DNA of 64,000 bases from a virus. Lineage: Duplodnaviria; Caudoviricetes. The position numbers and the translations under genes were made by a program. How positions within the stretch are numbered: the stretch's first letter is position 1; each line of letters begins with the position of its first letter. The notes under the pieces are model-generated. The model had not been told where the DNA came from. It worked only from the letters and a program-made list of their open reading frames with translations, and did not search any database. The stretch lies in the IMG/VR virus record IMGVR_UViG_3300029288_000067, positions 160,067 to 224,066 of that record. One strand, given 5' to 3'. Of this stretch, positions 1 to 64,000 are shown piece by piece.

Positions 1-289
1 GGGCTCGAATAATTGCAGTTTTACCCCGATTTGTTTCTCCAACAAAAGTATAAAACTTGGAATCTTCAAAATCTATTGTGAGGTCGGCAATGCTCTGAAA
101 ATTGACAATGCGAAGTCTGTACATTCTTTATTCCCTATTTTATTGGTATTTCCACGGTATAACTTGCAACCACCGGGTTATTTCCCCCTTGATAAGAACA
201 CCCAACAATTGACCCAAAAGACATGAAAAAGTAAAAAACAATGAAAGACACAATTGCTAAATTAATGAATTTGTTCATATCAAATACTT

Positions 290-742
290 TTAGGACCGTT
301 TCACACATACAACCTTTTCACACATCTTAATAAGTCTTCGGTTAATTCTTAATTCACCCCAGAGGGCAATATCATCCTCTTCGCTTTTAAACTTTTTCAA
401 ACATTTTTTTATCACGTTATGACAGGTTTTGATTTCCCCTCGATATTCTCGTAAACAATCCCTCGTAGCAGCAAGCATAGACCAATCCGGGTGAAATTTC
501 GATTCTTGATGTTTTTTAAGTTCTGCTTGCAGGCTTTCAATTTCATCAAGGGCTTCCTCTAAACCTTTATCAGCTTTTCCTGCCCCGAAAGTATGATCTA
601 TACATTTCCTAAGCTCTTGTATTCGTTCTGGCTTCATTATTTGTCCCTCTAAAACCCACATATATAAAAACGCCTCAACACACTGTAACGCATGTTGAGG
701 CATAAAATCAAGTTCTTTATGAGATAACCCGGTTACCGCCAC
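290..742 (-). CDS. hypothetical protein
   Basis: 150-aa ORF co-oriented with neighbours; the true start may be the internal MKPERIQ. Confidence 0.6.
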   Translation of the reverse strand: MAVTGLSHKELDFMPQHALQCVEAFLYMWVLEGQIMKPERIQELRKCIDHTFGAGKADKGLEEALDEIESLQAELKKHQESKFHPDWSMLAATRDCLREYRGEIKTCHNVIKKCLKKFKSEEDDIALWGELRINRRLIKMCEKVVCVKRS

Positions 743-1103
743 CGATAATCATCGGACCCTTTGGAGGGGTTACAATCCCGGAAAGCTGGCTCTTAATAGT
801 GTCTACGGTTTGAAAATAAGCACTCTTCAAATCAGCATCTTCAATCTCACAAAGGAATGCATCATACCCCATCCTCTTGAATTTCATGGTTCGAGAGACG
901 GGAAGAAGAGGCCGAAGATACGAGGTCTTTTTTGGCTCTTGTGTCGTGGGGTCTTTTTGTACCATCACATCTAAAACCATTGGCAGGTTCCAATAGGTTG
1001 TTCCGTCAGTACATGTATATTCCTCGAAACAAATAACTTCCAGGTTCTTTGTAAGAAAAGATCTGTAAACCATCCCGCCTTCTACACCAGTAATAGCCGT
1101 CAT
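717..1103 (-). CDS. hypothetical protein
   Basis: Long ORF trimmed to ATG 1103 (MTAITGVE), which has a GGAG RBS and avoids overlap with the upstream gene. Confidence 0.65.
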   Translation of the reverse strand: MTAITGVEGGMVYRSFLTKNLEVICFEEYTCTDGTTYWNLPMVLDVMVQKDPTTQEPKKTSYLRPLLPVSRTMKFKRMGYDAFLCEIEDADLKSAYFQTVDTIKSQLSGIVTPPKGPMIIGGGNRVIS

Positions 1104-1140
1104 TAAAAAATCTCCTTGTATTATACTTTCAAAACAATTG

Positions 1141-1377
1141 TTATTGTTTCTTTCTCCGAATGGGTTCAATGTGGGATTTCGTTTGATTCCTTGTGAGGGG
1201 TTTAAAATCTCTCGGAGGTTCTCCCCACATTTTAAATGTGGGGGCCGATACCAATCTAAATGCTGTGCTCCCACATTTGGGACAAACCTTCATATCTTCT
1301 ACATCTTTAATTGAAGATACAATCTCAAAAACATGCAGGCATTCCTCATTACTGCATCTAAAATCATACCATGGCAT
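1141..1377 (-). CDS. FmdB-family zinc-ribbon protein
   Basis: MPWYDFRC..C.HVFE...CPKCGS...RLVSAP matches the FmdB/CxxC_CxxC pattern. Confidence 0.85.
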   Translation of the reverse strand: MPWYDFRCSNEECLHVFEIVSSIKDVEDMKVCPKCGSTAFRLVSAPTFKMWGEPPRDFKPLTRNQTKSHIEPIRRKKQ

Positions 1378-1412
1378 CTATTTATTCTCCTGATATTGGT
1401 TTTGATATTTAA

Positions 1413-1697
1413 TCACAGATTGACTTTTTTTGCAAGAACTTCTGGATCAAAATATACTTCTTTTGTTCTCCCGAATTTATCCGTGATAATTTTTGAATAT
1501 GCTTTTGCAATCGGGCAGCAAAAGGACTCACAAAATTGTGGTTTTCCTACTTTAATCATGCAACAATCAACAATTCTTCCTTTTTTGTGTGCAAGGATTC
1601 TACAATGCTTGAATTCATCGAATCCTTTTCTTTTTGCTTCCAAAACAGGGGGTTCCGGGGCGCATTGACCACAAGTGGGGCATTTATACATATTCAA
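1413..1697 (-). CDS. Cys-rich hypothetical protein
   Basis: CPTCG and several Cys clusters; overlaps the nrdG stop. Confidence 0.6.
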   Translation of the reverse strand: MNMYKCPTCGQCAPEPPVLEAKRKGFDEFKHCRILAHKKGRIVDCCMIKVGKPQFCESFCCPIAKAYSKIITDKFGRTKEVYFDPEVLAKKVNL

Positions 1698-2271
1698 CGT
1701 AGTCCTGCCAAAAAATAGGTATTTGAGGGTACTTCTTCAAAAATTCTTTTATTGGTTCGATCTCAATGCCTGGATATTTTGTTACACGGAATTCAAAGGG
1801 AATGTTGTGCTCAATGCAAGAATCAAAAGACTTGGAAATTTTATACAGATATTCATCATCAGAGATATCAGATTCTATTACTTTTTTCACATCTTTTGCT
1901 GCTTTTATATCAAAAGAGTACATATCCACCATTTTGAATTCGTTGCAGTACGCAATAATATCACAGTTGAAAGCATTGGAGAAAATTTTAACTTTTAGTT
2001 TAAAGGATTTGATTATCTCAATCAACCCTATTAGATCTTTTCCCCATACCGTAGGCTCTCCTCCGGAAAGAACAACAGCAGTGTGCAGGGGATTTAGATT
2101 ATCAATTAAAAGATTATTCACAGATTCTTTTAGCCACTTATCCGGATCATAAATAAATCCCTTAGAGTGGCAAAAAGAGCAGCGGAAATTACAAAGAGCA
2201 CAACAAATTCCAAGAGATATTTCATTTTTATACTCTTGAAAAACTTCCGGGATAATCTTGGCAACTCTCAT
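1684..2271 (-). CDS. nrdG: anaerobic ribonucleotide reductase activating enzyme (radical SAM)
   Basis: CNFRCSFC (CxxxCxxC), LSGGEPT; near nrdD. Confidence 0.9.
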   Translation of the reverse strand: MRVAKIIPEVFQEYKNEISLGICCALCNFRCSFCHSKGFIYDPDKWLKESVNNLLIDNLNPLHTAVVLSGGEPTVWGKDLIGLIEIIKSFKLKVKIFSNAFNCDIIAYCNEFKMVDMYSFDIKAAKDVKKVIESDISDDEYLYKISKSFDSCIEHNIPFEFRVTKYPGIEIEPIKEFLKKYPQIPIFWQDYVEYV

Positions 2272-2435
2272 TTTTTAGCTGCTTCCATGCATTTCTTGCA
2301 TTTTTGCAAAGATTTCATTTTCAAGAAAATATTCTTATCCGTTAAGAACTTATCGCCTTTCACCTTCAACACTTCGACTTTTTCTCCACAAACAGTGGAT
2401 TTTTCATCCTTCCGTAAATGAACTAACATTTTCAT
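2268..2435 (-). CDS. small Cys/His protein (55 aa)
   Basis: Manually translated MKMLVHLRKDEKSTVCGEK...CKKCMEAAKK; ATGA overlap with nrdG. Confidence 0.55.
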   Translation of the reverse strand: MKMLVHLRKDEKSTVCGEKVEVLKVKGDKFLTDKNIFLKMKSLQKCKKCMEAAKK

Positions 2436-2449
2436 TCCCCTTTATGGAT

Positions 2450-2479
2450 AGCTCCCCGGAAAATATTTTCCGGGGAGCT
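2450..2479. terminator. perfect 30-bp palindrome after nrdD
   Basis: AGCTCCCCGGAAAAT/ATTTTCCGGGGAGCT. Confidence 0.6.
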
Positions 2480-2485
2480 TATTTT

Positions 2486-4492
2486 TTACGCATTCGTTTC
2501 AATTTCTGCCAAGATGTTTGTGTTGTCATAAGAGTGTCTTCCGGGGTAATCCACCATTCTTCGCACCTTATTCCACGCAGACACCTTACTAAGATATCCC
2601 ACAACACGAGTGTATTCATTCACAATTTTTTCTTTACAGGCGGGGCATTCCTTTTGTTTACCGATGCTGTAATGTCCCGAAGCACATTCAACAAAAGCCC
2701 GATTAATTGCAAAATAGGTTGTTCCTGATTTTCGAGCTTGATTCAAAAGCATGAAGAACTGATCCGGAGTTAAAGCTTCTGCATCGTGCAAAGTAATATG
2801 CAGAATTGCGCCCCCGGAAGTCAAAGAATCATATGTTCCTTGCAGTTTAAATCGATCATATATGGAGGCTTCTTCCCACAAAGGGAGATACTGATTTGAA
2901 TATAGGTCAAATTTATTGGGGTTGTATCCAAGGATTGTATCCAATTGACATAGTTTAACCGCTTGGGATTCTGCAGGAATTTGCTCACAATTCCAAATTG
3001 TTCCCTCAATTTCTTGCCAATGAATTAATTTGGATTCTATTTTCTTGAGAAGTTTAACCCCTTCTACAATGGCAGATTCATCAGTTGCCTTCAAACCTTT
3101 ATTCTTAAAGTATTCATGCATTCCCACAAAACCTACCGTAGAGTATTGTCTCTTCAAAGAAATCCATCCAGAGGTATAAAGAGGGAGTGTGCCGGATTCA
3201 ATATTGTGTTCAATCAGTTTTCGATGTGATGCAAGGATATTGTGTAAACATTGTGTTGTTTCTTCAAAAATATTGGGGTTGTCTTTTTCCAACAGAGCCA
3301 TTCTTGGAAGATTGATGCCCGCACAACGATGGGATCCAATAGATAATCCACCAACCCCGAAAGAGTTTGTATATCCAAGGCTTGAGCTTTTTGCAAGGTC
3401 CAGTTTCAAACGACAACAAGAGCTATATGATGTGGGTTCTCCAACGTACATGTTACCAAGACATTTTTCAGAGTTGATACTGCACACCCATTTTACGAAA
3501 TCCGGGTCGATGAAATTTCCTTCAGGATCTTTTGAAATTGCCAGAGTCATAACAGGGAAAGTAAACAACCCTTCTTTTGAATTTATCTCGGTATAATATT
3601 CAAAAAAGGATTTGGACAACTCCGAAGAAGATTGCACATTTGCTTTTGTGTTGTCGGGAAGAATATAATCCTGTCCATTGATCCCTTCTTTTGTGAAAAG
3701 AGCTTTCATAAACCCCGAATCCATAACAGATAGGTTCGTAAAAGCAGATTGTCCCGCCCCCCGAAATGGGAAGTTTACGGAATAAATCCAGTTCTGAAAT
3801 AAATTCTTGAGATGGGAGGAGATGATGGGGTCTGTTTTGATTCTTTGCGAATAATCCTCTCCAAATTCTTTCCGAAGGTACCAGTCAAGGCATACGAAAA
3901 AATCGGGGAAGGAGGCCGCCCCGGCAATTTGATTACTAATATATGCAACAGTCTGGATCATAAGAGTAATAAATGTGTCAGATCGTTTGGGTGGATGAAT
4001 CTTAAAGTTGCCTTTGAAGAAATTCATTCCTCCGAAAAGAAGGTTGCGAAGATCAAAAGAAAAACAGTAGGGGTAGTTATATTTTGTGGCATCATTTAAG
4101 AAAATTTCACCATTCATCAACTTCTCTAATGCAATATCTGCATCTTTTTTACTGTAACACTTTTCAACCCACTCATACATCGTTGCAATAGAATTCAATT
4201 TCTGTAAAGCTTTTGTACTTTCAGCATCATAATGACTAATATTTTTTTCCGAGACGTTTGCATTATCATCTACGGAAACATCTGCAATATTTGCAACAGA
4301 TTTACTGAAAAAATCTTCAGAAAACAATGCAATATCCAGATTTCTATTGGCAATACCAGAAACTTCAAAAACAGGATCCCCGTATTTTCTGTGCAATCGA
4401 TTGAGGGTATTGATAAAATTTCGATTGAACGTATGGCTTACGGAATATTCTTTCAAATTATCTGGAATTTGCTCAATAGGAATAGCGGTCAT
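2486..4492 (-). CDS. nrdD: class III anaerobic ribonucleoside-triphosphate reductase
   Basis: SSCCRL active-site motif, C-terminal Zn Cys pairs, glycyl-radical motif TRVVGY; no ATP cone. Confidence 0.95.
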   Translation of the reverse strand: MTAIPIEQIPDNLKEYSVSHTFNRNFINTLNRLHRKYGDPVFEVSGIANRNLDIALFSEDFFSKSVANIADVSVDDNANVSEKNISHYDAESTKALQKLNSIATMYEWVEKCYSKKDADIALEKLMNGEIFLNDATKYNYPYCFSFDLRNLLFGGMNFFKGNFKIHPPKRSDTFITLMIQTVAYISNQIAGAASFPDFFVCLDWYLRKEFGEDYSQRIKTDPIISSHLKNLFQNWIYSVNFPFRGAGQSAFTNLSVMDSGFMKALFTKEGINGQDYILPDNTKANVQSSSELSKSFFEYYTEINSKEGLFTFPVMTLAISKDPEGNFIDPDFVKWVCSINSEKCLGNMYVGEPTSYSSCCRLKLDLAKSSSLGYTNSFGVGGLSIGSHRCAGINLPRMALLEKDNPNIFEETTQCLHNILASHRKLIEHNIESGTLPLYTSGWISLKRQYSTVGFVGMHEYFKNKGLKATDESAIVEGVKLLKKIESKLIHWQEIEGTIWNCEQIPAESQAVKLCQLDTILGYNPNKFDLYSNQYLPLWEEASIYDRFKLQGTYDSLTSGGAILHITLHDAEALTPDQFFMLLNQARKSGTTYFAINRAFVECASGHYSIGKQKECPACKEKIVNEYTRVVGYLSKVSAWNKVRRMVDYPGRHSYDNTNILAEIETNA

Positions 4493-4611
4493 ACAGAAAA
4501 GCTCCTGATGGTTTAAAATTCAGTCCGGTATTAATGAGGGTCTCACGATGATATTACTATATAATTTGTATCATTTTTCATAACAATAATCTGAGATATT
4601 CTACCACAATT

Positions 4612-4806
4612 TCAGGCTTTGTCAATCTCTTCTCTTATTCTTTTATTCTCTTTTTCTTCTTCGGCTAATAAAATGAAATAGCAAGCTTCCTTACGACAAG
4701 AACATTTAAAAACTTTGTATCTGCCGCAAGATCCACCCCGACAATGATCTTTTATATTTGAATTCTCTTGTTCTAGGGCTTTCTTATTCCTCTTATTTTT
4801 TGCCAA
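4612..4806 (-). CDS. hypothetical protein
   Basis: 64-aa Cys-containing ORF in strand context. Confidence 0.45.
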   Translation of the reverse strand: MAKNKRNKKALEQENSNIKDHCRGGSCGRYKVFKCSCRKEACYFILLAEEEKENKRIREEIDKA

Positions 4807-4818
4807 AGGACAATCCTA

Positions 4819-5271
4819 TCAATCTGGAATTCTTACATCATCATCTCTTGGAGTTAATTCTTTATCGTACAAATAACGATCCCAACGACCTTCATATTCT
4901 TTGGAAATAACATTCATAATCTTTGCACAACGATTTTGAATGTCTACATTGTCTTTTGCAACTTTTTGCAAATCCTGAACCAATTTATTAAATTCATTAA
5001 TTAATTCAGGGATTTCTTGACATTTTGGTTTATCCCCATGCACAGGACAAATTTTTTCTGCCTTCTTTGTTATTGATGGCTTTTCCTTAGCTCTTTCGCT
5101 GCTTCCTACGAAGTATTTGTTCCACAATGGGATCGCTATTATCCCGAATACTAAGACTATACTCATGAAAATCAGGTCTTCGGGAGTTGTCAACTTCGAT
5201 ACAATCTTTTCTATGACTTTCACAAACAGTTCTATTACCATGTCTGCTCTCCCAAAAAATTGCGACTCCAC
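4819..5271 (-). CDS. membrane protein with coiled-coil tail
   Basis: TM segment LIFMSIVLVFGIIAIPLW; probable start at the internal MVIELF. Confidence 0.6.
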   Translation of the reverse strand: MESQFFGRADMVIELFVKVIEKIVSKLTTPEDLIFMSIVLVFGIIAIPLWNKYFVGSSERAKEKPSITKKAEKICPVHGDKPKCQEIPELINEFNKLVQDLQKVAKDNVDIQNRCAKIMNVISKEYEGRWDRYLYDKELTPRDDDVRIPD

Positions 5272-5369
5272 TTACAACACCGATAATTATTCCATAAAGA
5301 ATAAAAGATACTAAAGCGTCAATCATTCTAATACTCCTTAAACCATCAGGAATTTATCGACAATAAAAA

Positions 5370-5400
5370 AGCAACCATGCACATAATCTGTGTGGTTGCT
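5370..5400 (-). terminator. probable intrinsic terminator
   Basis: AGCAACCATGCA..TGTGTGGTTGCT hairpin with an A-run on the left (U-run on the minus strand). Confidence 0.55.
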
Positions 5401-5733
5401 CATATTTAAATTGTCGAGTAGATTCTGCATTTGTAACATCCCAACATTAAAAATCTTCAAGGATGTTTAATGCAACATGTTTTTAATAGATCCTATTTTC
5501 CCGGGAATAAAGGGGCCGAAATAAGATCTCCCCATTCCCGTAAAACAAGCCCCTTACCCCATTTTTTTTGCAACACTTTGAAAACTGTCCACCCTAACCC
5601 CGTTATTGCCCCACGGGTTTCTATGTCTCTCCGACAAACAAGGCATTTACACATTCTTTGTAAAGCTTCCGAAAGACCTTGTTTTTCAGTTGTCTCACAA
5701 AGGTTGCAGTATTTTATCACTATTTTTACCCTT

Positions 5734-6111
5734 TTAATGAATTCGGTACATGCGGAGGGGAAGATCAATCTTTTTCTTATCCACGGTTGCACCCCAAATC
5801 AATGCAGCAAAAAATGCCTCTACAATTTCATAGGGAGTGTCCAACCTAAATTCCCGCATAACAGGTGTTTTACCGTAGAAAGCCAAACGAAAACTATCTC
5901 CTTGCGGGGACATAAAAATATCCACATAGGGAAGATTCTTTATTGGAATTTTATGCGGGAAGTTTTGTTGAAATCTTATAACATCCATTTTAAGAGATTT
6001 GTTTTCTTCATCAGAAAATTCAACATCTTTTAACAAAAAGGATTTCAACTCTCCCCCGTATTTTTGTTCAATAAAGAGTCTTAATTTATGGATATAATCA
6101 ACCGGGGTCAT
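5734..6111 (-). CDS. hypothetical protein
   Basis: 125-aa ORF in a tightly packed operon. Confidence 0.65.
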   Translation of the reverse strand: MTPVDYIHKLRLFIEQKYGGELKSFLLKDVEFSDEENKSLKMDVIRFQQNFPHKIPIKNLPYVDIFMSPQGDSFRLAFYGKTPVMREFRLDTPYEIVEAFFAALIWGATVDKKKIDLPLRMYRIH

Positions 6112-6307
6112 TTTCTGGTAATGGCTCCGTTACGGGCTCCCCTTCTTTTACTTTTTCCGCCAGCTTAGAAATAGAATGCTTTGGGGCCTTTTTCAGATCT
6201 GCTAAAAAGGCCCGTCTTTGTTTTCGATTCATTTGATTCATATGCTCCCGAAGAGGAATCTTAACCCCATTAGCCACATAGGACAATTCATCAATATTGA
6301 TTGTCAT
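6098..6307 (-). CDS. hypothetical protein
   Basis: 69 aa, MNRKQRR basic motif, translational overlaps on both sides. Confidence 0.6.
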   Translation of the reverse strand: MTINIDELSYVANGVKIPLREHMNQMNRKQRRAFLADLKKAPKHSISKLAEKVKEGEPVTEPLPENDPG

Positions 6308-6840
6308 GCTTTTGGTGCTTCCTTAACAGTAAAAGTTACTTTATACCCTAGAGCATAGTAGCTCATAAAGCGAAAGAATATGCTTCTCCAATAAATACGC
6401 ATTTGATAACCATATTGAGCTTTCAATACTTCTGAAGAGGGGGGTTGTTCCCCTTTCCAACCTTTATTAAAAATGGTCACAAAATTATCAAATTGCTTGA
6501 ATGATGGGGCCGATTTATCACACTCCATAAAGTAATCATCTTTGAAAGTCCCCGAATTTCCTTTATCCAATTCCCGAATAAGAGCAATGCAGATTGCAGA
6601 TTTATTCGGGAAATCAGTAATAAACTTATGATCGCCCTCAAAAACTTCCGGGGCATACAACCAACTCCCTGGAACATAATAAGACGCAGAAATAACTTCT
6701 TGCGCGGGGGGAAGGGTATCATTTGGTGGTTCCACTTTTACAGCATATTGAACTCCCACCGGAATTTTATTCTTAACTTCCGGAACAATATTTGTTTCTT
6801 TTTGAACTTCTTTTGCAACTTCTTTTTTCTTACGAGCCAT
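6304..6840 (-). CDS. hypothetical protein
   Basis: 178-aa ORF with RBS. Confidence 0.7.
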   Translation of the reverse strand: MARKKKEVAKEVQKETNIVPEVKNKIPVGVQYAVKVEPPNDTLPPAQEVISASYYVPGSWLYAPEVFEGDHKFITDFPNKSAICIALIRELDKGNSGTFKDDYFMECDKSAPSFKQFDNFVTIFNKGWKGEQPPSSEVLKAQYGYQMRIYWRSIFFRFMSYYALGYKVTFTVKEAPKA

Positions 6841-6851
6841 TTATATTTTCC

Positions 6852-7337
6852 TCAACTTGAAATAGATTGATTCAAAAACTCTTCGAATTTTGTAATTAAA
6901 ATTCGAACATGCTCCCGGAGCAATTCCATAGACGTTGGTTCCCAAGGAACTTGCAGTAAAGTCATACCAACATCACTTAGCAATTTATCTGCTTTTCGCA
7001 TGTTGCATCGTTGGCAGGATGCAACACAATTTTTGAAATGACTGGTTCCCCCTTTGGACCGGGGAATAACATGATCTATTGTGATAGAGGATTTTGTTAA
7101 ATCCTTCCCACAATATTGACATCGATATCGGTCCCGCAAATAAACTGCGCGATTGGTGTATTTGAGTGGTTTCTTCACAATTTTTTGTCGATAATGCAAC
7201 AACTGTAGAATATCGGGAAGTAAAAAATTTGCTTTTTTAAGATAATTCAACTTCATCGCTCTTTTCCAAGAAATAGAGCGAAGAGGTGTGAAAACTTTAT
7301 CAATCAGTAAAACACTGTTTGATAGGCTATCCTGCAT
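6852..7337 (-). CDS. HNH endonuclease (McrA-like)
   Basis: RDRYRCQYCG...TIDHVIPRSKGG...NCVASCQRCN.RK. Confidence 0.92.
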   Translation of the reverse strand: MQDSLSNSVLLIDKVFTPLRSISWKRAMKLNYLKKANFLLPDILQLLHYRQKIVKKPLKYTNRAVYLRDRYRCQYCGKDLTKSSITIDHVIPRSKGGTSHFKNCVASCQRCNMRKADKLLSDVGMTLLQVPWEPTSMELLREHVRILITKFEEFLNQSISS

Positions 7338-7569
7338 ATTTTTCTTGGAACAATACATCCACATATTCTTTTAAGTTTGTTTTCTTCACTTGTTCGGCAA
7401 TTTCAACAACTTCTTCGGGAGCTAAGTTTTCTCGAACAATTTTACACACATAATCGGGCTCAGTATAGGCATCCAGACAAAATTCATCTCTCAAATATGA
7501 AAAAGTGGGGTTGGTTGTATACAATTTCTTAATAAATGTCCCAACTTTAACAATAGCTTTGGAATCCAT
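7327..7569 (-). CDS. hypothetical protein
   Basis: Trimmed to the MDSKAIV start with GGAG RBS. Confidence 0.6.
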   Translation of the reverse strand: MDSKAIVKVGTFIKKLYTTNPTFSYLRDEFCLDAYTEPDYVCKIVRENLAPEEVVEIAEQVKKTNLKEYVDVLFQEKYAG

Positions 7570-7570
7570 A

Positions 7571-8059
7571 CTACTTTTTAATACTCCTGTTTTCTGAATA
7601 GAATTTGAATAGAACAAAGAACTTGAAGTAAATCAAATCTACCGCATTATCCCGGTACGTGTCAATATCTTTTGGTGTTTTGTTGGAAAAAAGAAAAGAG
7701 ATGTATTTCTTCGATTGCGTGTGAGCTTCAGATGTTTTGATGAATACAAAGAAATTCTCGATTTTGGGGAGTATAGCCTCTCGATATCTTTTCCAATCTT
7801 TGAACAAATTTCCAATTTGATTTTCCTCACTACTGTTCAAAAAGGATTTGGATATTGTACATCTATATCCTTTCGGAAATTTTTCCGTGGGAAGGGTCAA
7901 GAGATACTGATAAGCCTGTAAGGGGTCCGTGAATGTTTTACCGGCCCCAAGATAAATAACATCATTCTTTGGGGTAACCGGAACATCAATTTTTTCTTCC
8001 TCCGGAGGATCATTCACACCCAAATATGAAAAGGACTCCATAAAGAGATTTTTATTCAT
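7571..8059 (-). CDS. hypothetical protein
   Basis: 162-aa ORF overlapping the upstream stop. Confidence 0.65.
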   Translation of the reverse strand: MNKNLFMESFSYLGVNDPPEEEKIDVPVTPKNDVIYLGAGKTFTDPLQAYQYLLTLPTEKFPKGYRCTISKSFLNSSEENQIGNLFKDWKRYREAILPKIENFFVFIKTSEAHTQSKKYISFLFSNKTPKDIDTYRDNAVDLIYFKFFVLFKFYSENRSIKK

Positions 8060-8625
8060 TCAAAAACTCTTGGAATACCATTTTTACAATACACTTGATA
8101 CTGTGTCGTTGGCAAAGCCTGAAACCATTTACTAATGTTCAGCACATGTTCTTGAAAACGAGCTTCACGAGAGCTTCCAATAGCAACCATACCATATTTC
8201 GATAAAGCCACGTAACAAGAGTAAATCTTTCTAATTTCCTTCAAATTGATATGAGACCTCAAAGAATATTCACAAACCCCCGGGCCAAATAGAGAGAAGT
8301 CCCACTCTCCTAGAGAAATATTCATATTTGGGAGGATTGCCCGTTTATTGATATTTTTGGGCATATGTCCAAAAGTTCTGCAGGTCAAAGGACGAATATC
8401 GTAAACCCCACAACCCTTCTCGGTTCGATAAGGACACCCAGAAGTGTATTCGAATGGAGTAAAGTTCCGATACATACGGATAAGTTCCGGGAGGGTCATC
8501 CAAATGACATCGTTGGTGCAGCATTTGTTGCAATCACTAACACAAGAAACCTGTGAGGCTTGGTCTGCCCAAGTATACAGGGTATCCAAATCTTTGTAAG
8601 TCTCCGAGAAATCGATCAATTTCAT
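8056..8625 (-). CDS. YkgJ/CxxCxxCC-family Fe-S or Zn cluster protein
   Basis: CVSDCNKCC ... CPY...GCGVYDIRPLTCRTF. Confidence 0.85.
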   Translation of the reverse strand: MKLIDFSETYKDLDTLYTWADQASQVSCVSDCNKCCTNDVIWMTLPELIRMYRNFTPFEYTSGCPYRTEKGCGVYDIRPLTCRTFGHMPKNINKRAILPNMNISLGEWDFSLFGPGVCEYSLRSHINLKEIRKIYSCYVALSKYGMVAIGSSREARFQEHVLNISKWFQALPTTQYQVYCKNGIPRVFE

Positions 8626-8638
8626 TTATATCTCCGTA

Positions 8639-9106
8639 TTATTTGATCCAGTTGAATGCTCTTGCACCAATAACAGGGGCAACAAATCCAAGAACAAAAT
8701 TCAAATTTCTCTGAAACCGGGATCTTCGAACAGTTGTGTTCGCCTGTTTTTGCATTGCAGAGTAATTTTCATGCCATTCGGAAATAATGCTCTTATAGGA
8801 GGTAATAGATTCCCGGTAAATAGCAATAGACTCTTGTTTCATTTTGTCCAAGTCTTTATATTTATCGATCAAAGCATCCTGTAATGCCTTCATTTGTCTA
8901 TAGTTCTCCAACAATTCCTTGTATTCTTTTACCAACTCCTGATTCTTCTCGGCAGATTCCATTTTCTCTTTCATCTTATTCAATTCGGGGAGAGAGAAAA
9001 ACAAACCCTCTTCCTTAGCAATAAAAGGCTTGCCCGGTTTTACCACCTCGGTTGCATAGATGGAAGAAGAAATAAAAATGAACAGCAAACACAATTTTTT
9101 AAACAT
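8639..9106 (-). CDS. secreted coiled-coil protein with C-terminal hydrophobic segment (spanin-like)
   Basis: Signal peptide, long heptad region, C-terminal FVLGFVAPVIGA. Confidence 0.6.
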   Translation of the reverse strand: MFKKLCLLFIFISSSIYATEVVKPGKPFIAKEEGLFFSLPELNKMKEKMESAEKNQELVKEYKELLENYRQMKALQDALIDKYKDLDKMKQESIAIYRESITSYKSIISEWHENYSAMQKQANTTVRRSRFQRNLNFVLGFVAPVIGARAFNWIK

Positions 9107-9112
9107 ATTTTC

Positions 9113-9478
9113 TCACTTTCCTACAATGGTATCCCAGTATTTTTTGGAGTCTTCTGCGGAGGTATCTGGAACAACCACAACAGGTTTATTCTCCACAGTA
9201 GACACTTGACCCTCTTTATCTTTGATGGTCTGATTTAAATCAGAAACTTTGCGAGAATCCTTCTCAATCTCTTTTTCAATTTCAGCCGGTTTACTCGTCT
9301 CCGTGGGGGCAGTCGAAACCCGACCGTCCGTAAATCCGGTTTGTACCAATAAGTCATCCGGTTTTTTCGGTACTTTGGTATTTTGAGATCTCCACCAAAA
9401 GTAGAATAACAAAACCAGAATAAAAGAGACTAAGAAGACTCCCACACCCACGTACAAATAAATAGTATTGATTGCCAT
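9113..9478 (-). CDS. N-terminally anchored membrane protein (possible i-spanin-like)
   Basis: N-terminal TM followed by a charged coiled region. Confidence 0.6.
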   Translation of the reverse strand: MAINTIYLYVGVGVFLVSFILVLLFYFWWRSQNTKVPKKPDDLLVQTGFTDGRVSTAPTETSKPAEIEKEIEKDSRKVSDLNQTIKDKEGQVSTVENKPVVVVPDTSAEDSKKYWDTIVGK

Positions 9479-9962
9479 AGTTTAGGTATTATACTCCATG
9501 TCCTAAAAGTTTTAAAGGTTTTTATTTCCTTGTATTTTCTCCCCTTTTTTCTTATTGGAATATGAGAGAGAATTGTACGGTTAGTTTTCTTTGATTTTTT
9601 CTAAACCCCCCCAAAAAAGGGTATTCCTTGCCCCCCCCTTTAATGTAAGAGGTTGATTCAAACTCTGTGGTATCTCATGAAATATCTCTTTCCTAGCAAA
9701 ATATATAAAAACCCAAAACAAATACAAAAACCTAGGAAAGAAGACAAACTCACCTCCGTACTCTATCATGAGTTTGAATCAAAGTCAACCCTAAAGATTT
9801 GCCTTTTTTAGTGCTAAACTGCACAGGTTTTGTGAGAAAAACGGAGAAGAATGTACAAAAACCTCGGCAAGAGCCCGACCCCAACCGGTTTTGTGGGGAC
9901 ATCTTCCAAGACAGAAATTTTCTCATTTTGCTACGGTTTCACTCTGAATGTTAAAAACTCTT

Positions 9963-10407
9963 GGAGATCTTCATTGGGTGCATGTCTCAGCATGTTTTGA
10001 TACTTAAAAAATTCAAAAGTATCTATAATGTATTATTTTTCTGATAATATCCGGAGACTCTCATTGGATGCACATCACAGCATGTTTTGATACTTAAAAA
10101 ATTCAAAAGTATCTATAATGTATTATTTTTCTGATAATAGGCTCGGAGATCTGCATCCGGTAAGGGTCTCCATACATTTTGAGACAAATATATTCAAAGG
10201 TCTCAATAATGTATTATTTTTCTGATAATAGAGGAGATACACATTGGGTGCTGATCTCCAAAGGTTTGAGGTTTAATCAGTTAAAAAGTATCAATAATGT
10301 ATTATTTTTCTGATAATAGCTGGAACCCTGCATCAGATGCACATCCCATCAAATTTTGAGACAAATATATTCAAAGGTCTCAATAATGTATTATTTTTCT
10401 GATAATA
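9963..10407. repeat. five tandem ~90-nt structured repeats
   Basis: Invariant ATAATGTATTATTTTTCTGATAATA at 10025, 10115, 10206, 10294 and 10383; the intervening parts are homologous to each other. Confidence 0.92.
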
Positions 10408-10495
10408 GGTTTTCCAGGAAAATTGAATCTCTTATCTACATATTAATCTTCTCAGGGGTAATACCCATCAGAATTTTGTGTAAGGTAGGATTAAA

Positions 10496-12664
10496 ATGAA
10501 AAAAGATACAAAGGTTAAACAAGTGTCAAAAGCCGTTAAAATCAAGGACTCTTCCCCCACAAGAGGCTCCTATGACTCCGTAAAGGGATTACTTCCAAAA
10601 AAAATGGAAAAAACTGCATCTATTGATAATATGGTGAAAGAGGAGTTCTTTCCTTCACATTGGAAAGACAAAAAATCGGATTCAAAGTTTGCCGCAGTTG
10701 CTTTTAAAGACCCCCGGAGTAGTGCAGCATCTTCTGCCCATTTCGGCAGTATGGAAGATTTGTCTACTTTTATGGCGGGAAACGGCATTAATGTCCATCG
10801 GGACGATTTTGACACCCTAGACCTTTTTGCCCAACACATCATCTCCCTCATCAACACGGATGTGTATTCTATTGCAAACCTGACAAAACATGAAAGATTT
10901 ATTCTTTTGCGGTATTTTTATCGCAGTAATCCTATTTTGGGTCGGGTAATCGATCTTCATACTGAAATTCCCCTCTCCAAACTTCGTCTGCAACCCCCAC
11001 AAGATTGCCCAAAGATTGTGAAAGATTACATGACGATGTTTTTCGAGAAAATATTTAATAGAATTAATTTCACGGAAGTCTTGAAAGATGTTGTATTGTT
11101 CTATCAATTGCTGGGGGAAGGTTACGCAATGGTGGATGATTACTTTGCGGAACATCCCAGAAAATTACAATCTATTGAGGATTTATCCGGAAAGAGTTTT
11201 GATTACAAGGAAGAAGATCTTAAGTTCATCGAAAAAATTGAAAAAGAGTATGAAGCGGATCCAAAGAAAGTAACCGTTGCAGACCGACAAAAATACTTTG
11301 AAAAGAAATTTTTGGGCTTTTTTACAAAGAGCTATAATGGTCCTGATCGTCTTCGTGCTTTGAAATTTTACGATATCACAGAATACTTCACAAATGAGGA
11401 AATTGGTTTTGAGGCAATTCGGCATCGTATTTCGGATGGAGTCCAAACCATTCTTCAAGATCATAATGTAGCAAGAGATTCCCGAAATGATGATGATTAT
11501 TCTGCTTTGAAGGACATGGGATATTCCAAGGGATTCATTGAGCTTTTGAAACAAAACCGAGATTCCCGGGATATTGTTGTGGATAATGATATTTATTCCG
11601 GATTGCCCTTTTTGATTCTTTTTAAGAGATTTGAAACAACCTCTTTGGCATACCGGGTTTTAGATGCTTGTCTTGCTTGGGATGCTTCTCATAAGGCAAT
11701 GAAGGCTAAAATCAAAACAATTGGACGAGTTGGACGCATTGTTAAGGCCCCTGAGTTGGGTATTGATCAATTGAATGCTTTGGTTGCCGAAGTAAAACAA
11801 ATGATCGAAGACCCAACTTATGCTGTGGTTGTGAACTATGATCTGACGTGGGAAGAAACAAATGCTTTCTTGAAAGACGAGCTAAATCAGCTTATTGAAG
11901 CTCAAGATCGTTTGAAGCAATTGATTTCTACTGGTATGGGTATTCCTGAGTCTTTGTTGTCCGGTGAATCTCAATATACTGGGGACAATATCAAAGTAGA
12001 AATTTTGAATACCCAGTACTTTGCTTTCAAAGTTAAATTTCAAAATTTGCTGGAAGATTGTTTTATGAAACCTATGGCTTTGCGAAAAGGTTTCATTGGA
12101 TTGGATGATTGGGGTAATCTCCGACTTTTCTATCCTAAACTTACTTTCAGTCTTTTGAATCTTCGCTCCTCGGAATATTTCGAGATGTTGATGAATCTTT
12201 ACAACAAAGGCTCCCTCAATATCGATGTTATTTATGATTTATTGAATTTGGACGGAGACGGCATTATTCACGCTTTGAAAGAGGATTTGTGGTCCTTGAA
12301 ATCAGATAAGATGAATGTGTTGGTTGAAGATATGCTCCATGCTGCCGCTGAAAAAATGGTGCAAGACACCGATTATGCCGATAAAATCATCGAAGCTCTT
12401 GGATTGAGCAAGAAATCTTCCGTGCAACAAGCAGAAGATGAATTGAAATCCGGAGGTGGGGCAGCGGGTGGTGGATCTTCCGGGGGAGGTATGAGTATGC
12501 CTTCCGGTGGAGGAAGTATGGATATGGGAGATTTAGGGGATATGGGGGATGAAGGTGAGGCTCCTGCAGAAGGGGAGACCCCGGACTCTCCAGAACCTGA
12601 AGTGGGGGGAGGAATTCCTTCCGAACTTCCGAAAGAAAAAATTCCCGTTCCTCCGGGACAATAG
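10496..12664 (+). CDS. portal protein (putative)
   Basis: RYFYRSNPILGRVIDLHTEIPLSKL and GMGIPESLLSGE motifs typical of large-phage portals; Gly/acidic tail; first gene of the structural block. Confidence 0.75.
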   Translation: MKKDTKVKQVSKAVKIKDSSPTRGSYDSVKGLLPKKMEKTASIDNMVKEEFFPSHWKDKKSDSKFAAVAFKDPRSSAASSAHFGSMEDLSTFMAGNGINVHRDDFDTLDLFAQHIISLINTDVYSIANLTKHERFILLRYFYRSNPILGRVIDLHTEIPLSKLRLQPPQDCPKIVKDYMTMFFEKIFNRINFTEVLKDVVLFYQLLGEGYAMVDDYFAEHPRKLQSIEDLSGKSFDYKEEDLKFIEKIEKEYEADPKKVTVADRQKYFEKKFLGFFTKSYNGPDRLRALKFYDITEYFTNEEIGFEAIRHRISDGVQTILQDHNVARDSRNDDDYSALKDMGYSKGFIELLKQNRDSRDIVVDNDIYSGLPFLILFKRFETTSLAYRVLDACLAWDASHKAMKAKIKTIGRVGRIVKAPELGIDQLNALVAEVKQMIEDPTYAVVVNYDLTWEETNAFLKDELNQLIEAQDRLKQLISTGMGIPESLLSGESQYTGDNIKVEILNTQYFAFKVKFQNLLEDCFMKPMALRKGFIGLDDWGNLRLFYPKLTFSLLNLRSSEYFEMLMNLYNKGSLNIDVIYDLLNLDGDGIIHALKEDLWSLKSDKMNVLVEDMLHAAAEKMVQDTDYADKIIEALGLSKKSSVQQAEDELKSGGGAAGGGSSGGGMSMPSGGGSMDMGDLGDMGDEGEAPAEGETPDSPEPEVGGGIPSELPKEKIPVPPGQ

Positions 12665-12667
12665 ACA

Positions 12668-13090
12668 ATGATTACAAAGTACTCCTGCATGAAACGTAGG
12701 GCAGATGTTCCGGCAAAAATGGAGCCGGTAGAGTCTGAAGGCTACAAATTTGTGCAGGAGTATTGGGATCATAAAGCAAAATACCCTATGGTGTTGGTAG
12801 ACATTGCCAAAGTAGATAAAGCGTGGTCCTTGGATAAGGATATGTATATCGGCCCCGGAGGAACAGGTAACAATATTAAAACAAGGTATCCAGATTTCCA
12901 GAATTGGTTGAGGGAGAATCCAGAAACCCCAATTATTATGCCCAATCTTGGATGGTCGGAATACGGGGAAAAAATTACTTTTGGAAATGGACGACATCGA
13001 TTTTCAGTTCTCCGAGATATGGGTGTAAAAAAGATTTGGGTAACAATCCCAAGGGAACAAATCAAGTTATTCAAAGAGAATTTTGCATGA
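12668..13090 (+). CDS. ParB/Srx-like domain protein
   Basis: FGNGRHRFSVLRDMG resembles the ParB-N DGxHR motif. Confidence 0.65.
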   Translation: MITKYSCMKRRADVPAKMEPVESEGYKFVQEYWDHKAKYPMVLVDIAKVDKAWSLDKDMYIGPGGTGNNIKTRYPDFQNWLRENPETPIIMPNLGWSEYGEKITFGNGRHRFSVLRDMGVKKIWVTIPREQIKLFKENFA

Positions 13091-13515
13091 TTAAAAAGTA
13101 TTCTTTCTTGAAAAATTCCGGCTGGGTTAAAATATTTGAGGATTGGGAATATGAACCTAGTTCTGAACTAGATGTTGCTTTTTCAGAATATGAGACAATT
13201 AGGGATTCTTACTTGGAATCTTTCATAGAAGAAAATAAGGAAGAAATTTTATTTAAGTTACAAAATAAATATGGTTTTCTTCCTTTTAAGAATTTTAAGG
13301 CTCTCGCAGTAAAAGAGAATTCATTACAGGGAAATGTAGCAAAATACTTAGTTGGTACATACTCTGAGCCCCGAATTGTAATAGATATGGCAAAACATGG
13401 TGTTAATGAATTTGAAATTAAAGCATCCCTATTACATGAGCTTTCTCATGCTATTCAAGAATCAAAAGAAGAAGACTTGAATGAAAATGACGCGGAGGAT
13501 ATAAATTATGATTAA
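13087..13515 (+). CDS. HExxH metallopeptidase-like protein
   Basis: LLHELSHAIQE; start set at the ATGA overlap (MIKKYS). Confidence 0.6.
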   Translation: MIKKYSFLKNSGWVKIFEDWEYEPSSELDVAFSEYETIRDSYLESFIEENKEEILFKLQNKYGFLPFKNFKALAVKENSLQGNVAKYLVGTYSEPRIVIDMAKHGVNEFEIKASLLHELSHAIQESKEEDLNENDAEDINYD

Positions 13516-14128
13516 AAAGTATTCAATTCTGAAAAGAAGAGCATTGCAAGAAATCCCGCAGATTGTTCGGGATGCTTTTGTTGCACTGGGAGAAGCACAA
13601 AGGGATAAACCCGAACAAGCAATGTTGAATATTCAAAATGCTGCCGGGGGAGGAGTACTTTCTGTTGTTGTAGAACACGCGGGGGATCTTATCCATCGAA
13701 TGACACATATGCTGAAATGGACCATGCGGGATAATGCGTATCGAACGGGATATGAGTACGTTGCGGATAAGGTGGGGAAAGTTCTTCGATATCTCACAAA
13801 TGAATATGGATTTGAAAGAGAAATGCAGGAAAACATTCGAAACAATGCAGTATATGCAAAAAAGGACCCCACAGCTTTTGCAGAGAGTGTTTATGCTCTT
13901 TTGGCAGAATATGCAAAAGAACACAAATTCTTGAAAGTTTACAACCGGGCACAATGGTTGGCAAGGGAAGCCTGTGTTGCGATTGGCAACAAAGACTTTA
14001 AAACGGCAAGATTTATTTTACGACAAATTGAAGAAAAATTAAAGACCCCGGAAGAATGGGATAATTTTGCATCGGAGTATCAGTTGAATCCCGATGGTTC
14101 CCCTATGGAATATCCTTGGAAAAAGTAA
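13508..14128 (+). CDS. hypothetical protein (possible internal virion protein)
   Basis: 206 aa, begins MIKKYSILKRRA. Confidence 0.7.
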   Translation: MIKKYSILKRRALQEIPQIVRDAFVALGEAQRDKPEQAMLNIQNAAGGGVLSVVVEHAGDLIHRMTHMLKWTMRDNAYRTGYEYVADKVGKVLRYLTNEYGFEREMQENIRNNAVYAKKDPTAFAESVYALLAEYAKEHKFLKVYNRAQWLAREACVAIGNKDFKTARFILRQIEEKLKTPEEWDNFASEYQLNPDGSPMEYPWKK

Positions 14129-14164
14129 TCTCGTGTTTCATTTTGTCTTTGATGGGGCTTTAAA

Positions 14165-16123
14165 ATGTCAGAAATAAAATCCTTAAATTTCCTTCCGGAA
14201 AACCTGCAAGGTGAAGAGTTTTACACTCAACTTTGTCAGGTTGTGGATTATATTCTTGACAAGTATCACACCCAAAATATAGACATTCTTCGGGCACTTT
14301 ATGACATCAAGAACTCCAATTTTGATCACGAGAGAATATTGCATCTTCTCGGGTCAGAAAATTTTGTACAATTTGATTTGTCCGAAGATCAATTTAAAAT
14401 CCTTTGTATTCTTCTTTCCAACCTTTACGAAATAAAGGGAACAAAAAAAGGATTAAGATATCTTCTCCATTTGTTGAATCTCGATGCAAATGTTTATGAG
14501 TGGTATGATATCAATAAAGCACATTCGGCGGGGGATCCTCTTTGGCCGGAGGAAGTTCCTCGATGTTCTATTGTTTTGGAATTGGTGACCGGGACACCAT
14601 TTGGTATTTGTGACCAATTTTCAAAATGGGCTATTCCAAAAACAGGAGCCCCGGAAGAAGAATTACTTCCTCCCGGAAAAGCTTTCGAAGATGTAGAAGG
14701 TAAATTTGCAGAATTTGCAAGCAAACTACTCTGGGTTTGTGTTAAATTGCATGAAATCCGATGGATGATTCGATTTGAAGAGTATGTTACCACAACATCA
14801 CAACTTACATACTCGGATGAATATGTTTTCTACTCTAAGTACTCCCCATATGTCACAAATTGTGGATATGATTCATTGCAGATTGGATTTCCGGTTTTCA
14901 ACAATTTCCCAACAATTGGAACGGCAGGAGTAAAAATTGGGGATTATCAATATTTAAGTCAACCCCTCACAATAAGAACTAATCAGGAATACACTCAGCC
15001 CATAAATTATGATGGATGGGAAAACACAGGCTTTATTGGACAAAGCACAGAAGAAATTTCTGTTCCGATAATTGGAAATGCATCGCTTGAGATTGGAAAA
15101 AACTTCTACTGGAATCCTCTCAATAGCTACCCTGTTTGGTATAAAATTGGGGAATCAAGAACCACGGGAAGCATCTCGGAAGGAACAAAACTAATCTCGG
15201 GTTGTGCCCCTTCAAAAATTGAAAGTGTATTGAGTGATATTGACTTTTCAACACAATATGCAATCAAACATGGAATTGTCATTGATCCTGAGAGATCTAT
15301 CGGGGCAGGATATATCATTGGTGAAGATCCTGGGGATATCTTAATTCATGTTGATACACTCTCTTTGGAAGATGTTCAATACACCTCTGAAACAAATTTG
15401 CAATATGTGGAATCCGAATTGTATTCCAATATTTCAGATTTATACACTCACTGGAAAATTGGGGATGCTCAATTGCTTGTTGGTGATGTGAACATTCGCA
15501 TTGGAATTGATTATTTTGTTGAAGATTTGCAGATTTATGAATCTGATACATTACAAGAGACTTTTTATACCTCTTGCCGACAAATTGGGAATTGGGGTTA
15601 TGCAGGATCTGGTTCTATTGGAATTCCTTCAGTAATTGGTACTTCTGTTGTTATTGGTGGTCCATATACTCTTGGTGTTGGGCAAGTTATTGGGGCAGGC
15701 TACAATTATATTGGGGATTGTGCTCCATACGACGCTCAAAACATTGCACAAAATCAAAACTTAATTGTGGATCATCTTGTTGAAATCCTCCCCGTGCATG
15801 AAATTGAAGAAAATGTTGCAATAGTAGAAAATACTGAAGCAATTTCCCAGTATGATGCTTCCGAGTCTTTCTTGATGAATACTTTCCAATATCTTATTGG
15901 AGCGGGGTGGTATATTGGTACTTCTGGGGCAACAATTGGAAATACAGATCCACCTCAATTATTGTTGATTGAAACCGGGGAAGTCTTTTTATCAAATCCT
16001 GAAGACGGTGTAAATCCCGCATATTTTACGTTGAATGAGACTGGAACATATGAATATGATCCACTCATGAACCCTTACAATATTATTTCCTCTACATTTA
16101 ATTTCACAATAGAAGAGGATTAA
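14165..16123 (+). CDS. baseplate wedge/tail protein (gpI-like N-terminus)
   Basis: LYEIKGTKKGLRYLL...VYEWY motif; many IG micro-repeats. Confidence 0.7.
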   Translation: MSEIKSLNFLPENLQGEEFYTQLCQVVDYILDKYHTQNIDILRALYDIKNSNFDHERILHLLGSENFVQFDLSEDQFKILCILLSNLYEIKGTKKGLRYLLHLLNLDANVYEWYDINKAHSAGDPLWPEEVPRCSIVLELVTGTPFGICDQFSKWAIPKTGAPEEELLPPGKAFEDVEGKFAEFASKLLWVCVKLHEIRWMIRFEEYVTTTSQLTYSDEYVFYSKYSPYVTNCGYDSLQIGFPVFNNFPTIGTAGVKIGDYQYLSQPLTIRTNQEYTQPINYDGWENTGFIGQSTEEISVPIIGNASLEIGKNFYWNPLNSYPVWYKIGESRTTGSISEGTKLISGCAPSKIESVLSDIDFSTQYAIKHGIVIDPERSIGAGYIIGEDPGDILIHVDTLSLEDVQYTSETNLQYVESELYSNISDLYTHWKIGDAQLLVGDVNIRIGIDYFVEDLQIYESDTLQETFYTSCRQIGNWGYAGSGSIGIPSVIGTSVVIGGPYTLGVGQVIGAGYNYIGDCAPYDAQNIAQNQNLIVDHLVEILPVHEIEENVAIVENTEAISQYDASESFLMNTFQYLIGAGWYIGTSGATIGNTDPPQLLLIETGEVFLSNPEDGVNPAYFTLNETGTYEYDPLMNPYNIISSTFNFTIEED

Positions 16124-16223
16124 AAATCTTTCGGATACTTTTTTAAAATCCCTTCGAAAGAACTTTTAATTTATTGATATCTTACAATCTATGTAGATTG
16201 CTATTTTTTTGAAGGGGTAACAT

Positions 16224-16781
16224 ATGAGTTCCAATAACCTCAGAGACAAAGTAAGTTCTCGAAATGACCTTACCTTGTCGGAAGTTCACTCTATTGACGA
16301 TAAAATCTTGGTTCGAGGCTCTGTAAAATGTTTTGTGGAAGAAAATGGGGTTGTTACACTTCACCACGAAAAACACAATTTAATTGTTAATGGGGCAAGA
16401 AAAGCTCTTGCACATCTTATCGGGGAAGCTCTTACTGCTTACCGAGTGGATATGTTTAAATTGGGTACTGGTGGACATTTACCCGGGGATATTTTAACCC
16501 CGGTATCTCCAACCATTACGGATACGGACTTAGAAGAACCATTTTTCTCCAAAGCATTAGATCATGGTTCCGATGTATACAATCCTGCTTCTCCAAATGA
16601 AACCTCTATTACTTTTACTGTTGCTATTGAAAAGTATGAAGGAAATGGAACAGGTATTGTTCCTTATACCGAAGCGGGATTGGTAACACAAAATGGAACA
16701 CTTTTCGCCCGAGAAACTTTTCCGGCAATTGTTAAAAACTCTTCCAGAAAAGTTACTTTTCAATGGTCCATTTTGTTCTAA
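16224..16781 (+). CDS. baseplate/tail-fibre attachment protein
   Basis: HNLIVNG..., TEAGL...LFARETFPAIVKN...FQWSILF. Confidence 0.75.
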   Translation: MSSNNLRDKVSSRNDLTLSEVHSIDDKILVRGSVKCFVEENGVVTLHHEKHNLIVNGARKALAHLIGEALTAYRVDMFKLGTGGHLPGDILTPVSPTITDTDLEEPFFSKALDHGSDVYNPASPNETSITFTVAIEKYEGNGTGIVPYTEAGLVTQNGTLFARETFPAIVKNSSRKVTFQWSILF

Positions 16782-16839
16782 GCACTCTTAAGTAAGTGAT
16801 AAATCTCAATTTTTGAGGAAACAATAAAAGGAGTCTCGA

Positions 16840-19800
16840 ATGCCTACAAATCTTCCTTTCGAAAATATTACTTGGTTGCAAAACGGAGAGCCCATTTCTG
16901 GTGGGGTTTCTGGAAATAGCGACGGAGTTCTTAACAGACCTCTTGTACAGTTGCACGACAATGTGGATGAAGTAAGAGATAATCTCGATGCAACCACAGC
17001 AGAAGTTGTTGCCGCAAGAGACGGTGAAGCTACTTTGTTGAACAAAATCAACTCTTTGGAAGATTTGATTAATGCTCTCGGGGTTTCTGCAACAGCAATG
17101 AATTCGGAATCTGTTGCAAAAATTAACAGAGATAAATTTCCTTCTGGTTTCAATATTGATGTTCTCAAAGAATCTCTTGAACTTCAGGAAGTAAATGCAG
17201 CTTCCATTATGGGTTCTGGAACCAATATTCCTCGTAACCTTATCACTTCTGGTCTAGGGTTTCCCCGCATTGCTGGTATCTCCACTGCGGATTCCAACAA
17301 AGCTTATTACATGGGTTCTCCGAAGCCTCTTTATGCTCACGGTCACCCCATTAAATTAGAAGCTCGACCGGAATACGGTGCTTCTCTTGTTATTGCTCAC
17401 CCCACCGCTCCTTCTACGGGAACTCGCCAAGAAATGGCTTTTGTAGAAATCTGGAAAGAAGAAATCAAACTTGGTGTTGCGGATTCTGTTGCTTTCCCTT
17501 ACGGCAATGTGAATTTCGAAAACACAAAAACGGGAACTTATGACACCTGCACACTCCTCAACACAAATGCAAGTGGTGGAAATTATCCTGCTTATCTTGC
17601 TGCTTCTGGAACTCATGGCTTTTATGTAAAAACGGACGATGCAAATTTCCTTGAATTTGCTAAAAACCCTGAAAACAACATCATCATCGATGGAGATAAG
17701 ATTTATCAGTTGCTTTTCCGTGTTCGTGTTGTCACCGCAGCTCCTACTTCACGTCATCCCTGGATGGATACTACCATCAAAGCTCAAGGTAAATTGGCTT
17801 CTGCTTCCGCTATTGCCTTCAATCCAAATGCTGATGATGTAGGGGAATCTTTTGCTTCTGATGCTTCTCTTGCATCCGATGGAAAAGTATACGCTTATCC
17901 TCTTTACATTGCTCATCGCCGCAACTCAACTGTTTGGTCTTATGCGAACCCCAACGGTGCCGGTTCTATTTCCTCTGGGGTGTCTGGAAGACCTGATGGA
18001 AAATTCTACGATCAGATTAGCATCGATGATGTTCTTGATCTTCGCTGCCACATCTCTTTGAACAATCAACACGATGTCAAAGATATCTACGAAAGAACTC
18101 TCAACAAGATTCTCTCTTGCAACCTGAAGACCTCTTGGGAGGGTTTGAATTCTGATTCTGATGGCAATGAAACATACAAAGCTCTCGATATTCACGCCAC
18201 CAAATTACTCCGTGCAGAAGGTGTTTGTGGAACAGATACTTTCGATGCTTCCGATGAAGTTATCTGGGCAAAGAAAGCCTCCAATGGAATCTCTGCGGAA
18301 TTCGATGGTTTCCGCAGTTATTTCTCTGATATCGGTGGAGATCAAACTGTTACTGGTTTGATTTCAAATGCAGGAGTTGACGGAGTTAATCCTACCAATA
18401 TCTTCACTTATGTTGCTTCCTCTCGCACTTTGACAATTGATGCAACAGATTTGAAGTCCAATGCAGGATTGGCTCAGACTGCTCGTACCAAAGTCTCTAT
18501 TCGCAGACCTCATCTTGTTTGGTCAGCGAAAAGATCCGGTGCTGCATCCACTGAAAATGCTCCTATGGTCGCGGGAACTTGGTCCGGTTTGGGTGGAGAT
18601 TCAGCCAGTTTTGTTGCAGATAACACTTCTACTGTTTCTATTGGCGATACTTGGGATCTTTCGACTTTAGTGGTGGGTGCTGTTTATACATCCCCCAACG
18701 GGGTTTCTTGCACTGCCTTAGAAAGACAAGCCCAAAACACAGCTTATTTTGCAGATTTTTCATTTTCAGGATCTACGGTCCCGACTGTTCTAGGTACGTG
18801 GACCAAAGTTTCTGGAACTGGTCCTTCCACATTTGTTGGAACGGGTACTGCGTCTTTAACACTGGGCTACTATCGCAATTTAAATAACACTCTTATTTAC
18901 ATCGGCGAAGGTGCAAACCTCCACTCCGGTCACGGCATCCATGTAAATGCCTACTTCACATTCCAGTCCGGTTCTGGTTTTATTGCCCGTGTTCCTTACC
19001 AGAATGAACAGTCTATCAAAGCTACTCATTACAAGGTGCAGGTTGGTGGGGTTCCTACGAATATTCTCCCCAACAATGGTGTTGGTTTCATTCCATTTGG
19101 TAACACGGTTGATCCGGTGAATGATGGTAATGTGGCTCAGGACACGCACACAAAATCAACCTCGATGATGGGTTTTGTTTACAAAGATCCAGTTATGGGC
19201 AAGAGCAATCCCAAAGTTCCCGATTTTGTGGGAGCGAGAGAAGGTGCTTTTCTCAAATTCGGGACTAATGATTATCGTGGATGGTACGGTGCATATGATG
19301 GGGATAAATACATTTTGGTTTATGCAACCTCCACAGATGGTATTTCCTGGACAAAGGATTACAACAAAACTCTTTCCGGAGGTAAGATGGCTGATGGATT
19401 GGATGCTCTTGAAATCTCCTCCCCCTGTGTGTTACTCGATGGTTCAACATACAAGATGTGGGCTACCATCGTGGACTCTTCTTCTATCTATCACATCGCC
19501 TATCTTGAATCCACGGATTTTATTAACTGGTCAATTCCTATTCTTTCTCTCACCGGGGGAAATCTGGCACCTTATGATTCTTACATGTGTGACAGACCTT
19601 CAGTAATCAAAGATGGAGATTTGTTCAAAGTCCTTTATGCAGTTCTTGATTCAGGTAATGGTAGTTATCGAACTATGTATGCAGAATCAACCAATGGTGT
19701 CTCTTGGACAAATTTTAGAATCGCCTTTGATATCACTGCCGGGGGAGCATATTCAACAAAGCATCTTTATAACCCCTGTTGGATGAAAGATGGTTTAACT

Positions 19801-21603
19801 TACAAAGCGTGGTTGTCTGCATATGATAGCACCAATGTCCGTATTTTGTACTCCACATCATCAGACACGATTACTTGGACTACCCCTGTTCTTGTTATTG
19901 ATAAAGGCTTAATTAGTGCCGCTGTTGATGGAACATATGCATATAAGCCTTGTGTAATTCTTGATGGATCTACCTACAAAATTTGGTATTCTGTATCTGG
20001 GACTCAAGCTGTTGCAAGAACAGCTTACTCTACCTCCTCGAATGGTACCACATGGTTAACTCCCATTATTTCGATTAATATAGGTGGAGAGGTCAATGGG
20101 TATCAGGGTGGATCCTCTTATACTCCATCAGTTATTAACGACGCGGGAACATACAAGATGTGGTTTACCGGGTATGGTACTGATAACAAAGGGAGAATCT
20201 TGTATTCAACATCTTCTGACTGTATCACATGGTCTACTCCTGTTCTTGCTTTGAATGCGGGAAATGAACCTAATGGTTACGACAGTCAACGTGCTGAAGC
20301 CCCCTCTGTTATCAAAGATGGACTCACATATAAAATGTGGTATTCCGGTTATAACAACAGCAATACAAGAACTTTGTATACCACGTCTTCAGATGGTATC
20401 ACATGGGCAACTCCAGTTCTTGTTATGAACATTGGAACCGAACCTAACGGGTACAATACACACAACAACTTCTCGCAGACTGTTATCAAAGATGGCTCCA
20501 CATATAAATTGTGGTTTGCTGGTGCTAATGCATCGGTATATCGAATTCTGTATTCTACCTCTTCAGATGGTTTAACATGGTCAACTCCTGTTCTGGCCTT
20601 GAATGCAGGAATTGATCCCCATGGCTATACAGCAACGTATTCATATCTTCCCCATGTAATTAAGGATGGCTCAGTATATCGAATGTGGGTTGTTGGTGTG
20701 GCTAATTCTCGCACCCGAATTCTTCAATCAATCTCCTTGGACGGGATTAACTGGTCTTCAACAAGTTTGGTTGTAGACTTTAGTTCTCTTCTTGGATTTT
20801 CTCCTGCCCAAACGTATACCCCATTTGTTATTAAAGACGGAGTTTCCTATAGAATGTGGTTCTCTATGAGCATTGGCGGGTATTCTAAAACATTCTATGC
20901 AACCCTTGCCCTCACGGATGCCTCCAATGTAGGTTCTTCTACGACAGGGGTTTACACAACACCCGGCCCGATCAACTGCTGTCCTCCCGCAGATTCTCAG
21001 GTTGTTATGTTTTACGAGGCGAATGCAGAACAATATCCACATTCTGAAGTGTCTGGAAAATCCTTTAAGGTTTATCCCGCTCTTGATATTGATAAACTTT
21101 ATGTTACCAATTACAGCACAAGTGCGTCGGTGGATTCTACAGTTACTCAAAGAGACGTGTATGCCACATTGTTTCCTGCATATTCTGCAATTCTTCCGTA
21201 TTCTGTTAAATCTTACCTGTCTCTCAACTTAGGAAATTGGGCATATGGTGATGCAATTGTTACAGGGTCTGCACCAGAAGATTACAATACCAGATTTACA
21301 CATGTCCCGCTTGTTTCTGGAAATACTTCTTCTTTGATAGATCCAAAGACAATCTCAGTTTCCTCAACAGTCTATTCATATAGTGCTGGAACGGCATCTG
21401 TGCCTGTTTTGGAATATTATCTCACAAATAACCGGTTTGTAACTCTTGCTAAGTATGAACAAGAACATCTTCTTTTGGGTTTCTGGTTACAAAGATGGAA
21501 TAATTCATACGTGGTAGCATTTCAGACCGGAATGACAGGTAATCGAGGGGCCACAACTCATATTAAACCTCTCCTTCCTCTCGGTCGTCCTATCGTGAAG
21601 TAA
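16840..21603 (+). CDS. large tail fibre/spike with glycoside-hydrolase-like beta-propeller repeats
   Basis: N-terminal GVLNRP fibre anchor; about 9 blades of PSVIKDGxxYKMWY...RILYSTSSDGITW. Confidence 0.8.
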   Translation: MPTNLPFENITWLQNGEPISGGVSGNSDGVLNRPLVQLHDNVDEVRDNLDATTAEVVAARDGEATLLNKINSLEDLINALGVSATAMNSESVAKINRDKFPSGFNIDVLKESLELQEVNAASIMGSGTNIPRNLITSGLGFPRIAGISTADSNKAYYMGSPKPLYAHGHPIKLEARPEYGASLVIAHPTAPSTGTRQEMAFVEIWKEEIKLGVADSVAFPYGNVNFENTKTGTYDTCTLLNTNASGGNYPAYLAASGTHGFYVKTDDANFLEFAKNPENNIIIDGDKIYQLLFRVRVVTAAPTSRHPWMDTTIKAQGKLASASAIAFNPNADDVGESFASDASLASDGKVYAYPLYIAHRRNSTVWSYANPNGAGSISSGVSGRPDGKFYDQISIDDVLDLRCHISLNNQHDVKDIYERTLNKILSCNLKTSWEGLNSDSDGNETYKALDIHATKLLRAEGVCGTDTFDASDEVIWAKKASNGISAEFDGFRSYFSDIGGDQTVTGLISNAGVDGVNPTNIFTYVASSRTLTIDATDLKSNAGLAQTARTKVSIRRPHLVWSAKRSGAASTENAPMVAGTWSGLGGDSASFVADNTSTVSIGDTWDLSTLVVGAVYTSPNGVSCTALERQAQNTAYFADFSFSGSTVPTVLGTWTKVSGTGPSTFVGTGTASLTLGYYRNLNNTLIYIGEGANLHSGHGIHVNAYFTFQSGSGFIARVPYQNEQSIKATHYKVQVGGVPTNILPNNGVGFIPFGNTVDPVNDGNVAQDTHTKSTSMMGFVYKDPVMGKSNPKVPDFVGAREGAFLKFGTNDYRGWYGAYDGDKYILVYATSTDGISWTKDYNKTLSGGKMADGLDALEISSPCVLLDGSTYKMWATIVDSSSIYHIAYLESTDFINWSIPILSLTGGNLAPYDSYMCDRPSVIKDGDLFKVLYAVLDSGNGSYRTMYAESTNGVSWTNFRIAFDITAGGAYSTKHLYNPCWMKDGLTYKAWLSAYDSTNVRILYSTSSDTITWTTPVLVIDKGLISAAVDGTYAYKPCVILDGSTYKIWYSVSGTQAVARTAYSTSSNGTTWLTPIISINIGGEVNGYQGGSSYTPSVINDAGTYKMWFTGYGTDNKGRILYSTSSDCITWSTPVLALNAGNEPNGYDSQRAEAPSVIKDGLTYKMWYSGYNNSNTRTLYTTSSDGITWATPVLVMNIGTEPNGYNTHNNFSQTVIKDGSTYKLWFAGANASVYRILYSTSSDGLTWSTPVLALNAGIDPHGYTATYSYLPHVIKDGSVYRMWVVGVANSRTRILQSISLDGINWSSTSLVVDFSSLLGFSPAQTYTPFVIKDGVSYRMWFSMSIGGYSKTFYATLALTDASNVGSSTTGVYTTPGPINCCPPADSQVVMFYEANAEQYPHSEVSGKSFKVYPALDIDKLYVTNYSTSASVDSTVTQRDVYATLFPAYSAILPYSVKSYLSLNLGNWAYGDAIVTGSAPEDYNTRFTHVPLVSGNTSSLIDPKTISVSSTVYSYSAGTASVPVLEYYLTNNRFVTLAKYEQEHLLLGFWLQRWNNSYVVAFQTGMTGNRGATTHIKPLLPLGRPIVK

Positions 21604-21616
21604 AAGTAACAGACTT

Positions 21617-21646
21617 CCCTCGGGTAGCTTAAAAACTACCCGAGGG
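21617..21646 (+). terminator. hairpin after tail spike gene
   Basis: CCCTCGGGTAG/CTACCCGAGGG. Confidence 0.55.
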
Positions 21647-21697
21647 TTGACCTTTCTGGTTGTGCCAGAAGGACAAGTTAAAGTTTAGGAGTTTTGT

Positions 21698-22678
21698 ATG
21701 GGTACAGTTCAAGGTTACAGTGATGTTATCTCCCGGGGTAATTTGGCAACAAATGGTACTTTTCAGATCAACCAAAGAGGAACTTTCTCTAGTTGGACTG
21801 CTGCAAAATCACAAGATTATATCTCAGATGCTTGGTATTTCAGTTCGATTGGGGTTGATTTTCTCGAAGCTTACAATGTAGTTGGAAGCACCACAGGGGG
21901 ATTTATCCAACTTCGTGGTAGAGGCAAAAAAGGACAAGTCATTGGTATTTCTAGTAAGGATACTTCTGGTTTTGGTGGGATGGATTTAACTGCTAATGGG
22001 TGGGTAAATAATAGAGCCCCAATCACAGCTTCAGCATGGATTCTTGCAGATGTTTCTTCCGTCCCTGTTCAAATGTCTGTTCAACCTCGCTATTTGTCAA
22101 CTAATTTTGCAGGTATTCATGCATACTATGCAAAAGTTAACAAAAATAAGCAAGTTGACCGGGCAGTATCTGCATTTGCCACACAACTTCGTGGTGGCTT
22201 CAACTACGCTGCCGTTATATATGTTACTCTTCTTGCAGACGGAGATTTTAATGTAATTGTTTCTGGTTTTCAGGAACTTATTGGTTCTTATAAGAACCCT
22301 CCTCAAGAAGCACCCGTTCACTACTCCGAAGATCTTGCCCGGTGCAAGAGATATTACCAAACTGCCAGTTGTTATGAGCATATTAGAGCAATGCAATATG
22401 TTGCAGATCGTGCTTATTTTACAATAACTAAACCCCTTCCTGTAGAAATGGCTGGAACGCCTTCAACATCTCTTATTGTTTCCAATGTTGCAGCATATGA
22501 TGGTCTTGGCAGTTCAACATCCCTTATTTCTTCCGTAAATACGGGGACTATGTATGTTGTTGCTTCTGCGACAAGTACAACGGCCACTTTCAATGTTGAT
22601 TGGAACCAAGCTACTTACGGAGCGCAGATGTATAACTATGGACTTTATCTCAATCTCGCTTCCAAAATGACAGTATAA
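21698..22678 (+). CDS. tail-fibre-associated protein
   Basis: NLATNGTFQINQRG and EDLARCKRYY motifs common in phage tail proteins. Confidence 0.75.
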   Translation: MGTVQGYSDVISRGNLATNGTFQINQRGTFSSWTAAKSQDYISDAWYFSSIGVDFLEAYNVVGSTTGGFIQLRGRGKKGQVIGISSKDTSGFGGMDLTANGWVNNRAPITASAWILADVSSVPVQMSVQPRYLSTNFAGIHAYYAKVNKNKQVDRAVSAFATQLRGGFNYAAVIYVTLLADGDFNVIVSGFQELIGSYKNPPQEAPVHYSEDLARCKRYYQTASCYEHIRAMQYVADRAYFTITKPLPVEMAGTPSTSLIVSNVAAYDGLGSSTSLISSVNTGTMYVVASATSTTATFNVDWNQATYGAQMYNYGLYLNLASKMTV

Positions 22679-22692
22679 GGAGCAAATAACAA

Positions 22693-23328
22693 ATGCCAAA
22701 TCTTTCACAAATTATTTTCAATGGTATCACCGTTCTACCTATGCGCCCGGAATATTCTGCTCTTTCTTTCAGTTCCGCAGACGTTCCACACGGCACTGAC
22801 TCTGTGTATTATAAAGCTGCAAAGATTCTGATTCAGGAACATCAACAGAATATTCCTCTTCCTGTTTTTACAGCAGAAGAAATTGCAGATAAGAAAACCG
22901 CTAAGGTTGCTGCTCTTTCCCTGTTTGTTGTTCTTGATGGAGAAGGTAATCCTACTGGAAAAACAGAATTGAAGTTGGGTTCTGAAGTTGTTGCTTCTTA
23001 CACTCAAGCTCAATTCACTTCCGAAATCAAAGAACTTCGCAGAATCTATTTGGTTGATGGAATGCCCGGGATGCAGCAGGAAGTAAAAGCCCCTGTTGAC
23101 GCACAGGGCAACATCGTTCCTGAATTTGATAATTTTGGACAAGAAATTGTTCGAAATTGGAAATTCGCGGATGATGCCGCTGCTTATGCTTCTATTCTTG
23201 AAGGGCAGAAAGTAACAACAGCTTCTTTCCTTGTAGACAAAGCGATTGAACAGTGTCTTGAAGTTCCTACACTCTCTGCAGAATTCAAGGCTCTTTTCAC
23301 TCTCGCGGAAGTTCCTGAAATGCAATAA
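22693..23328 (+). CDS. hypothetical structural/chaperone protein
   Basis: 211 aa, strong AAGGAG RBS. Confidence 0.7.
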   Translation: MPNLSQIIFNGITVLPMRPEYSALSFSSADVPHGTDSVYYKAAKILIQEHQQNIPLPVFTAEEIADKKTAKVAALSLFVVLDGEGNPTGKTELKLGSEVVASYTQAQFTSEIKELRRIYLVDGMPGMQQEVKAPVDAQGNIVPEFDNFGQEIVRNWKFADDAAAYASILEGQKVTTASFLVDKAIEQCLEVPTLSAEFKALFTLAEVPEMQ

Positions 23329-23334
23329 GATTGT

Positions 23335-23365
23335 GCCCCCTCCTGCTGTAAAAGGTAGGAGGGGC
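23335..23365 (+). terminator. intrinsic terminator
   Basis: CCCCTCCTGC/GTAGGAGGGG hairpin followed by TTGTATTTT. Confidence 0.6.
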
Positions 23366-23390
23366 TTGTATTTTAAAATAGGAGAAGTAT

Positions 23391-23870
23391 ATGGATGAAG
23401 TAGCAACAATGACCCAGATATTGCCAGAAATGGCAAATATGTCTTTTTGGATTTTGACAAAGATGTGGATATTCTCAAATTTTGGGACATTTTTAAGTAT
23501 GATTGTTTTTTCAATTCTTGTCCCAATTTTTTCCCCAATTGTTGTGTATTTAACTATGTGGGTAAAGTCATCTTTTGATCAGAAAGTATTCAATACGGCA
23601 CTTTCGAATACAAAAGAATTGGTGAAATTAACTGTTGCGGAATCCAATCAGAAGTTCATCACAAAATATCCTGGGGCAAATAATGTTCCTCAAGACGTAA
23701 AAGAAAAAGCATTTAAAACCGCTTTTGATAAGATTATGGTTTTTATGCCTTCTTTGGACAAGCAAGTTATTTTGGCGAGACACAGTGATTTGAATTCGTT
23801 CATCACTTCCTTGATTGAAGCAGAGGTTTTATTGCAAGCCCAATTTACGGATTTCGATAAAGTTTCTTAA
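23391..23870 (+). CDS. putative holin-like membrane protein
   Basis: N-terminal TM segments; C-terminal ITSLIEAEV reminiscent of LL-H-type holins. Confidence 0.5.
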   Translation: MDEVATMTQILPEMANMSFWILTKMWIFSNFGTFLSMIVFSILVPIFSPIVVYLTMWVKSSFDQKVFNTALSNTKELVKLTVAESNQKFITKYPGANNVPQDVKEKAFKTAFDKIMVFMPSLDKQVILARHSDLNSFITSLIEAEVLLQAQFTDFDKVS

Positions 23871-23877
23871 TAACGGC

Positions 23878-23917
23878 ATAAAACCACCGAGATAAACAAT
23901 ATTCTCGGTGGTTTTAT
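23878..23917. terminator. bidirectional terminator-like hairpin
   Basis: ATAAAACCACCGAGA/TCTCGGTGGTTTTAT. Confidence 0.6.
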
Positions 23918-23962
23918 CTTCCTATTAATTCTCTCTTTTTGTAGAAAGGGAGAATTTTCAAA

Positions 23963-24448
23963 ATGTCTATTTTCAAGAATTTAACGCAGTTGGCAGAAGC
24001 ACTAGAGATAAATCCACAGGATTTGTTTATGATTGTGCAATCTGCAACAAACCTTTCGAAGAAAATAACATTTGAAACAATTTCACAGGCATTGACGATT
24101 GATGTTACTTCCACGGATGTAGATAATTTATCCACAGTTTCTGGGGCAACTGTAACAGAGGCTTTGAATAATATTCAAGCAGGAATCACAATGCCTGCAG
24201 AAATGGTGGATATTCAACATCGATTTTCTGAATTTTCCGCATACACAATCAATAGAGACCCAGATGGTTTTGTTGGTTCTATTGTTGCTCCATTATTCGG
24301 GGGAGTTGATAAAACATGGTCTTTTACGAGAGACATTAATGGAATGGTTCAGACAATTAATATTCACAAATCGGATAACTCTTACGACAAGACATATACA
24401 TTTAATAGGACCACTGATGGTTTTGTTACAAGTGTTGTTATTTCCTAA
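23963..24448 (+). CDS. virion structural protein (putative)
   Basis: C-terminal repeats (T/F)xRxxDGxV. Confidence 0.65.
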   Translation: MSIFKNLTQLAEALEINPQDLFMIVQSATNLSKKITFETISQALTIDVTSTDVDNLSTVSGATVTEALNNIQAGITMPAEMVDIQHRFSEFSAYTINRDPDGFVGSIVAPLFGGVDKTWSFTRDINGMVQTINIHKSDNSYDKTYTFNRTTDGFVTSVVIS

Positions 24449-24472
24449 TTATTTTACGAGGAAAAAGAAAAA

Positions 24473-24847
24473 ATGTGGAATATTAACTTAGAGCCAACAA
24501 TCGGGAAGAAGATGGTTGGATCTTCCCGGGGAAGTGTTACGAATGTGGATACTTCTGGGGCGGTTGTTTTACTTCCAATCACAAAATTGGCAGAAATATC
24601 TCAAATGGCAATAAAACATTTGGGGGGTGGTTCTTTTTCTATTGAGATTTATGATAATTCCATTTTATCCAACAATGTTTTTAAAGCGGAGTCCGATGCT
24701 TTGGGGGATAGATGGGATCTTTCTAAAATGCAATTTAGATATGAGAATATGGATACTCCTAAACAAAATTTTATTTATATAAAAGTGATTCCAACATCGG
24801 GAAGTGGTCATGAGTTCTTAGTTTCTTTTTTTTACGATAAACTTTAA
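24473..24847 (+). CDS. small beta-rich structural protein
   Basis: Similar to the C-terminal domain of the next gene. Confidence 0.65.
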   Translation: MWNINLEPTIGKKMVGSSRGSVTNVDTSGAVVLLPITKLAEISQMAIKHLGGGSFSIEIYDNSILSNNVFKAESDALGDRWDLSKMQFRYENMDTPKQNFIYIKVIPTSGSGHEFLVSFFYDKL

Positions 24848-24860
24848 TTAGGAGTATAGT

Positions 24861-27080
24861 ATGGCAGCTAAACTTATTTTTCCTTTGTCTGCGGAGATTA
24901 TGGATTCTCGCAGAATTCTCGGGGATGCTGAGAATTTACACGGTAAGGTAGATTCTGTAAAATTAAAAACAGATAACCTCCCAGCAGATACCGCGTCAAC
25001 CCTCTCAACTCTTTCTTCTGACCTAGCAACAGTAGATACGGTCGTAGATGCGATTAAGGTTAAAACAGATAACCTCCCAGCAAATACGGCAACAACTCTT
25101 TCTGGAATTGAAACAAAGATTGACACAGTAGATACAGTTGTTGATGCAATTAAGGTTAAAACTGATAACCTTCCAGTTGACACTGCAACTGTTCTTTCCA
25201 CAATTGATACTGTTGTAGATGCGATTAAGGTTAAGACCGATAACCTACCGGCAGATACGGCAACAACTCTTTCCGGTATTGAAACAAAGATCGACACAGT
25301 AGATACCGTTGTAGATGCAATCAAGGTTAAAACAGACAACCTGCCTGCAAATACGGCAACAACTCTTTCCGGTATTGAGACAAAGATTGACACGGTAGAC
25401 ACTGTTGTTGATGGCATTGCAACCGATGTAAATGCAATTGAAACAGATGTAAACACTATTGATTCTAATGTGGGTGTTCCTGCTGCTCTCGGTGGTGGAA
25501 CTGCAACAGTTTCTGGAATGTTGGCCTCTATTGCAGGATCTGGTTTTACTGCCTCTGACAGCTTGAAAGATGTAAAAGCTGCTGTTATGTCGATCCATAA
25601 CAACACAAGCTTTACTGCTTCTGTTGTTCCTATTATGGAAAAACCGGAAACCGGAAGCAATGATTACCAAGCTCTTGTTAACGTATATGATGGCGACGGA
25701 CATTTGATTGATGCAGATTTGCAAACAGGTCTTGTAAAAGTTCTCAATTCTGCTGGAACTTCTCGAAACGATAAATTGTTCAATGATGCGGCACAAACCG
25801 GTGCTGCAACTAAGTTGTCTATCCACACAATCACGGCTCCTTCTACGGCTCCTACTGCGGGGGCAACCTATGAAGACTCCAATAACACCGTTCTTACTGT
25901 TATTGGAATGATTGGTACGACAAAACTTATCGCTTCTTGGACCGGGGTAACAGAGCCTGTTACTGGAACTCTTACGAAGTTGACTGGAACGGGTGATGCA
26001 ACTCTCACCTCTTCCGCTGTTGATAATTCTTATGTAAGAATGCATCGTGAAGGAACAGGTCAATACCACACGTTCTACAACGTTCTTTCTACGGATACAA
26101 AAGAATCTCTTGCTTTCCGTTTTGCATATTTTGAAACAGGTTTATTCCATGCCTACGACAGAGCATCTGCAATTCAGGATTATGAAGCAACAGCCACAAT
26201 TTCCGGAGAAGTGTGGGATGTTCTTACTACCGCCCACACAACAGCAGGATCTTATGGTTTGTTGGTTTCTGGAATGGCGGGAACAGGTTTTGTTGCTTCA
26301 ACAGATTCTCTCCATGCTTTAAAGGGTCGCTTGGATACAATCGATACAACTCTTTCTACGATTTCTGGAAAAGTTGATACGGTTGATACCATTGTAGACG
26401 CAATCAAGGTTAAAACAGATAACCTCCCTGCGGATACTGCGGCTGCATTGACGAGTATTGAAGGTAAGGTTGATGTTGTTGATACAAACGTTGATGCAAT
26501 TAAAGCCAAAACCGATAATCTTCCTGCAAATACTTCTACAACCCTTTCTGGTATTGAAACAAAAGTTGATACTGTGGATACGGTTGTGGATGCAATTAAG
26601 GTTAAGACAGACAACTTACCTGCAAACACTTCAACTGTTCTTGGAACCCCTGCAAACGGTTCTTTGGCAGCAGATATTGCTGATGTTAAATCAACAATTC
26701 AATCTCAGCCTTCTTATCCGACAACTTTTGAAGGAACAAAAGCCACTGCATCTCTTGCTCAATCTGCAAGTGAAACATTGGAATTTTCAACTGCTGAAGG
26801 CATGATCACAAACAATGCTCAAATGTCTCAGTTGAAGATTTCTGTTACGGGAGCATCGTCCAACTTTAAGGTTGAAATCTTTGAAAAAACCGGTGGAGCC
26901 AATAAGATTTACGAAGTACAACAAGGGGACTTCAACGGTTTAAACTTGGATCTCAATGGGCAGATTTTCCGCAACAAAGATAATACACCGATCAATAAAG
27001 TGTATATCAAGATCACAAATGTTGCAGATGCTGGTAACTCTACATTCTCTACGGAATTCCGTGGTATTGTAAACGCTTAA
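24861..27080 (+). CDS. fibrous coiled-coil virion protein with tandem repeats
   Basis: About 8 copies of DTVVDAIKVKTDNLPA in two blocks. Confidence 0.8.
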   Translation: MAAKLIFPLSAEIMDSRRILGDAENLHGKVDSVKLKTDNLPADTASTLSTLSSDLATVDTVVDAIKVKTDNLPANTATTLSGIETKIDTVDTVVDAIKVKTDNLPVDTATVLSTIDTVVDAIKVKTDNLPADTATTLSGIETKIDTVDTVVDAIKVKTDNLPANTATTLSGIETKIDTVDTVVDGIATDVNAIETDVNTIDSNVGVPAALGGGTATVSGMLASIAGSGFTASDSLKDVKAAVMSIHNNTSFTASVVPIMEKPETGSNDYQALVNVYDGDGHLIDADLQTGLVKVLNSAGTSRNDKLFNDAAQTGAATKLSIHTITAPSTAPTAGATYEDSNNTVLTVIGMIGTTKLIASWTGVTEPVTGTLTKLTGTGDATLTSSAVDNSYVRMHREGTGQYHTFYNVLSTDTKESLAFRFAYFETGLFHAYDRASAIQDYEATATISGEVWDVLTTAHTTAGSYGLLVSGMAGTGFVASTDSLHALKGRLDTIDTTLSTISGKVDTVDTIVDAIKVKTDNLPADTAAALTSIEGKVDVVDTNVDAIKAKTDNLPANTSTTLSGIETKVDTVDTVVDAIKVKTDNLPANTSTVLGTPANGSLAADIADVKSTIQSQPSYPTTFEGTKATASLAQSASETLEFSTAEGMITNNAQMSQLKISVTGASSNFKVEIFEKTGGANKIYEVQQGDFNGLNLDLNGQIFRNKDNTPINKVYIKITNVADAGNSTFSTEFRGIVNA

Positions 27081-27088
27081 TCGTTCTC

Positions 27089-27120
27089 AGCCCGGGGATA
27101 TTATTTGATATCCCCGGGCT
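27089..27120 (+). terminator. intrinsic terminator
   Basis: AGCCCGGGGATAT/ATATCCCCGGGCT followed by ATTTT. Confidence 0.65.
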
Positions 27121-27149
27121 ATTTTCAATATTCATAGGGGATTGTTGAT

Positions 27150-27869
27150 ATGCCGAAAGTTTTTGGACCCTCACAACCATTAAATACTTATTCTGGGGTT
27201 ATTGGTGATGTTTCAGCATATATTTCAGTTCCCCCAATTTTGCACCAAGATACAACTGGAAATGCGGCAAATGTTACGGGAATTGTTGGAGTTGAACATG
27301 GTGGAACAGGTGTAACAACAAAAACAGGCACAGGGAATGTTGTTTTAAGTGATTCTCCTGTTTTAGTTGCTCCAGCAATAGGAACCCCTGTTTCAGGAGA
27401 TTTACAAAATTGTTCCTTTCCCACATTAAATCAAAACACTACAGGAACAGCAGCAAATGTTACGGGAACAGTTCAACTCGACCACGGGGGAACCGGGGCA
27501 ACAACAGCCGCTGCCGCAAGAACAAATTTATCTCTCAATTTTTATTCTTTTGGGGGGTGTTTTATTGGAACTCCCGCAGTAAGTTCCACAATTTTTCTTT
27601 TTGTTTCGGATAATAGTTTTACTCTCCCAACAAATCTTTCGGGGTCTTATTTCAAATGCGGAGGAAATCCTTCCTCGACAACAGTATTGAATATTTATTT
27701 AAATAATTCTCTGATTGGAACTGGAACAATTAGTTTTTCTACCGGGGGAGTTGCCACAATTACAACAACACAACAATCAATTGTTCCTGGGGATGTTATT
27801 AAGATCACGACTCCCGCCAACGTGTATGGAATTTCTAACTTAGTATGGACTATTAAAGGAACGTATTAA
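27150..27869 (+). CDS. tail fibre protein
   Basis: HGGTGATTAAAARTNL repeats typical of fibres. Confidence 0.75.
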   Translation: MPKVFGPSQPLNTYSGVIGDVSAYISVPPILHQDTTGNAANVTGIVGVEHGGTGVTTKTGTGNVVLSDSPVLVAPAIGTPVSGDLQNCSFPTLNQNTTGTAANVTGTVQLDHGGTGATTAAAARTNLSLNFYSFGGCFIGTPAVSSTIFLFVSDNSFTLPTNLSGSYFKCGGNPSSTTVLNIYLNNSLIGTGTISFSTGGVATITTTQQSIVPGDVIKITTPANVYGISNLVWTIKGTY

Positions 27870-27871
27870 GA

Positions 27872-30652
27872 ATGCCTGTTATTTCTTCTTCCAATAACAA
27901 ATCGATCCTCACAATTACACCTGATAGGGGTTCGATAGCGGGGGGAACTGAAGTTATTATTAAAAATAACCTTGGTGCAGATGCTTTTTGTTCCGGAGGA
28001 GATATTGTACAAACAAATACCCATATTATTCACACTTTTAAAACAAGTGGGACTTTTGTTGTTCCTTCTGATAGAACTGTTGAAGTTTTGGTAGTTGCAG
28101 GAGGAGGTGGGGGAGGGGGAACTATTGGAGGAGGTGGCGGGGGAGGGGGAGTAAGATACAGTTCCTCTTTCGTGGTTGCCGCAGGTTCTTATACCATTAC
28201 TGTTGGAAATGGTGGAACAGGGTATGTTGGTTCTGCTTATCAAACCGGTGGGGGAACACAAGGACAAAATTCCATTTTCTCAACTCTCACAGCAATTGGT
28301 GGAGGAGGGGGCGGAAATTATAATGACACTTCCAATGGAGCTACCACAGGAGGTTGTGGTGGTGGAATAGGTGCAGGTAGTTCTGCTTCTGCAATGGCGG
28401 GAACAGCAGGGCAAGGAAGTGCTGGGGGAATTTCTTCGGCAAACACCAACAATGGTGGTGGGGGTGGTGGAGGTGCAACCGTTGGGAATAATGGAGTAAG
28501 CACAGTTTCTGGGGTTGGAGGAGTTGGAGCCCTTATTTCGATCTCTGGAAAAACAGAATATTTTAGTGGTGGTGGTGGGGGTGGTGCTAGAAACGGTGTT
28601 GGAGTTTGGGGGGCAAATGGGGGAGTTGGTGGAGGAGGTAATGGGGGATATTCCGGGGGAAATGGAAGCCCCGGGGTAACAAATACCGGTGGTGGTGGGG
28701 GTGGGGGTGGTTATTTAAACTCCCCTGTTACATATGGTTCTGGGGGAAATGGGGGTTCCGGGATTGTTATTATCAAATACCCCATGTCTAATAAATGCTT
28801 TCAAGCACATAGCACCGGATATGGACAAACAATTGGAAATGGGGGAACAATCACTTTCACTTCCACGCATACCATTCACACTTTTACATCAGGTGGGTTT
28901 TTTTCGGTCCCAACAGAAAGAAATGTTGAAATATTTGCTTGGGGTGCTGGGGGAGCCGGAGGGCAAACTGCTGCTTGGTCTAGTGGTTCTTTGGGGGGAG
29001 CAGGGGGTGCTGCAAAAGGAACTTTGAAAGCACAACCGGGGGCTTTGTATAAAATAACTGTTGGAGGAGCGGGGCAAAAAGCTTCCACAGTTTGGACCAT
29101 TGGGGGAGGTGCTCCTTCTTCCAACAATGGTTCTGACAATAATTATTGTGGTGGTGGTGGTGGGTATTCCGCTGTATTTTTAAATTCCGAAATACAAGCA
29201 AACACAATTATTCTTGCTGCGGGTGGAGGTGGAGGCGGAAACTACGCTGCCACAGGTACAGGAAATGGTGGAGGAGCCGGGGGTGGTGCAACTGGGCAAA
29301 ATGGATACAGCATTTATGTTTCCTCCGCATATGGTGGAAAGGGTGGAACTCAAACCGCTGCTGGTGCAAATGCTTCTTACACTTATGCAGCAGGAACGGG
29401 TGGTTTGCAAGATGCTTTGAAGGGTGGAGTAACTTTTTCTGGTTCTTATGGAGGAGGTGGAGGTGGGGGATATTGGGGAGGTTCAGCCGGAGGATATTAT
29501 TACACATCTCCATATGAAATGGGTGGGGGAGCCGGTGGTTCCAGTTACGTAAATTCTTCCTATATTTATTCAGGAACATTAACAGGCGGCACTGCAAACA
29601 CTCCTGGGGATTCAACAAACACTCTTCGAGGAACTGCAGGAAACGGTGGGGCAATTAATGGAAATGGAAATCCCGGAATTGTTATCATTCGTTATCCCAC
29701 TTTGATTGGGTACGGTGGGGATGTCACTTTCACAAACACTCACGTTGTTCACACTTTTAAATCTTCTGGATCTTTCACTGTTCCTTCTGCAAGAAATGTA
29801 GAAGTTTTGGTGGTTGCGGGAGGGGGCGGAGGTGGTGGATCTCCTATCGCCGGGGGAGGAGGAGCGGGAGGTCTTGTATACAATCCTTCCTTTGCTGTTT
29901 CTGGAACCGTAACTGTAACGGTCGGGGCAGGGGGTCTGGGGGGAACCGGAATGATGGTTTCTCCGTGGACAAATGAAATTGGTGGGCGAGGGGGAGATTC
30001 GGTATTTTCCACAATCACCGCAAATGGTGGAGGTGGGGGTGGAACGTACAATGCAAAAGCCGCTGCAAACGGGGGGTCTGGTGGTGGTGCTGGATATGCC
30101 GGAGCAATTGGATACGAAACGTCTCAACCTACCGGATATGGAAATAACGGAGGAACAAGTAGCCTTTCTGCTAATTATGGATGTGGTGGTGGGGGTGGTG
30201 CGGGTTCTGTTGGTGGAAATGGGGGTACAACCTTCGGAGGAAAAGGTGGAGATGGAAAATTATTCTGGGATGTTTATTATGCCGGTGGTGGGGGCGGTTC
30301 TATTACTTTCACAGGAACTCCCGGAGCAGGAGGAATTGGGGGAGGGGGAGCGGGATCTTTAGGGGACGGTGTTTCTGCAACACCAAATACCGGAGGTGGT
30401 GGTGGCGGGGCCGAACGAAATGGACCTACAGGTTCCGGTGGAGCGGGGGGTTCCGGGATTGTGATTGTTCGATATCCAATTGAGAACACCCCGGTTACCT
30501 TCGGAGGAACTTCTGCAACAAAATCCTCCGCTCTCGATTTGAATGCGGTTATTGCAACAACTCCTGCAAAAACCGCAGGAACTGTTGATGTGGTAGTAAC
30601 AAATGCAGATGGTACAACAATAACTGCAACGAATGGATTTACTTATGAGTAA
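27872..30652 (+). CDS. glycine-rich fibre/adhesin with IPT/TIG domain
   Basis: Three HTFxSxGxF...VEVLVVAGGGGGG...GIVI(I/V)xYP-type modules; IPT-like termini. Confidence 0.8.
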   Translation: MPVISSSNNKSILTITPDRGSIAGGTEVIIKNNLGADAFCSGGDIVQTNTHIIHTFKTSGTFVVPSDRTVEVLVVAGGGGGGGTIGGGGGGGGVRYSSSFVVAAGSYTITVGNGGTGYVGSAYQTGGGTQGQNSIFSTLTAIGGGGGGNYNDTSNGATTGGCGGGIGAGSSASAMAGTAGQGSAGGISSANTNNGGGGGGGATVGNNGVSTVSGVGGVGALISISGKTEYFSGGGGGGARNGVGVWGANGGVGGGGNGGYSGGNGSPGVTNTGGGGGGGGYLNSPVTYGSGGNGGSGIVIIKYPMSNKCFQAHSTGYGQTIGNGGTITFTSTHTIHTFTSGGFFSVPTERNVEIFAWGAGGAGGQTAAWSSGSLGGAGGAAKGTLKAQPGALYKITVGGAGQKASTVWTIGGGAPSSNNGSDNNYCGGGGGYSAVFLNSEIQANTIILAAGGGGGGNYAATGTGNGGGAGGGATGQNGYSIYVSSAYGGKGGTQTAAGANASYTYAAGTGGLQDALKGGVTFSGSYGGGGGGGYWGGSAGGYYYTSPYEMGGGAGGSSYVNSSYIYSGTLTGGTANTPGDSTNTLRGTAGNGGAINGNGNPGIVIIRYPTLIGYGGDVTFTNTHVVHTFKSSGSFTVPSARNVEVLVVAGGGGGGGSPIAGGGGAGGLVYNPSFAVSGTVTVTVGAGGLGGTGMMVSPWTNEIGGRGGDSVFSTITANGGGGGGTYNAKAAANGGSGGGAGYAGAIGYETSQPTGYGNNGGTSSLSANYGCGGGGGAGSVGGNGGTTFGGKGGDGKLFWDVYYAGGGGGSITFTGTPGAGGIGGGGAGSLGDGVSATPNTGGGGGGAERNGPTGSGGAGGSGIVIVRYPIENTPVTFGGTSATKSSALDLNAVIATTPAKTAGTVDVVVTNADGTTITATNGFTYE

Positions 30653-31010
30653 TAATGTTCCAACTTTGAATGAAGAAGCAAGAATTGGTGAAGATTATCG
30701 ATTATCCTTTAAATTTTTGAATCCTAATGGAACCCCAGCGGTTTTGTCCGGATCATCAATACAATCAATTTTTCGATACCAGGATTCTTCCGGGGATACA
30801 GAAGCATTTCCTTTAACAACAGTAATTAATTTTACAACGGGGGAAATTCAACTATCTCTTCCACATACAACCACAGTAAATATGCGGGAAGCTGTGGGAG
30901 AATATGATGTTGTTTTAATTGATTCTCTTGGAATAAAAGAAGTCATTTTGCATGTGACTTTGAGTATGCAATGGTCGGTTACCTTATCTCCAGTGCCAAC
31001 ACCTGTATAA
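30645..31010 (+). CDS. Ig-like structural protein (BppU-like)
   Basis: GEIQLSLPHTTT...GEYDVVL. Confidence 0.6.
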   Translation: MSNNVPTLNEEARIGEDYRLSFKFLNPNGTPAVLSGSSIQSIFRYQDSSGDTEAFPLTTVINFTTGEIQLSLPHTTTVNMREAVGEYDVVLIDSLGIKEVILHVTLSMQWSVTLSPVPTPV

Positions 31011-31013
31011 ATA

Positions 31014-31505
31014 ATGGATAAAAATTTTATTTTAAAAATAGACAATAATTCCACAAGGGTTATTGTCCTCGATTGTGGAAAAAAATTGGAGGTAAAGCAA
31101 AACAAATATGTTTTGGCTTTTCTTCAAGCTCAAGGATTGCCTGGACCTTCTTCAGATTTAATAACAGGTATTGCGGGGGAAAACATTGAGACCGGAAAAG
31201 TGGTTTATTATCGGGATGGTTTTTTCTATAATGCCTCTTTTGATGACCCTTATTTGAAAACTGCCTCGGCATTGTTTTTTGCTTTTTCAAACAATTCTGC
31301 ACTATTGGGGGCACAAATACAGCTTAAGTTGTATGGTTTTGTAAATGTGGCTTCAGTAGTAACTCCCAATACATTTTATTACTTAGGTAGTAATGGGGAC
31401 ATTGTTGGTATTGCTCCTACTTCTGGGATTATTTTACTTGTTGGGCAAGCAACAACATCAAGTTTTTTAATTTCTTTTGGGAATCCGATTATTTTGCGAG
31501 AATAA
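31014..31505 (+). CDS. structural protein (putative)
   Basis: AGENIETGKVVY...YYLGSNG...VGQA pattern seen in fibre/decoration proteins. Confidence 0.6.
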   Translation: MDKNFILKIDNNSTRVIVLDCGKKLEVKQNKYVLAFLQAQGLPGPSSDLITGIAGENIETGKVVYYRDGFFYNASFDDPYLKTASALFFAFSNNSALLGAQIQLKLYGFVNVASVVTPNTFYYLGSNGDIVGIAPTSGIILLVGQATTSSFLISFGNPIILRE

Positions 31506-31514
31506 AGTTGAAAA

Positions 31515-31790
31515 ATGGCTATTCGAATTCCTCTTGTTCAAATAAATGGAAGATTGTCGGAATTGCCTTCAACCGACAAAATTCCAAATGAAACGGTTGC
31601 AACTTTTGAGCACGAACAATTAACCCCACAAGATGTATGGACAATTGAGCATAAAATGAAAAAGTACCCTTCAGTCACAATTGTATTACCAGATGGGACT
31701 GAGGTATCTGGGATGAAAGTATATGCAGATGAAAACACAGTAGTTTTGTCATTTTCCAAGCCTATTGTTGGAAGAGCATTTTTAAATTAA
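31515..31790 (+). CDS. small tail-fibre-associated protein
   Basis: WTIEHKMKKYPSVTIV...GRAFLN motif. Confidence 0.7.
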   Translation: MAIRIPLVQINGRLSELPSTDKIPNETVATFEHEQLTPQDVWTIEHKMKKYPSVTIVLPDGTEVSGMKVYADENTVVLSFSKPIVGRAFLN

Positions 31791-31802
31791 TGTAGGGAGT
31801 TC

Positions 31803-32990
31803 TTGAATATGTTATATTTGCATGACCTAAATTTGGATCAGAATGAGTTACAAAGTGCGGTTATTGAAAATCGTGCTTCGGCTCCAACCTCTCCGGCCCC
31901 TATTGCGGGGCAAATATACTTCAACACAACCACAAACAAGTTTTATGTGTTTGATGGTACAAGCTGGATTACTTTTGATTCTGGTGCTGTTACATCTATT
32001 ACTGCTAATGCCCCTCTTTCTGCTAACACTCCTAGCGGTGCAGTTACTCTTTCAATTGCAGATGCAACAACTACAACCGTTGGTGTAATTAAACTTGCGG
32101 GGGATTTGGGGGGAACTGGTCTTCTTCCAACTGTTGAATCCGTAGGTGGAGCATCTAAAGCTAACATCGCAGATGCAGTAACAAAAAGACACACTCAAAA
32201 CACAGATACTGGAACCACTGCAACTTCTTTCCAGATTGATTCTGGAAATTCTGGTCCTCGTCTTTTCAACAACGGGGGTATTGCAGAAATTCGCAATGCC
32301 GCAAATTCTGCTCTTGCAAATCTTCGCTGTAATGATTTGGCTGTTGAAGGAACCCTCACATACTTGCATTCCACTGAAGTGTTTATCGGGGATCAATATG
32401 TTGTTCTGAATGCACAGGTTCTTGAGTCTACAAACAACAGTAATGGCGGTTTTGAGGTTAGAAGACTTATTGCTGATGCAGTAGGAACAGGAACTATTTC
32501 AGGATCTTTAGTAACAATAACCGGGGTTAGCACTACTTTCTTGACGGATCTTGCTATTGGGGACGTTCTTATTTTTGGGGCACAGCGAAGAACGGTTATT
32601 GACGTTGCTTCTGATACCTCTCTTACTGTTGATGAAGCATTCAATCCTCAACCATCCACTTCTGCATATTCCTTTGCAAAACAAGCAAATGCCCGAATTT
32701 TCTTCGATGTTACGTCCAATATTTGGAGAGTTATCGATGGAACCACTGCGGCTCCACAAACCTTCAGCATTGCCCGTAAACATTCTGCTTCCGTGGGTGA
32801 TGGATCTGCTCTAACATACGTGGTAACACATAATCTCAACACACGAGATGTGCAAGTTAATTTCTATCAGACTGCCTCACCGTATGCAATGGTAATGACC
32901 GATTGGGAAGCCACCTCAGTAAGTACAATTACAGTTAAATTCAAGAAAGCACCGACAAGTAATCAGTACCGTGTTGTAATTACCGGATAA
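31803..32990 (+). CDS. tail fibre protein
   Basis: GQIYFNT, C-terminal VTHNLNTRDV...YRVVITG. Confidence 0.75.
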   Translation: MNMLYLHDLNLDQNELQSAVIENRASAPTSPAPIAGQIYFNTTTNKFYVFDGTSWITFDSGAVTSITANAPLSANTPSGAVTLSIADATTTTVGVIKLAGDLGGTGLLPTVESVGGASKANIADAVTKRHTQNTDTGTTATSFQIDSGNSGPRLFNNGGIAEIRNAANSALANLRCNDLAVEGTLTYLHSTEVFIGDQYVVLNAQVLESTNNSNGGFEVRRLIADAVGTGTISGSLVTITGVSTTFLTDLAIGDVLIFGAQRRTVIDVASDTSLTVDEAFNPQPSTSAYSFAKQANARIFFDVTSNIWRVIDGTTAAPQTFSIARKHSASVGDGSALTYVVTHNLNTRDVQVNFYQTASPYAMVMTDWEATSVSTITVKFKKAPTSNQYRVVITG

Positions 32991-33003
32991 TGTGACAAAT
33001 GAT

Positions 33004-33045
33004 GGGTGCCCATGAAGTCTTAAAAGCTTTGTGGGCACCCCTTTT
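33004..33045 (+). terminator. intrinsic terminator
   Basis: GGGTGCCCATGAAG/CTTTGTGGGCACCC followed by a T-run. Confidence 0.6.
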
Positions 33046-33064
33046 TAATCGAAAGGATACAAAT

Positions 33065-33319
33065 ATGCCCATTACATTCAATAAAACCCAGACTAAAGCC
33101 CCAACAAATCTTTCTGCGGATACCGCACCTCTTGAAAATGTTTCTGCAATTGTTAAAAGTTCTGTTGGGTTGAAGTTCAGCAATGGATATGAGTTCAACA
33201 TTATCTTTCAAAATAAAAAGATGATAGTTTCCGCAACAATAGAAGGAAAAGAAGCTTTTTATCTGGATGATATTCCACAAGAATTCATTGACTCCCTAAA
33301 ATCTTTGTTGGACAAATGA
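33065..33319 (+). CDS. hypothetical protein
   Basis: Start moved to MPITFNK, after the terminator and an AAGGA RBS. Confidence 0.55.
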   Translation: MPITFNKTQTKAPTNLSADTAPLENVSAIVKSSVGLKFSNGYEFNIIFQNKKMIVSATIEGKEAFYLDDIPQEFIDSLKSLLDK

Positions 33320-33843
33320 AATTTTTAAATGATATTGATTCTGATCAAAATGAAGTTACACAACATAGACTTCATAACCTTTCTTCGCCCCCGGGAACCC
33401 CTGTTGTAGGACAGATTTATTATGACACGGCATATAACCGTTCTTATATATGGAATGGGACTGTGTGGGTTGAGATAACCAGAAATAATGCCTATGATTT
33501 GTATACTACTACAGGAACAACCACATCCACTACCTTTTCGGCATATCGGACGTGGACAACTCCTATAATTGTTGCGGGGACATATAGGATTGGTTGGTCA
33601 TTATTGTGGCAACATTCTACGGCAAATCAAAACTCGGAATTTAAAGTTACTGTGGATGGAGCATCGATTTGGAATTCAATTGTGAGAAACCCACAGGCCA
33701 ATGTGTTGAGACAATCTATAACAGCTTTTGACTATATTGTTTTTCCAACAACTACAACATATTCTATTGCTTTAAATTTTAGAATTACTGGATCTGGAAC
33801 ATTATCCGTTTTTGAAAATTCTTTTGAATTGACTGGGTTTTAA
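33316..33843 (+). CDS. short fibre protein
   Basis: N-terminus paralogous to the 31803 product. Confidence 0.7.
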   Translation: MKFLNDIDSDQNEVTQHRLHNLSSPPGTPVVGQIYYDTAYNRSYIWNGTVWVEITRNNAYDLYTTTGTTTSTTFSAYRTWTTPIIVAGTYRIGWSLLWQHSTANQNSEFKVTVDGASIWNSIVRNPQANVLRQSITAFDYIVFPTTTTYSIALNFRITGSGTLSVFENSFELTGF

Positions 33844-33845
33844 AT

Positions 33846-34526
33846 ATGGGCAACTCTTATTACTTCACACAAACAATAAATTCAGACCGATTGAATTTAG
33901 AGATATCTTCGCACCCAACTTTTGCTTCTTATACTATTGAAGGAATTTTAACTTCCGAGGAAAATGTTGAGATTTTGTTCACTGAAGAATTGACACCCGA
34001 AGAAGAAAATACACTTCTTTCAATTGTTTCGGCACATAATCCTGCACCTCTTCCTGATCCGGGGGTATATGGTGCTGATTCATATTGTGTGGATATTGAT
34101 CAATGGACATGGAATGGAACTACATATTTTGCAAACATAGAGCATAATACCCTCACTTCGGATGTTATCGTACAAGCTTTTTCTAAAGCAAATAATAAAA
34201 CGGTCTTATTGGGAGATATTGAAAGAATATCCAATAACATTTTACGGATTTTCTCTTCAACAAATACAGATACTCTTAGAATTGTTGTGTTGAAAACTGC
34301 AAGATTAAAACACAATGATCTTATTTCTTCTTGGACATATCTTAATTCCTTGTTTTACTCTGATGTATCTCATAATTTTGGCACTCTCGATGTTATTGTT
34401 GATACATATTCTTCTGAGACAAATAAAACTGTTTTTGTGGAAGAAGTGGAACGGTTAAATGTAAACACAGTAAGAATTTGGGTTCAAATTGAGGAAGATG
34501 TGAAAGTGTCTGTTGTTTGCCCATAA
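33846..34526 (+). CDS. fibre-associated protein
   Basis: Internal duplication HN(T/F)xTxDVIV...NKTV. Confidence 0.7.
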   Translation: MGNSYYFTQTINSDRLNLEISSHPTFASYTIEGILTSEENVEILFTEELTPEEENTLLSIVSAHNPAPLPDPGVYGADSYCVDIDQWTWNGTTYFANIEHNTLTSDVIVQAFSKANNKTVLLGDIERISNNILRIFSSTNTDTLRIVVLKTARLKHNDLISSWTYLNSLFYSDVSHNFGTLDVIVDTYSSETNKTVFVEEVERLNVNTVRIWVQIEEDVKVSVVCP

Positions 34527-34589
34527 CTCTTAATCCTATTTAATAGGAATTGGGAAAATTCCCGAATAAGGCAGTAAGAAAGGCTTGAT

Positions 34590-37500
34590 ATGAAAGTAAA
34601 AGGTAAATTTAATTTTGAAGCAAAACCCCAATTTAATGGGGTTGATTTGTTGGCTACTGGCGATATCACTAAAACAACTTTGGGCTTATCTAATGTAGAT
34701 AATACTAGTGACACAAACAAGCCTATTTCTACTTTACAACAAGATGCTTTGGATCTTTTGAATTCACGAATAAAATTTAATACTTCTTCTTGTTTAATTT
34801 CTGGTGGAAATATTTCCGTAAATCTTACAGATCCTTCTAAATTTGATGTTGAGGCGGGTACTGGGATAGTTGTTGACAATTATACAAATCCCGAAAACCC
34901 AACATTATTATTAGTGGAGTGGAATACCACTACGGGAATTTCTACTCCTTATCTATCTACGGCAGATTCCAGCTATATCTATGTGAATGCGGAGGGGAAC
35001 ATTAATTGTAAAGAAATAGCTCTGGATGCAATTGAACGTCGTTATTTAATTTCTCTTGGGTGGGTTGATCATGCAGACCGAGAAAGTATTACGGCATTTG
35101 GTCTTCAACCAGATGTTGCCTTCGCAATTGCTTCCCAATTTCAGGATTTGATTCAAGCACAAGGGGTTTTTAATGTTCAAGGAAACACCTATGCAGCACA
35201 TACCGGTCTTACTCTTAAAAGGTCTGCTGGTTCCACATTTGAACCAAACGTTAACTATGTAAATGAGCCAAGATCCCCTCACATTATTTCTACCCCTGAA
35301 GAAACTTCTATTAATATTTTATATTCATATAGACTTGCAACTCCGGGGGAATGGGAAAATGGATCTCCTTTAGTTTCTACTGTAGATCCAAATAATTGGG
35401 ATGATGGTTCGGGAACTCTTCAACAAGTGCCTACTGGAATGTGGACGGCTCAAATTATTTCATTTTATGCAGGATACTCCGCAAATGATATTCAATATGG
35501 GCAAGGGGTGTTTAATACAAAGGAAGAAGCAATAAATTCGATTTCAAACACAATTGAATTAAATCCTTGGAATTCTATTTGGGATACATATCGAGCAATC
35601 TTGATTGTAAAGCAAGGTGCAACAGATTTAACAAATGAAAATCAAGCAGTTTTTATAGATAGGGGTAAAGAAGGGGTTTTGGAGACTCTTTTGCATAATT
35701 CCTATAATCTACCATATCATAGTCATCTTGCAGGTATTGAGGGATCTTATCCAACAATAACACAAGGTACGGGAGAAAATGAGGGAAAAGTTTCTATCTC
35801 TTCCGCAGTTGTTTGGTTTTATTCCGATGAAAATAGATTATCTATGGTTCGTAAACAGATTATTGGAGGATCATGGATTACCCTTACTGAAAATGCTACA
35901 CATTATGTTTGTGCAGATAGAATTACTTCAGATTGGGCCATTTTATTGAGTAAAGATAGTATTGATTATCTTAGATATATTCCGTTTTATATGGTTTTCA
36001 TTCGAAGTGGTAGTAGTTTGCCTCATTTTCAAGAAATTTCTTTACCCATACACGGAGAAGTTGAAAACAATCACCACCGACTTCTTTTTTCTGGAGAACG
36101 ATATAGACTTGAGGAGGGTTCTTTTACATCAGTAACAATTAACTCTTCATTAGAGCTATCATTAAGCCCCGGAAATGTCTGGGTTGCAAATAAAAGATAT
36201 TCTATCCCCGCTGTGACACAAAGTACTCGAACTTATACCTGTGTTAATACTGGGTCGGATTATTCCATCACAGATGAAACGGCGCATCCTTTCAACAACA
36301 CTCAATATAATGGTCCTACAGGACTCGTAACAATGACCTCCGGGTATTGGAAAAGTTCTTATCTGTATCGAGGAATTGAAGACCGGGATCATTTATATGT
36401 TATTATGAGTTCTTCTGAATATGAAACACCTGTTTTAGCACAAGCAGATAATTCCACCCCCACTCCTCCAGAGCTTGTAAACTCACATGCATATTTTTTA
36501 GGAAGAGTTATATCTCAAAAAGATGCAACTTCCGGATTTATTTTTGAATCCTCAACAGCTACAAAATTCACGGGGGCAGCAGCAATTACATCTCATGGAT
36601 CATTATCAGGTCTTTCTAATAATGATCATCCCCAATATCAATTAATTTCAGCAAAAGGGTCTCCTTCTGGATATTGTGGGTTGAATTCAAATTCAAAAGT
36701 TTCTTCCACAAATCTGGACTTTGGAACTACTGCAACAACATCTTGTATTGGGAATGATTCTCGGTTATCTAATTCAAGAACCCCAACCGCCCACGCTTCT
36801 ACACACACAAATGGTACCGATGATATTCAAAATGCCACAGCCTCTCAAAAAGGGTTAGCAACTGCCGCTCAAATAACAAAATTAGATGCTATCCCTACTC
36901 TTGGAACTTCTTGTACAAAAAATATCCCGGCTTCTGGAAATGCCTCTGTAACGGAGGTAGTCTATGGAACAGATACCCGACTCACAAACTCTCGAACCCC
37001 TACATCTCATGCAGGAACACATTTACCCGGGGGTGTGGATGCTTTGGTAAGAACCGTTACGGTTACTGCCGGAACTACATATCCAATCCTCGACACCGAT
37101 GATATTGTTTTGGTTTCTTCTGGATGGCAGACAATTGTAAATCTTCCAACGGCTGTGGGTAAAACAGGTAAAACATATTTGGTAAAGTTGATGGATGCAA
37201 ATTCCTTTCCAATTGTTCCTTTTGGCTCTGAAACAATAGATGGTGTTGCCGGAAACTTAACTTTGCAATACTTAGAATCTGTTCATCTTGTTTCCGATGG
37301 CACAAATTGGAGTCGAATTTCATACGATCTTTACAATCATATTCGGTTTAAGTGGTCACAAGGCGGGGATACCACAACTTCTACATCTTTTTTAGGAACC
37401 ACATCCAACCAACAATTGAATATTGGTCAGAATTCTATTTCGAGAATTCAACTCTTAACAACAGGGGTTGTCAATATTCCTGGGGCTCTTCTTGCAAATC

Positions 37501-37868
37501 CTATTCTTGGAATATTTAATGATTCCGTTTCTGAAAATGTAACAAGAACCACTACATCAACTTCTTATACTGTAATGACAAATATGACAATTACTCCAGG
37601 AGCGGGAACATATTTAGCATTATTTTCTGCAGATTACCTTTCGAGTTCTTCTGTTCAAGTGCTTACTTATGCAATACATGTTAATGGAGTAAGAGAAGAA
37701 GGATCTACGAGAATGAACCGAACTTCCAGCACTTCAATACGAGCCAATCTACAAACATTTGCTATTGTTACGGTTACTGCAGGACAAGCAATAGATTTGC
37801 GTTGGTTGGTAAGCAATGGAACTGCAACCTCTTTTGGGCATAGCTTATCTCTTTTGAGATTATCATAA
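34590..37868 (+). CDS. long tail fibre protein
   Basis: GLSNVDNTSDTNKPIST, GNDSRLSNSRTPTAH repeats, LPTAVG..GKTY. Confidence 0.8.
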   Translation: MKVKGKFNFEAKPQFNGVDLLATGDITKTTLGLSNVDNTSDTNKPISTLQQDALDLLNSRIKFNTSSCLISGGNISVNLTDPSKFDVEAGTGIVVDNYTNPENPTLLLVEWNTTTGISTPYLSTADSSYIYVNAEGNINCKEIALDAIERRYLISLGWVDHADRESITAFGLQPDVAFAIASQFQDLIQAQGVFNVQGNTYAAHTGLTLKRSAGSTFEPNVNYVNEPRSPHIISTPEETSINILYSYRLATPGEWENGSPLVSTVDPNNWDDGSGTLQQVPTGMWTAQIISFYAGYSANDIQYGQGVFNTKEEAINSISNTIELNPWNSIWDTYRAILIVKQGATDLTNENQAVFIDRGKEGVLETLLHNSYNLPYHSHLAGIEGSYPTITQGTGENEGKVSISSAVVWFYSDENRLSMVRKQIIGGSWITLTENATHYVCADRITSDWAILLSKDSIDYLRYIPFYMVFIRSGSSLPHFQEISLPIHGEVENNHHRLLFSGERYRLEEGSFTSVTINSSLELSLSPGNVWVANKRYSIPAVTQSTRTYTCVNTGSDYSITDETAHPFNNTQYNGPTGLVTMTSGYWKSSYLYRGIEDRDHLYVIMSSSEYETPVLAQADNSTPTPPELVNSHAYFLGRVISQKDATSGFIFESSTATKFTGAAAITSHGSLSGLSNNDHPQYQLISAKGSPSGYCGLNSNSKVSSTNLDFGTTATTSCIGNDSRLSNSRTPTAHASTHTNGTDDIQNATASQKGLATAAQITKLDAIPTLGTSCTKNIPASGNASVTEVVYGTDTRLTNSRTPTSHAGTHLPGGVDALVRTVTVTAGTTYPILDTDDIVLVSSGWQTIVNLPTAVGKTGKTYLVKLMDANSFPIVPFGSETIDGVAGNLTLQYLESVHLVSDGTNWSRISYDLYNHIRFKWSQGGDTTTSTSFLGTTSNQQLNIGQNSISRIQLLTTGVVNIPGALLANPILGIFNDSVSENVTRTTTSTSYTVMTNMTITPGAGTYLALFSADYLSSSSVQVLTYAIHVNGVREEGSTRMNRTSSTSIRANLQTFAIVTVTAGQAIDLRWLVSNGTATSFGHSLSLLRLS

Positions 37869-37881
37869 AAGGATCATTGAT

Positions 37882-38853
37882 ATGTCTATAAAATATTCTC
37901 TTTTAATTTCTACAACCCCAAATAATTCTATCAATTCAGATCGTTTGGCAGATGAGATTCGAAAATCTGAAATATCGGTTGCATTGGATTACATTGAAAC
38001 AGATGCAACCACAGTAGATATTTGGATGAAAGCCTCTTTATCTGTTGAAGAAGAAGCTATTTTGCAAAATGTTGTGTATACTCACTCTGGTTTGGAATTA
38101 GTGGAACAAGTATATTCCACTAATGATATTTATACAACACTTGCAAAAGTAAACGCAATTCGCCGGGAAATAAATGCTCCTTTGTATGCCACCGCAAAAG
38201 TTAAGTTTGGGTTGGTAACATTAATGGATGTTTTTTGTGTCACTTCTGAAGGGATTAAATTTCATGTAGATGGTGGGATGCTTGACAATTCTTCGGAATG
38301 GATTGCAGTTCAGAGTTTTGTGAATCTCCCCATTAAACTCTATGACAAACGAATTGTCTCACACAATCTTGCAGATTCTACGGCATGGACACAAACACCG
38401 GGAAGCTCCCTGTTTGTTATTACTCCGGATCCGGGATCAAAATTTATATTGACACACTCTATTGTAAGATTCCCGGATAATTTGAAGATTGTACCCACAA
38501 ACAAATTGTACTATCAAGTTTTTCTTTCTCTTGATAATGTTACCCCCCCAACACAACCAGTAATTTCTCTTGTGTATGAGAAAGTAACGGATCTATTTAG
38601 AAAAGCAACAGCACCTTTTGTTGTTGCCCCCGCAATTGTCCCGGAGTTGGGAACAAATAAAGTTGTGGAAGTTTTATTTCAATATGCAGACCCACACACC
38701 TTAAAAGGATCCCCAATTACTCTTCGAGCCTCTCTTGGAGAAAAAATACAGGTTTATTTGGAAGGAAATACTCCATTCTTGGATATTGATGACAACCCTA
38801 TTCTTCAAGAATGCACAATTGCAATGAATTTTAGAAAAACTGTGGAATTTTAA
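37882..38853 (+). CDS. fibre-associated protein
   Basis: N-terminus similar to the 33846 product (INSDRL..EI). Confidence 0.65.
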   Translation: MSIKYSLLISTTPNNSINSDRLADEIRKSEISVALDYIETDATTVDIWMKASLSVEEEAILQNVVYTHSGLELVEQVYSTNDIYTTLAKVNAIRREINAPLYATAKVKFGLVTLMDVFCVTSEGIKFHVDGGMLDNSSEWIAVQSFVNLPIKLYDKRIVSHNLADSTAWTQTPGSSLFVITPDPGSKFILTHSIVRFPDNLKIVPTNKLYYQVFLSLDNVTPPTQPVISLVYEKVTDLFRKATAPFVVAPAIVPELGTNKVVEVLFQYADPHTLKGSPITLRASLGEKIQVYLEGNTPFLDIDDNPILQECTIAMNFRKTVEF

Positions 38854-38868
38854 AAAAGGGATACGTGT

Positions 38869-39360
38869 ATGAGCTTTATCATTCCCGACAAAATAAATCC
38901 AGGGTACTTAGTGGCAACAACTGGTATTTATTCTCCCTTGTCTTTCGGCATCCGAAAGTTTTTGGACTGTGATTATTCTCATAATGCCATTTATATTGGG
39001 AATGGTGAAATAATTGAATCCGATTGGGGCGGGGTTGTAATAAACCCTCTTTCCAAATATTTGGATAATAAATGGTATCGAACAAAAATTTTTGATACCA
39101 AACTATCTTATGAGCAATCTACAAAGCTGGTTAATTTTGCAAAAGGGCTCCTGAAAGAAGAATATGATTATTCTGTTGTTCTTGGGTATCTTTTTTCCAA
39201 AATTTGGCGACGATCTCGACAGATGAGGGCTTTGTGGAATACTACCACAGGATGGACTTGTTCTGAATTTGCCGCAACTTGTTATGCTCATGCTGGGGTG
39301 GAGTTTAAATTACCCCTAGCACAAATCACCCCAAAGGATTTAATCGGACACTTTTCTTGA
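38869..39360 (+). CDS. permuted papain-like NlpC/P60 (YiiX/YebB-type) protein
   Basis: YSHNAIY (His) precedes TCSEFA (Cys); YD and ITPKDL motifs. Confidence 0.85.
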   Translation: MSFIIPDKINPGYLVATTGIYSPLSFGIRKFLDCDYSHNAIYIGNGEIIESDWGGVVINPLSKYLDNKWYRTKIFDTKLSYEQSTKLVNFAKGLLKEEYDYSVVLGYLFSKIWRRSRQMRALWNTTTGWTCSEFAATCYAHAGVEFKLPLAQITPKDLIGHFS

Positions 39361-39382
39361 TCTCCTCCTCACACCTCCAGTT

Positions 39383-41143
39383 TTGGCTGCAAGAAATTTT
39401 TTTCTTGCAGTCTTTTTTATACCTGTGGTATCCTTTTTCAATTATCATTCGGGGAATTTCGTGGAAACAATTAGTCTTGAAGTAAAGAAGCCGTGGGAAA
39501 ACTTTCAGTTGGTCCGAATTCCCGAAATGAAAGAAAACATCAAGTTTTATGATTTTCAAGCATATGCAATATACCAAGCTTTAAATAAATCCCGGTATAT
39601 TCTTGGATTTGCTACTGGGTTGGGAAAATCAATTACTTCTCTTGCCACTTTTTTCTATTATCGAAAAGTATATCCCAACACAAAATTGTTGATCATAACA
39701 AAAACTTCGGCAATGTACCAATTTGCTGAAGAAACAGATAAATTTTTCAATCATGGGTTAAATATCCGGGTTGCTCATGCCTCCTCGAAAGAATTGAAGA
39801 ATAAAAAGAATTACAAGAATCTTCGAAAAGAATTGTTCTTGTCTTGGGGGAGTATTTCATCTGCCCCGGAGATTATTGTCACAAATTATCCCATGTTAAG
39901 GATTGAAAAAGAAACAATACAGTCTGCGGTTTGTTCTCTGCGTAAAGCAGGGCATCAGGTTTTTCTTGTCCTGGATGAAGCAACAATGTTCAAGAATCTT
40001 GCCTCACAGACCTCAAAAGCCGTGTATACAATCCAGAGTTATTGTGAAAGAGTATTATCTCTCACAGCAACCCTCACAAAAGGCAAGATTGAGGAGATGT
40101 ACAATCTTTTCAAGGGTGTGGGTTTGTTGCTGGCACAAAACAAGAAAGAATTTGAAAAGCAATACTGTATTATTTGGCAGCATCCTCAATATTTTTACAT
40201 CCGGTCTATCCAGGGATACAAAAACATTGAAACCTTGAAATTTAAAATAGAGCCCTATTCTTTGATTGTTAAAAAATCAGATGCTGGGGCATCTTTGCCA
40301 AAGTTCCAATTTCAGAAGAGGATATTGGAACACTCCGAAGAACAAATGGAATTGATAAAGGAGATTTATACGGGCCTATTGAATACCTCCAATGACCCTA
40401 TTGATTTTTCAAATATTACTGCAATGGGGGATTTAAAAGATGCAAAAATTCTTCAACAATTATCTGAGACAGGGTATGTAAAACGGGCTCTTATTTCCCC
40501 AGAAATTGTTGCCCCGGATCGATTTCAAGAAAATTGCCCGAAAACAGTAGAAATACTGGAAATGTTGGAAGAAGAATTCTCGGATGAAAAAATTGTCATA
40601 TACACCCCCTCCAAGAAATATTTGAAAATACTGAAAAAAGAGATATCTGCTTGCAAAAGTTTGCCGGATCATTACCGACACCCCTTTGAGATTTGTGGGG
40701 ATGTTTCTCCGGAAGTTCGATATGAGTATCAGCAAAAGTTTTCTCAACCCGAGGGAAACCACAATATCATGATTATTGATAATGCCGGGACCGAGGCGAT
40801 AAATCTGCAAGCTGCCTCGGTTATGATTATCACATCCCTTCCAGATACCGCTGGGGATCTTCTGCAGTTGGTCGGAAGAATAAGACGTATCGGCAGTAAA
40901 CACACAAATTTGTTGCTTATTTACCTCTTGCATGAAAACTCTCAGGATATGATAGAATACCAAATTGTAATGCAACAATTGCTTCTTTTCCAAGGAATTC
41001 ATGGGGAGTCCGAAGAAGGGTTGTTGGATCTACAGGCAATAAAGGGGAAGGACTCAGATATCTCCGACGAAGATTTTGTGAGCAAGAGTGTACAGTATCT
41101 TATCCTTAAAAAACGAGAAAGTCTTGCAAAACAATATATTTGA
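39383..41143 (+). CDS. SNF2-family helicase/translocase
   Basis: TGLGKS, LDEAT, TATL, AINLQAAS, QLVGRIRRIG; the true start is probably downstream. Confidence 0.9.
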   Translation: MAARNFFLAVFFIPVVSFFNYHSGNFVETISLEVKKPWENFQLVRIPEMKENIKFYDFQAYAIYQALNKSRYILGFATGLGKSITSLATFFYYRKVYPNTKLLIITKTSAMYQFAEETDKFFNHGLNIRVAHASSKELKNKKNYKNLRKELFLSWGSISSAPEIIVTNYPMLRIEKETIQSAVCSLRKAGHQVFLVLDEATMFKNLASQTSKAVYTIQSYCERVLSLTATLTKGKIEEMYNLFKGVGLLLAQNKKEFEKQYCIIWQHPQYFYIRSIQGYKNIETLKFKIEPYSLIVKKSDAGASLPKFQFQKRILEHSEEQMELIKEIYTGLLNTSNDPIDFSNITAMGDLKDAKILQQLSETGYVKRALISPEIVAPDRFQENCPKTVEILEMLEEEFSDEKIVIYTPSKKYLKILKKEISACKSLPDHYRHPFEICGDVSPEVRYEYQQKFSQPEGNHNIMIIDNAGTEAINLQAASVMIITSLPDTAGDLLQLVGRIRRIGSKHTNLLLIYLLHENSQDMIEYQIVMQQLLLFQGIHGESEEGLLDLQAIKGKDSDISDEDFVSKSVQYLILKKRESLAKQYI

Positions 41144-41179
41144 TGGTAAAATCCCTGAAAATACAGAAAAGGCAGGAAT

Positions 41180-42169
41180 ATGGTAGAAGATTCTTCTAAT
41201 TTTGAAGAGAGTGTTTCTGAGCCGGTACGTTACAGTCCCTTGCAAAGGGTTTTACCCAATATTGTTCCGGATATTAATTGTCCGCAGTGTAAAGGACAAG
41301 GGGTGGTATATTCTTCTTCCGGGGAAGTTTTGGATTGCCCCTGTAAAATCATCCGAAAGAAACGAGCGTATTTGACTCCACAATATGCAGACGCCTATTG
41401 GAATAAAGATCTTGATATTTCCAAGTTGCAGGGAAAAAATTTGATCTTGGAGTGCAATCGCCCTACTTTTCAATCCTTCGTGAAATCCTTTTTGTTGAAC
41501 TCCGAAAGGGAGTATCACCACTACACTATTTTTGGGAATGCATTGTTTCAATTTTACTTTTCCGCAAGGGAGTCTAAGGATTGGGCCAATCTTTGTGAAA
41601 AGGTTGATATTGTCATCCTTATGCTAACTCATGATGCCAACAATAAAATGTATGGCTCAATTCTTACTCAATTTTTAGAGAAACGTATTTTATTGAAATT
41701 ACCGGTATGGATTTTCGCCCCGCAAGGAAGATTGTCCGAAGATTTTCAAACAAAATATTCTCTTTCTTTTTCCTCCTATCTGGAAGATTGCAGAAGAACG
41801 GTGGATTTGGTGTTGGTAACGTATAGTTTGGCAACAAAAGCTTCTTCGGTGGAAACAAAAGAAAAGGTCCCCGAAAGCCCAATTATCCCCGTAGAAGAGA
41901 AAAAAGAGATTGCCCCTGTGGAAACTCCCCCGAGAATTATTCCCACCGTGGAGCCCCCTCCGGCAAGTGTTGAACCTCCCCCAGTAGAAACCCTCTCGGA
42001 GGGCACACAGGAAGACGAGAATGAGGAAGAGAATGAGGAAGATAGTTTTGAAAAAAAGAAAAAGGGGAGACCGGCAGGGAGTAAAAATAAACCCCGAGAT
42101 AAACCGAAAGAAAAAAAGCCCTTCATCAATAAAACTAAGGAATATAAAGAAAAGAGTTCTCCGGAATGA
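41180..42169 (+). CDS. Zn-finger protein, degenerate DnaC/helicase-loader-like
   Basis: CPQC...CPC, adjacent to the DnaB-like gene; no intact Walker A; Pro/acidic tail. Confidence 0.5.
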   Translation: MVEDSSNFEESVSEPVRYSPLQRVLPNIVPDINCPQCKGQGVVYSSSGEVLDCPCKIIRKKRAYLTPQYADAYWNKDLDISKLQGKNLILECNRPTFQSFVKSFLLNSEREYHHYTIFGNALFQFYFSARESKDWANLCEKVDIVILMLTHDANNKMYGSILTQFLEKRILLKLPVWIFAPQGRLSEDFQTKYSLSFSSYLEDCRRTVDLVLVTYSLATKASSVETKEKVPESPIIPVEEKKEIAPVETPPRIIPTVEPPPASVEPPPVETLSEGTQEDENEEENEEDSFEKKKKGRPAGSKNKPRDKPKEKKPFINKTKEYKEKSSPE

Positions 42170-43635
42170 GTGCAAAAAACCTACTCAAAGCTTTTGTTTT
42201 ATCCTCGTCTATCACAAAATGGGGGTTTTTTCGAGATTTTTATTACACGAATCTCAAAGAGCGGGATGCAATATACGATGAGGCTGTGCATTTTATTGAA
42301 GAATATTTTGATCAATCTAAAATATTCCCCACATTTGAATCTTTCCGCAGAGAGTTGACGGCAAATCAAGACGGCAATTTGCTTCAGTTCTTTACCGATT
42401 TGGAGACAAATCCGGATTATTCTACAACCGCCTGTATGGACGATGCTACATTCTTTTCCGAGATACAAATTCTCAAAAAAATGCTTTATGAAATTGATCT
42501 GTATGGGACGGTTAGTGATTTCGGGAAAGAATTGCACGGGTTGGATAAAAAAGATTTACCATCTTTTGTTGAAAAGACAGAGCAATTTATTGCCCGATTG
42601 CATACCGTGAAAGACAGAGCCTTGTACTCCAAAGCAATAACAGCATCCTTGGAATATGGAACCGCTGCCACAAACCATTTGAAAGAGTTGTATCAAAATA
42701 TTGTTGATAAAAAGCGGAGGGATGAGGCTCTTTACTACACTCTGGGATTCAATCAATTATCACATGTCAAAATTTGCCGGGGAGATTTAGTTGTTATCGG
42801 TGGATTTACATCCCATGGTAAATCGGCTCTTCTTAGAAGTATCGTATATCGAATGTTGGTGGATTATGGCTTGAACTGCTACTACAACACTTTGGAAATG
42901 ACTCATGAGCATATCAAAATTCTTTTCCAAATCCTACATGCAAACAATAGAAAAAAATTCCCGAATAAGCCCCGAATATCCTTTGAAAAATTCAAAGAAG
43001 GTGAATTATCCGAGGAAGAACAAAAATGGTTGTGGGAAGCATCGGAAGATTTTTCGAACAATAAAGAGTATGGAACTTTGTTTTTGGAATTCCCGGATAA
43101 GACAAAGTACAAACTGTCTGATTTAAAATCTCGTATATCGGAATTATCCAACACAATCATGGACATTCATGTTTGTGCCGTGGATTATATCACCCTTATG
43201 TGTCCTGTGGAATCCGACAAGGCCCGGGTGGCTTCCGAAGACTACAACCAAATGATTAAAAACTTCAAGCATATGGCAATTTCCCACCGAAATAGTAAAG
43301 GGGAAAGTGCTCCATTTATTGCATTAACCCCGGCACAGATTTCAAGAAAGGGGTTGGATGAGGCAGTAAAAAACAACAATATGTTTGAATTGGATGCTTT
43401 ACGACAATATACAGAGTTGGAGGGGTCCGCAGATGTGGTTTTAACAGTAATGCTACTGGATGAAATGAGACAGGCACAAGAAATCCAGTTGCAGAACTTA
43501 AAGAATAGAAGTGGTAAGTTGAAAACAGACCCATATAGATTTCATATCGATTTGGACTACGGTATGTCTATTTCGGAAATATCGAAGAAGAGCGCAAAGG
43601 AAGAAGTAAAAGCTTTGAAGGACCTCGATATATGA
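42166..43635 (+). CDS. DnaB-like replicative helicase
   Basis: GGFTSHGKS, TLEM, VDYITL, AQISR, ADVV, KNRSG. Confidence 0.9.
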   Translation: MSAKNLLKAFVLSSSITKWGFFRDFYYTNLKERDAIYDEAVHFIEEYFDQSKIFPTFESFRRELTANQDGNLLQFFTDLETNPDYSTTACMDDATFFSEIQILKKMLYEIDLYGTVSDFGKELHGLDKKDLPSFVEKTEQFIARLHTVKDRALYSKAITASLEYGTAATNHLKELYQNIVDKKRRDEALYYTLGFNQLSHVKICRGDLVVIGGFTSHGKSALLRSIVYRMLVDYGLNCYYNTLEMTHEHIKILFQILHANNRKKFPNKPRISFEKFKEGELSEEEQKWLWEASEDFSNNKEYGTLFLEFPDKTKYKLSDLKSRISELSNTIMDIHVCAVDYITLMCPVESDKARVASEDYNQMIKNFKHMAISHRNSKGESAPFIALTPAQISRKGLDEAVKNNNMFELDALRQYTELEGSADVVLTVMLLDEMRQAQEIQLQNLKNRSGKLKTDPYRFHIDLDYGMSISEISKKSAKEEVKALKDLDI

Positions 43636-43828
43636 AACAAAAGCTCCCGGGGAGAAAGATGTGCTCTTTTATCCGTGTACAGAAATATCTCTACGGAGAA
43701 ATATACACCTGTTGTCAATTTCCCGCGAAGAACGGTAAGCAGTTTTGTGGGAAACATTTGAAAGAAGAAAAGAAAGTTTTGAATAAATGAAGCTCTCACG
43801 GTAATATATCTTCAACGGAGGAATAGAT

Positions 43829-44083
43829 ATGGAAAAACTCTTAGTAATTTGTCTTATTGCAGTTATTGTTATTGGGGTGGCGGGGCTTTTTCTCCCGAAT
43901 ACTTTTGCTAAAGCTTTTGGGGGAACGTTGGAAATTTCCACTCCAAAAGGATTTACTGCTCTCAATGTAACATGGAAAAACTCAGATCTATGGGTTTTGA
44001 TGAAAAATGATTCCACGGGGGAATTGGTGTTTCAGGAATACTCTCGTTTCGGGATTTTACAGGGTAAAGTCATCATCAAGTAG
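43829..44083 (+). CDS. small membrane-anchored protein
   Basis: N-terminal TM; NVTWKNSDLW motif. Confidence 0.7.
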   Translation: MEKLLVICLIAVIVIGVAGLFLPNTFAKAFGGTLEISTPKGFTALNVTWKNSDLWVLMKNDSTGELVFQEYSRFGILQGKVIIK

Positions 44084-44097
44084 GCAGGAGCACACAT

Positions 44098-44550
44098 ATG
44101 AAAAAGAGCATAAAAGTTGTGGATTACCTACACACCCCAGAACAGTTACATATCTTGGATATTATGAAAAGTTGTGATGAGCTTCTCTTTAAAGAATCTG
44201 GGAGCTACCACCCTGTAAATTTTATTAATACGTTCAAACTGGACGATCTTCTTTTTGGGTGTGTGTGGGAAACTGGGGGACAATCTGGGGGAAGTTGTTG
44301 GGGTGGTAACCCACAGCAATACCACACCTCGAATAGAGAGCCAGATTTGAAGTCCCTTGATTTGATCCTGAAAGAAAAATACCCACAAATCTCTTATCTG
44401 GAATACCGAGAACTTGTATCTGATCTGTTTGTGTATGATACGGATTATCGGAGTGAATACTATGGGAATGGGACAGATTATGCTGTGAAATATTGCAAAT
44501 TGTCTGCCTTCTTGGAGAAATTGAATGCTTTCTTGAGTAGAAAGGAATGA
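44098..44550 (+). CDS. conserved phage hypothetical protein
   Basis: WETGGQSGGSCWG and EYYGN motifs. Confidence 0.75.
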   Translation: MKKSIKVVDYLHTPEQLHILDIMKSCDELLFKESGSYHPVNFINTFKLDDLLFGCVWETGGQSGGSCWGGNPQQYHTSNREPDLKSLDLILKEKYPQISYLEYRELVSDLFVYDTDYRSEYYGNGTDYAVKYCKLSAFLEKLNAFLSRKE

Positions 44551-44553
44551 CAC

Positions 44554-44994
44554 ATGCAAAAAGTTATTTTTATTGTGGGCTTGCCCGGGAGTGGAAAAAC
44601 ATTTTTGGGGAAGAGACTCCAAGATGCTTTCAATTCGGCAGGAATCAAGAATTTGTTCATCGATGATGCTTCCACAAAGGATCAAATAAAAATTGTTTTG
44701 GGGTTAATGAAGTCGGGGGAAACATTCAAAGATCTTGCATTCGATAATACGGAGTTTCTGATCATCACGGACCCCATGCTTTGTCACAAACAAGCCCAAG
44801 AGGTAGCAAAAGAAAGTTTTCATGGGGTGACACAAACTTGGGTTTACTTCGAGAATAATCCTGAGCAATGCGTCAAAAACATCCATGGAAGAGATGAGCG
44901 AGTAATTTCCCCCGGGTGGGTAACACATCTTTCCCAGATCTATCATATTCCGGAAGATGCATTCATTCACAAAGTTTTTTGTAAGGAATCTTGA
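44554..44994 (+). CDS. P-loop kinase (polynucleotide-kinase/AAA_33-like)
   Basis: IVGLPGSGKT, IDD, C..N...R lid. Confidence 0.8.
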   Translation: MQKVIFIVGLPGSGKTFLGKRLQDAFNSAGIKNLFIDDASTKDQIKIVLGLMKSGETFKDLAFDNTEFLIITDPMLCHKQAQEVAKESFHGVTQTWVYFENNPEQCVKNIHGRDERVISPGWVTHLSQIYHIPEDAFIHKVFCKES

Positions 44995-45039
44995 AGTTTT
45001 GTGCCTCTCGCGGTAATATATGAGCAGAGGAAAATAAAA

Positions 45040-45507
45040 ATGTTGAAATATTCACAAATGGAAGAAATTGAAGGTAGAATTGCAGAACTTGCCAAAAGCT
45101 CCACATATGCAAGTGTTGCGGTAACACACCGGGCATCGGATATTCCAACTGTGGGTCTGTGGTGGTACTTCAATGGGGTTGTTGTGGGGCATCCCGAAAA
45201 GGCAGAGAATTGTGAAAATGGTGCTCAGATCTGTACGGGCAAAGAACATAACCGGGTTTGGCCTTTTCTGCAGAAGGAGTATGCCGAAAAATACCCCGAG
45301 GTTTTGGATGTGGCCTACAATCAAGTAGAGCGAGGTCGTGTGTGGTATATCCCTGCGGATAAGTCATTCTTGATTACTTGCTCTACAAATATTAAAAAGG
45401 ATGGGGTAGCAATCCAAAAAATTCAAAATTTCTTCAATCTTTTCGGGAAGAGAGTTGTTGTGCAAGCTCAACCTGCACTGTACGATCGAGAAATAAAATT
45501 GAAATAG
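45040..45507 (+). CDS. hypothetical protein, paralog A
   Basis: YNQVERGRVWY; start trimmed to MLKYSQ. Confidence 0.75.
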   Translation: MLKYSQMEEIEGRIAELAKSSTYASVAVTHRASDIPTVGLWWYFNGVVVGHPEKAENCENGAQICTGKEHNRVWPFLQKEYAEKYPEVLDVAYNQVERGRVWYIPADKSFLITCSTNIKKDGVAIQKIQNFFNLFGKRVVVQAQPALYDREIKLK

Positions 45508-45522
45508 GGAAAAGGACGATGT

Positions 45523-45966
45523 ATGAGAAAAATTCTTGTGGTTGATGAGCCATTTGAAAAGGATAGCACCGGAACTGTTGCCAAGATTATTACCTCTTCT
45601 CAGCCAATGGTGGGTATTTGGTGGCTTGTGATGGGAGAGTGCTATGCTTTTCAGGAAAATGCTCATGAATGTCCACAAGGGCGAATTGTATGCACAAATA
45701 AAGAGCATTCGCGTGTGTTCTATAAGCTACAAGAAATGCTCTCCTCTGAAATTCCTGAAATAAATGTAGTCCAGTATAATGAGGTGGAGAGGGGCCGCGT
45801 ATGGTTTGTTCCAGCAACAAAGGGATATCTTATCACTTGCTCTACAGAAATTTCAGAAAACCCAAAAGCAATCAATAGAATAAAAGAAGCTTTTGGTATT
45901 TCTTCGAAAATGGTACAAGTCCGAGTAGAAGTTCAGTACGATGTTTTTGAGACAAAATTGAAATAG
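45523..45966 (+). CDS. hypothetical protein, paralog B
   Basis: YNEVERGRVWF; co-linear with paralog A. Confidence 0.75.
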   Translation: MRKILVVDEPFEKDSTGTVAKIITSSQPMVGIWWLVMGECYAFQENAHECPQGRIVCTNKEHSRVFYKLQEMLSSEIPEINVVQYNEVERGRVWFVPATKGYLITCSTEISENPKAINRIKEAFGISSKMVQVRVEVQYDVFETKLK

Positions 45967-45996
45967 TTGACTTTTATCAATAAACGTGGTTAAATG
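45967..45996 (+). promoter_or_regulatory. sigma70-like promoter for the TROVE operon
   Basis: TTGACT followed 14 nt later by TGGTTAAAT; imperfect -10. Confidence 0.45.
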
Positions 45997-46022
45997 TCCT
46001 AAATTCCAAACATACAGGAGAT

Positions 46023-46451
46023 ATGCATATGGGTACGAACAAAAAGAAGAGACCGGTTCTTGCTTCTGAGAGTGTTGTGAAGCGTGGGAATTTCGTGTTT
46101 CGCATGATCAGTGTTGCATCCAAGAAACGGACCTACGCTCTGTTGATTTCTGCCCCTGCCGGAGTTGAAGAAATGCTTCGGGGTGGACCTCGTGTTCGGG
46201 GAACAGCAAAGTTGAATCCTTCGGATACGTGGAATATCGAAGAAGGGCAGAAGGTTGCCATTAACCGGGCTCTTGCGAAGGTTGAACGCCGGGTTACCGT
46301 GGCAATGCGAAAGAAGGCAAAGCAGATTTCGGGAATCATGTCCGGTGTGAAGATCCCTGTTCCCAATAAAACGGATGAAACCCACAAAAAGCGTGGTCGC
46401 CCGAAGAAGGTTGAAACGTCTGGAAAGTCCGAAAATCCCGTAACAGAATAA
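46023..46451 (+). CDS. hypothetical phage protein
   Basis: GTAKLNPSDTWNIEEGQKVAINRAL motif; basic tail. Confidence 0.7.
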   Translation: MHMGTNKKKRPVLASESVVKRGNFVFRMISVASKKRTYALLISAPAGVEEMLRGGPRVRGTAKLNPSDTWNIEEGQKVAINRALAKVERRVTVAMRKKAKQISGIMSGVKIPVPNKTDETHKKRGRPKKVETSGKSENPVTE

Positions 46452-46468
46452 TACAAGGGGAAAACAAG

Positions 46469-48118
46469 ATGAACAAGAAGATTTTTGCAAACTCTACGGC
46501 TACCAAGAAAGTTCCTGTGGCTGATACCAAAAATTTGGCGGGTGGGAAAGCCTACAGCATGACCGATGAACATGCCCTTGCACAGATTGCTTCTACGGGC
46601 TGTTTCGGCAACACCTACTATGCCAACGCGGAAGATCAGCTTGAGAAGGTCCTTGAATTGGTAAAGAAGGTAGATCCGGTCTTTGTTGCAAAATTGGCTG
46701 TGTACTCTCGGAAAGAGGGCTACATGAAGGATATGCCTGCAGTTCTTGCCGCGTATCTTTCCACGGTGGATGCCGGATTGCTCCGTAAAATTTTCGCACA
46801 AGTTGTTGATAATGGGAAGATGTTGCGGAACTTCTTTCAGGCAATCAAATCGGGGAAGTTTGGTCGTACGTCTTTCGGACGGGCTCCAAGTTCCCTCATT
46901 CAGGGGTGGTTTGACTCCCACGATGAAGATTACATTTTCCGGAACAGTATTGGAAATGATCCTTCATTCTCGGATATCATCCACAACATCCACATCAAGC
47001 CAAAAAATAAGGCCCGGGAAGCCCTTTACGGTTACATCATGGGTAAGAAAGTAGTAACAAATGCGAAGGACATGGTTAAATCCAAGTCCGGCAAGTTTGT
47101 TACCGTACAAGAAAAAACCCTCCCGGGCATCGTTCGAGAGTATGAGGCATTCAAACGATTCAAGTTGGACGGGAAGAAGTGTGTTGGTCTCCCGGATGTT
47201 CCTTTCCAGATGTTGGATAGTCTCAACCTCTCCTCTGAAGATTGGAAGGAAGTTGCAAAAAATGCCCCGTGGCATATGTGCCGTATGAACTTGAACACCT
47301 TCATGCGTCATGGTGTATTTGCCGATTCTGAAATGGTGACTTTGATTGCAGATAAGTTGAAAAATGAGTATGCAATCAAGAAATCCAAGGTATTCCCATA
47401 CCAGTTGTTCTCTGCCTTCACGTATGCGGATGCGGCAATGCCACATGCTATTCGGGAAGCCTTGCAGGATGCTTTGGATGTTTCTCTCTACAATGTTCCG
47501 GAGATGGCGGGGAATATTGTGGTGTGTCCTGATGTTTCTGGAAGCATGAAATCTCCTATCACGCAGGCCCGGGGAGTTGCTTCTAAGATTCGCTGTGTGG
47601 ATGTTGCCGGTCTTGTGGCCTCTGCTATCCTCCGAAAGAATAAGAGTGCTCGGGTTATTCCTTTCGAGAATGATGTTGTGAATATTCCTCTGAATTCTCG
47701 GGACTCCGTAATGACCAATGCGGCAAAACTTGCTGCGGTTGGTGGTGGTGGAACTTGTTGCGCGGCCCCTCTTGTCAAGCTCATCAAAGAAGATGCAAAG
47801 GTTGATTTGATCGTGTATGTCTCCGATAATGAATCTTGGATCAACCCAGCAAGACACACGGGATATGGGTGGGGAAGAACATCGACAAGTGGAACCGCTG
47901 TAATGGATCTTTTCCAGAAGTTGAAGCACAAGAATCCGAATTTGAAGATGGTTTGTATTGATCTCACCCCGAATACAACCCTGCAGGCTCCTGACCGAAA
48001 GGACATCCTCAACATCGGGGGGTTCTCGGATACAGTGTTTGAATTGATGGATCTCTTCCATCAGGGTTTGTTGGATGCAAAGCATTGGGTGGATGTTGTT
48101 AAAAAAGTTCAACTTTAA
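46469..48118 (+). CDS. rsr: Ro60/TROVE-domain RNA-binding protein (Rsr-like)
   Basis: NLAGGKAY, TGCFGNTYY, GYMKDMP, MNLNTF.RHGVF, VFPYQL; vWA DVSGSM, GGGT, SDNESW, IGGFSD. Confidence 0.95.
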   Translation: MNKKIFANSTATKKVPVADTKNLAGGKAYSMTDEHALAQIASTGCFGNTYYANAEDQLEKVLELVKKVDPVFVAKLAVYSRKEGYMKDMPAVLAAYLSTVDAGLLRKIFAQVVDNGKMLRNFFQAIKSGKFGRTSFGRAPSSLIQGWFDSHDEDYIFRNSIGNDPSFSDIIHNIHIKPKNKAREALYGYIMGKKVVTNAKDMVKSKSGKFVTVQEKTLPGIVREYEAFKRFKLDGKKCVGLPDVPFQMLDSLNLSSEDWKEVAKNAPWHMCRMNLNTFMRHGVFADSEMVTLIADKLKNEYAIKKSKVFPYQLFSAFTYADAAMPHAIREALQDALDVSLYNVPEMAGNIVVCPDVSGSMKSPITQARGVASKIRCVDVAGLVASAILRKNKSARVIPFENDVVNIPLNSRDSVMTNAAKLAAVGGGGTCCAAPLVKLIKEDAKVDLIVYVSDNESWINPARHTGYGWGRTSTSGTAVMDLFQKLKHKNPNLKMVCIDLTPNTTLQAPDRKDILNIGGFSDTVFELMDLFHQGLLDAKHWVDVVKKVQL

Positions 48119-48121
48119 CGC

Positions 48122-48150
48122 TTGCATAAAACAAAATGTTGTGGTAAGGT
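48122..48150 (+). promoter_or_regulatory. sigma70-type promoter of the Y-RNA/tRNA operon
   Basis: TTGCAT-17 nt-TAAGGT with extended TGn; overlapped by a 14-bp inverted repeat (48138-48182). Confidence 0.65.
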
Positions 48151-48185
48151 AGAAACGTAAGGACAAAATACCTTACCACAACTAC

Positions 48186-48222
48186 AGCCCCCCTAAAGGG
48201 CTAGGTCTTTGAATAATTAAAT
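48186..48222 (+). promoter_or_regulatory. boxB/boxA-like antitermination site
   Basis: Hairpin AGCCC/GGGCT then GGTCTTTGAATAATTAAAT. Confidence 0.55.
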
Positions 48223-48229
48223 AGTTAAA

Positions 48230-48300
48230 AACTGGAACTACCGAGTGGTTTACATTTGTATCATCACAAAACCAAACAACTACTCAAAATTTGTCCAGTT
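48230..48300 (+). ncRNA. Y-RNA-like element 1 (minimal)
   Basis: AACTGGA/TCCAGTT outer stem, ACTAC loop, GAGTGGTT/AACTACTC inner stem, TACA. Confidence 0.75.
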
Positions 48301-48308
48301 CGATTTTA

Positions 48309-48455
48309 AGGTGGAAACTACGCAAGGGATTACATGGACATTAAATCCCCCGCTGTAAAAAGCATGTAGGTTCGAGTCCTACTCTCCCCACTCATGGGGA
48401 GATGGCGAAATTGGTAGACGCAGGAAAAAAATATCTCTTCATCTTTGATCCACCT
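48309..48455 (+). ncRNA. Y-RNA-like element 2 (permuted tRNA-Leu-like domain)
   Basis: AGGTGGA/TCCACCT stem; T-arm, then loop-closed acceptor TCTCCCCA-CTCA-TGGGGAGA, then D-arm. Confidence 0.85.
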
Positions 48456-48471
48456 GATTTTATAAGTTAGT

Positions 48472-48537
48472 GCTTGAAACTATCCGAGGGATTACATTTT
48501 TTGGTAAAATAACAATCTCTCACTATTTTGTTCAAGC
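48472..48537 (+). ncRNA. Y-RNA-like element 3 (minimal)
   Basis: GCTTGAA/TTCAAGC and GAGGGATT/AATCTCTC stems. Confidence 0.75.
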
Positions 48538-48540
48538 CAT

Positions 48541-48613
48541 AGGGTATTAGTTCAGCGGCTTAGAATCCTGGCTTGTCACGCCGGAGACACGGGTTCAAAT
48601 CCCGTATACCCTG
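48541..48613 (+). tRNA. tRNA-Asp(GTC)
   Basis: Cloverleaf, acceptor AGGGTAT/ATACCCT, loop TTGTCAC. Confidence 0.9.
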
Positions 48614-48614
48614 C

Positions 48615-48750
48615 TGTGAGGAAACTACCAAAAAGGGGTTACTTCAATGTTAATGACGTGATGGGGGTTCGAGTCCCCTCCTGGAGGTCTAACTTCTGGG
48701 TAGTTTAATGGTAAAACCCGAAAAATACCTCTTTATTTTTGTTCCTCATA
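48615..48750 (+). ncRNA. Y-RNA-like element 4 (permuted tRNA domain, GTT loop remnant)
   Basis: TGTGAGGAA/TTCCTCATA stem; T-arm before D-arm TAGTTTAATGGTAAAAC. Confidence 0.85.
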
Positions 48751-48753
48751 TAT

Positions 48754-48826
48754 GCCCTCATCGAATAATGGCTTAGTTCGCCAGCCTTTCAAGTTGGAAA
48801 TACCGGTTCAAATCCGGTTGGGGGTA
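48754..48826 (+). tRNA. tRNA-Glu(TTC)
   Basis: Cloverleaf, loop CTTTCAA. Confidence 0.9.
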
Positions 48827-48829
48827 CTG

Positions 48830-48975
48830 GATCGAGATACTGTCACAAGGTTTACAACGCGGATCTTTGGCCATGGGTTCGAGTCCCATTCCTCCCCCTG
48901 TAGGAGTTCTATGGGGAGGATAGCTCAGTTGGTAGAGCAAAAGAATAAAATAACTTTGTATTTTTGATCTCGATC
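48830..48975 (+). ncRNA. Y-RNA-like element 5 (permuted tRNA domain)
   Basis: GATCGAGA/TCTCGATC stem; T-arm, TCCTCCCC/GGGGAGGA, TAGCTCAGTTGGTAGAGC. Confidence 0.85.
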
Positions 48976-48983
48976 ATCTTTTT

Positions 48984-49094
48984 CTGTAAGAGACTCACAA
49001 AGGGATTACATTTTAAGTTCAATTCTTAATTCCCCCACTCACGGGGGAATAGCCTAAATGGTAAAGGCAAATCTCTTATTACTCGCTCTTACAG
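48984..49094 (+). ncRNA. Y-RNA-like element 6 (compact YrlA-like)
   Basis: CTGTAAGAG/CTCTTACAG stem; T-arm, TTCCCCC-ACTCAC-GGGGGAA, D-arm. Confidence 0.85.
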
Positions 49095-49098
49095 TCTT

Positions 49099-49181
49099 GC
49101 GGGAGTGGTGGAACGGCAGACACGCAAGTTCGAGAGACTTGTGGGCGAAAGCTCGTGAAGGTTCAACTCCTTTCTTCCGCA
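49099..49181 (+). tRNA. tRNA-Leu(GAG)
   Basis: Class II cloverleaf, loop TCGAGAG (C33 atypical), A73. Confidence 0.8.
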
Positions 49182-49222
49182 CTGTATGTGGACAAAGATC
49201 CGGACAAAATGACCGAGTAGTT

Positions 49223-49352
49223 TCAAGGCACTACAAAAGGGTTTACAGGATATGTCGCCTAAATGGTAAGGCAGCTTCTATGGAAATAGGAGAAGATTTT
49301 CGGTTCAACTCCGAATGTACCCCCAGACCTAACTCTTTTCATTTGGCCTTGA
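49223..49352 (+). ncRNA. Y-RNA-like element 7 (non-permuted tRNA-like cargo ending CCA)
   Basis: TCAAGGC/GCCTTGA stem enclosing D-arm, hairpin, T-arm and CCA at 49248-49325. Confidence 0.8.
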
Positions 49353-49355
49353 TTT

Positions 49356-49437
49356 GCCAGCATGGCGAAATTTGGTAGACGCAGCAGACTTAGGATCTGC
49401 CGGTTAATCCGTGGGGGTTCGATTCCCTCTGTTGGCA
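49356..49437 (+). tRNA. tRNA-Leu(TAG)
   Basis: Class II cloverleaf, loop CTTAGGA. Confidence 0.92.
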
Positions 49438-49441
49438 TTGT

Positions 49442-49594
49442 ATACGAGAAAACTACACAAGGGATTACATTACGCATAGGCTTGTTAAGCCTTGGCAACT
49501 TATGTGGGTTCGAGTCCCACCTGTGTTGAGAGTTATTAACACTGTGGCGGAATTGGTCTTGTTGCCATAATCTCTTAACCTTTGTTTCTCGTAT
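49442..49594 (+). ncRNA. Y-RNA-like element 8 (tRNA permuted in the D-loop)
   Basis: ATACGAGAAA/TTTCTCGTAT stem; AGGC-TTGTTAA-GCCT arm, T-arm, acceptor, TGGCGGAATTGGT. Confidence 0.8.
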
Positions 49595-49597
49595 CTT

Positions 49598-49669
49598 GGG
49601 GCTTTAGTTTAGGTGGGAAAACGTGGGCTTTGCAAGCCTAAATCCTCGGATCATACCCGGGAAGCTCCA
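49598..49669 (+). tRNA. tRNA-Ala(TGC)
   Basis: G3:U70 pair, loop TTTGCAA, atypical T-loop ATCATAC. Confidence 0.8.
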
Positions 49670-49706
49670 TTCTTATCTTTCTGCATATCAAATAAAGGAA
49701 ATATAC

Positions 49707-50399
49707 ATGCATTTTTACCACTTCGGGTATTATGATCATGACTCCCACTCTGACCGGGCTTTCATGCATGAGAAAAAATATACCAAGGCACAATTAGAGA
49801 GCTTTTTTACGAAAGCAACAATTTCTGTTTTCAATAAAAAGTGTGTTGAGGAATATTCGGACTTTATTAAGGAAACTATTCCGGATGCAGAAACCTTTCT
49901 TTCTTTTTGGGAAGAGCTTAAAAGTGCTCATGAGAAAGACACAGAAGAATATGTGTCAGATCTGTTTCATTTCATCCAAAAAAACCGGCACACTTTTAAA
50001 TACCGGGATAAAGATGCCCCGGATACGCCAAATGACGCATTTGACAAATATTTCCAGATCGAGCCCTATGACAAGGCTTACTATATGGAAAAAACCAAGC
50101 ACCTTGTATATATGTCAGAGCACGTCTCGGACATGATCTGTTTTATTTATGAAGTTCTGGAAAAAGAGTATGGGTTTATTCCCGTGAAGTTTGAGACGGA
50201 TTTTTATGTAAACAATATCAATTTTTACAGTTGCGGGTGGGATACACAGCCCTTTGATAAAAAATTTGCATCTCGGGTTCGGAGAGAAACAAATAAGCAA
50301 TTGAAAGATTTATCGGAGCATTTCAAAAAGATCTTGCCAAAAGAAACAAAGGGTGTTAAGATTTATCTTTGTCACAAGTATCCAAAAACAGCCTCTTAA
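49707..50399 (+). CDS. hypothetical protein inserted in the RNA operon
   Basis: Start moved to MHFYHF after an AAGGA RBS; the upstream ORF part overlaps tRNA-Ala. Confidence 0.7.
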   Translation: MHFYHFGYYDHDSHSDRAFMHEKKYTKAQLESFFTKATISVFNKKCVEEYSDFIKETIPDAETFLSFWEELKSAHEKDTEEYVSDLFHFIQKNRHTFKYRDKDAPDTPNDAFDKYFQIEPYDKAYYMEKTKHLVYMSEHVSDMICFIYEVLEKEYGFIPVKFETDFYVNNINFYSCGWDTQPFDKKFASRVRRETNKQLKDLSEHFKKILPKETKGVKIYLCHKYPKTAS

Positions 50400-50462
50400 C
50401 TCAGTTGGTAGAGTGTCTGCTTTACACGCAGATTGTCGTCGGTTCAATCCCGGCAGAGGCTA
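50390..50462 (+). tRNA. tRNA-Val(TAC)
   Basis: Cloverleaf, loop TTTACAC; overlaps the upstream stop codon. Confidence 0.9.
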
Positions 50463-50463
50463 C

Positions 50464-50584
50464 TGCAAGGAACTACGAAGGGGATTACAAGGATAAAATC
50501 TCTACCTCCGTGTAGTGGTGAGAGTGTTCGAAGCACTCAAAACAGTCGAAAGGCTGTTCAATCTCTTTCATTTTTGTCCTTGTA
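50464..50584 (+). ncRNA. Y-RNA-like element 9
   Basis: TGCAAGGA/TCCTTGTA stem, GAAGGGGATT/AATCTCTTTC; T-arm-like GAGTG-TTCGAAG-CACTC and a GAAA hairpin. Confidence 0.8.
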
Positions 50585-50587
50585 TTT

Positions 50588-50671
50588 GCCGGGATGGCGG
50601 AACTGGTATACGCGCAAGTCTCAAACACTTGTGGGAGCAATCTCTTGGGGGTTCGAGTCCCCCTCCCGGCA
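50588..50671 (+). tRNA. tRNA-Leu(CAA)
   Basis: Class II cloverleaf, loop CTCAAAC. Confidence 0.92.
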
Positions 50672-50698
50672 CTGTTTACATCTACAGGAGATACATAA

Positions 50699-51184
50699 AT
50701 GAGCAGTCTTTATTCCGACATTATTTGGGATAAATTGGGTCATAAGGATGTAGTAATCCCCAATCTTTCCGAAAAAGAAATTTTGGGTTACTTCAAAGAA
50801 TACCTGAGCAAAGCATCAAAAGAGGATATCGAGGCTTTGTTGGAAGACCTTGTTTGTAATTTCCAAATCACAAAGAATGTGGATTGGTATGATGGTCCTA
50901 TCCATGTTTGCAAAGTGGTAACGCATGAAGATCATGTAAGGCATCTTCCAGAAGATCCTGGATGGGTGGAAATGAAAGCACATATGATGGAGCTTTCTAT
51001 TCTGCCTCTTCTTATTCGATTGTTTTCAGCCTTTCCTCAGTATCTGGATGACATTGAAACAATTAAATTGTTTGTGGAGAAGATGAATGAAAAAAAGCCC
51101 TCTGAGGGGAAAAAAGATTCCGAAGTGTGTCCTACAAAAAAGGACGATCTCCTTCCACAACAATTACCCGAAGAAAAGGTATGA
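50699..51184 (+). CDS. hypothetical protein
   Basis: 161 aa, AGGAG RBS. Confidence 0.7.
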   Translation: MSSLYSDIIWDKLGHKDVVIPNLSEKEILGYFKEYLSKASKEDIEALLEDLVCNFQITKNVDWYDGPIHVCKVVTHEDHVRHLPEDPGWVEMKAHMMELSILPLLIRLFSAFPQYLDDIETIKLFVEKMNEKKPSEGKKDSEVCPTKKDDLLPQQLPEEKV

Positions 51185-51200
51185 TTTTTATTGGGCAATA

Positions 51201-51356
51201 ATGAGTATCCTGCCGGAATCCTTTACAATGAAAGAGGCAGCGAAGTTACTTTCATATTCACTTTCACATACCCGAAAGCTTATCTGTGAGTTGAAAGAGA
51301 TAGGTCAGGTCTTTTTATCCCCGGAGAATATATGGGTGAAAGAAAAAAAGGAATAG
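51201..51356 (+). CDS. small HTH protein
   Basis: FTMKEAAKLLSYSLSHTRKLI. Confidence 0.5.
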   Translation: MSILPESFTMKEAAKLLSYSLSHTRKLICELKEIGQVFLSPENIWVKEKKE

Positions 51357-51520
51357 GTAAAGCAAAACTTCTGAAAGCAATACAGAAGAAATGCTTGGAG
51401 TGTTGTTGTGGGGTTTCCCGGGAAGTTCGAGAGTGCTGCATTAAAGATTGCCCCCTGTGGGAATATCGAAATACTACGGAAGTAAAAAAGCAAGAGATTG
51501 TTGTTAAATCCTTACTTTGA
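51332..51520 (+). CDS. small Cys-rich phage protein
   Basis: KAIQKKCLECC...EVREC...CPLWEYR. Confidence 0.7.
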   Translation: MGERKKGIGKAKLLKAIQKKCLECCCGVSREVRECCIKDCPLWEYRNTTEVKKQEIVVKSLL

Positions 51521-51523
51521 GCC

Positions 51524-51829
51524 TTGAGAGTGAATTATTGTACAGATGCAACCAATTACACGGGCACAGGATCAATCCTTTGTGACCAATGTACAAACTC
51601 TTGTTACTTCTCCAGTGCGAGTGATAGACCTCAAAGTGCTTGTGGGTCTTATTATTCAAAACGAGGCAAAGAAGTTACTGTTTACAATACTTCCCAGAAT
51701 CCAACCCCATGTCTTCACCAAGAGATTATCAAAGAGATTGAGCACAAGCGTCGTAAATTTTGCAAAAAGTGCAACAATCAACGTTTTATCTATCGACAAG
51801 GTAAAATGATTCCTTGCCCCCGGTGCTAA
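51524..51829 (+). CDS. Cys-rich hypothetical protein
   Basis: CDQC, CKKC, CPRC. Confidence 0.5.
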   Translation: MRVNYCTDATNYTGTGSILCDQCTNSCYFSSASDRPQSACGSYYSKRGKEVTVYNTSQNPTPCLHQEIIKEIEHKRRKFCKKCNNQRFIYRQGKMIPCPRC

Positions 51830-51886
51830 TCTTTTAATTTGTATGTGAATACTCCTTCTGTAGGAAACACAAAAGGAGTACAAGTA

Positions 51887-52582
51887 ATGCAAAGTGATCT
51901 TTTGGAACTGTCTTTTGAAGAGTGTCTTGTGTGTTCTGATTTGCACTTCCCGGGGCACTCTGTTAAATGGGTTCGAGAGTTGATCAAGTATGGACGTATG
52001 CACAACGTCAAGAAAATAATCCACTCGGGAGATTTGTTCAACTTTGATGCTCTTTCCCGGTTTGAATTGAAGGATAAAAAATTTCCCCTCGACAAAGAAT
52101 TGGAAATTGGGAAAAAGGTTCTCTTGGAGTTGAGGCAGCATTTTAACGGTTTTTACACTGTGCGGGGAAACCACGATAAGAGACTGCCTCTTGCAATGAA
52201 TGATTCTATTGATTTTGCAACAGCCTTGAATCTATTGCTCGATAACAAGGTGGTTGCAACCAATAGAGACCACCTTTTCTTATATTCCGGGGGAGAGAAA
52301 TTCCGTATCTGTCACCCAGATAAATACTCCACGGTAAAGGGTAAGGTTGCGGGTGGTTTAGCACACGATCTACAAGAACATGTTATTATGGGCCACCCAC
52401 ATTATTTTTCAATGGCTTACAACAAAACTGGGAGATATATGGCAATTGAAATGCCTTGTATGTGTGATAAAATGGCATTTCAGTATAAGAATGAAGCAAC
52501 TACTGGTTGTCCCGAGTGGAATAATGGATTTTTGCACATCAAAAAAGGGAAAGTAAGAGTAATTACCGAATTGACTTTTTAA
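51887..52582 (+). CDS. calcineurin-like metallophosphoesterase
   Basis: SDLH, GDLFN, GNHD, GHPH motifs. Confidence 0.9.
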   Translation: MQSDLLELSFEECLVCSDLHFPGHSVKWVRELIKYGRMHNVKKIIHSGDLFNFDALSRFELKDKKFPLDKELEIGKKVLLELRQHFNGFYTVRGNHDKRLPLAMNDSIDFATALNLLLDNKVVATNRDHLFLYSGGEKFRICHPDKYSTVKGKVAGGLAHDLQEHVIMGHPHYFSMAYNKTGRYMAIEMPCMCDKMAFQYKNEATTGCPEWNNGFLHIKKGKVRVITELTF

Positions 52583-52639
52583 GCCAATCTGTTTTAGAAT
52601 ACCTGCTGTAGAGCAGGTATTTTTCTTTTAGGAGAAAGT

Positions 52640-52861
52640 ATGCAAGAATATCCCCCGTTAAAAGGGAAAATGGAATTTATTGAAATAAGTCCCGAAGAGA
52701 CTATTGAGAAGAAGCCGGTTGAATATAAACAAGATGATTATTATTTGGAGAAGGAGATTAAGCCGGAAGACCTCACATGTTTTTATTGTCTCAACAAAGA
52801 TTCCTGCCCGTGCTCGGGAGATCTGTACAATACCGATGGTGATTGTTTGTGGATCAAGTAA
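52640..52861 (+). CDS. small Cys protein
   Basis: CFYC...CPC..DLYNTDGDCL; AGGAG RBS. Confidence 0.65.
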   Translation: MQEYPPLKGKMEFIEISPEETIEKKPVEYKQDDYYLEKEIKPEDLTCFYCLNKDSCPCSGDLYNTDGDCLWIK

Positions 52862-53355
52862 TCACAAGTGCAAAGACCTCCGTAAATTCCAAGAAATTAC
52901 CAGCTATTTTTAAAAAAATAGAATGTGTGTGGACTCACGGTGCAATTAATGTGGATTACGGGGGCGGAAAGTATGACATTGCCACAGATTACTTACAAGA
53001 GAAAAATATACTTAATTTGATCTATGACCCCTTCAATCGTAGTGCCGAATATAATGCTATAGTCCTTACCACACTAAGATATTACCCAGCAGACACGGCA
53101 ACAATTTCAAATGTGCTCAATGTTATTCGAGAAAAAGAGATCCGAAAAAGGGTAACTCAGCATGTCTACGATTTGTTGAAACCCGAAGGAAAAGCTTTCT
53201 TTTCTTTTTATGCGGGGGACCGTTCGGGGGTGGGAAAAGAAACCAGTAAAGGTTGGCAAGAAAACAGAATTGCCAAGAGCTATATCGTGGAAATAGAAGA
53301 AGTTTTTCCCGTGGTTTTCATCACCAATTCCATTGTTTTTGCAGAAAAACGTTGA
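52843..53355 (+). CDS. SAM-dependent methyltransferase-like protein
   Basis: VDYGGG, YDPFN, SNVLNVI, LKPEG. Confidence 0.8.
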   Translation: MFVDQVITSAKTSVNSKKLPAIFKKIECVWTHGAINVDYGGGKYDIATDYLQEKNILNLIYDPFNRSAEYNAIVLTTLRYYPADTATISNVLNVIREKEIRKRVTQHVYDLLKPEGKAFFSFYAGDRSGVGKETSKGWQENRIAKSYIVEIEEVFPVVFITNSIVFAEKR

Positions 53356-53380
53356 CTTTTTTTAAGACCCCTGATAATGT
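53352..53380 (+). promoter_or_regulatory. sigma70-type promoter
   Basis: TTGACT-17 nt-TAATGT with extended TGn. Confidence 0.6.
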
Positions 53381-53423
53381 GTAACAGTTCGTGCTAAATT
53401 TAATACATAAGGAGATTTTTTCT

Positions 53424-53792
53424 ATGACAGAAGAAATCAAGGCCCCAGAATTCAAAACCCTTTCCCCCAGTTTTTTCAAGAGAACCACCAAAAGTCAAAT
53501 TTCACATATCGTGAAATATTCGGGTGTTGCAGAAAAGATTGAGGAATACAAAAGGGCTCTGAAGGATGGGCTCTGCAAGCTTGAAGTTTTAACTCGCAAG
53601 CAGTTTGCAGATTTGACAAAGTTCGGTGTGGAAGTTCCCTTGGAATTCCGCCCGCCCATGACCGACAAGGTTAAGAATGCCCTTTTGTCGAAACGGCATG
53701 TGGATCGTCTGTGGATGGAATTTGGTATCAAAGCTCCTGATGCAATGCTTCCTGTGAAGAAGCCCCGTGTGAAGAAAACTCCTGCGGCATAA
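53424..53792 (+). CDS. basic hypothetical protein
   Basis: Start trimmed to MTEEIK after AAGGAG; followed by a terminator-like hairpin at about 53804-53841. Confidence 0.7.
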   Translation: MTEEIKAPEFKTLSPSFFKRTTKSQISHIVKYSGVAEKIEEYKRALKDGLCKLEVLTRKQFADLTKFGVEVPLEFRPPMTDKVKNALLSKRHVDRLWMEFGIKAPDAMLPVKKPRVKKTPAA

Positions 53793-53855
53793 TAACTGCC
53801 CTCTTGGGGGAGTCTCTTTTCGGAGGCTCCCCCAAATTTTTTAAAAGAGAAATAC

Positions 53856-54785
53856 ATGAAAAAATTTATTTTCCTGCAAGCACATCTGAAAGAAATACAG
53901 AATATGTTTTTGGCAAAAGGGGATAATATCCGGATGTCTGCATTATTTAATGGCATCAAGGGTGTGGGGAAATACTCTTTCATAAAAGACACAATTAAAA
54001 AATGGAATTGCTCTTCGCAGGAGGATTGTAATTGCCCGGTCTGCGAGAAAATAGATAAGAACAGTACAATGGATATTTGTGAATTCAATTCCTCGGAATC
54101 AATACAGGACTTTCGAAAAAGCTTGCAACAATTTCAGAATACTCCCCCGATGGAATTGAGGCATAAGTATTTGATTTTGCGGAATATGGACTATTACAGC
54201 AAAGAGATTATTGATTTGTTGTTGAAGACAATTGAAGAAAAAACAAATTTCCATATTTTTGCTACTGCTGTGGATATCGATAGAATTCGCCCCGCAATGT
54301 TATCCCGTTTTAAAAGATATTTTGTGAGCAATTATTCCCGGGAGGATCTGAAGAGTATTATCTCACATGATTTTAAATTGGCATATTTGTCAAATATGGA
54401 AAATAAGTATCCGTTTTCATCTATCTTTGAGATGGATGTATTTTTCCGATTTGCTTTCTCAAATTATTACAGCCTTCTTTTTGAAAAGGCAAAAACACCC
54501 ACAGATATTATCATGTCTGTAAATTCTTTTATGTCCCCGATAAATGCCTTACCAATCTGTGAAAAGCTGCCAACAATTGGGGCCTTTATCGAGTACTGCA
54601 TGATACAGGTCCGGGAAGAATCCTCGGAGAGATACCAACAGTATTTGCGAAAAGTTCTTTCTCGGTATTCCCCCTCGCTCTTGTCCAATTTGAATAATCC
54701 GGAATATTATGCACAAATCAATTTGGACAATCAGATAATGTCCTTGTTTCTCAGCTTGTTTATTTTAAAATCTATTGTGGAATAA
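53856..54785 (+). CDS. clamp-loader subunit, delta-prime (HolB)-like
   Basis: GIKGVGK, C..C.C..C Zn motif, LLKTIEE, MLSRF. Confidence 0.75.
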   Translation: MKKFIFLQAHLKEIQNMFLAKGDNIRMSALFNGIKGVGKYSFIKDTIKKWNCSSQEDCNCPVCEKIDKNSTMDICEFNSSESIQDFRKSLQQFQNTPPMELRHKYLILRNMDYYSKEIIDLLLKTIEEKTNFHIFATAVDIDRIRPAMLSRFKRYFVSNYSREDLKSIISHDFKLAYLSNMENKYPFSSIFEMDVFFRFAFSNYYSLLFEKAKTPTDIIMSVNSFMSPINALPICEKLPTIGAFIEYCMIQVREESSERYQQYLRKVLSRYSPSLLSNLNNPEYYAQINLDNQIMSLFLSLFILKSIVE

Positions 54786-54787
54786 AT

Positions 54788-55777
54788 ATGCAAGACATTG
54801 ATTTTCTGTTGTCCGAAAAGCCACAAATAAAGCGGCTGATGACATACGTACATTCTTTGGGGGTTCTGAAAGGACCCCTCGTGAAGAAGTACCGGAGCAT
54901 TTTGCAAAACAAAGAGTATGAGATTCGGGAAATTTCTGAGGAAAATATTCGGGACCTGCAGGCGGGATCCTTGTTCGGTAGTGTGGCATTTTTAATTAAT
55001 TTTCAAACGTACTCCGAAGAATTTTTGAAAAAAATGATGGACACATACGCCGATGGGGATAATAAATGCCTTATCTGTATGTCAGCCGAAGAATTTAAAA
55101 AGGTGAAAGAAAATTCAAAAGAGTTTGCAAAAGAACTGAATCCCATTTTCGAGGTTGAAAAAGATAAAGAGAATTTCAAGAGTGTTTGTCAATATGTCCT
55201 ACAAAAAGAGTTGGGCTGTGCCGAAGGAGACTTTAATAACTACCCCGTTTTTAAAGTAGCAATAGAGGATCTGTATTTCAACCACACAGAGAATATTTTA
55301 GACTTTTTCAGTAATTTTCATTTTATTTCTAATATCTGTATTCAACAAACAGGAGAAAAGATTGATTTTGATCTTTCCTTGTTTCGAAAAATTCTTCCGG
55401 AAATAAGGAAAAAGGAATACTACAAGGCACATATTTTGTTGGGTACCTTCATAAAGTATCCCAACAAAGATACCCTTGCACCTCTTTTCTCTTTTGTCTC
55501 CGCAGTGGTGAAAGATGCAACAATGATTCGGTATGCTCTGGATACAATCTATCGAACAACTTTTGAATTGTTGCAATTACATCCCTCTTTCGAGGGCGCA
55601 AAACATAACTTCAGTGAGTTCAAAGTAAAACAACTTTCTGGGGTTGCAAATATTCCTCTTGTGAATACTTTTCAGTTCATGGTAAGATTCTCAGAGATGG
55701 AAGTGGTTTTCAATAAGAGAAACTTCTTGTTGAATTTTCACAATTTTTTGATGGATCTTTTAAAGGTAATTAGATAA
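54788..55777 (+). CDS. clamp-loader subunit, delta (HolA)-like (tentative)
   Basis: Size, GSLFG motif and position next to the holB-like gene. Confidence 0.45.
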   Translation: MQDIDFLLSEKPQIKRLMTYVHSLGVLKGPLVKKYRSILQNKEYEIREISEENIRDLQAGSLFGSVAFLINFQTYSEEFLKKMMDTYADGDNKCLICMSAEEFKKVKENSKEFAKELNPIFEVEKDKENFKSVCQYVLQKELGCAEGDFNNYPVFKVAIEDLYFNHTENILDFFSNFHFISNICIQQTGEKIDFDLSLFRKILPEIRKKEYYKAHILLGTFIKYPNKDTLAPLFSFVSAVVKDATMIRYALDTIYRTTFELLQLHPSFEGAKHNFSEFKVKQLSGVANIPLVNTFQFMVRFSEMEVVFNKRNFLLNFHNFLMDLLKVIR

Positions 55778-56263
55778 GTGCCTGCCTTCGATAAAAACAC
55801 TTTTGCATACTTACTTACAAAATGTATGCAAAGTCATAAGAGAGAAGACTTTGACACCATTTATGCCCAACTTGTTAAAAAGCTGGGATTAGGTGGGTGT
55901 GGGTTTCATTCGGATAAAATGCAAGAGCCTTGTTACCCCTGTCTTCGTGAATTGATTGATACCTTGGGCCTTCTCGTTTTTCCATTCATTGGACCAAATG
56001 TTGATGAATACTTGGTGGTGAATTCCCTTCTTTTCTTGGAGACTCCAAAGCAAGATGTAATTGTTCCCGATGCTTTGTATCTCTTGCCCGAGGGGGGTTA
56101 TTGGGGGAGAATCTCACAAGTCTTTTCATCCTCCGATCTGCTGGTTATTGAATATGCTCCAGAGGTTTTTATTAGTTTAAAGAAATCTGTTCTCTATAAA
56201 TTTTTCAAGGAAGACGTGGGCTACTACGGTATTTGCATAGGGTCCGTAAAAAAGAAAAAATAA
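55778..56263 (+). CDS. hypothetical protein
   Basis: 161-aa ORF abutting the upstream stop. Confidence 0.6.
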   Translation: MPAFDKNTFAYLLTKCMQSHKREDFDTIYAQLVKKLGLGGCGFHSDKMQEPCYPCLRELIDTLGLLVFPFIGPNVDEYLVVNSLLFLETPKQDVIVPDALYLLPEGGYWGRISQVFSSSDLLVIEYAPEVFISLKKSVLYKFFKEDVGYYGICIGSVKKKK

Positions 56264-56267
56264 ATTG

Positions 56268-56296
56268 TTGACGCAACCGAAGAGACGTGTTAGAGT
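56268..56296 (+). promoter_or_regulatory. sigma70-type promoter of tRNA operon 2
   Basis: TTGACG-17 nt-TAGAGT with extended TGn. Confidence 0.7.
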
Positions 56297-56319
56297 TGAA
56301 GACAGGAGCTAACAAGAAA

Positions 56320-56421
56320 ATGAAGAAGTTTAATAAACATAGTTTTATTAGTTTTTCCGGAATCAAATCCGGAAATGCTTCCTCACACTCTTGTTGGTAT
56401 AATGGAGCGAACCGCATCTAG
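56320..56421 (+). CDS. putative leader peptide (33 aa)
   Basis: Manual translation MKKFNKHSFISFSGIKSGNASSHSCWYNGANRI; AGGAG at 56304-56308. Confidence 0.6.
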   Translation: MKKFNKHSFISFSGIKSGNASSHSCWYNGANRI

Positions 56422-56498
56422 TTTCTCCTAAGCCCTCGAAGAGTAGGATTAACAGGAAGCGGTAGCCGAAAGGCATAATCGCTCCATTTTGTGTTTTA
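56401..56498 (+). promoter_or_regulatory. attenuator-like multi-stem structure
   Basis: AATGGAGCGA/TCGCTCCATT closing stem, ACCGC/GCGGT, GCC-GAAA-GGC, then a T-rich tract. Confidence 0.6.
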
Positions 56499-56500
56499 CT

Positions 56501-56518
56501 GATATTTGAAAACTAAAT
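56501..56518 (+). promoter_or_regulatory. boxA-like site
   Basis: GATATTTGAAAACTAAAT directly before the first tRNA. Confidence 0.5.
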
Positions 56519-56531
56519 CTTGTCAAGTCAC

Positions 56532-56603
56532 AGGTCGCTGGTGAAATTGGAATCATTGCTGTCTCCAAAATAGTAGTTTCGGGTTCGAGTCCCGGGCGGC
56601 CTG
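56532..56603 (+). tRNA. tRNA-Trp(CCA)
   Basis: Cloverleaf, loop CTCCAAA. Confidence 0.88.
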
Positions 56604-56605
56604 CT

Positions 56606-56690
56606 GGTATGTGTATCCAAGTGGTTAAAGGGGGTAGATTGTGGATCTACTGGCTTCGTGCCTTCGCGGGTTCAAATCCCGTCACATACC
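56606..56690 (+). tRNA. tRNA-His(GTG) with long variable arm
   Basis: G-1:C73, loop TTGTGGA, V-arm GGC-TTCGT-GCC. Confidence 0.85.
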
Positions 56691-56696
56691 CCGTAT

Positions 56697-56783
56697 GGAG
56701 AAGTGGCAGAGCCCGGTTTATTGCATCACGGTGCTAACGTGAAGTGGGGAAACTCACCACAGGTTCAAATCCTGTCTTCTCCG
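56697..56783 (+). tRNA. tRNA-Ser(GCT)
   Basis: Class II, loop GTGCTAA, G73. Confidence 0.9.
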
Positions 56784-56859
56784 CTGGTCTGAATCCAAAA
56801 TTATAGGGGGATGCTATGTCACAGCTAAACGCAATGTAAAAAAGAGACGTGGGTTTGTC

Positions 56860-57150
56860 TTGTTGGGGGAAACAAAAGAAGGTTATAAAGTGGTGGGAAA
56901 TGTTTTTCTGTTGTGTGAATCCCGGGGACTTCCACTGGAATTCATAATTGACTCTTTAAAAGATGAAGGTTTTGTGATATCATGGGTAGACTTCTACGAG
57001 GATTCCTTAAATGCTCTGTGGAGTCCTGAAACAACCTTATCCAAGATTCAAAATGCCCTTAATGAGACATACGGAAAAGAATATAGCAATGATGTAATAC
57101 TTCGGTTACGGGCTTACATTGGTTCAAAGCACACTGGAGAGGTCGCATAG
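56860..57150 (+). CDS. small protein resembling an alanyl-tRNA synthetase helical segment
   Basis: VFLLCESRGLPLEFI...EGFVISWVDF resembles AlaRS AFxLYDTYGFPxD...GLxVDxxGF; start uncertain. Confidence 0.6.
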   Translation: MLGETKEGYKVVGNVFLLCESRGLPLEFIIDSLKDEGFVISWVDFYEDSLNALWSPETTLSKIQNALNETYGKEYSNDVILRLRAYIGSKHTGEVA

Positions 57151-57220
57151 TGGTCTAGTGCGCTCGCTTGGAAAGCGAGTAGGCGTAACAGCCTCGGGGG
57201 TTCGACTCCCCCTCTCTCCG
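57136..57220 (+). tRNA. tRNA-Ser(GGA)
   Basis: Class II, loop TTGGAAA. Confidence 0.92.
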
Positions 57221-57284
57221 CTGAAATGTAATAAAAGAAAGGATAAATCAGTGTATGGATTCCGATGGTTTTTGTGGTTCATGA

Positions 57285-57357
57285 GCCGGGAAAGCTAATC
57301 TGGTGAAAGCGTTGGACTGAAAATCCAAAGAGGTCAGATCGTAACTGACTCCCGGCA
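57285..57357 (+). tRNA. tRNA-Phe(GAA)
   Basis: Loop CTGAAAA; atypical A8 and T-loop ATCGTAA. Confidence 0.8.
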
Positions 57358-57364
57358 TTGTTTT

Positions 57365-57455
57365 GGGTAGGCTGCTAAGTTTGGTGCTTTAGCACGAGTC
57401 TGTAAAACTCGGCCCTAACGGGATAAGATAATAGGTTCGATTCCTATCCTACCCA
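57365..57455 (+). tRNA. tRNA-Tyr(GTA)
   Basis: Loop CTGTAAA, long variable region, atypical D-arm. Confidence 0.8.
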
Positions 57456-57468
57456 CTGAATGTTGAAT

Positions 57469-57553
57469 GCGTAGGTGCCCGAGTGGTCGAAGGGAGGGGT
57501 CTGCAAAACCCCCGGGATAACACCCCACGTTGGTTCAAATCCATCCCTACGCT
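57469..57553 (+). tRNA. tRNA-Cys(GCA) with long variable arm
   Basis: Loop CTGCAAA, U73, V-arm GGG-ATAACA-CCC. Confidence 0.85.
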
Positions 57554-57562
57554 TAGATATTT

Positions 57563-57634
57563 GGGAACGTAGCTCAATGGTTGAGCAACTGGCTGTTAAC
57601 CAGTAGGTTGCAGGTTCAAGCCCTGCCGTTCCCG
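57563..57634 (+). tRNA. tRNA-Asn(GTT)
   Basis: Cloverleaf, loop CTGTTAA. Confidence 0.92.
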
Positions 57635-57644
57635 CTGTTGCAAT

Positions 57645-57791
57645 ACTCACAGGAGTTATATACAGATAGACCGAAATTTGAATGGGGGTAGGTTTTTGCA
57701 AGAACTCAAACCCAAAGGTCTGAAACCGGGACACTCGGATAAATAGACCGTTAATTGTAGGGAACATTGTGAAATCCTGTATTCTGTGGGT
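57645..57791 (+). ncRNA. unclassified structured RNA candidate
   Basis: ACTCACAGGA/TTCTGTGGGT and ATACAG/CTGTAT closing stems; internal AGACC/GGTCT and CCGGG/CTCGG. Confidence 0.45.
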
Positions 57792-57802
57792 TCAATTTGT
57801 TT

Positions 57803-57883
57803 GCCACATTAGCCTAGCGGTAAGGCATCTGGCTGTAAACCAGACGGGGAAACCTATCGGTGGTTCAAATCCATCATGTGGCA
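57803..57883 (+). tRNA. tRNA-Tyr(GTA), second copy
   Basis: Loop CTGTAAA, A73, short V-arm GG-GAAA-CC. Confidence 0.85.
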
Positions 57884-57892
57884 TTGGAAAAC

Positions 57893-57963
57893 GGGTTCAT
57901 AGCTCAACGGTAGAGCATCTGACTTTTAATCAGTCGATGATGGTTCAATTCCATCTGGACCCA
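57893..57963 (+). tRNA. tRNA-Lys(TTT)
   Basis: Cloverleaf, loop CTTTTAA. Confidence 0.92.
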
Positions 57964-57984
57964 TTGTTTTGAAAGGTGTGACAT

Positions 57985-58230
57985 ATGAAAAAATATTCTG
58001 TCCGGTTCGAACATCCTTATGTGGGTAACAAAGGTGAATGTGCTTTTGTCTGTGTTCTTGCAGAAAATGAGCGGGATGCAATTGCACAATCTAAGGTTTT
58101 GTTGAAAAAGGAAATAAAAGAATCCAATTGTAAGGAATACCCCGTAAAAGATTCCTATTTTCATGCCTATCCGGATAGAAATGGGGTTGTCGGGGAAAAG
58201 AAAGTGTATGATGGAGATGAGCGATTGTAG
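57985..58230 (+). CDS. hypothetical protein
   Basis: 81 aa between tRNAs, AAGGTG RBS. Confidence 0.6.
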   Translation: MKKYSVRFEHPYVGNKGECAFVCVLAENERDAIAQSKVLLKKEIKESNCKEYPVKDSYFHAYPDRNGVVGEKKVYDGDERL

Positions 58231-58235
58231 TGTTT

Positions 58236-58308
58236 CGGGCGATTGTACAGTTGGTAGTACGCCACTCTGATATGGTGGAGGTCGGCGGTTCGATTCCGCC
58301 TCGCCCGA
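58236..58308 (+). tRNA. tRNA-Ile(GAT)
   Basis: Cloverleaf, loop CTGATAT. Confidence 0.9.
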
Positions 58309-58390
58309 TTGTACGTTCAGATTTTCAGAATGTTCGCGGATGTTGAACAAGAGGAAAATCTGAACGCAGGCTCTACGAAAGGGTTTCTAA

Positions 58391-58476
58391 GGAAGGTTGG
58401 CAGAAAGGCTATTGCACCAGTCTTGAAAACTGGAAATCCTGCAAAGGGTTTGTGGGTTCGAGTCCCACACCTTCCT
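58391..58476 (+). tRNA. tRNA-Ser(TGA)
   Basis: Class II, loop CTTGAAA, U73. Confidence 0.88.
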
Positions 58477-58492
58477 CTGAGAAAGGATTGAT

Positions 58493-58681
58493 ATGGGGAA
58501 TACAAAAGAAGTGAATGAAGCTCTTATCCGGGTGCTTGACAAGATGAAGAAAGATCCGGATCTGAAGAAGAAGTTTGATGAGCATAAACCGGGGTGGATT
58601 TACTGGTCTCTTTTGGATTCAGGGGCTTTTCCCGATGAAGATGAACAGATTCCCGGGCAGAATATTAAGAAACTAAAATAA
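58493..58681 (+). CDS. hypothetical protein
   Basis: 62 aa, AAGGA RBS. Confidence 0.6.
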   Translation: MGNTKEVNEALIRVLDKMKKDPDLKKKFDEHKPGWIYWSLLDSGAFPDEDEQIPGQNIKKLK

Positions 58682-58748
58682 GACTTGCAAACAACATAAA
58701 AACGTGGTGTAATCTATGCACCACGTTTTTTATCTTTTGGGAGGAAAA

Positions 58749-60020
58749 TTGATTTCACTTCCTTTAAAACACAGACCACAAAGGTTTGAGGATTTAATAG
58801 GGCAACCTTTGTTGGTGAGATATCTTAAGAGTATTTCTAAGAAGAAAATAGCAAAAAGTCTTATCTTCTTTGGGGGTTATGGGTGTGGGAAAACATCTTC
58901 GGCAAGGATATATGCGAAGAGCTTGAATTGTTTGTCCCCTGTAGATGGTTCCCCCTGCTTCATTTGTGACTCCTGCAAGGAGAATTTAACCCTTGAGGTG
59001 GATGCATCTACCGCAGGGGCAAAGGAAAATCTTTTGGCATTGTTGGAGGTTGCAAAGAATCCTCCGTTGCTGGGTCAATACCGGGTGATTATTCTTGATG
59101 AAGTGCAGAATATGAGTAAAGCCGCGTGGGACTCTTTGTTGAAGCCTATTGAAGAACCCAAGCCTTTTCAAGTCTTTATTCTTTGTACAACCGAGGTAGA
59201 AAAAATTCGACCTTCTATCAGATCCCGCTGTCAACAATTAGAGGTCAAGAATTTGTCGGATACTTCCAGTATGGACTATTTGCAAGATATTTGCAAAAAA
59301 GAGGGGCTGCAATATGAGGAAACCGCTCTTTCCATTATTACTCATTTCTCAAAAGGATCTTTGCGGGATTTGATTAATTACTTGGAACAGGTTTCATACA
59401 TGGGTGATATTACTGTTGAAAATACCTCGGTTATCTTCAATTTAGGATTTTTAACCCCCCTGTTTACAACCTTTGCATCCTTGTTTACCCTGGGGACAAA
59501 AACTTTCCGGCAACAAATACAGAGCTTCGGGGAATCTCCCAAGAAAATTGCAGAATTTTTGAAACAACTCTCATTATTTTTGTTGTATCGAAATGTAAGA
59601 AATGATAGCAGTGTTGAAACAAATCCGGCATTCGCTCTTATTCCAGAGCAAGACCTAAGAAATATGTGGAAATTGGTCCAAGGTGTTTTTGGGGTTAATT
59701 GTGAACAGAAATACAGTGACTTTTTGAATAAAGTAAATGCAATGCAAGATTCCTCCCTTATTTCTTTGGAAATTGCTCTTTTGGATTTACATGATTTCTT
59801 ACATAGGGCTACGATTACAACAACTGGAACAATCTCCCCCACGGAAGAAAATAAAACCCCGGCAAAAAAACCTCGCAGACAATTTTTGCATCTCCCAACA
59901 AATGGAGTAGTTAAGGAAGTTCCCCCGATTACCGTAGAAGAAAAAACAATTGCACAACAAATGCTTGATTCCGGCCTTGTAACAGAGTTGGATCAATCCG
60001 GCATTGTTATCAAGGAGTAA
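58749..60020 (+). CDS. dnaX: DNA polymerase III gamma/tau clamp-loader subunit
   Basis: KHRPQRFEDLIGQ, GGYGCGKTS, Zn Cys, LDEVQNMS, LLKPIEEP, SRC, GSLRD; probable TTG start after GGAGG. Confidence 0.92.
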   Translation: MISLPLKHRPQRFEDLIGQPLLVRYLKSISKKKIAKSLIFFGGYGCGKTSSARIYAKSLNCLSPVDGSPCFICDSCKENLTLEVDASTAGAKENLLALLEVAKNPPLLGQYRVIILDEVQNMSKAAWDSLLKPIEEPKPFQVFILCTTEVEKIRPSIRSRCQQLEVKNLSDTSSMDYLQDICKKEGLQYEETALSIITHFSKGSLRDLINYLEQVSYMGDITVENTSVIFNLGFLTPLFTTFASLFTLGTKTFRQQIQSFGESPKKIAEFLKQLSLFLLYRNVRNDSSVETNPAFALIPEQDLRNMWKLVQGVFGVNCEQKYSDFLNKVNAMQDSSLISLEIALLDLHDFLHRATITTTGTISPTEENKTPAKKPRRQFLHLPTNGVVKEVPPITVEEKTIAQQMLDSGLVTELDQSGIVIKE

Positions 60021-60023
60021 AGT

Positions 60024-61406
60024 ATGTTGGAAAAATCCACACAATACCGTTTTATTTATGTCAATATTTCTTTCAAGAACAACCAGAAATTCATAAAGTC
60101 CTTGGAAAAAAGTTTCTCGGTGGAAATACCTTATGCTTACCTGGAATTGAATTCTGAGTTGAAAGAATCCCTGGATTCCTATTTCTATATTGTGGACACC
60201 CCCGAATTTATCACAATATTCAAGAAGATTTGTTCAAAGTACCCGAAAGCATCCTTTTCGGTTCTCGGGAAGATTCGGGGCGGGGATATTCTTCGTTTCT
60301 TGAACTTGTGCAAAGAAGAAAACACGGTCTTTTTTAAGCCCGGGGATTTTGTTCAATTAATGGCCGGGGAGTTCAAAGGGTTGATTGGAAAGGTGAAAGA
60401 TCTACAGAGGGACACAGTAACCATGGAATATCAATTGTTGAAAGAATCTCACTGCAGAACATTTCCGTTGTCAGATATTATTTCTTATTCTGGGCAAGAA
60501 ATTGTTATTGAACAATTTAAGGATATGGAGAAACAATATCTCGATAAAGGTATTCGGCGAACCCTCTTGTTTGACGGAACAGATTGTTTACACCGGGGAA
60601 TAAAAACAAACAATACAAAGTACAATGGGGATAAATTGTTCATTGGCGGTATTTTCAGCTTCTACTTCAATTTATTGAAAATGAAAGAACTTTACCCAGA
60701 ATATGACATCATTGTTGTTTTTGACAATGATCCTTTAGAAGGTCGATCCGAGTTGTACAAAAAAGCTTTTCAACTGAATATGAAAGAATGCAAAGAGCTT
60801 GTGAACAATATTGGATATAAGACTGCCGTGGGATCCGCAAAAGACATTATTTTTTCCATCTGCCAAAAGGATAAGGGTGAATCGGACAATATCCTTATTT
60901 ACTCATCCAATCCAACCTATCAATCTCTCGTATCCAATATTGTGCATGTTTTATTCCCCAAGACAACTTTTCGGGGAAATTCTTTTTTACGGACCCCTGA
61001 AACAGTAAAAGCTCTTTGGTCTGTAAATGATGTGCCCAAGGTGGCTTGGGTGCTTGCAATTATGGGGTGTCAGAATATCCTTGGAATAAATGATTTCAAC
61101 AGAAATATGAAAAAATCTGATGTGAAGAAGATTAAAGAAGCAGATTTCTTGCCGGAATTAATAAATGCAAATACCTCAATAGAATTTGCAACAACATTGG
61201 TATTTAAGCCAGATTTCAGTCAGTTTGTTGCGGAACACTTTTATAACAATCTCCAAAAATTACTCTTCAAAGAGATCCCAATCAATCTTTCACCCAAAGG
61301 GGATTTCAAAGAAAAGGAAATGATTGATCAATTGGAGAGATTACAACTATACAAAGAAGTGGAATTAATCGAAAGATCCAAAAGAATATTCAAGGGGATG
61401 TGGTGA
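60024..61406 (+). CDS. NusG-like (KOW) domain fused to a degenerate 5'-3' exonuclease domain
   Basis: FKPGDFVQLMAGEFKGLIGKV KOW motif; LLFDG...HR...VVFD PIN/FEN-like N-domain. Confidence 0.7.
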   Translation: MLEKSTQYRFIYVNISFKNNQKFIKSLEKSFSVEIPYAYLELNSELKESLDSYFYIVDTPEFITIFKKICSKYPKASFSVLGKIRGGDILRFLNLCKEENTVFFKPGDFVQLMAGEFKGLIGKVKDLQRDTVTMEYQLLKESHCRTFPLSDIISYSGQEIVIEQFKDMEKQYLDKGIRRTLLFDGTDCLHRGIKTNNTKYNGDKLFIGGIFSFYFNLLKMKELYPEYDIIVVFDNDPLEGRSELYKKAFQLNMKECKELVNNIGYKTAVGSAKDIIFSICQKDKGESDNILIYSSNPTYQSLVSNIVHVLFPKTTFRGNSFLRTPETVKALWSVNDVPKVAWVLAIMGCQNILGINDFNRNMKKSDVKKIKEADFLPELINANTSIEFATTLVFKPDFSQFVAEHFYNNLQKLLFKEIPINLSPKGDFKEKEMIDQLERLQLYKEVELIERSKRIFKGMW

Positions 61407-61407
61407 T

Positions 61408-62049
61408 ATGGATTCTTCATTTGATCATAAGCCGGAATTTTTCTCCCTCATAGCAAAAAACTCAAATCAACAAAATCAGAAAAACTATATTAAAAATATT
61501 ATTCGAGATTCTTTTGAGTTTGTTGCCAGATACCTTAATTTCCTTCCACCAATCGATCAAGATATTGCCCGACTGTATTATGTCGATGGTCTATCCCAGG
61601 ACCAAATAAAAAAGCTTTTTGGTGTTTGTCAGGCAGCAATTTCCCGAAGAGTTAAGTTTATTTTTGTAAGAATAAAGTTTCTGTTGAAAATGCCCTCCCT
61701 CAACCCAATCCAGGTTCGGGAAGATTTACAAGCCTTGTTCGAGGATGATCTTTTTGAATTTGCTTACTTCTTTTATTGGGAGTTGGCACAAAACCGGGTG
61801 AAATATTATATCGAGACCTCACAATCCGGGGCGGCAAATAAGTTGATAAAGATTATTGCATATCTGAAACAGTTACGGGACACCCCAGACACCGGGGATA
61901 GTGTCCTTGAGAGGAAAAAATATTTGGCTCTTGTTTATTTGGATTACTTTGAGTTTATTTATCGAAGATCCAATGTTATTACATGGGTTTTTAAAAAATC
62001 AGATAAGTATCGAAATCAGCCCGTTTTTGTGGGCGATCCCATAATTTAA
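61408..62049 (+). CDS. sigma-70 region-4-like HTH protein
   Basis: LPPIDQDIARLYYVDGLSQDQI..LFGVCQAAISRR. Confidence 0.75.
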   Translation: MDSSFDHKPEFFSLIAKNSNQQNQKNYIKNIIRDSFEFVARYLNFLPPIDQDIARLYYVDGLSQDQIKKLFGVCQAAISRRVKFIFVRIKFLLKMPSLNPIQVREDLQALFEDDLFEFAYFFYWELAQNRVKYYIETSQSGAANKLIKIIAYLKQLRDTPDTGDSVLERKKYLALVYLDYFEFIYRRSNVITWVFKKSDKYRNQPVFVGDPII

Positions 62050-62060
62050 AAGGAATACAT

Positions 62061-62267
62061 ATGAAACTTTCAACTAGGTTATTTCATGAAGCTCGTTTTA
62101 TGGTGGCAGAGGTGTTTTGTCCTAATGGGTGTAAAAATGATTGGAAGAAAGAAAAAGAGGGATATGTTTGCACAACTTGTAAATGCAATTATATTGTTTG
62201 TGCAGATTGTGACCCCAATTTGAAACGTGCCGATGGAACAATATCAATCATTGAAATAGAAGATTGA
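62061..62267 (+). CDS. small Zn-ribbon protein
   Basis: CPNGC...CTTC.C...CADC. Confidence 0.6.
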   Translation: MKLSTRLFHEARFMVAEVFCPNGCKNDWKKEKEGYVCTTCKCNYIVCADCDPNLKRADGTISIIEIED

Positions 62268-62349
62268 TTTTCCTGATAAGAAAGTGTTGGATGAAACAAT
62301 ATTGAAATTATTTCTTTTTTGATATGAATTTCTATAAAGGAAAAAAGGT

Positions 62350-62805
62350 ATGGCAATTGTAAAATATTTTACGGAAATGAAAACTGCTGCCCCGGAAACT
62401 CCTGCGGCTCCTCCCGCACCTCCGGCAGCACCAGATAAAGGACCTGCCGGGGATGTTCCTCCTCCCCCACCGATGCCCGAGGGTAGTGAGATGGATGCTC
62501 CCCCAGAAGAAAATCCTGCAACAAAAGAAGTAGAGAAAGCCAATCCTGAAAAGGATGCTGTGAAGTTTAAGCTTCAAGTAGAACAAAAAGCTTCTGAGCA
62601 GGGACATTCTGTTACTGTGTCTATTTCTTCTACAAACAAAACCATGTCCATTACCTTGAATGCCGAAGAAGATATCATCACTCAAAAAGATGCTATCAAA
62701 TTGGCAGTAACTGTTGATGACTTGGATCCTAATTGGCGTTTGATGGATGAGCCCCTGCAGAAGGCTGGACCTTCTTGGGCCATTCGGATGACGAGAAACA
62801 AATAA
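62350..62805 (+). CDS. Pro-rich hypothetical (possible virion) protein
   Basis: MAIVKYFTEMKTAA followed by a Pro/Ala linker. Confidence 0.7.
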   Translation: MAIVKYFTEMKTAAPETPAAPPAPPAAPDKGPAGDVPPPPPMPEGSEMDAPPEENPATKEVEKANPEKDAVKFKLQVEQKASEQGHSVTVSISSTNKTMSITLNAEEDIITQKDAIKLAVTVDDLDPNWRLMDEPLQKAGPSWAIRMTRNK

Positions 62806-62813
62806 GGGGCATT

Positions 62814-63203
62814 ATGTCACAAGATTTATTTGAATCATCTGTGTTCAATAAATTGAACAACTGTATCCGAAAAGTTAAAAGAGTTGCCTATTCGGATGAA
62901 AAATTTTCTTCTGAGATTGTTTCAAATGTCTTGAAATTTGATGCTCTGAAAAAGAAAGATCCGAAGGCTAAGATTTTCCAAACCATGGATGGAACCTACG
63001 ATATAAGATTGTCTCGTCCTCATATTGCATTTGATTTTTCAACATTAATGCAAGAAGATAATCAAGACGTGGATCTAATGTTTACAGATGATCTGTTGGA
63101 GTTCGAGCCGGAAGATGAAATGATTCATAAAAGCAAAATCCCTTTGTGGGTCATTTGCCCTCTTGAGGGTGGCAATAGAGTTTTAATTAAACGAGCATGG
63201 TAA
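62814..63203 (+). CDS. hypothetical protein
   Basis: Start trimmed to MSQDLF after AAGGGG. Confidence 0.65.
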   Translation: MSQDLFESSVFNKLNNCIRKVKRVAYSDEKFSSEIVSNVLKFDALKKKDPKAKIFQTMDGTYDIRLSRPHIAFDFSTLMQEDNQDVDLMFTDDLLEFEPEDEMIHKSKIPLWVICPLEGGNRVLIKRAW

Positions 63204-63213
63204 AGGTAACAAT

Positions 63214-64000
63214 ATGAGCAATAATGAACAGTTTAACTTTGATAACGTTTCCTTTGATCCTGTCGATATGGATGAATTGGAAGTAACACATCTCACGGAT
63301 GATGGGGATATTGATCTAAATTTAAATGAATTAAACGATCATAATGATATCCCTGTAAGTGTTCATATTGCTCCTAAATCTGCGGAACAGTTGGCGGAAG
63401 CAGTTGAGGATGTTGTGTTGTCTCTTTTGGAATCCGAGGAGAAACCAACCCTTCTGCTGATTACTGGGGAAAGACCAGATCTTAATATTGATATTGATGA
63501 AAAGGTCCATTCCAGTTTTGTTTCAGAATACACCCAAGCTTGTATGTTCAATCCGGCAATCAAATGGTATGCGAAATTGGCAAACATTTTACAGAGTGGG
63601 CAGTTTGGAGTAAAAGATGGGCAGTTGTTCATCAATATTCCAAAATCTGTTTTGGAAAAAATGGTCCTCCCATTTTCTGGGGATTTTGATCGTAAATTTT
63701 ATGAAACCTCTCCCATTGTTCACCTTGTTTTGGATTGTCTTGAAAATCACTCTTCTAAAAAATTGAGTGCCTCCAAAGAAAAATTCACTCAAGAAAAATC
63801 CCGAGAATTTGATACGGATGGATTGGATCTTTCAATGTCTGATTTGGACAACATGTGGGATACTGATGATGTTGCGGCTGCTGGCAATATGCGAGTAGAG
63901 GATAACAACAGTCTCAATCAAACCGAAATCAAAGAAGTCACTGCAAGTTTAAGATTTGCGGATCTGTCCAACAAAGCTATTGCAGACTATTTGTTGGCCA
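63214..64000 (+). CDS. acidic hypothetical protein, truncated by the window end
   Basis: Manual translation MSNNEQFNFDNV...; the frame appears open to the end of the window. Confidence 0.7.
   Translation, partial: MSNNEQFNFDNVSFDPVDMDELEVTHLTDDGDIDLNLNELNDHNDIPVSVHIAPKSAEQLAEAVEDVVLSLLESEEKPTLLLITGERPDLNIDIDEKVHSSFVSEYTQACMFNPAIKWYAKLANILQSGQFGVKDGQLFINIPKSVLEKMVLPFSGDFDRKFYETSPIVHLVLDCLENHSSKKLSASKEKFTQEKSREFDTDGLDLSMSDLDNMWDTDDVAAAGNMRVEDNNSLNQTEIKEVTASLRFADLSNKAIADYLLA

What the first reader, a model, noticed from the sequence alone, without database searches (positions are those of the whole stretch)
46469..50671. Phage Ro60/TROVE gene followed by an array of nine modular Y-RNA-like RNAs interleaved with tRNAs
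Seen: nine elements (starts 48230, 48309, 48472, 48615, 48830, 48984, 49223, 49442, 50464) share one scaffold: outer stem, 5' ACT(A)C loop, purine-rich inner stem ending in TACA (consensus AAGGGATTACA), cargo, AATCTCTT-like complement, U-rich loop ending in G, outer stem. Every outer stem differs in sequence yet stays paired (AACTGGA/TCCAGTT, AGGTGGA/TCCACCT, GCTTGAA/TTCAAGC, GATCGAGA/TCTCGATC, CTGTAAGAG/CTCTTACAG, TCAAGGC/GCCTTGA), which is covariation. Established: bacterial Ro60 (Rsr) binds Y RNAs encoded next to it, Y RNAs are a Ro-binding stem plus an effector module, YrlA RNAs are tRNA mimics, and characterised loci have only one or a few Y RNAs. Inference: this is a phage-expanded family with a Ro-binding motif unlike the GNCGAA-type YrlA motif, giving one Ro ring many interchangeable RNA adaptors. 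Possible roles are decoys for host anticodon nucleases, or tethers for PNPase or tRNA-handling enzymes.
Basis: partly seen in the sequence, partly recalled or inferred. Interest (0 to 1): 0.95.

Follow-up and report, generated by a model that had tools for sequence, protein, structure and literature searches.

The report
Phage Ro60 with nine Y RNAs
A 224-kb phage encodes the ring-shaped RNA-binding protein Ro60. Right behind that gene sit nine small partner RNAs ("Y RNAs") woven between seven tRNA genes. All nine carry an altered version of the protein-docking motif that is almost invariant in bacteria, so this may be a private protein-RNA pairing.

Summary
All nine elements exist at the stated coordinates, all on the + strand. 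Each has an element-specific outer stem, a 5' loop ACU(A/G/C)(C/U), a G-rich inner stem with a G.U pair followed by UACA, a cargo, and a 3' loop ending in G (UUG in seven, UG in E7, CG in E6, UUGA in E2). The upstream ORF is a true Ro60 (TROVE plus Ro60-vWA).

The scaffold is not a new RNA class. It is the Ro-binding module of YrlA/YrlB Y RNAs, with the same architecture, the same YUAY motif and a similar 3' loop. Five cargos have the YrlA tRNA-like layout (T arm, closed acceptor-like stem, D arm). Rfam YrlA matches them only below threshold.

Arrays are not special to phages. Bacterial relatives carry 2-7 such RNAs next to rsr, and related phages carry 4-8. Nine is the largest array seen here.

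The unusual part is the 5' loop. It starts AUGC in 145 of 147 bacterial elements, is relaxed to AUGY in the sister phage, and reads ACUAC in 9 of 9 elements here. This phage's Ro60 alone has lost conserved basic residues (K134T, K141S/R142S) in a segment aligned to experimentally mapped RNA contacts.

This scan has reported Ro60-like genes with partner-RNA arrays in other phages. Verdict: a new variant of a known kind. No expression or binding data exist.

The parts
46469..48118 (+). Ro60 (Rsr) gene, 549 aa, TROVE ring plus Ro60-type vWA domain with MIDAS DVSGSM
   Evidence: Pfam vWA_Ro60 1.3e-15 and TROVE 6.3e-9. PHROG 850 'RNA-binding protein' 1.7e-38. About 50% identity to thousands of bacterial Ro60 proteins. 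PDB sequence hits to Rsr 2NVO, Xenopus Ro 1YVP and phage phiLo Ro60 9KOP.
48122..48150 (+). Promoter-like TTGCAT-N17-TAAGGT directly after the Ro60 stop codon. It overlaps a 13-bp hairpin at 48138-48182.
   Evidence: Read from the sequence. The sister phage L049 has TTGCAA-N17-TAAGAT at the same place. Not scored by the consensus scan. This is an inference.
48230..48300 (+). E1: short Y RNA (YrlB-like). Handle plus a small hairpin cargo.
   Evidence: z -3.3. Covariance model R1 scores it 27.7 bits, E 7e-4.
48309..48455 (+). E2: Y RNA with V hairpin, T arm, 8-bp closed acceptor-like stem and a Leu-type (class II-like) D arm
   Evidence: Compared with its L049 orthologue, 10 of 25 pairs are kept through double changes. 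Rfam YrlA 16.1 bits. The inner stem is absent from the MFE fold but supported comparatively.
48472..48537 (+). E3: short Y RNA (YrlB-like)
   Evidence: z -3.3. It is a training member of model R1.
48541..48614 (+). tRNA-Asp(GUC)
   Evidence: ARAGORN. Rfam tRNA 62 bits.
48615..48750 (+). E4: Y RNA with V hairpin, T arm, closed acceptor-like stem and D arm
   Evidence: Rfam YrlA 26.8 bits, E 0.0065.
48754..48827 (+). tRNA-Glu(UUC)
48830..48975 (+). E5: the most canonical YrlA of the array. Its D arm and T arm are nearly identical to the YrlA consensus.
   Evidence: Rfam YrlA 37.1 bits, E 4e-7, over model positions 1-114. Fold z -3.2.
48984..49094 (+). E6: compact Y RNA. T arm, closed acceptor-like stem and D arm sit directly on the inner stem, giving a cloverleaf-like fold.
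   Evidence: MFE equals centroid, z -5.6. R1 19.7 bits.
49099..49182 (+). tRNA-Leu(GAG)
49223..49352 (+). E7: Y RNA whose cargo is an unpermuted tRNA-like domain. The order is D arm, 7-bp stem capped by GGAA (a GNRA tetraloop), then T arm.
   Evidence: ARAGORN calls it 'tRNA-???' with a 4-nt anticodon. Rfam tRNA 30.8 bits. Folds.
49355..49438 (+). tRNA-Leu(UAG)
49442..49594 (+). E8: Y RNA with extra hairpin, 7-bp enclosing stem, T arm, long closed stem and a Leu-type D region. It is the best-conserved RNA of the array.
   Evidence: Its cargo is 91% identical to the L049 orthologue, against 70-84% for the tRNAs and 69% for the Ro60 gene. Two compensatory pairs. Rfam YrlA 20.3 bits.
49597..49670 (+). 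tRNA-Ala(UGC)
49707..50399 (+). ORF of 230 aa that interrupts the RNA array. No family assigned.
   Evidence: No Pfam or PHROG hit.
50334..50362 (+). Promoter-like TTGCCA-N17-TAAGAT with an extended TG, upstream of tRNA-Val
   Evidence: Consensus scan. It has the same TTGCNA-N17-TAAGNT form as the site at 48122. This is an inference.
50390..50463 (+). tRNA-Val(UAC)
50464..50584 (+). E9: Y RNA with three hairpins, one of them T-arm-like (5-bp stem, loop UUCGAAG)
   Evidence: z -3.9. R1 29.5 bits, E 2.5e-4.
50588..50672 (+). tRNA-Leu(CAA)

Best explanation
The stretch is an RNA operon placed directly behind a phage Ro60 gene, probably as two transcription units. It encodes nine Y RNAs of the bacterial YrlA/YrlB class and seven ordinary tRNAs.

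Shown by sequence analysis: each Y RNA has a common 'handle' homologous to the Ro60-binding module of YrlA. The handle consists of a terminal helix, a 5' internal loop, a G-rich helix with a conserved G.U pair, UACA (the YUAY motif), and a U-rich 3' loop. That loop ends in UUG in seven of the nine; E7 ends in UG, E6 in CG and E2 in UUGA. Each RNA also has a different cargo. Five cargos have the YrlA-type tRNA mimic (T arm, loop-closed acceptor-like stem, D arm). One is an unpermuted tRNA-like domain with a GNRA cap. One has three hairpins. Two are plain hairpins.

Inferred: because the Y RNAs abut the tRNAs with only 0-4 nt between them, RNase P cleavage at tRNA 5' ends and tRNA 3'-end cleavage would release them as discrete RNAs. 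The handle docks them on the phage Ro60. The cargos connect the ring to tRNA-recognising or RNA-decay enzymes, such as PNPase in the Deinococcus and phage phiLo particles. The whole would be part of the phage's investment in tRNA supply and repair, which includes its own tRNAs, a CCA-adding enzyme, a kinase-domain (AAA_33) ORF and an Rnl1-type ligase.

Inferred from co-variation: the near-invariant AUGC loop core has been replaced by ACUAC in all nine RNAs. At the same time this Ro60 alone lost conserved basic residues in the segment aligned to mapped RNA contacts. The pair therefore probably has a shifted, private recognition specificity.
For: Ro60 identity.

Common handle, full pairing and element-specific stems.

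Homology to YrlA:
- Rfam YrlA hits E5 at 37.1 bits (E 4e-7, full model), E4 at 26.8, E8 at 20.3 and E2 at 16.1.
- In relatives the same architecture carries canonical GA|AUGC. There the Rfam YrlA match spans the whole element: L059 63.7, L008 57.1, L058 56.8 and 50.8, L057 44.9, L056 30.3 bits; L053 at 73.1 passes the gathering score.
- UACA corresponds to the conserved YUAY of YrlA, and the optional hairpin before the T arm to its 'V' stem-loop (PMC4201824).

Conservation: the sister phage L049 (Ro60 62% identical) has a syntenic array of 8 elements. Compensatory changes are seen in handle and cargo helices. The E8 cargo is 91% identical.

A covariance model built from 4 short elements finds other elements across genomes: L050 31.4 bits, E9 29.5, E1 27.7, L008 26.5.

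Strand and locus specificity: in 46 bacterial Ro60 loci there are 0-5 elements on the Ro60 strand and none on the opposite strand.

Loop motif: AUGC in 145 of 147 bacterial elements, with 2 hits on the control strand. L049 has AUGU 5 and AUGC 3. The window has ACUNY in 9 of 9 and no AUGC-type element.

Protein side: in the motif NFVQ..RSG.VGRKSLG..PKR the window reads NFFQAIKSGKFGRTSFGRAPSS. K134 is kept in 105 of 109 homologues, and T occurs only in the window and L049. Position 141 is basic in 115 of 116 homologues and positions 141-142 are both basic in 111 of 116; SS occurs only here. A profile alignment places phiLo Ro60 R137/K141/K142 on positions 137/141/142. Those residues contact the RNA backbone, and K142S weakens binding 4.5-fold (PMC12135203).

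Genome context: a CCA-adding enzyme, an Rnl1-type ligase and an AAA_33 kinase-domain ORF about 2 kb from the ligase.
Against: There is no transcript, processing or binding evidence of any kind. The host is unknown and the genome is a metagenomic assembly.

None of the nine elements reaches the Rfam YrlA gathering score (best 37 against 69 bits). The defining GNCGAAN0-1G motif is not present as such.

The ACUAC variant is known from this one genome only. No closer Ro60 relative than 62% identity exists among 5.8 billion proteins. The protein-RNA co-variation therefore rests on one lineage, with two steps at most.

The mapping of phiLo contact residues relies on a remote profile alignment (about 17-20% identity). 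Loss of basic residues could equally mean weakened binding.

E2's inner stem is not in its minimum-free-energy fold. The function of the cargos is unknown even for well-studied YrlA.
Confidence: 0.72

Rival explanations
1. The RNAs act without Ro60. They are tRNA-shaped decoys or sponges for host tRNA-cleaving toxins or tRNA-modifying enzymes, and the conserved handle is only a nuclease-resistant clamp.
For: Six of the nine cargos are tRNA-like. The phage clearly invests in tRNA supply and repair. This Ro60 lacks basic residues that are conserved elsewhere.
Against: E1 and E3 have no tRNA-like part, yet they keep the full handle. The handle is homologous to the Ro-binding module of YrlA and is found only next to Ro60 genes and on their strand. 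Most cargos have no anticodon loop. E4's GUU-like loop is not conserved in its L049 orthologue. A mere clamp would not need an invariant loop, a G.U pair and YUAY.
Confidence: 0.1
2. The handle is recognised by a different phage protein, because this Ro60 has lost its Y-RNA surface. A candidate is the unassigned 230-aa ORF inside the array. Under this reading ACUAC is that protein's motif.
For: Unique loss of K134, K141 and R142 in Ro60. An ORF without any family sits inside the array.
Against: The rest of Ro60 is well conserved, at about 50% identity to bacterial proteins, with the MIDAS motif and 100+ invariant positions intact. The gene-array synteny is kept in L049. I did not establish an orthologue of the 230-aa ORF in L049; the tRNA-Ala to tRNA-Val interval there holds only smaller ORFs, and none was compared. 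The handle keeps every other YrlA feature.
Confidence: 0.07
3. The elements are structured spacers that only guide processing of the tRNA operon, for example as RNase III or RNase E entry sites. They would have no life of their own.
For: They are flush with tRNA genes, with 0-4 nt spacers, and they have terminal helices.
Against: E1, E2 and E3 follow one another with no tRNA between them, and so do E5 and E6. The same RNAs occur in bacterial rsr-rtcB operons that have no tRNA genes (L058). The E8 cargo is more conserved than the tRNAs. Spacers would not need T and D arms.
Confidence: 0.05
4. They are circularly permuted tRNA genes that yield decoding tRNAs after excision of the handle and ligation, as in the red alga Cyanidioschyzon.
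For: The 3' half of the tRNA-like module comes before the 5' half in E2, E4, E5, E6 and E8. The phage encodes an RNA ligase.
Against: E5 and E6 have no anticodon loop. ARAGORN finds no tRNA in any re-circularised cargo except a junction artefact in E8. No bulge-helix-bulge motif or splicing endonuclease was looked for. The handle is conserved in elements that have no tRNA part. This layout is exactly that of YrlA, which is not a decoding tRNA (PMC4201824).
Confidence: 0.02

Closest known systems
YrlA / YrlB Y RNAs of Salmonella Typhimurium, Mycobacterium smegmatis and 22 phages (Chen et al. 2014, PMC4201824; Rfam RF02553)
   Same: They are encoded next to Ro60 on the same strand. The terminal helix is formed by the 5' and 3' ends. 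They share the internal loop plus G-rich helix, the YUAY motif and the 3' loop that mostly ends UUG. The tRNA-like module has an optional V hairpin, T arm, loop-closed acceptor-like stem and D arm. E5's D arm is almost identical to the consensus. Short partners without the tRNA module also occur (YrlB).
   Different: The loop core is ACUAC instead of the near-invariant AUGC, so GNCGAAN0-1G is not met. Scores are below the Rfam threshold. There are nine copies, against the two RNAs each shown in Salmonella and M. smegmatis and the four small RNAs at the Deinococcus locus. [quoted passage not shown] The RNAs are interleaved with real tRNAs. One cargo (E7) has the opposite topology.
Deinococcus radiodurans Rsr with Yrn1/Yrn2, and the RYPER particle (Ro60-Y RNA-PNPase)
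   Same: A Ro60 ring is bound to a modular RNA whose second module tethers an effector. Yrn1's T and D arms are in tRNA order, as in E7 (PMC4201824).
   Different: Yrn1 is evolutionarily distant in sequence. No PNPase link has been shown for this phage.
Thermus phage phiLo Ro60 with Yrl1/Yrl2 (PMC12135203)
   Same: A phage Ro60 has Y-like RNAs encoded beside it. Binding depends on the CGAA loop and on basic residues R137, K141 and K142.
   Different: phiLo has two RNAs located upstream of the gene, with the canonical CGAA motif. The phage studied here has nine downstream, an altered motif, and S141/S142 at the aligned positions.
Uncharacterised rsr-[Y RNA array]-rtcB-rtcA operons of Acidobacteriota and others (L058, L059 and 80 further loci fetched here)
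   Same: They have the same handle architecture, the same mix of short and tRNA-like members, and tandem arrays of up to 6-7.
   Different: Their loop is the canonical AUGC. No tRNA genes are interleaved. They are under RtcR control and sit next to RtcB/RtcA.
Permuted tRNA genes of Cyanidioschyzon merolae (recalled from memory, not tested)
   Same: The 3' half of a tRNA-like sequence precedes the 5' half.
   Different: Those genes yield functional tRNAs through circular intermediates. Here most elements have no anticodon loop and the closed acceptor stem is retained.

Membership tests
YrlA/YrlB Y RNAs (Chen et al. 2014; Rfam RF02553) | Encoded within 4 kb of a Ro60 gene, on the same strand | tested here: met
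   The elements lie 112-2466 nt downstream of the Ro60 stop codon, all on +.
YrlA/YrlB Y RNAs (Chen et al. 2014; Rfam RF02553) | 5' and 3' ends pair in a terminal helix, followed by an internal loop and a second helix (stem-bulge-stem) | tested here: met
   9 of 9 elements are fully paired, with covariation among paralogues and orthologues.
YrlA/YrlB Y RNAs (Chen et al. 2014; Rfam RF02553) | GNCGAAN0-1G motif near the 5' end (the presumed Ro60 contact) | tested here: not met
   The window has (G)GA|ACUAC. None of the nine has AUGC or CGAAUG. Relatives L056, L057, L008, L058 and L059 do have it.
YrlA/YrlB Y RNAs (Chen et al. 2014; Rfam RF02553) | Conserved YUAY after the second helix | tested here: met
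   UUAC, or UUAC followed by A, in 9 of 9 (consensus GGGAUUACA).
YrlA/YrlB Y RNAs (Chen et al. 2014; Rfam RF02553) | tRNA-like domain made of T arm, loop-closed acceptor-like stem and D arm (YrlA only) | tested here: met
   Present in E2, E4, E5, E6 and, with alternative pairings, E8. Absent in E1 and E3 (YrlB-like). E7 and E9 differ.
YrlA/YrlB Y RNAs (Chen et al. 2014; Rfam RF02553) | Score at or above the Rfam gathering threshold (69 bits) | tested here: not met
   The best is E5 at 37.1 bits. Canonical-motif elements of relatives also mostly fail (30-64 bits), so the model is narrow.
YrlA/YrlB Y RNAs (Chen et al. 2014; Rfam RF02553) | Bound by Ro60 in vivo; carries tRNA-type modifications; cleavable by RNase P | not testable with these tools
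   Needs experiments.
Ro60 / Rsr protein | TROVE HEAT-repeat ring plus Ro60-type vWA domain with a MIDAS motif | tested here: met
   Pfam PF05731 and PF25045 both score above their cut-offs. DVSGSM lies at residues 355-360. Full-length alignment to 22 homologues shows 50-64% identity.
Ro60 / Rsr protein | Conserved basic RNA-binding patch (RSG.VGRKSLG..PKR) | tested here: inconclusive
   The segment is present, but it has unique substitutions R127K, K134T, K141S and R142S. Their effect on binding is unknown.
Decoding tRNA (for the cargos) | Open acceptor end and a 7-nt anticodon loop on a 5-bp stem | tested here: not met
   The acceptor stems are closed by loops. ARAGORN makes no call on re-circularised cargos, apart from a junction artefact. 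E7 has a GNRA tetraloop.

The most novel reading that the evidence does not exclude
The phage has rewired the Ro60-Y RNA recognition code. The loop core that is AUGC in 145 of 147 bacterial Y RNAs became ACUAC in all nine phage RNAs, and the phage Ro60 changed the matching basic patch (K134T, K141S, R142S, R127K and three changes to Phe). The sister phage shows an intermediate state (AUGY with K134T only). The result would be an orthogonal ribonucleoprotein. The host's Rsr could not capture the phage's adaptors, and the phage Ro60 would ignore host Y RNAs. That would give the phage a private set of nine interchangeable tRNA-shaped adaptors during infection.
Probability: 0.3. Interest if true: 0.75.

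Novelty: new variant of a known kind. Interest (0 to 1): 0.58.

Why it matters
Y RNAs are the obligatory but poorly understood partners of Ro60, a protein conserved from bacteria to humans and a major lupus and Sjogren autoantigen. This locus matters for three reasons.

- It is the largest Y RNA set I could find: nine RNAs on one handle with six kinds of cargo.
- Comparison with relatives shows that multi-copy Y RNA arrays are common in bacteria and phages. I found this stated in none of the few papers I could read.
- It looks like a natural experiment in Ro60-RNA specificity. An otherwise invariant RNA motif and an otherwise invariant protein patch changed together. That makes the recognition code directly testable by swapping motifs and residues.

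The locus also ties phage Ro60 particles to the tRNA supply-and-repair arsenal that large phages are thought to use against tRNA-targeting defences.

Tried and rejected
- An exact-pattern scan of IMG/VR for ACTACNNARGGGATTACA returned 40 stretches. None had the complementary strand or an outer stem, so all are chance matches.
- Protein-anchored scans of IMG/VR and JGI metagenomes gave only 1 and 3 loci. Contigs carrying P0004 (56% identical Ro60) and P0012 had no retrievable DNA.
- Covariance model R1 detects short elements only. Elements with a long cargo exceed what the model can span, even with the filters off. Covariation was therefore counted with my own script, not with R-scape.
- MAFFT misaligned the 3' halves of seven short elements (A1). 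I used a four-sequence alignment (A2) instead.
- ARAGORN on every circular permutation of each cargo gave no tRNA call, except 'tRNA-Val' in E8 and its L049 orthologue 49h, and a 'tRNA-Gly' call in the relative L057. The E8/49h anticodon is an artefact of the join; I did not examine the L057 call.
- My first loose descriptor gave many chance hits genome-wide. I tightened it by requiring the UG/UUG end of the 3' loop and used the opposite strand as control.
- I tried to map vertebrate Y-RNA-binding residues (K170, R174, H187, recalled from memory) onto this Ro60. The window shows no private change at the positions I matched to them by eye. The one review I could read (PMC11277228) assigns H187S differently from my memory, so I dropped this line.
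- Two Wolin-lab reviews and the supplementary tables of Chen et al. 2014 are not held. I therefore could not check the largest number of YrlA RNAs previously reported for one locus.
- One Rfam call was wasted on a stretch cut too short.
- No RtcB was found in the phage genome.

Full report
WHAT IS THERE

The window is the last 64 kb of a 224,066-bp IMG/VR virus record that CheckV estimates to be 90% complete. ORF 46469-48118 (+, 549 aa) is a genuine Ro60:
- Pfam vWA_Ro60 (1.3e-15) and TROVE (6.3e-9) both score above their cut-offs.
- PHROG 850 'RNA-binding protein' matches at 1.7e-38.
- It is about 50% identical to thousands of bacterial Ro60 proteins.
- Its sequence matches the solved Ro60 proteins of Deinococcus, Xenopus, human and Thermus phage phiLo.

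Behind the gene lie sixteen RNA genes in 2.4 kb, all on the + strand and interrupted only by a 230-aa ORF with no family. Seven are ordinary tRNAs: Asp, Glu, Leu-GAG, Leu-UAG, Ala, Val and Leu-CAA.

Every element has the same parts in the same order:
- an outer helix of 7-10 bp;
- a 5' loop beginning ACU(A/G/C)(C/U);
- an inner helix of 7-10 bp (consensus AAGGGAUU : AAUCUCUU) with a central G.U pair;
- UACA;
- a cargo of 20-102 nt, counted from the UACA;
- a U-rich 3' loop ending in G. It ends in UUG in seven elements, UG in E7, CG in E6 and UUGA in E2.

Both helices are 100% paired in all nine. The outer helices are all different. An outer 5' strand pairs 7/7 with its own partner but only 3.7/7 on average with another element's partner, and 1 of 72 wrong combinations is fully paired.

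The motif counts exceed chance. The 9-mer RGGDTTACW occurs 15 times in the window against 5.9 +/- 2.4 in shuffles, and eight of the 15 lie in the array. A longer pattern hits the whole genome 7 times forward and 0 times reverse, against 0/0 for the reversed-pattern control. All nine minimum-free-energy folds contain the outer helix and eight contain the inner one. Z-scores run from -1.7 to -5.6.

WHAT THE HANDLE IS

The handle is the Ro60-binding module of bacterial YrlA/YrlB Y RNAs, not a new scaffold. Three lines of evidence show this.

First, Rfam's YrlA model matches E5 over its full length (37.1 bits, E 4e-7). E5's T arm, closed stem and D arm align to the model's, and its D arm is nearly identical to the consensus. 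E4, E8 and E2 match more weakly.

Second, relatives form a chain from this phage to canonical YrlA. I fetched loci whose Ro60 is 41-62% identical to this one, from five phage-like contigs (L049, L050, L056, L057, L008) and two bacterial MAGs (L058, L059). A simple descriptor finds elements there with the same architecture but with GA|AUGC in the 5' loop. That is the GNCGAAN0-1G motif of Chen et al. 2014. In those loci the Rfam YrlA match spans exactly the element the descriptor delimits: L059 63.7 bits, L008 57.1, L058 56.8 and 50.8, L057 44.9, L056 30.3. One element in L053 passes the gathering score at 73.1 bits.

Third, the UACA after the inner helix is the conserved YUAY of YrlA. The optional hairpin before the T arm in E2, E4 and E8 is YrlA's poorly conserved 'V' stem-loop (PMC4201824). 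Other first-reader notes read it as an anticodon-arm remnant.

A covariance model built from only four short elements also finds other elements across genomes: L050 31.4 bits, E9 29.5, E1 27.7, L008 26.5.

THE CARGOS

- E5, E6, E4 and E2 have the YrlA layout: T arm, loop-closed acceptor-like stem, D arm. E8 has it too, but with alternative pairings.
- E7 is different. Its order is D arm, a 7-bp stem capped by the GNRA tetraloop GGAA, then T arm. The handle therefore replaces the acceptor stem, as in Deinococcus Yrn1 (PMC4201824).
- E9 has three hairpins, one of them T-arm-like.
- E1 and E3 carry only a small hairpin, like YrlB.

ARAGORN finds no tRNA in any re-circularised cargo of this window, apart from a join artefact in E8. 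These are mimics, not decoding tRNAs.

CONSERVATION

The sister phage contig L049 (Ro60 62% identical, from a different sample) has a syntenic array of eight elements interleaved with tRNA-Tyr, Asp, Glu, Leu and Ala. Orthologous pairs keep their helices through compensatory changes: 10 of 25 pairs in E2, 3 in E4 and 2 in E8. The E8 cargo is 91% identical between the two phages. That is more than the shared tRNAs (70-84%) or the Ro60 gene (69% at the nucleotide level), so it is under the strongest constraint in the locus.

ARRAYS ARE NOT A PHAGE SPECIALITY

- In L058 (an Acidobacteria MAG) six or seven such RNAs fill the gap between rsr and rtcB in an rtcR-rsr-rtcB-rtcA operon. L059 has at least five.
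- In 46 bacterial species-representative loci with full flanks, a strict descriptor that demands perfect helices finds 0-5 elements per locus on the Ro60 strand. The most common counts are 2 and 3. It finds none on the opposite strand in any locus.
- Phage L008 has at least five elements scattered through a 35-tRNA cluster, and L056 has at least four between four tRNAs.

Nine is therefore the largest array I saw, but it is the end of a continuum. The characterised loci have fewer: Salmonella and M. smegmatis each have at least two, and Deinococcus has four small RNAs upstream of Rsr (PMC4201824). I found no paper describing large arrays, but two key reviews and the supplementary tables of Chen et al. 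were not available. This scan has already reported Ro60-like genes with arrays of 3-6 partner RNAs in the tRNA clusters of other phages.

WHAT IS UNUSUAL: THE LOOP

A descriptor that ignores the 5' loop sequence finds 147 elements on the Ro60 strand of 82 bacterial loci, and 2 on the control strand. The loop starts AUGC in 145 of them, AUGU in one and AUAC in one. In L049 it is AUGU in five elements and AUGC in three. In the window it is ACUAC-type in nine of nine, and no AUGC-type element exists anywhere in the window.

The protein changes in step with the RNA. In the most conserved N-terminal block (consensus NFVQ..RSG.VGRKSLG..PKR, residues 121-142) this Ro60 reads NFFQAIKSGKFGRTSFGRAPSS.
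- K134 is present in 105 of 109 close homologues. Thr occurs only here and in L049.
- Position 141 is basic in 115 of 116 homologues, and 141-142 are both basic in 111. SS occurs only here.
- A profile alignment places phiLo Ro60 residues R137, K141 and K142 on positions 137, 141 and 142. In phiLo these residues contact the Y-like RNA backbone. K142S weakens binding 4.5-fold, and point mutations in the CGAA loop weaken it 3-4-fold (PMC12135203).

No closer relative of this Ro60 than L049's exists among 5.8 billion proteins. The series therefore rests on one lineage: AUGC with K134 and KR, then AUGY with T134 and RK, then ACUAC with T134 and SS. It is suggestive, not proof.

HOW IT PROBABLY WORKS

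Shown: the gene order, the handle, the cargo layouts, the covariation and the homology to YrlA.

Inferred:
(i) Two promoter-like sites of the form TTGCNA-N17-TAAGNT lie at 48122-48150 and 50334-50362. The first is conserved in L049, and they probably drive the array.
(ii) Spacers between Y RNAs and tRNAs are only 0-4 nt. Cleavage at the tRNA 5' and 3' ends would therefore release each Y RNA with its terminal helix intact.
(iii) The handle docks on the phage Ro60.
(iv) The cargos link the ring to tRNA-recognising or RNA-decay enzymes, by analogy with the Ro60-Y RNA-PNPase particles of Deinococcus and phage phiLo.
(v) The system belongs to the phage's tRNA maintenance kit. Besides 20 tRNA genes in this window, the genome encodes a CCA-adding enzyme, an Rnl1-type RNA ligase and, about 2 kb from the ligase, an AAA_33 kinase-domain ORF that could supply the end-healing kinase. 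It has no RtcB.
(vi) The changed loop and the changed protein patch give the phage a private pairing.

I put about 0.85 on 'YrlA/YrlB-class Y RNAs', about 0.7 on 'bound by this Ro60', about 0.3 on 'orthogonal specificity', and about 0.3 on any particular downstream role.

VERDICT

The handle is a variant of the known one, and arrays are widespread. What remains noteworthy is the record size of the array, the diversity of its cargos, and a concerted motif switch that is mirrored in the protein.

Noticed in passing
L049:3852-4182: The sister phage's orthologue of E5 (the canonical YrlA) carries an insertion of about 215 nt in the loop that closes its acceptor-like stem. The insert folds into a branched structure (whole element -102.5 kcal/mol, z -2.0). 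It has no Rfam match at E <= 0.05.
   Followed up: partly
L058:6650-7600 (Acidobacteria MAG GCA_016213785.1): A bacterial rtcR-rsr-rtcB-rtcA operon has six or seven tandem Y RNAs between rsr and rtcB: three short and three or four with tRNA-like cargo. L059 (Kapaibacterium MAG) has at least five, two of them 3 kb downstream. Multi-copy Y RNA arrays seem common, and I found them described in none of the papers I could read.
   Followed up: partly
L008:6957-13109 (IMG/VR 3300027917_000034): A high-GC phage has its Ro60 gene embedded in a cluster of 35 tRNA genes. At least five canonical (AUGC) Y RNAs lie between the tRNAs: 7660-7770, 8876-8945, 9324-9454, 9729-9881 and 11745-11877.
   Followed up: partly
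window 48138-48182: A 13-bp perfect hairpin lies directly after the Ro60 stop codon and overlaps the -10 element of the promoter-like site. No U tract follows it. It could be a processing or stability signal for the Ro60 mRNA, or part of the leader of the RNA operon.
   Followed up: no
window 49707-50399: A 230-aa ORF with no Pfam or PHROG family sits inside the RNA array, between tRNA-Ala and tRNA-Val. A promoter-like site for the next RNA unit lies in its 3' end.
   Followed up: partly
window 51839-52582 and L049:7422-8129: A calcineurin-type metallophosphoesterase gene is kept about 1-3 kb downstream of the array in both phages. Enzymes of this fold serve as RNA end-healing phosphatases in bacterial Pnkp, so it may belong to the RNA-repair theme. 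That link is recalled from memory and untested.
   Followed up: no
G000:C1:73279-76089 and 90281-90658 (outside the window): The phage encodes an AAA_33 kinase-domain ORF (322 aa) about 2 kb from an Rnl1-type RNA ligase (367-aa ORF), a pairing reminiscent of the T4 Pnk-Rnl1 tRNA-repair pair. It also encodes a PolyA_pol/CCA-adding family enzyme (472-aa ORF).
   Followed up: partly
window 48614-48617, 48827-48830, 49182-49185, 49438-49441, 50463-50466: None of these tRNA genes encodes CCA. The discriminator base is followed by CUG or UUG, which often runs straight into the next Y RNA's outer helix. The Y RNA 3' loops mostly end in UUG as well. I did not examine whether one nuclease reads both.
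   Followed up: no
window 49183-49222: This 40-nt spacer between tRNA-Leu(GAG) and E7 is the only sizeable unassigned stretch inside the first RNA unit.
   Followed up: no

What the first reader, a model, noticed from the sequence alone, without database searches (positions are those of the whole stretch)
48335..49075. Circularly permuted tRNA cargoes that look independently captured from different tRNAs
Seen: elements 2, 4, 5 and 6 have T-arm, then a loop-closed acceptor stem, then D-arm. Element 2 re-circularises to a class II Leu-like tRNA (GGGGAGA TGGCGAAATTGGTAGACGC..., with a variable arm and a GGA-CATTAAA-TCC anticodon-arm remnant). Element 4 keeps TCA-ATGTTAA-TGA, an Asn-like GTT loop. 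Elements 2 and 6 share the ACTCA cap on the acceptor stem. Established: YrlA has this permuted order but normally no anticodon loop. Inference: repeated capture of circularised or tandem tRNAs into the scaffold. Retained anticodon loops could serve as bait for anticodon nucleases.
Basis: partly seen in the sequence, partly recalled or inferred. Interest (0 to 1): 0.8.

Follow-up and report, generated by a model that had tools for sequence, protein, structure and literature searches.

The report
Phage Y RNAs carrying rearranged tRNA modules
These are four of about nine small RNAs encoded behind a jumbo phage's Ro60 (Rsr) gene; each carries a tRNA look-alike written in rotated order. This is a known RNA type (YrlA), but here one module is a near-copy of a leucine tRNA, and the modules have swapped parts with each other.

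Summary
Elements 2, 4, 5 and 6 each carry a T-arm, a loop-capped acceptor stem and a D-arm on a shared stem scaffold, within 1 kb downstream of a Ro60/Rsr gene in a 224-kb phage genome. They are divergent YrlA-type Y RNAs: Rfam YrlA scores 16-37 bits against a cut-off of 69.

A covariance model built from element 4 alone found 48 distinct relatives in about 30 phage contigs and 19 in bacterial loci. All six helices covary, and so does the tertiary 15-48 pair.

Element 2 is a genuine class II tRNA-Leu derivative. It is 82% identical to a real tRNA-Leu(GAG) of the closest relative phage, and 9 of its 10 best matches among 759 phage tRNAs are Leu.

"Independent capture" is only partly supported. 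Elements 2, 5 and 6 share acceptor hairpins. Element 6's D-arm matches element 7's. The module types (generic, Glx-like, Leu-like) recur across unrelated phages. No cap carries CCA.

The "anticodon remnants" are the family-wide YrlA "V" hairpin, and its 7-nt loops do carry an anticodon-loop signature. The GTT in element 4 is not conserved in its orthologue. The nuclease-bait idea is untested.

The scan has noted similar phage RNAs on other DNA.

The parts
46469..48118 (+). Rsr / Ro60 orthologue gene (549 aa), the presumed protein partner of the RNAs
   Evidence: Pfam vWA_Ro60 1.3e-15 and TROVE 6.3e-09; thousands of Ro60 homologues at about 50% identity
48310..48457 (+). Element 2: Y RNA scaffold with a class II tRNA-Leu-like module
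   Evidence: Model R1 44.2 bits, E 5.9e-09. Re-permuted module is 82% identical to the tRNA-Leu(GAG) of L002.
48336..48348 (+). E2 small hairpin GGA-CATTAAA-TCC (anticodon-arm position; no U at loop position 2)
   Evidence: Sequence. ARAGORN on the circularised module draws it as the anticodon arm.
48350..48365 (+). E2 long variable arm (GCT/AGC stem), a class II feature
   Evidence: Aligns with the variable arm of tRNA-Leu(GAG) of L002
48366..48422 (+). E2 T-arm (48366-48382), capped acceptor (48383-48402, cap ACTCAT), Leu-type D-arm (48403-48422)
   Evidence: The D-arm differs by one T from tRNA-Leu(TAG) at 49355. The nearest D-arms among 759 phage tRNAs are all Leu.
48541..48613 (+). tRNA-Asp(GTC), interleaved genuine tRNA; 3 nt separate it from element 4
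   Evidence: Rfam tRNA 62 bits, ARAGORN
48617..48751 (+). Element 4: Y RNA scaffold, small hairpin 48644-48656 (loop ATGTTAA), T-arm 48663-48679, capped acceptor 48680-48700, D-arm 48701-48718
   Evidence: Rfam YrlA 26.8 bits. Seed of model R1. Orthologue L002:3638-3772 scores 79.8 bits. Circularised module is called tRNA-Asn(gtt) by ARAGORN.
48754..48826 (+). tRNA-Glu(TTC), interleaved genuine tRNA
48832..48976 (+). Element 5: canonical YrlA-type module, with T-arm 48873-48889, 8-bp acceptor with 15-nt cap 48890-48920, D-arm 48921-48939 and a closing stem abutting the D-arm; no small hairpin
   Evidence: Rfam YrlA 37.1 bits, E 4.2e-06. R1 47.1 bits. The D-arm is 100% identical to the L002 orthologue.
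48984..49094 (+). Element 6: minimal module grafted directly onto the inner stem, with T-arm 49013-49029, acceptor 49030-49049 (cap ACTCAC) and D-arm 49050-49069; absent from relative L002
   Evidence: The MFE fold gives outer stem, inner stem and three hairpins. Acceptor hairpin is 75% like E2 and D-arm 90% like E7. L002 has no counterpart.
49099..49181 (+). tRNA-Leu(GAG), genuine class II tRNA next to the array; likely relative of the E2 module's source
   Evidence: identities
49445..49594 (+). Element 8 (outside the finding): second Leu-derived module, paralogous to the module that sits in the E2 slot of L002
   Evidence: R1 44.3 bits. L002_E2 acceptor hairpin is 71% like E8. E8 is 81% conserved overall between the two phages.

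Best explanation
Elements 2, 4, 5 and 6 are paralogous YrlA-type Y RNAs of a phage Rsr (Ro60) ribonucleoprotein system. They are co-transcribed with the interleaved tRNAs.

Inferred: the ends of each Y RNA are set by tRNA processing, because only 2-5 nt separate each outer stem from a tRNA end. Inferred by homology to YrlA: the shared two-stem scaffold is the Rsr handle, and the tRNA-like module folds into an L shape that engages tRNA-recognising host or phage factors.

The modules were not captured one by one in this phage. They belong to recurrent tRNA-type classes of a large family found in many phages and bacteria: generic class I (E5), Glx-like (E4 lineage) and class II Leu-like (E2, E8).

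Within the array the modules evolve fast, by compensatory change and by exchange of segments among elements and with neighbouring tRNA genes. Recombination or gene conversion at the shared T-loop and D-loop sequences is the likely route. E2 is the clearest case: its D-arm, variable arm, T-arm and acceptor all match tRNA-Leu. E6 is a chimera of an E2-like acceptor hairpin and an E7-like D-arm.

The small hairpin 5' of the T-arm is the family's 'V' stem-loop. Its loop has the shape of an anticodon loop (7 nt, U at position 2, purine at 6, A at 7), so many members are complete tRNAs permuted at the D-arm/anticodon-arm junction.

Inferred only, from the genome's 31 tRNAs, two Rnl2-type RNA ligases and a CCA-adding enzyme: the RNP probably serves tRNA surveillance or repair, or counter-defence, during infection.
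For: Rsr gene and same-strand adjacency.

Rfam YrlA hits, below threshold.

Family and structure:
- R1 finds 48 distinct full-length relatives in phage loci and 19 in bacterial loci.
- All six helices show changes on both sides; 95.7% of cells are paired against 42-50% when slid.
- Levitt pair A-U 16, G-C 13 of 41; U8 38/41, A14 40/41, GG 38/41.
- Between orthologues, acceptor and T stems change on both sides yet stay paired 7/7.

E2 and tRNA-Leu:
- 82% identity to L002 tRNA-Leu(GAG). The two genuine orthologous tRNA-Leu(GAG) genes are 76% identical to each other.
- 9 of the top 10 of 759 tRNAs are Leu.
- The nearest D-arms are all Leu.

Mosaicism:
- Acceptor hairpin: E2-E6 75%, E2-E5 61%.
- D-arm: E6-E7 90%, and E2-L002_E2 85%.
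- The acceptor hairpin of L002_E2 is E8-like (71%).

Recurrent classes: 16 canonical, 11 GUGUA-type, 4 Glx-like, 3 Leu-like among the 48 phage-set elements. Further Leu-like modules occur in L059 and L076.

Hairpin loops:
- 7 nt in 32/48; U at position 2 in 24/32, purine at 6 in 30/32, A at 7 in 27/32.
- An independent parse gives U33 and R37 together in 11/17, against 13% in shuffles.
- Bacterial members show the same pattern.

Repair genes.

Published: YrlA mimics tRNA, binds Rsr and is modified by TruB and DusA (PMC4201824). It resembles a circularly permuted tRNA (10.1101/312249).
Against: - No expression, Rsr-binding or processing data exist for this uncultured phage.
- All four elements score far below Rfam's YrlA cut-off.
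- The published hallmark of conserved D and T stem sequences holds only for E5.
- An ML tree of modules plus tRNAs (66 columns) is unresolved and does not place E2 with tRNA-Leu. The Leu origin therefore rests on pairwise identity and class II characters.
- Only one close relative (L002) has an array, so the direction and timing of segment exchange are not fixed.
- The G-rich acceptor stems of E2, E5 and E6 could partly reflect the general G-richness of tRNA 5' ends.
- The model alignment was fitted to E4's structure and loop, which inflates the pairing and loop statistics somewhat.
- ARAGORN still% of modules whose hairpin region was shuffled, so its tRNA calls say little about the hairpin.
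Confidence: 0.6

Rival explanations
1. Each cargo was captured separately into the scaffold, from a different circularised or tandem tRNA, in this phage lineage. The retained anticodon loops act as bait for host anticodon nucleases.
For: - E2 is Leu-derived while E4, E5 and E6 are class I-like.
- The positional orthologue of E2 in L002 carries a different, E8-like module. E6 and the tRNA-like part of E7 are absent from L002. Cargo turnover is therefore real.
- The hairpin loops look like anticodon loops.
- The phage carries 31 tRNAs and RNA-repair enzymes, which fits a conflict over tRNAs.
- A published model derives YrlA from dimeric tRNA transcripts, possibly several times.
Against: - E2, E5 and E6 share acceptor hairpins, and E6 and E7 share a D-arm.
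- The module classes recur in unrelated phages and bacteria.
- E4's GTT is not kept in its orthologue.
- E2's loop lacks U33.
- No cap has CCA, so mature circular tRNAs are not the source.
- The loop triplets vary freely, with no bias toward known nuclease targets.
- No nuclease data exist.
Confidence: 0.15
2. All modules descend from one ancestral YrlA tRNA-like domain and diverged by drift and compensatory change. E2's likeness to tRNA-Leu is convergence, or is kept by selection for mimicry of that tRNA, and not by descent or gene conversion.
For: - One scaffold is shared by all elements, and E2, E4, E5 and E8 have the identical T-loop.
- Stems turn over very fast between orthologues.
- The ML tree cannot separate modules from tRNAs.
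- The E4 orthologues already differ in nearest isotype.
Against: The likeness covers a long variable arm, a 3-bp D-stem with an 11-nt loop, the U8-G9 junction, A73 and 82% identity over 68 nt to a real tRNA-Leu(GAG). Convergence is unlikely to produce all of these together. The D-arm is identical to the neighbouring tRNA-Leu(TAG) apart from one T.
Confidence: 0.15
3. They are permuted tRNA genes that mature into functional tRNAs, as in the red alga Cyanidioschyzon. The scaffold would be removed after the ends are joined, for example giving a Leu-type tRNA with a TTA anticodon.
For: ARAGORN calls circularised E4 a tRNA-Asn(gtt) at default settings. It calls E2 a class II 'tRNA-Stop(tta)' at reduced thresholds (80%), and at default settings once one more base of the linker is included.
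Against: - The anticodon stems are only 3 bp, and E2 has no U33.
- E5 and E6 have no anticodon arm at all.
- The family always travels with Rsr and keeps a conserved handle.
- ARAGORN also% of the shuffled-hairpin controls.
- No bulge-helix-bulge motif is evident and no splicing endonuclease is known for this phage.
Confidence: 0.03
4. They are decayed or tandem tRNA genes misread as a structure: the T-arm of one tRNA next to the D-arm of the next.
For: Rfam's tRNA model does bridge the E5 D half and the E6 T half at 39.6 bits. This shows how such artefacts arise.
Against: Each module is enclosed by its own two covarying scaffold stems. It is conserved in L002 and in dozens of loci, and it sits between intact tRNAs.
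Confidence: 0.02

Closest known systems
YrlA (Y RNA-like A; Rfam RF02553): bacterial and mycobacteriophage Y RNAs bound by Rsr (Chen et al. 2014, PMC4201824; Wang et al. 2018, bioRxiv 10.1101/312249)
   Same: - Encoded just 3' of rsr on the same strand.
- Long stem handle containing the conserved YUAY motif.
- Order of parts: T-arm, closed acceptor stem, D-arm.
- tRNA tertiary nucleotides and a covarying 15-48 pair.
- An optional 'V' stem-loop 5' of the T-arm.
- Already described in print as resembling circularly permuted tRNAs.
   Different: - Scores are 16-37 bits against a cut-off of 69.
- The 5' motif here is ACTAC followed by a purine run, where most relatives have GAATGC.
- Only E5 keeps the 'invariant' GCUC/GAGC D-stem.
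- E2 is a class II Leu copy with a long variable arm, and E4 belongs to a Glx-like lineage.
- About nine elements form one array interleaved with tRNAs.
- Modules are mosaic between elements.
Thermus phage phiLo Ro60 with Yrl1 and Yrl2 (NAR 2025, PMC12135203)
   Same: A phage-encoded Ro60 with phage-encoded Y-like RNAs next to its gene. Binding was shown in vitro, and a counter-defence role was proposed.
   Different: Yrl1 and Yrl2 lie upstream of the gene. In the passages read they are not described as tRNA-like (no occurrence of 'tRNA-like'). There are two RNAs, not an array.
Deinococcus radiodurans Yrn1
   Same: An Rsr-bound Y RNA with a T-arm-like loop and a possible 'anticodon arm'.
   Different: The arms are in a different order, there is no full D-arm, and the loop has 6 nt. 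Chen 2014 judged it to have evolved independently.
Circularly permuted tRNA genes of Cyanidioschyzon merolae, and two-piece permuted tmRNAs
   Same: The 3' half is encoded before the 5' half, and the acceptor strands are joined by a short linker.
   Different: Those genes mature into working tRNA or tmRNA. Here the permuted domain stays attached to a protein-binding handle and has no free CCA end.

Membership tests
YrlA (RF02553) | Encoded within 4 kb of an rsr/Ro60 gene on the same strand | tested here: met
   Rsr is at 46469-48118 (+). E2-E6 lie at 48310-49094 (+).
YrlA (RF02553) | T-arm, then loop-closed acceptor stem, then D-arm, enclosed by a long stem | tested here: met
   covariation of all helices across 59 distinct sequences
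YrlA (RF02553) | tRNA tertiary nucleotides, with a compensatory Levitt 15-48 pair | tested here: met
   A-U in E2 and E4 and G-C in E5; by eye A-U in E6, which the model did not recover. Family: 16 A-U and 13 G-C of 41.
YrlA (RF02553) | Score at or above Rfam's gathering threshold (69 bits) | tested here: not met
   E5 37.1, E4 26.8, E8 20.3, E2 16.1 bits; E6 not reported
YrlA (RF02553) | Near-invariant D-stem and T-stem sequences (Wang 2018) | tested here: not met
   Only E5 has GCUC/GAGC. E2, E4 and E6 differ. Canonical in 14 of 19 bacterial hits by my count from the table, but in only 16 of 48 phage-set hits.
YrlA (RF02553) | 5' motif GNCGAAN0-1G thought to contact Rsr | tested here: inconclusive
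   Relatives carry CGAATGC before GGGATTACA. The window's elements have ACTAC followed by CGAG, GCAAG or CAAAG variants.
YrlA (RF02553) | Binds Rsr; carries pseudouridine 55 and dihydrouridine | not testable with these tools
   Needs RNA from infected cells
Class II tRNA-Leu (E2 module only) | Long variable arm, 3-bp D-stem with a large loop, U8-G9, A73 | tested here: met
   ARAGORN cloverleaf of the circularised module; alignment to tRNA-Leu genes; 82% identity
Class II tRNA-Leu (E2 module only) | 5-bp anticodon stem, U33 and a Leu anticodon; free acceptor end | tested here: not met
   3-bp stem, loop CATTAAA, and the acceptor is closed by ACTCAT
Functional permuted tRNA gene | Processing signals that release a mature tRNA (end joining, cleavage at the acceptor) | not tested
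   No transcript data. E5 and E6 lack any anticodon arm.

The most novel reading that the evidence does not exclude
Phage Rsr systems carry sets of isotype-specific tRNA mimics (Leu-like, Glx-like, generic). Their modules are renewed by gene conversion from co-resident tRNA genes. Their anticodon-loop-like hairpins make them complete permuted tRNAs. These would act as decoys or sensors for host tRNA-targeting nucleases, or would guide the Rsr-associated repair or decay machinery to particular tRNA species.
Probability: 0.15. Interest if true: 0.8.

Novelty: new variant of a known kind. Interest (0 to 1): 0.5.

Why it matters
What the tRNA-like domain of YrlA does is still unknown, and so is where Y RNAs came from.

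This array bears on the origin question. One module is still 82% identical to a living tRNA-Leu, and its neighbours have visibly exchanged arms. This is the most direct sequence evidence I could find for the published but untested idea that YrlA domains derive from tRNA genes, possibly more than once. It also points to an ongoing mechanism: recombination with neighbouring tRNA genes.

Two family-level findings give testable handles on function:
- The published 'V' stem-loop carries an anticodon-loop signature.
- Phage modules fall into isotype-like classes (Leu, Glx, generic), whereas bacterial ones are nearly uniform.

These raise concrete questions. Which synthetases, modification enzymes or nucleases see these mimics? 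Do phages use them in the conflict over tRNAs?

Tried and rejected
- **ML tree.** A tree of 21 modules and 33 tRNAs (66 columns kept) was unresolved. E2 did not group with tRNA-Leu because the variable-arm columns were dropped. I did not use it and ran no AU test.
- **ARAGORN on circularised modules.** E4 is called tRNA-Asn at default settings; E2, E5 and E8 only at reduced thresholds; E6 is not called. Family-wide, 13 of 15 are called, but 53% of shuffled-hairpin controls are called too. The calls reflect the T, D and acceptor arms, not the hairpin.
- **CCA in the caps.** I tested whether CCA in the acceptor cap follows CCA in local tRNA genes. By my count from the table it is 4 of 12 caps against 1 of 14, which is not significant by my rough Fisher estimate.
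- **Search for more close relatives.**
  - An exact 29-mer of E8 found nothing in viral contigs.
  - The metagenome scan with Rsr gave 3 distant loci.
  - Rsr homologues P0003-P0006 have no downstream array, or no DNA is held for them.
  - Only L002 is informative.
- **Alignment of the two E4 orthologues.** The MAFFT alignment was out of register, so the model was built from E4 alone with a hand-written structure.
- **RtcB.** Not found in the genome.
- **Reviews.** Two Wolin-lab reviews are not held, so the dimeric-tRNA model is cited through Wang 2018.
- It was redone from coordinates.
Full report
**Context.** The window is the last 64 kb of a single-contig 224,066-bp virus record, with CheckV completeness about 90%. 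It is a jumbo phage with 31 tRNA genes. The ORF at 46469-48118 (+) is an Rsr/Ro60 orthologue, with Pfam vWA_Ro60 1.3e-15 and TROVE 6.3e-09. Its closest homologues are at 62% identity and below, and thousands of bacterial Ro60 proteins sit near 50%. Directly downstream lies an RNA-only stretch. Genuine tRNAs (Asp, Glu, Leu-GAG, Leu-TAG, Ala) alternate there with stem-enclosed elements that share one scaffold. The finding concerns elements 2, 4, 5 and 6.

**Observation check.** In each of the four elements the order is T-arm, acceptor stem closed by a loop, then D-arm. Exact coordinates are in the parts list and were checked from the sequence, where all four acceptor stems pair 7/7.

- Minimum-free-energy folds recover the outer stem, the T, acceptor and D hairpins, and for most elements (cleanly for E6) the inner stem.
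- Rfam's YrlA model matches E5 (37.1 bits, E 4e-6), E4 (26.8), E8 (20.3) and E2 (16.1). All are below the 69-bit cut-off.
- E2 has the hairpin GGA-CATTAAA-TCC followed by a separate long variable arm. E4 has TCA-ATGTTAA-TGA. E2 and E6 both cap the acceptor with ACTCA.

**Is the fold real?** I built a covariance model from E4 alone with a hand-written structure.

- It recovered E2, E5 and E8 at E about 1e-9, the E4 orthologue in the relative L002 at 79.8 bits, and 48 distinct full-length relatives in about 30 IMG/VR phage contigs.
- It also found 19 relatives in bacterial genome loci, including Planctomycetota, Hahella, Nannocystis and Acidobacteria.
- On that alignment, 33 of the 34 pairs, spread over all six helices, change on both sides. 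95.7% of cells pair, against 42-50% when partners are slid and 60% in shuffles. The alignment is fitted to the model, so these figures lean in its favour.
- The tertiary Levitt pair covaries: A15-U48 16 times and G15-C48 13 times of 41, with cross-combinations rare. U8, A14 and G18G19 are nearly invariant.
- Between the window and L002, the acceptor and T stems of E4 and E5 differ at most positions yet remain fully paired.

**What they are.** Wide spread, Rsr adjacency, T-acceptor-D order and tRNA tertiary pairs are the published definition of YrlA (Chen 2014, PMC4201824). [quoted passage not shown] That paper also cites a model in which they arose from dimeric tRNA transcripts, possibly several times. 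The relatives' scaffold (CGAATGC ... GGGATTACA) lines up with the Rfam consensus, including the conserved YUAY. The kind of object is therefore known. The four elements are divergent members that Rfam's threshold misses.

**Element 2 is a tRNA-Leu derivative.**

- The 20-nt D region of E2 differs by one T from the tRNA-Leu(TAG) gene 930 nt downstream.
- Its eight nearest D-arms among 759 phage tRNAs are all Leu.
- The whole re-permuted module has 9 Leu among its 10 best matches; the tenth is Tyr, also class II. The best score lies 4.3 SD above the mean.
- With the anticodon arm left out, it is 82% identical to the genuine tRNA-Leu(GAG) of L002. The identity covers the acceptor strands, D-arm, variable arm, T-arm and A73.
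- That is more than the 76% between the two phages' own orthologous tRNA-Leu(GAG) genes. It is far more than the 58% to the module in the E2 slot of L002.
- ARAGORN draws the circularised module as a class II cloverleaf.
- Because E2 has both the small hairpin and a long variable arm, in the order hairpin, variable arm, T-arm, the hairpin occupies the anticodon-arm position and not the variable-arm position.

**Elements 4, 5 and 6 have no identifiable separate sources.**

- Their best tRNA matches are a mix of isotypes.
- E5 is the canonical YrlA type. It has the GCUC/GAGC D-arm, identical in L002, and a short closing stem that abuts the D-arm.
- E4's orthologue has a Gln/Glu-type D-arm with the U8-C9 junction, seen also in L004, L024 and L076. 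The window's copy has drifted from it by compensatory changes.
- E6 has no hairpin and no closing stem. The inner scaffold stem plays the anticodon stem, ACATT serves as a 5-nt variable loop, and one A links the D-arm back to the stem. L002 has no E6.

**Mosaicism argues against independent capture.** Segment-by-segment identities show the following.

- The acceptor hairpins of E2 and E6 are 75% identical, and E2 and E5 61%.
- The D-arms of E6 and E7 are 90% identical.
- The D-arm of E2 is 85% identical to that of its positional orthologue in L002, but that orthologue's acceptor hairpin is E8-like (71%).
- E8 itself is 81% conserved between the phages, with a nearly identical module. E4 is 73% conserved and E2 60%, with the hairpin and variable arm present only in the window.

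The simplest reading is exchange of arms among elements and with neighbouring tRNA genes. The identical T-loop and similar D-loop sequences offer crossover points. An ML tree could not resolve any of this.

**The diversity is old and widespread.**

- Among the 48 phage-set elements the D-arms fall into recurring classes: 16 canonical, 11 of a GUGUA type, 4 Glx-like and 3 Leu-like. Each class has a matching 8-9 junction.
- Further Leu-like modules, 59-78% identical to tRNA-Leu genes, occur in L059 and L076.
- By my count from the table, 14 of 19 bacterial members are canonical.
- Earlier notes of this scan describe similar phage arrays, and a Leu-shaped rotated tRNA in an unrelated 401-kb phage.

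tRNA-type variety is thus a property of the phage branch of the family, and not a series of captures in this genome.

**The 'anticodon remnants'.**

- The hairpin 5' of the T-arm is helix 3 of the family. It is 95.9% paired, and all three pairs change on both sides. It corresponds to the 'V' stem-loop of Chen 2014.
- Its loop is 7 nt in 32 of 48 elements. In those 32, U is at position 2 in 24, a purine at position 6 in 30, A at position 7 in 27, and G is never at position 1.
- A parse that did not use the model gave U33 and R37 together in 11 of 17 loops, against 13% in shuffles.
- The bacterial members show the same pattern.
- The hairpin is usually followed by 5-7 nt, often AGGUC-like, before the T-stem. 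That matches an anticodon arm plus variable loop, and not a class II variable arm.

Loops close to CTGTTAA recur in L008, L046, Hahella, E4 and E8. E4's GTT reads ATTATCAA in its orthologue. E2's loop lacks U33. The middle three positions vary freely.

**Capture route.**

- No cap in the window holds CCA, and none of the 18 window tRNA genes scored encodes CCA either.
- E5's cap begins C-CTG and those of E2 and E6 begin A-CTC.
- This fits a DNA-level origin from tRNA genes, by tandem copies or gene conversion, and not capture of mature circular tRNAs.
- Across the family, about a quarter of caps begin N-CCA (my count). The link to CCA-encoding tRNA genes in the same locus was not significant.

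**Function.** Shown: the sequence, the structure and the genomic association. The rest is inferred.

- By homology with YrlA, the scaffold binds Rsr and the module engages tRNA-recognising factors.
- Spacing of 2-5 nt between tRNA ends and outer stems suggests that tRNA processing releases the RNAs.
- The genome also has two Rnl2-family RNA ligases and a CCA-adding-type nucleotidyltransferase, but no RtcB.
- Published work on jumbo phages places TROVE proteins with RNA repair (PMC7824862). Work on phage phiLo suggests that a phage Ro60-Yrl complex hijacks host PNPase (PMC12135203).

A role in tRNA surveillance, repair or counter-defence is therefore plausible. The specific bait-for-nucleases idea has no evidence for or against.

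**Verdict.** This is a known kind of RNA in a new variant: a Leu-tRNA-derived module, mosaic modules and isotype-like classes. As a by-product, the published 'V' stem-loop carries an anticodon-loop signature that the papers I read do not mention.

Noticed in passing
window 48914-49037: Rfam's tRNA model scores 39.6 bits (above its gathering score of 29) on a chimera of the E5 acceptor 5' strand and D-arm with the E6 T-arm and acceptor 3' strand. The scaffold between them is treated as an insert. Annotation pipelines could call a false intron-containing tRNA here.
   Followed up: partly
window 49099-49181 and L002:4185-4269: The tRNA-Leu(GAG) genes of both phages have the anticodon loop TCGAGAG, that is C instead of the near-universal U at position 33.
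   Followed up: no
L002:3917-4116: The E5 orthologue in the relative phage carries an insert of about 200 nt inside the acceptor cap. Rfam finds nothing there.
   Followed up: no
window 49445-49594 vs L002:4365-4514: The element 8 module is almost identical between the two phages, cap included. A compensatory change occurs in the closing helix (TGGCAAC/GTTGCCA to GGGCAAC/GTTGCCC) and another in the small hairpin. Elements 2 and 4 have diverged to 60-73%.
   Followed up: partly
genome outside the window: G000:C1:101187-101633(-), 69243-69776(-), 90281-90658(-): Two Rnl2-family RNA ligase genes and one CCA-adding-type nucleotidyltransferase gene. No RtcB was found.
   Followed up: partly
loci L008, L020, L024, L056, L057, L062, L145, L148: About a quarter of acceptor caps across the family begin with one base followed by CCA, far above the roughly 1 in 64 expected by chance. 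The closed acceptor thus often still encodes a discriminator plus CCA.
   Followed up: partly
L165:3250-4074 and L148:1648-2178: Loci from the prokaryotic genome collection also hold three or four tandem YrlA-like elements (L165 is a 5.3-kb contig of a metagenome-assembled genome, so its bacterial or phage origin is open). Arrays may therefore not be restricted to phages.
   Followed up: no
window 48326-48349: In the minimum-free-energy fold of element 2, the scaffold strand GGGATT pairs with AATCCC of the small hairpin instead of with the 3' scaffold strand. This is a possible alternative conformation, and it is absent from L002.
   Followed up: no
L008, L009, L024, L025, L034, L036, L046, L057, L068: Eleven phage elements share a D-arm of the form GTGTAA..GGYAGCAC, often with a TG junction. 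I did not match this recurrent class to any tRNA isotype.
   Followed up: no

Follow-up and report, generated by a model that had tools for sequence, protein, structure and literature searches.

Element 7 of an RNA array that follows a phage Ro60/Rsr gene combines, as judged from its sequence, a YrlA-type scaffold with a Yrn1-type tRNA mimic which has its arms in the natural order and lacks an anticodon. We suggest that this element is a Y RNA of the phage Ro60/Rsr protein and that the anticodon-less mimic stays tethered to Ro. We give this reading a probability of roughly 0.7. The DNA analysed here (the window) comes from a giant phage and covers the final 64 kb of an IMG/VR virus record 224 kb long, and all coordinates refer to the window unless another contig is named.

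The array of Y RNA elements and its Ro60/Rsr gene

The array and its surroundings comprise the following features.

46469..48118, + strand: Ro60/Rsr orthologue of 549 aa, presumed protein partner of the RNA array (Pfam domains, homologues)
48232..50584, + strand: nine Y RNA scaffold elements interleaved with seven tRNAs; element 7 is the subject of this report (model R2, covariation, Rfam YrlA)
49099..49182, + strand: tRNA-Leu(GAG), upstream neighbour, 40 nt before element 7 (tRNA search)
49223-49352, + strand: element 7, a phage Y RNA paralogue of 130 bases (scaffold model R2)
49355..49438, + strand: tRNA-Leu(UAG), downstream neighbour, 2 nt past element 7 (tRNA search)

The open reading frame at 46469-48118 matches the Pfam domains vWA_Ro60 (1.3e-15) and TROVE (6.3e-9). 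It has about 8000 homologues with 50-62% identity over the full length (57-62% for the phage relatives), and the DxSxS MIDAS residues D355, S357 and S359 show no variation in the alignment. From its sequence we take it to be an intact Ro60/Rsr orthologue. The array starts about 110 bases 3′ of this gene on the same strand, and element 7, within the array, starts 1.1 kb 3′ of it. The phage genome further carries 30 tRNA genes which cover all 20 amino acids, one ORF of the PolyA_pol/CCA-adding family (a CCA-adding-type nucleotidyltransferase) and two RNA-ligase-family ORFs; a search of the phage for RtcB found none. The nucleotidyltransferase and the ligase-family ORFs are consistent with a role in tRNA or RNA maintenance.

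All array elements follow a common plan. A terminal stem, whose sequence varies from element to element, is followed by the 5′ loop ACUAC and by an inner helix in which (A/G)AGGG(A/U)U pairs with A(A/U)CUCUU. The helix leads into the junction UACA, beyond which lies a variable module, and on the 3′ side there is a U-rich loop with G as its last base. The modules are of several types. In elements 2, 4, 5, 6 and 8 the T arm leads, followed by a closed acceptor hairpin and the D arm, which is the published architecture of YrlA. Elements 1 and 3 are minimal; a non-tRNA insert is present in element 9. Among the nine, only element 7 has the order D arm, hairpin, T arm. The elements abut the ends of the tRNAs at a distance of 1-3 nt.

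For the detection of the scaffold we built two successive covariance models, R1 and then R2, which were seeded from minimal elements only and from which element 7 was left out. The seed comprised elements 3 and 9 of the window, four elements of a related Logan contig (L003) and two of a distant GC-rich phage contig (L002). The modelling began with two sequences in the same register, and the model was rebuilt on model-guided alignments; MAFFT alignments of the minimal elements had put the helices out of register and were not used for the seed. An early genome-wide descriptor scan (a GG..TAC motif and two complementary helices) gave 173 matches against about 100 in shuffled genomes, was too loose and was replaced. 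With filters off, R2 finds exactly nine matches between 47500 and 51500, which are the nine elements (20.3-56.8 bits), and the best match outside the elements scores 9.4 bits.

The two scaffold helices are well supported by the comparison of the nine paralogues, as 95% of the cells are paired and 11 of 14 pairs show changes on both sides. None of 500 shuffles was as good, and controls with a slid register reached 44-59% pairing. Rfam YrlA gives sub-threshold matches to four of the neighbouring elements (37 bits for element 5, 27 for element 4, 20 for element 8 and 16 for element 2), and RF02553 does not match element 7 at E values up to 10. Position 15:48 also covaries within the array: element 5 has G15:C48, elements 2, 4, 6 and 7 have A15:U48. 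The Ro-binding motif is degenerate, with ACUACAAAAGGG in element 7, CGAAGG in element 9 and CCGAG in elements 1 and 3; AUGYCGAAG is kept in the relative L003. By the Rfam YrlA matches, the purine-rich 5′ motif followed by YUAY and the R2 matches at other Ro loci (see below) we classify the scaffold as a YrlA-type Y RNA scaffold.

The earlier note on this DNA had placed element 7 within a Y scaffold. This holds: both flank helices are present (terminal stem 49223-29/49346-52, 7 bp; inner helix 49235-43/49331-39, 9 bp), and R2 scores 49225-49350 with 24.7 bits (E about 1e-4), element 7 being outside its seed. Because of the R2 score and the covariation of the helices among the paralogues we regard the flanks of element 7 as a real scaffold. 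Since the array lies 3′ of an intact Ro60/Rsr gene on the same strand, and since its neighbours give weak YrlA matches, element 7 is best seen as a Y RNA paralogue.

The tRNA-like domain of element 7

Element 7 is composed of the following parts, all on the + strand.

49223..49229, + strand: 5′ strand of the terminal stem, TCAAGGC (7/7 pairs with 49346-49352)
49230..49243, + strand: 5′ internal loop ACTAC and 5′ strand of the inner helix, AAAAGGGTT (scaffold model alignment)
49244..49247, + strand: TACA, the conserved YUAY junction behind the inner helix, found in all nine elements (scaffold model)
49248..49254, + strand: acceptor-like 5′ strand GGATATG (ARAGORN cloverleaf; weak stem)
49257..49272, + strand: D arm GCCT-AAATGGTA-AGGC, with A14, A15, G18G19 and A21 (folding, ARAGORN)
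49275..49292, + strand: anticodon-arm substitute CTTCTAT-GGAA-ATAGGAG, a 7-bp stem with a GGAA tetraloop (folding, ARAGORN)
49299..49315, + strand: T arm TTCGG-TTCAACT-CCGAA, with G53:C61, U54U55C56 and A58 (folding, ARAGORN)
49316..49330, + strand: acceptor-like 3′ strand TGTACCC (49316-22) and linker CCAGACCT (folding)
49331..49352, + strand: 3′ strand of the inner helix AACTCTTTT, U-rich loop CATTTG and 3′ strand of the terminal stem GCCTTGA (folding, scaffold model)

The stretch 49230..49243 corresponds in position to the GNCGAA-type Ro-binding motif of the YrlA RNAs, the literal motif being degenerate in element 7. The YUAY is UUAC at 49243-46, and in place of the literal GNCGAAN0-1G motif the element reads ACUACAAAAGGG.

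Each arm which the earlier note had named is found where it had been placed, and the unpermuted order D arm, hairpin, T arm is recovered as well. ARAGORN reports 49248-49324 as ‘tRNA-???(ggaa)’, also given as ‘tRNA-?(Ser|Phe)(ggaa)’, and the Rfam tRNA model RF00005 gives element 7 a score of 30.8 bits (E=8e-4), which narrowly exceeds the gathering score of 29; for the 19 real tRNAs in the window the scores are 43-74 bits. The D stem (4 bp), the hairpin (7 bp with GGAA) and the T stem (5 bp) have no mismatch and are formed in every prediction. The nucleotides of the tRNA core and elbow are present (U8, A14, G18G19, A21, G53, U54U55C56, A58, C61 and the Levitt-type pair A15:U48). Two nucleotides separate the D stem from the anticodon stem, and the variable loop has 6 nt. 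With its perfect stems and its core and elbow nucleotides the domain fits the anticodon-less tRNA mimic that the earlier note had offered as one of its interpretations.

The acceptor is the weak part of the cloverleaf. Between 49248-54 and 49316-22 six of seven positions pair, the exception being an A·C mismatch, and two of the pairs are U·G and G·U; G1:C72 stacks on the canonical T arm, and both ends run on into the scaffold. In the minimum free energy structure AGG at 49247-49 pairs instead with CCT at 49328-30, which lies in the linker CCAGACCT together with an out-of-register CCA; this pairing has a probability of about 0.75 as against about 0.02 for the acceptor pairs, and a fold constrained to form the acceptor stem costs +2.2 kcal/mol. 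Energy models, however, leave out the tertiary contacts of tRNA, and for this reason the thermodynamic verdict on the acceptor is not final. The fold of the whole element is only modestly better than that of shuffled sequences (z = -2.0).

Two further details need qualification. Element 7 had been singled out as the only such domain ending in CCA. None of the 19 tRNAs of the window encodes CCA, which agrees with this claim, but the CCA at 49323-25 stands directly behind the 7-position stem without a discriminator base, so that in canonical numbering the sequence reads C73-CAG and the CCA is out of register. It is probably there by chance. The GNRA tetraloop is present as GGAA on a perfect 7-bp stem in the minimum free energy and centroid structures, but it is not a conserved feature of the design, as the corresponding loop is CAAU in L002 and GGCA in the bacterial locus L060. 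A second reading of the hairpin 49275-92 is a 5-bp stem that carries the 8-nt loop AUGGAAAU. In neither form is there a 7-nt anticodon loop with U33 and a purine at position 37.

As to its origin, the D arm of element 7 is nearly identical to the one of element 6 (GCCT-AAATGGTA-AAGGC), and this suggests a local rearrangement. Derivation as a paralogue of a phage tRNA was considered and rejected: the best of the 30 tRNAs, a tRNA-Ser of 86 nt, shares 55 identical positions with the 78-nt domain.

Recurrence of the natural-order design

We searched further Ro-encoding loci with R2 and obtained 108 matches in 55 other viral loci and 263 matches in 80 bacterial loci. All 371 matches lie on the strand of the Ro gene. 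Elements with the T arm in the last position include the following.

L002:4175-4299: unpublished element, scaffold 36.6 bits; IMG/VR contig 3300027917_000034, a GC-rich phage whose Ro is 41% identical
L002:3660-3770: the scaffold directly closes a set of D-like, anticodon-like and T hairpins
L024:10230-10369 and L032/L033:10228-10364: Ile-like 7-nt loop; an upstream strand may instead be the pairing partner of the 5′ ‘acceptor’ strand
L060:8806-8914: bacterial, GGCA loop

The element L002:4175-4299 encloses a natural-order cloverleaf which ARAGORN reports as ‘tRNA-???(aa)’ and which the Rfam tRNA model scores with 45.9 bits. It has one acceptor mismatch, a 5-bp stem with a CAAU loop in the place of the anticodon loop and no CCA. 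In its minimum free energy structure the acceptor helix is prolonged toward the scaffold by three pairs (CAU/AUG), which leaves no free single-stranded tail. All its stems differ in sequence from those of element 7, and we therefore count it as an independent instance of the design. The same contig carries a classical YrlA beside Ro, to which Rfam YrlA gives 57 bits. RNAalifold on element 7 and L002:4175 was uninformative, as the MAFFT alignment is wrong past the D arm.

With a strict descriptor, 137 of the 177 scaffold elements holding a T arm have the YrlA order, and in only a handful does the T arm come last. ARAGORN recognises no enclosed tRNA in any of the 263 bacterial scaffold matches. 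A check of the flanks around ARAGORN tRNA calls produced spurious cross-element pairings (null rate 25/4338), and a looser version of it was mostly false, so cases from this check were kept only if the covariance model confirmed them. Among the 135 further Ro-encoding loci the natural-order design is thus rare but recurrent.

The closest relative, L003, is syntenic and encodes a Ro with 62% identity. It has eight elements, among them clear homologues of elements 4, 5 and 8. Past its tRNA-Leu(GAG) there is a minimal element (4273-4350) without a tRNA-like insert, and there is no tRNA-Leu(UAG). Exact and degenerate DNA patterns of element 7 gave no match in viral and metagenome contig collections, and neither did patterns from the conserved element 8; the contigs which encode the Ro relatives P0003, P0005 and P0006 have no array downstream of Ro, and INPHARED phages gave tRNA-level matches only. 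The tRNA-like domain of element 7 is therefore a single sequence for which no orthologue was found, and covariation supports the scaffold but not the domain itself. As there is no orthologue in L003 or in the pattern scans, the domain is probably a recent acquisition or rearrangement.

Interpretation and comparison with known Y RNAs

The earlier note had also proposed that the domain is a cargo cleavable by RNase P or RNase Z. RNase P would cut on the 5′ side of G49248, and a 3′ cut or trimming near 49323-25 might or might not accompany this; the outcome would be either a free anticodon-less tRNA-shaped RNA or a nicked two-piece Y RNA whose acceptor-like end the phage CCA-adding enzyme could extend. 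In vitro, RNase P indeed cuts the YrlA of M. smegmatis, whose acceptor stem has 7 bp, and in vivo this RNA is cleaved and provided with CCA (PMC4201824). Element 7 offers an acceptor of seven positions with G1:C72 stacked on a canonical T arm and a CCA right behind it, the phage has its CCA-adding-family ORF, and the array, with elements only 1-3 nt from tRNA ends, is probably matured by tRNA-processing enzymes. However, besides an A·C mismatch the acceptor contains two G·U pairs, and its ensemble probability is about 0.02. The CCA is weak evidence for a released cargo, because it is out of register, with the discriminator base missing, and because it is absent from L002:4175-4299, where the acceptor helix prolonged by three pairs leaves no free tail. 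Moreover, Chen et al. detected no cleavage by RNase P in S. Typhimurium YrlA or in Yrn1 (PMC4201824), and most YrlA acceptor stems would by prediction make poor substrates for RNase P (bioRxiv 10.1101/312249). In our view a release or nicking of the domain is unlikely. We consider it highly doubtful that element 7 is a decaying pseudogene, that is, a tRNA gene or a part of a duplicated element-6-like module which was trapped in a minimal Y element and whose tRNA-like part has no function. The insert-free minimal element at the matching position of L003 (4273-4350), the marginal Rfam tRNA score of 30.8 bits, the imperfect acceptor, the two nucleotides between D and anticodon stems, the 6-nt variable loop and the likeness of the D arm to that of element 6, which suggests local rearrangement, would all suit such a history. 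Decay, however, would not spare exactly the 4-, 7- and 5-bp hairpin stems, which are free of mismatches, and all elbow nucleotides; the replacement of the anticodon loop by a clean extended helix with a stable tetraloop does not look like random damage, the same design occurs independently in L002, and the domain is far from all 30 phage tRNAs (at most 55 identical positions against its 78 nt).

It would also be conceivable that the domain is excised from the scaffold and decodes with an 8-nt anticodon loop (A-U-GGAA-A-U), reading the four-base codon UUCC, or UUC/UCC with a +1 shift. The ARAGORN reading does place a U before and an A after a 4-base anticodon, which is the layout of known frameshift-suppressor tRNAs, and free-standing tRNAs with 8-nt loops exist in other Ro-encoding phages (L015:1084-1160). 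Yet the loop bases pair (A32-U38, U33-A37), so that the arm becomes a GNRA-capped stem of 7 bp in the minimum free energy and centroid structures, the acceptor is weak, lies inside a Y scaffold and has no discriminator-CCA end, the phage already possesses tRNA-Phe(GAA) and tRNA-Ser(GGA), and the counterpart in L002, with a 6-nt loop or a tetraloop, cannot decode. Decoding by element 7 therefore appears barely credible to us.

For the tethered mimic, the reading that we prefer, we suggest the following course of events. The array would be transcribed together with its tRNAs as a single precursor downstream of the Ro gene; on the + strand neither a sigma-70-like promoter, a consensus which may not be of the host's type, nor a terminator is predicted between the elements in 48100-49700. 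Since the elements abut the tRNA ends, maturation would be carried out by tRNA-processing enzymes, and the RNase P cut at the 5′ end of tRNA-Leu(UAG) could set the 3′ end of element 7. The ends of the element would then pair into the Ro-binding scaffold, that is, the terminal stem, the asymmetric loop and the GGG-rich inner helix ending in UACA, and Ro would bind there. The module may adopt the three-dimensional L-shape. Element 7 would stay in one piece on Ro with the module held by its acceptor end, so that the tRNA elbow and the anticodon-less arm could be presented to a partner that binds tRNA. Candidate partners might be a PNPase-like exoribonuclease, by analogy with Yrn1, or a tRNA-recognising enzyme, by analogy with YrlA. 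In this way the element could tether or gate Ro as part of the tRNA maintenance equipment of the phage.

A broader idea is that the rare acceptor-anchored anticodon-less form, represented by element 7 and L002:4175, is a dedicated device within sets of Y RNA adaptors which Ro-encoding phages would carry and which would offer the same tRNA shape from different attachment points. Such a device could either yield a free or nicked tRNA-shaped RNA through RNase P and the phage CCA-adding enzyme, or, tethered to Ro, act as a decoy for, or a sensor of, host factors which hold on to the tRNA body, for example tRNA-targeting defence nucleases. Nucleases which cut the anticodon loop could not cleave element 7, because it has no such loop. 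We regard this idea as quite unlikely.

Two forms of Y RNA with a tRNA-like domain are known, the permuted YrlA with its Ro anchor at the anticodon end and Yrn1 of Deinococcus with natural order and the anchor at the acceptor end. The two forms were thought to have arisen from tRNAs independently. Here both orientations stand side by side on one presumed Ro-binding scaffold within a single phage array, and this suggests that the scaffold and the tRNA-shaped module are freely combinable. Element 7 is a single sequence and alone does not open a new field. With its full D arm, variable region and T arm it is nevertheless a much clearer tRNA mimic than Yrn1, and it would therefore be well suited to the questions of which face of the tRNA shape is recognised by the partner of a Ro–Y RNA complex, and of whether RNase P and CCA-adding enzymes process acceptor-anchored forms.

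With canonical tRNAs and with the frameshift-suppressor tRNAs having 8-nt loops element 7 shares the cloverleaf order, the consensus of the D and T loops and a match to ARAGORN and Rfam tRNA, here just above threshold. Unlike canonical tRNA, it has no 7-nt anticodon loop, a weak acceptor, no discriminator-CCA end, and its ends are paired into a scaffold. A close parallel in another phage is L002:4175-4299, which also joins a Y scaffold to a cloverleaf in natural order whose acceptor has one mismatch and whose anticodon stem is capped by a tetraloop. Both lie in Ro-linked arrays of tRNAs and Y elements, L002:4175-4299 between two tRNA-His genes and element 7 between two tRNA-Leu genes; the former lies upstream of Ro, the latter downstream. 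L002:4175-4299 differs by the lack of CCA, by its 5-bp stem with CAAU and by the three additional pairs of the acceptor helix.

The YrlA RNAs (Rfam RF02553; Salmonella, Mycobacterium, mycobacteriophages) are likewise encoded beside Ro60 on the same strand. According to Chen et al. 2014 (PMC4201824), the motif GNCGAAN0-1G lies close to their 5′ end with YUAY behind it, and element 7 resembles them in having a purine-rich 5′ motif followed by YUAY, as well as tRNA-like D and T arms with the elbow nucleotides and the 15:48 covariation. YrlA is, however, circularly permuted (T arm, closed acceptor hairpin, D arm) and has its Ro stem at the position of the anticodon stem, whereas in element 7, which follows the natural order, a hairpin occupies the anticodon position and the scaffold closes the acceptor end. 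That the scaffold is joined at the acceptor end, opposite to YrlA, had been pointed out in the earlier note, and a precedent for this exists in the arm order of Deinococcus Yrn1 (PMC4201824).

Yrn1 of D. radiodurans is a Y RNA which is bound by Rsr and tethers Rsr to PNPase (PMC4201824; bioRxiv 10.1101/312249). It has the order D arm, ‘anticodon arm’ with a 6-nt loop, T arm, and the orientation of its T and D arms relative to the 5′ end of the RNA differs from that in YrlA; in 2014 no orthologues were known outside Deinococcus (Chen et al. 2014, PMC4201824). We compared element 7 with Yrn1 by the published description. In both, the 5′ and 3′ ends form the Ro-binding stem (a presumed one in element 7) at the acceptor position, and three stem-loops follow one another, a D-like one, a short-looped ‘anticodon arm’ and the T arm as the last. 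In Yrn1 neither a full D arm nor a variable region is present, and the anticodon arm has a 5-bp stem and a 6-nt loop; element 7, by contrast, has a complete D arm, a variable region of 6 nt, an acceptor-like stem of its own with seven positions and the 7-bp hairpin with a tetraloop. The Ro-binding helix also differs, since that of Yrn1 resembles the metazoan Y RNAs whereas element 7 uses the YrlA-type scaffold. In its predicted topology element 7 is Yrn1-like.

Array junctions, tRNA 3′ ends and RNA-processing genes

None of the 19 tRNAs of the window (3′ ends, window positions 48541-58477) has an encoded CCA; in 16 of them the discriminator is followed by the triplet CTG or TTG. In the case of tRNA-Asp (48541-48614), the post-discriminator CTG directly abuts the start of element 4, one of the nine Y-RNA scaffold elements interleaved with tRNAs. 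A 40-nt spacer (49183-49222) separates tRNA-Leu(GAG) from element 7, the Y scaffold around an anticodon-less tRNA-like domain. This spacer is the sole sizeable gap with no assigned feature among elements 4-8; the remaining junctions measure 0-8 nt. Outside the window the phage genome carries the following (genome coordinates):

90281-90658, 101187-101633 and 69243-69776, all minus strand: a PolyA_pol/CCA-adding-family protein and two RNA_ligase-family (PF09414) ORFs

The PolyA_pol/CCA-adding-family match scores 76.9 bits in a 472-aa frame. No RtcB was found in the phage genome.

Variant scaffolds and a free-standing tRNA

The elements concerned, here and in other Ro-encoding loci, and one tRNA are:

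Window 48310-48454: element 2, closed 7-8-bp acceptor hairpin
Window 48984-49094: element 6, closed 7-8-bp acceptor hairpin
L003 (closest relative) 3852-4179: homologue of element 5, additional insert of about 200 nt in the acceptor-hairpin loop
L024 10230-10369: Y scaffold around a tRNA-Ile-like domain, 7-nt anticodon loop intact
L032 and L033 10228-10364: the same arrangement, 7-nt anticodon loop likewise intact
L015 and L016 1084-1160: free-standing phage tRNA, perfect stems, 8-nt anticodon loop (ARAGORN 'gcaa')

The acceptor hairpins of elements 2 and 6 have a C-rich 3′ strand preceding near-identical loops (ACUCA and ACUCAC), and by analogy with the YrlA of M. smegmatis both elements may be RNase P substrates. 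The insert in L003 matches no Rfam family at E up to 1. The anticodons of the Ile-like domains are AAU or GAU. The acceptor 5′ strand assigned by ARAGORN has a possible alternative partner directly 3′ of UACA, a pairing backed by one compensatory change (TCCAC/GTGGA versus TCCAA/TTGGA); this would be a third permutation, in which the break separates the T arm from the acceptor 3′ strand. The free-standing tRNA, which comes from another phage encoding Ro, is a possible four-base decoder.

Y-RNA arrays in other Ro loci

The distant GC-rich contig L002 also has a mixed array:

L002 2957-9109: a region flanking Ro on either side, in which 35 tRNA calls are interleaved with 8 Y scaffold elements

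Since its elements are interleaved likewise, very distant phages have the mixed tRNA/Y architecture in common. With R2, the covariance model of the Y scaffold, we found 108 matches in 55 viral and 263 in 80 bacterial Ro loci, in every case on the Ro strand and mostly as tandem copies directly downstream of the Ro gene; a single locus (L036) has as many as 12. Many-paralogue tandem arrays seem to be common, far above the roughly two Y RNAs per species given in the publications consulted.
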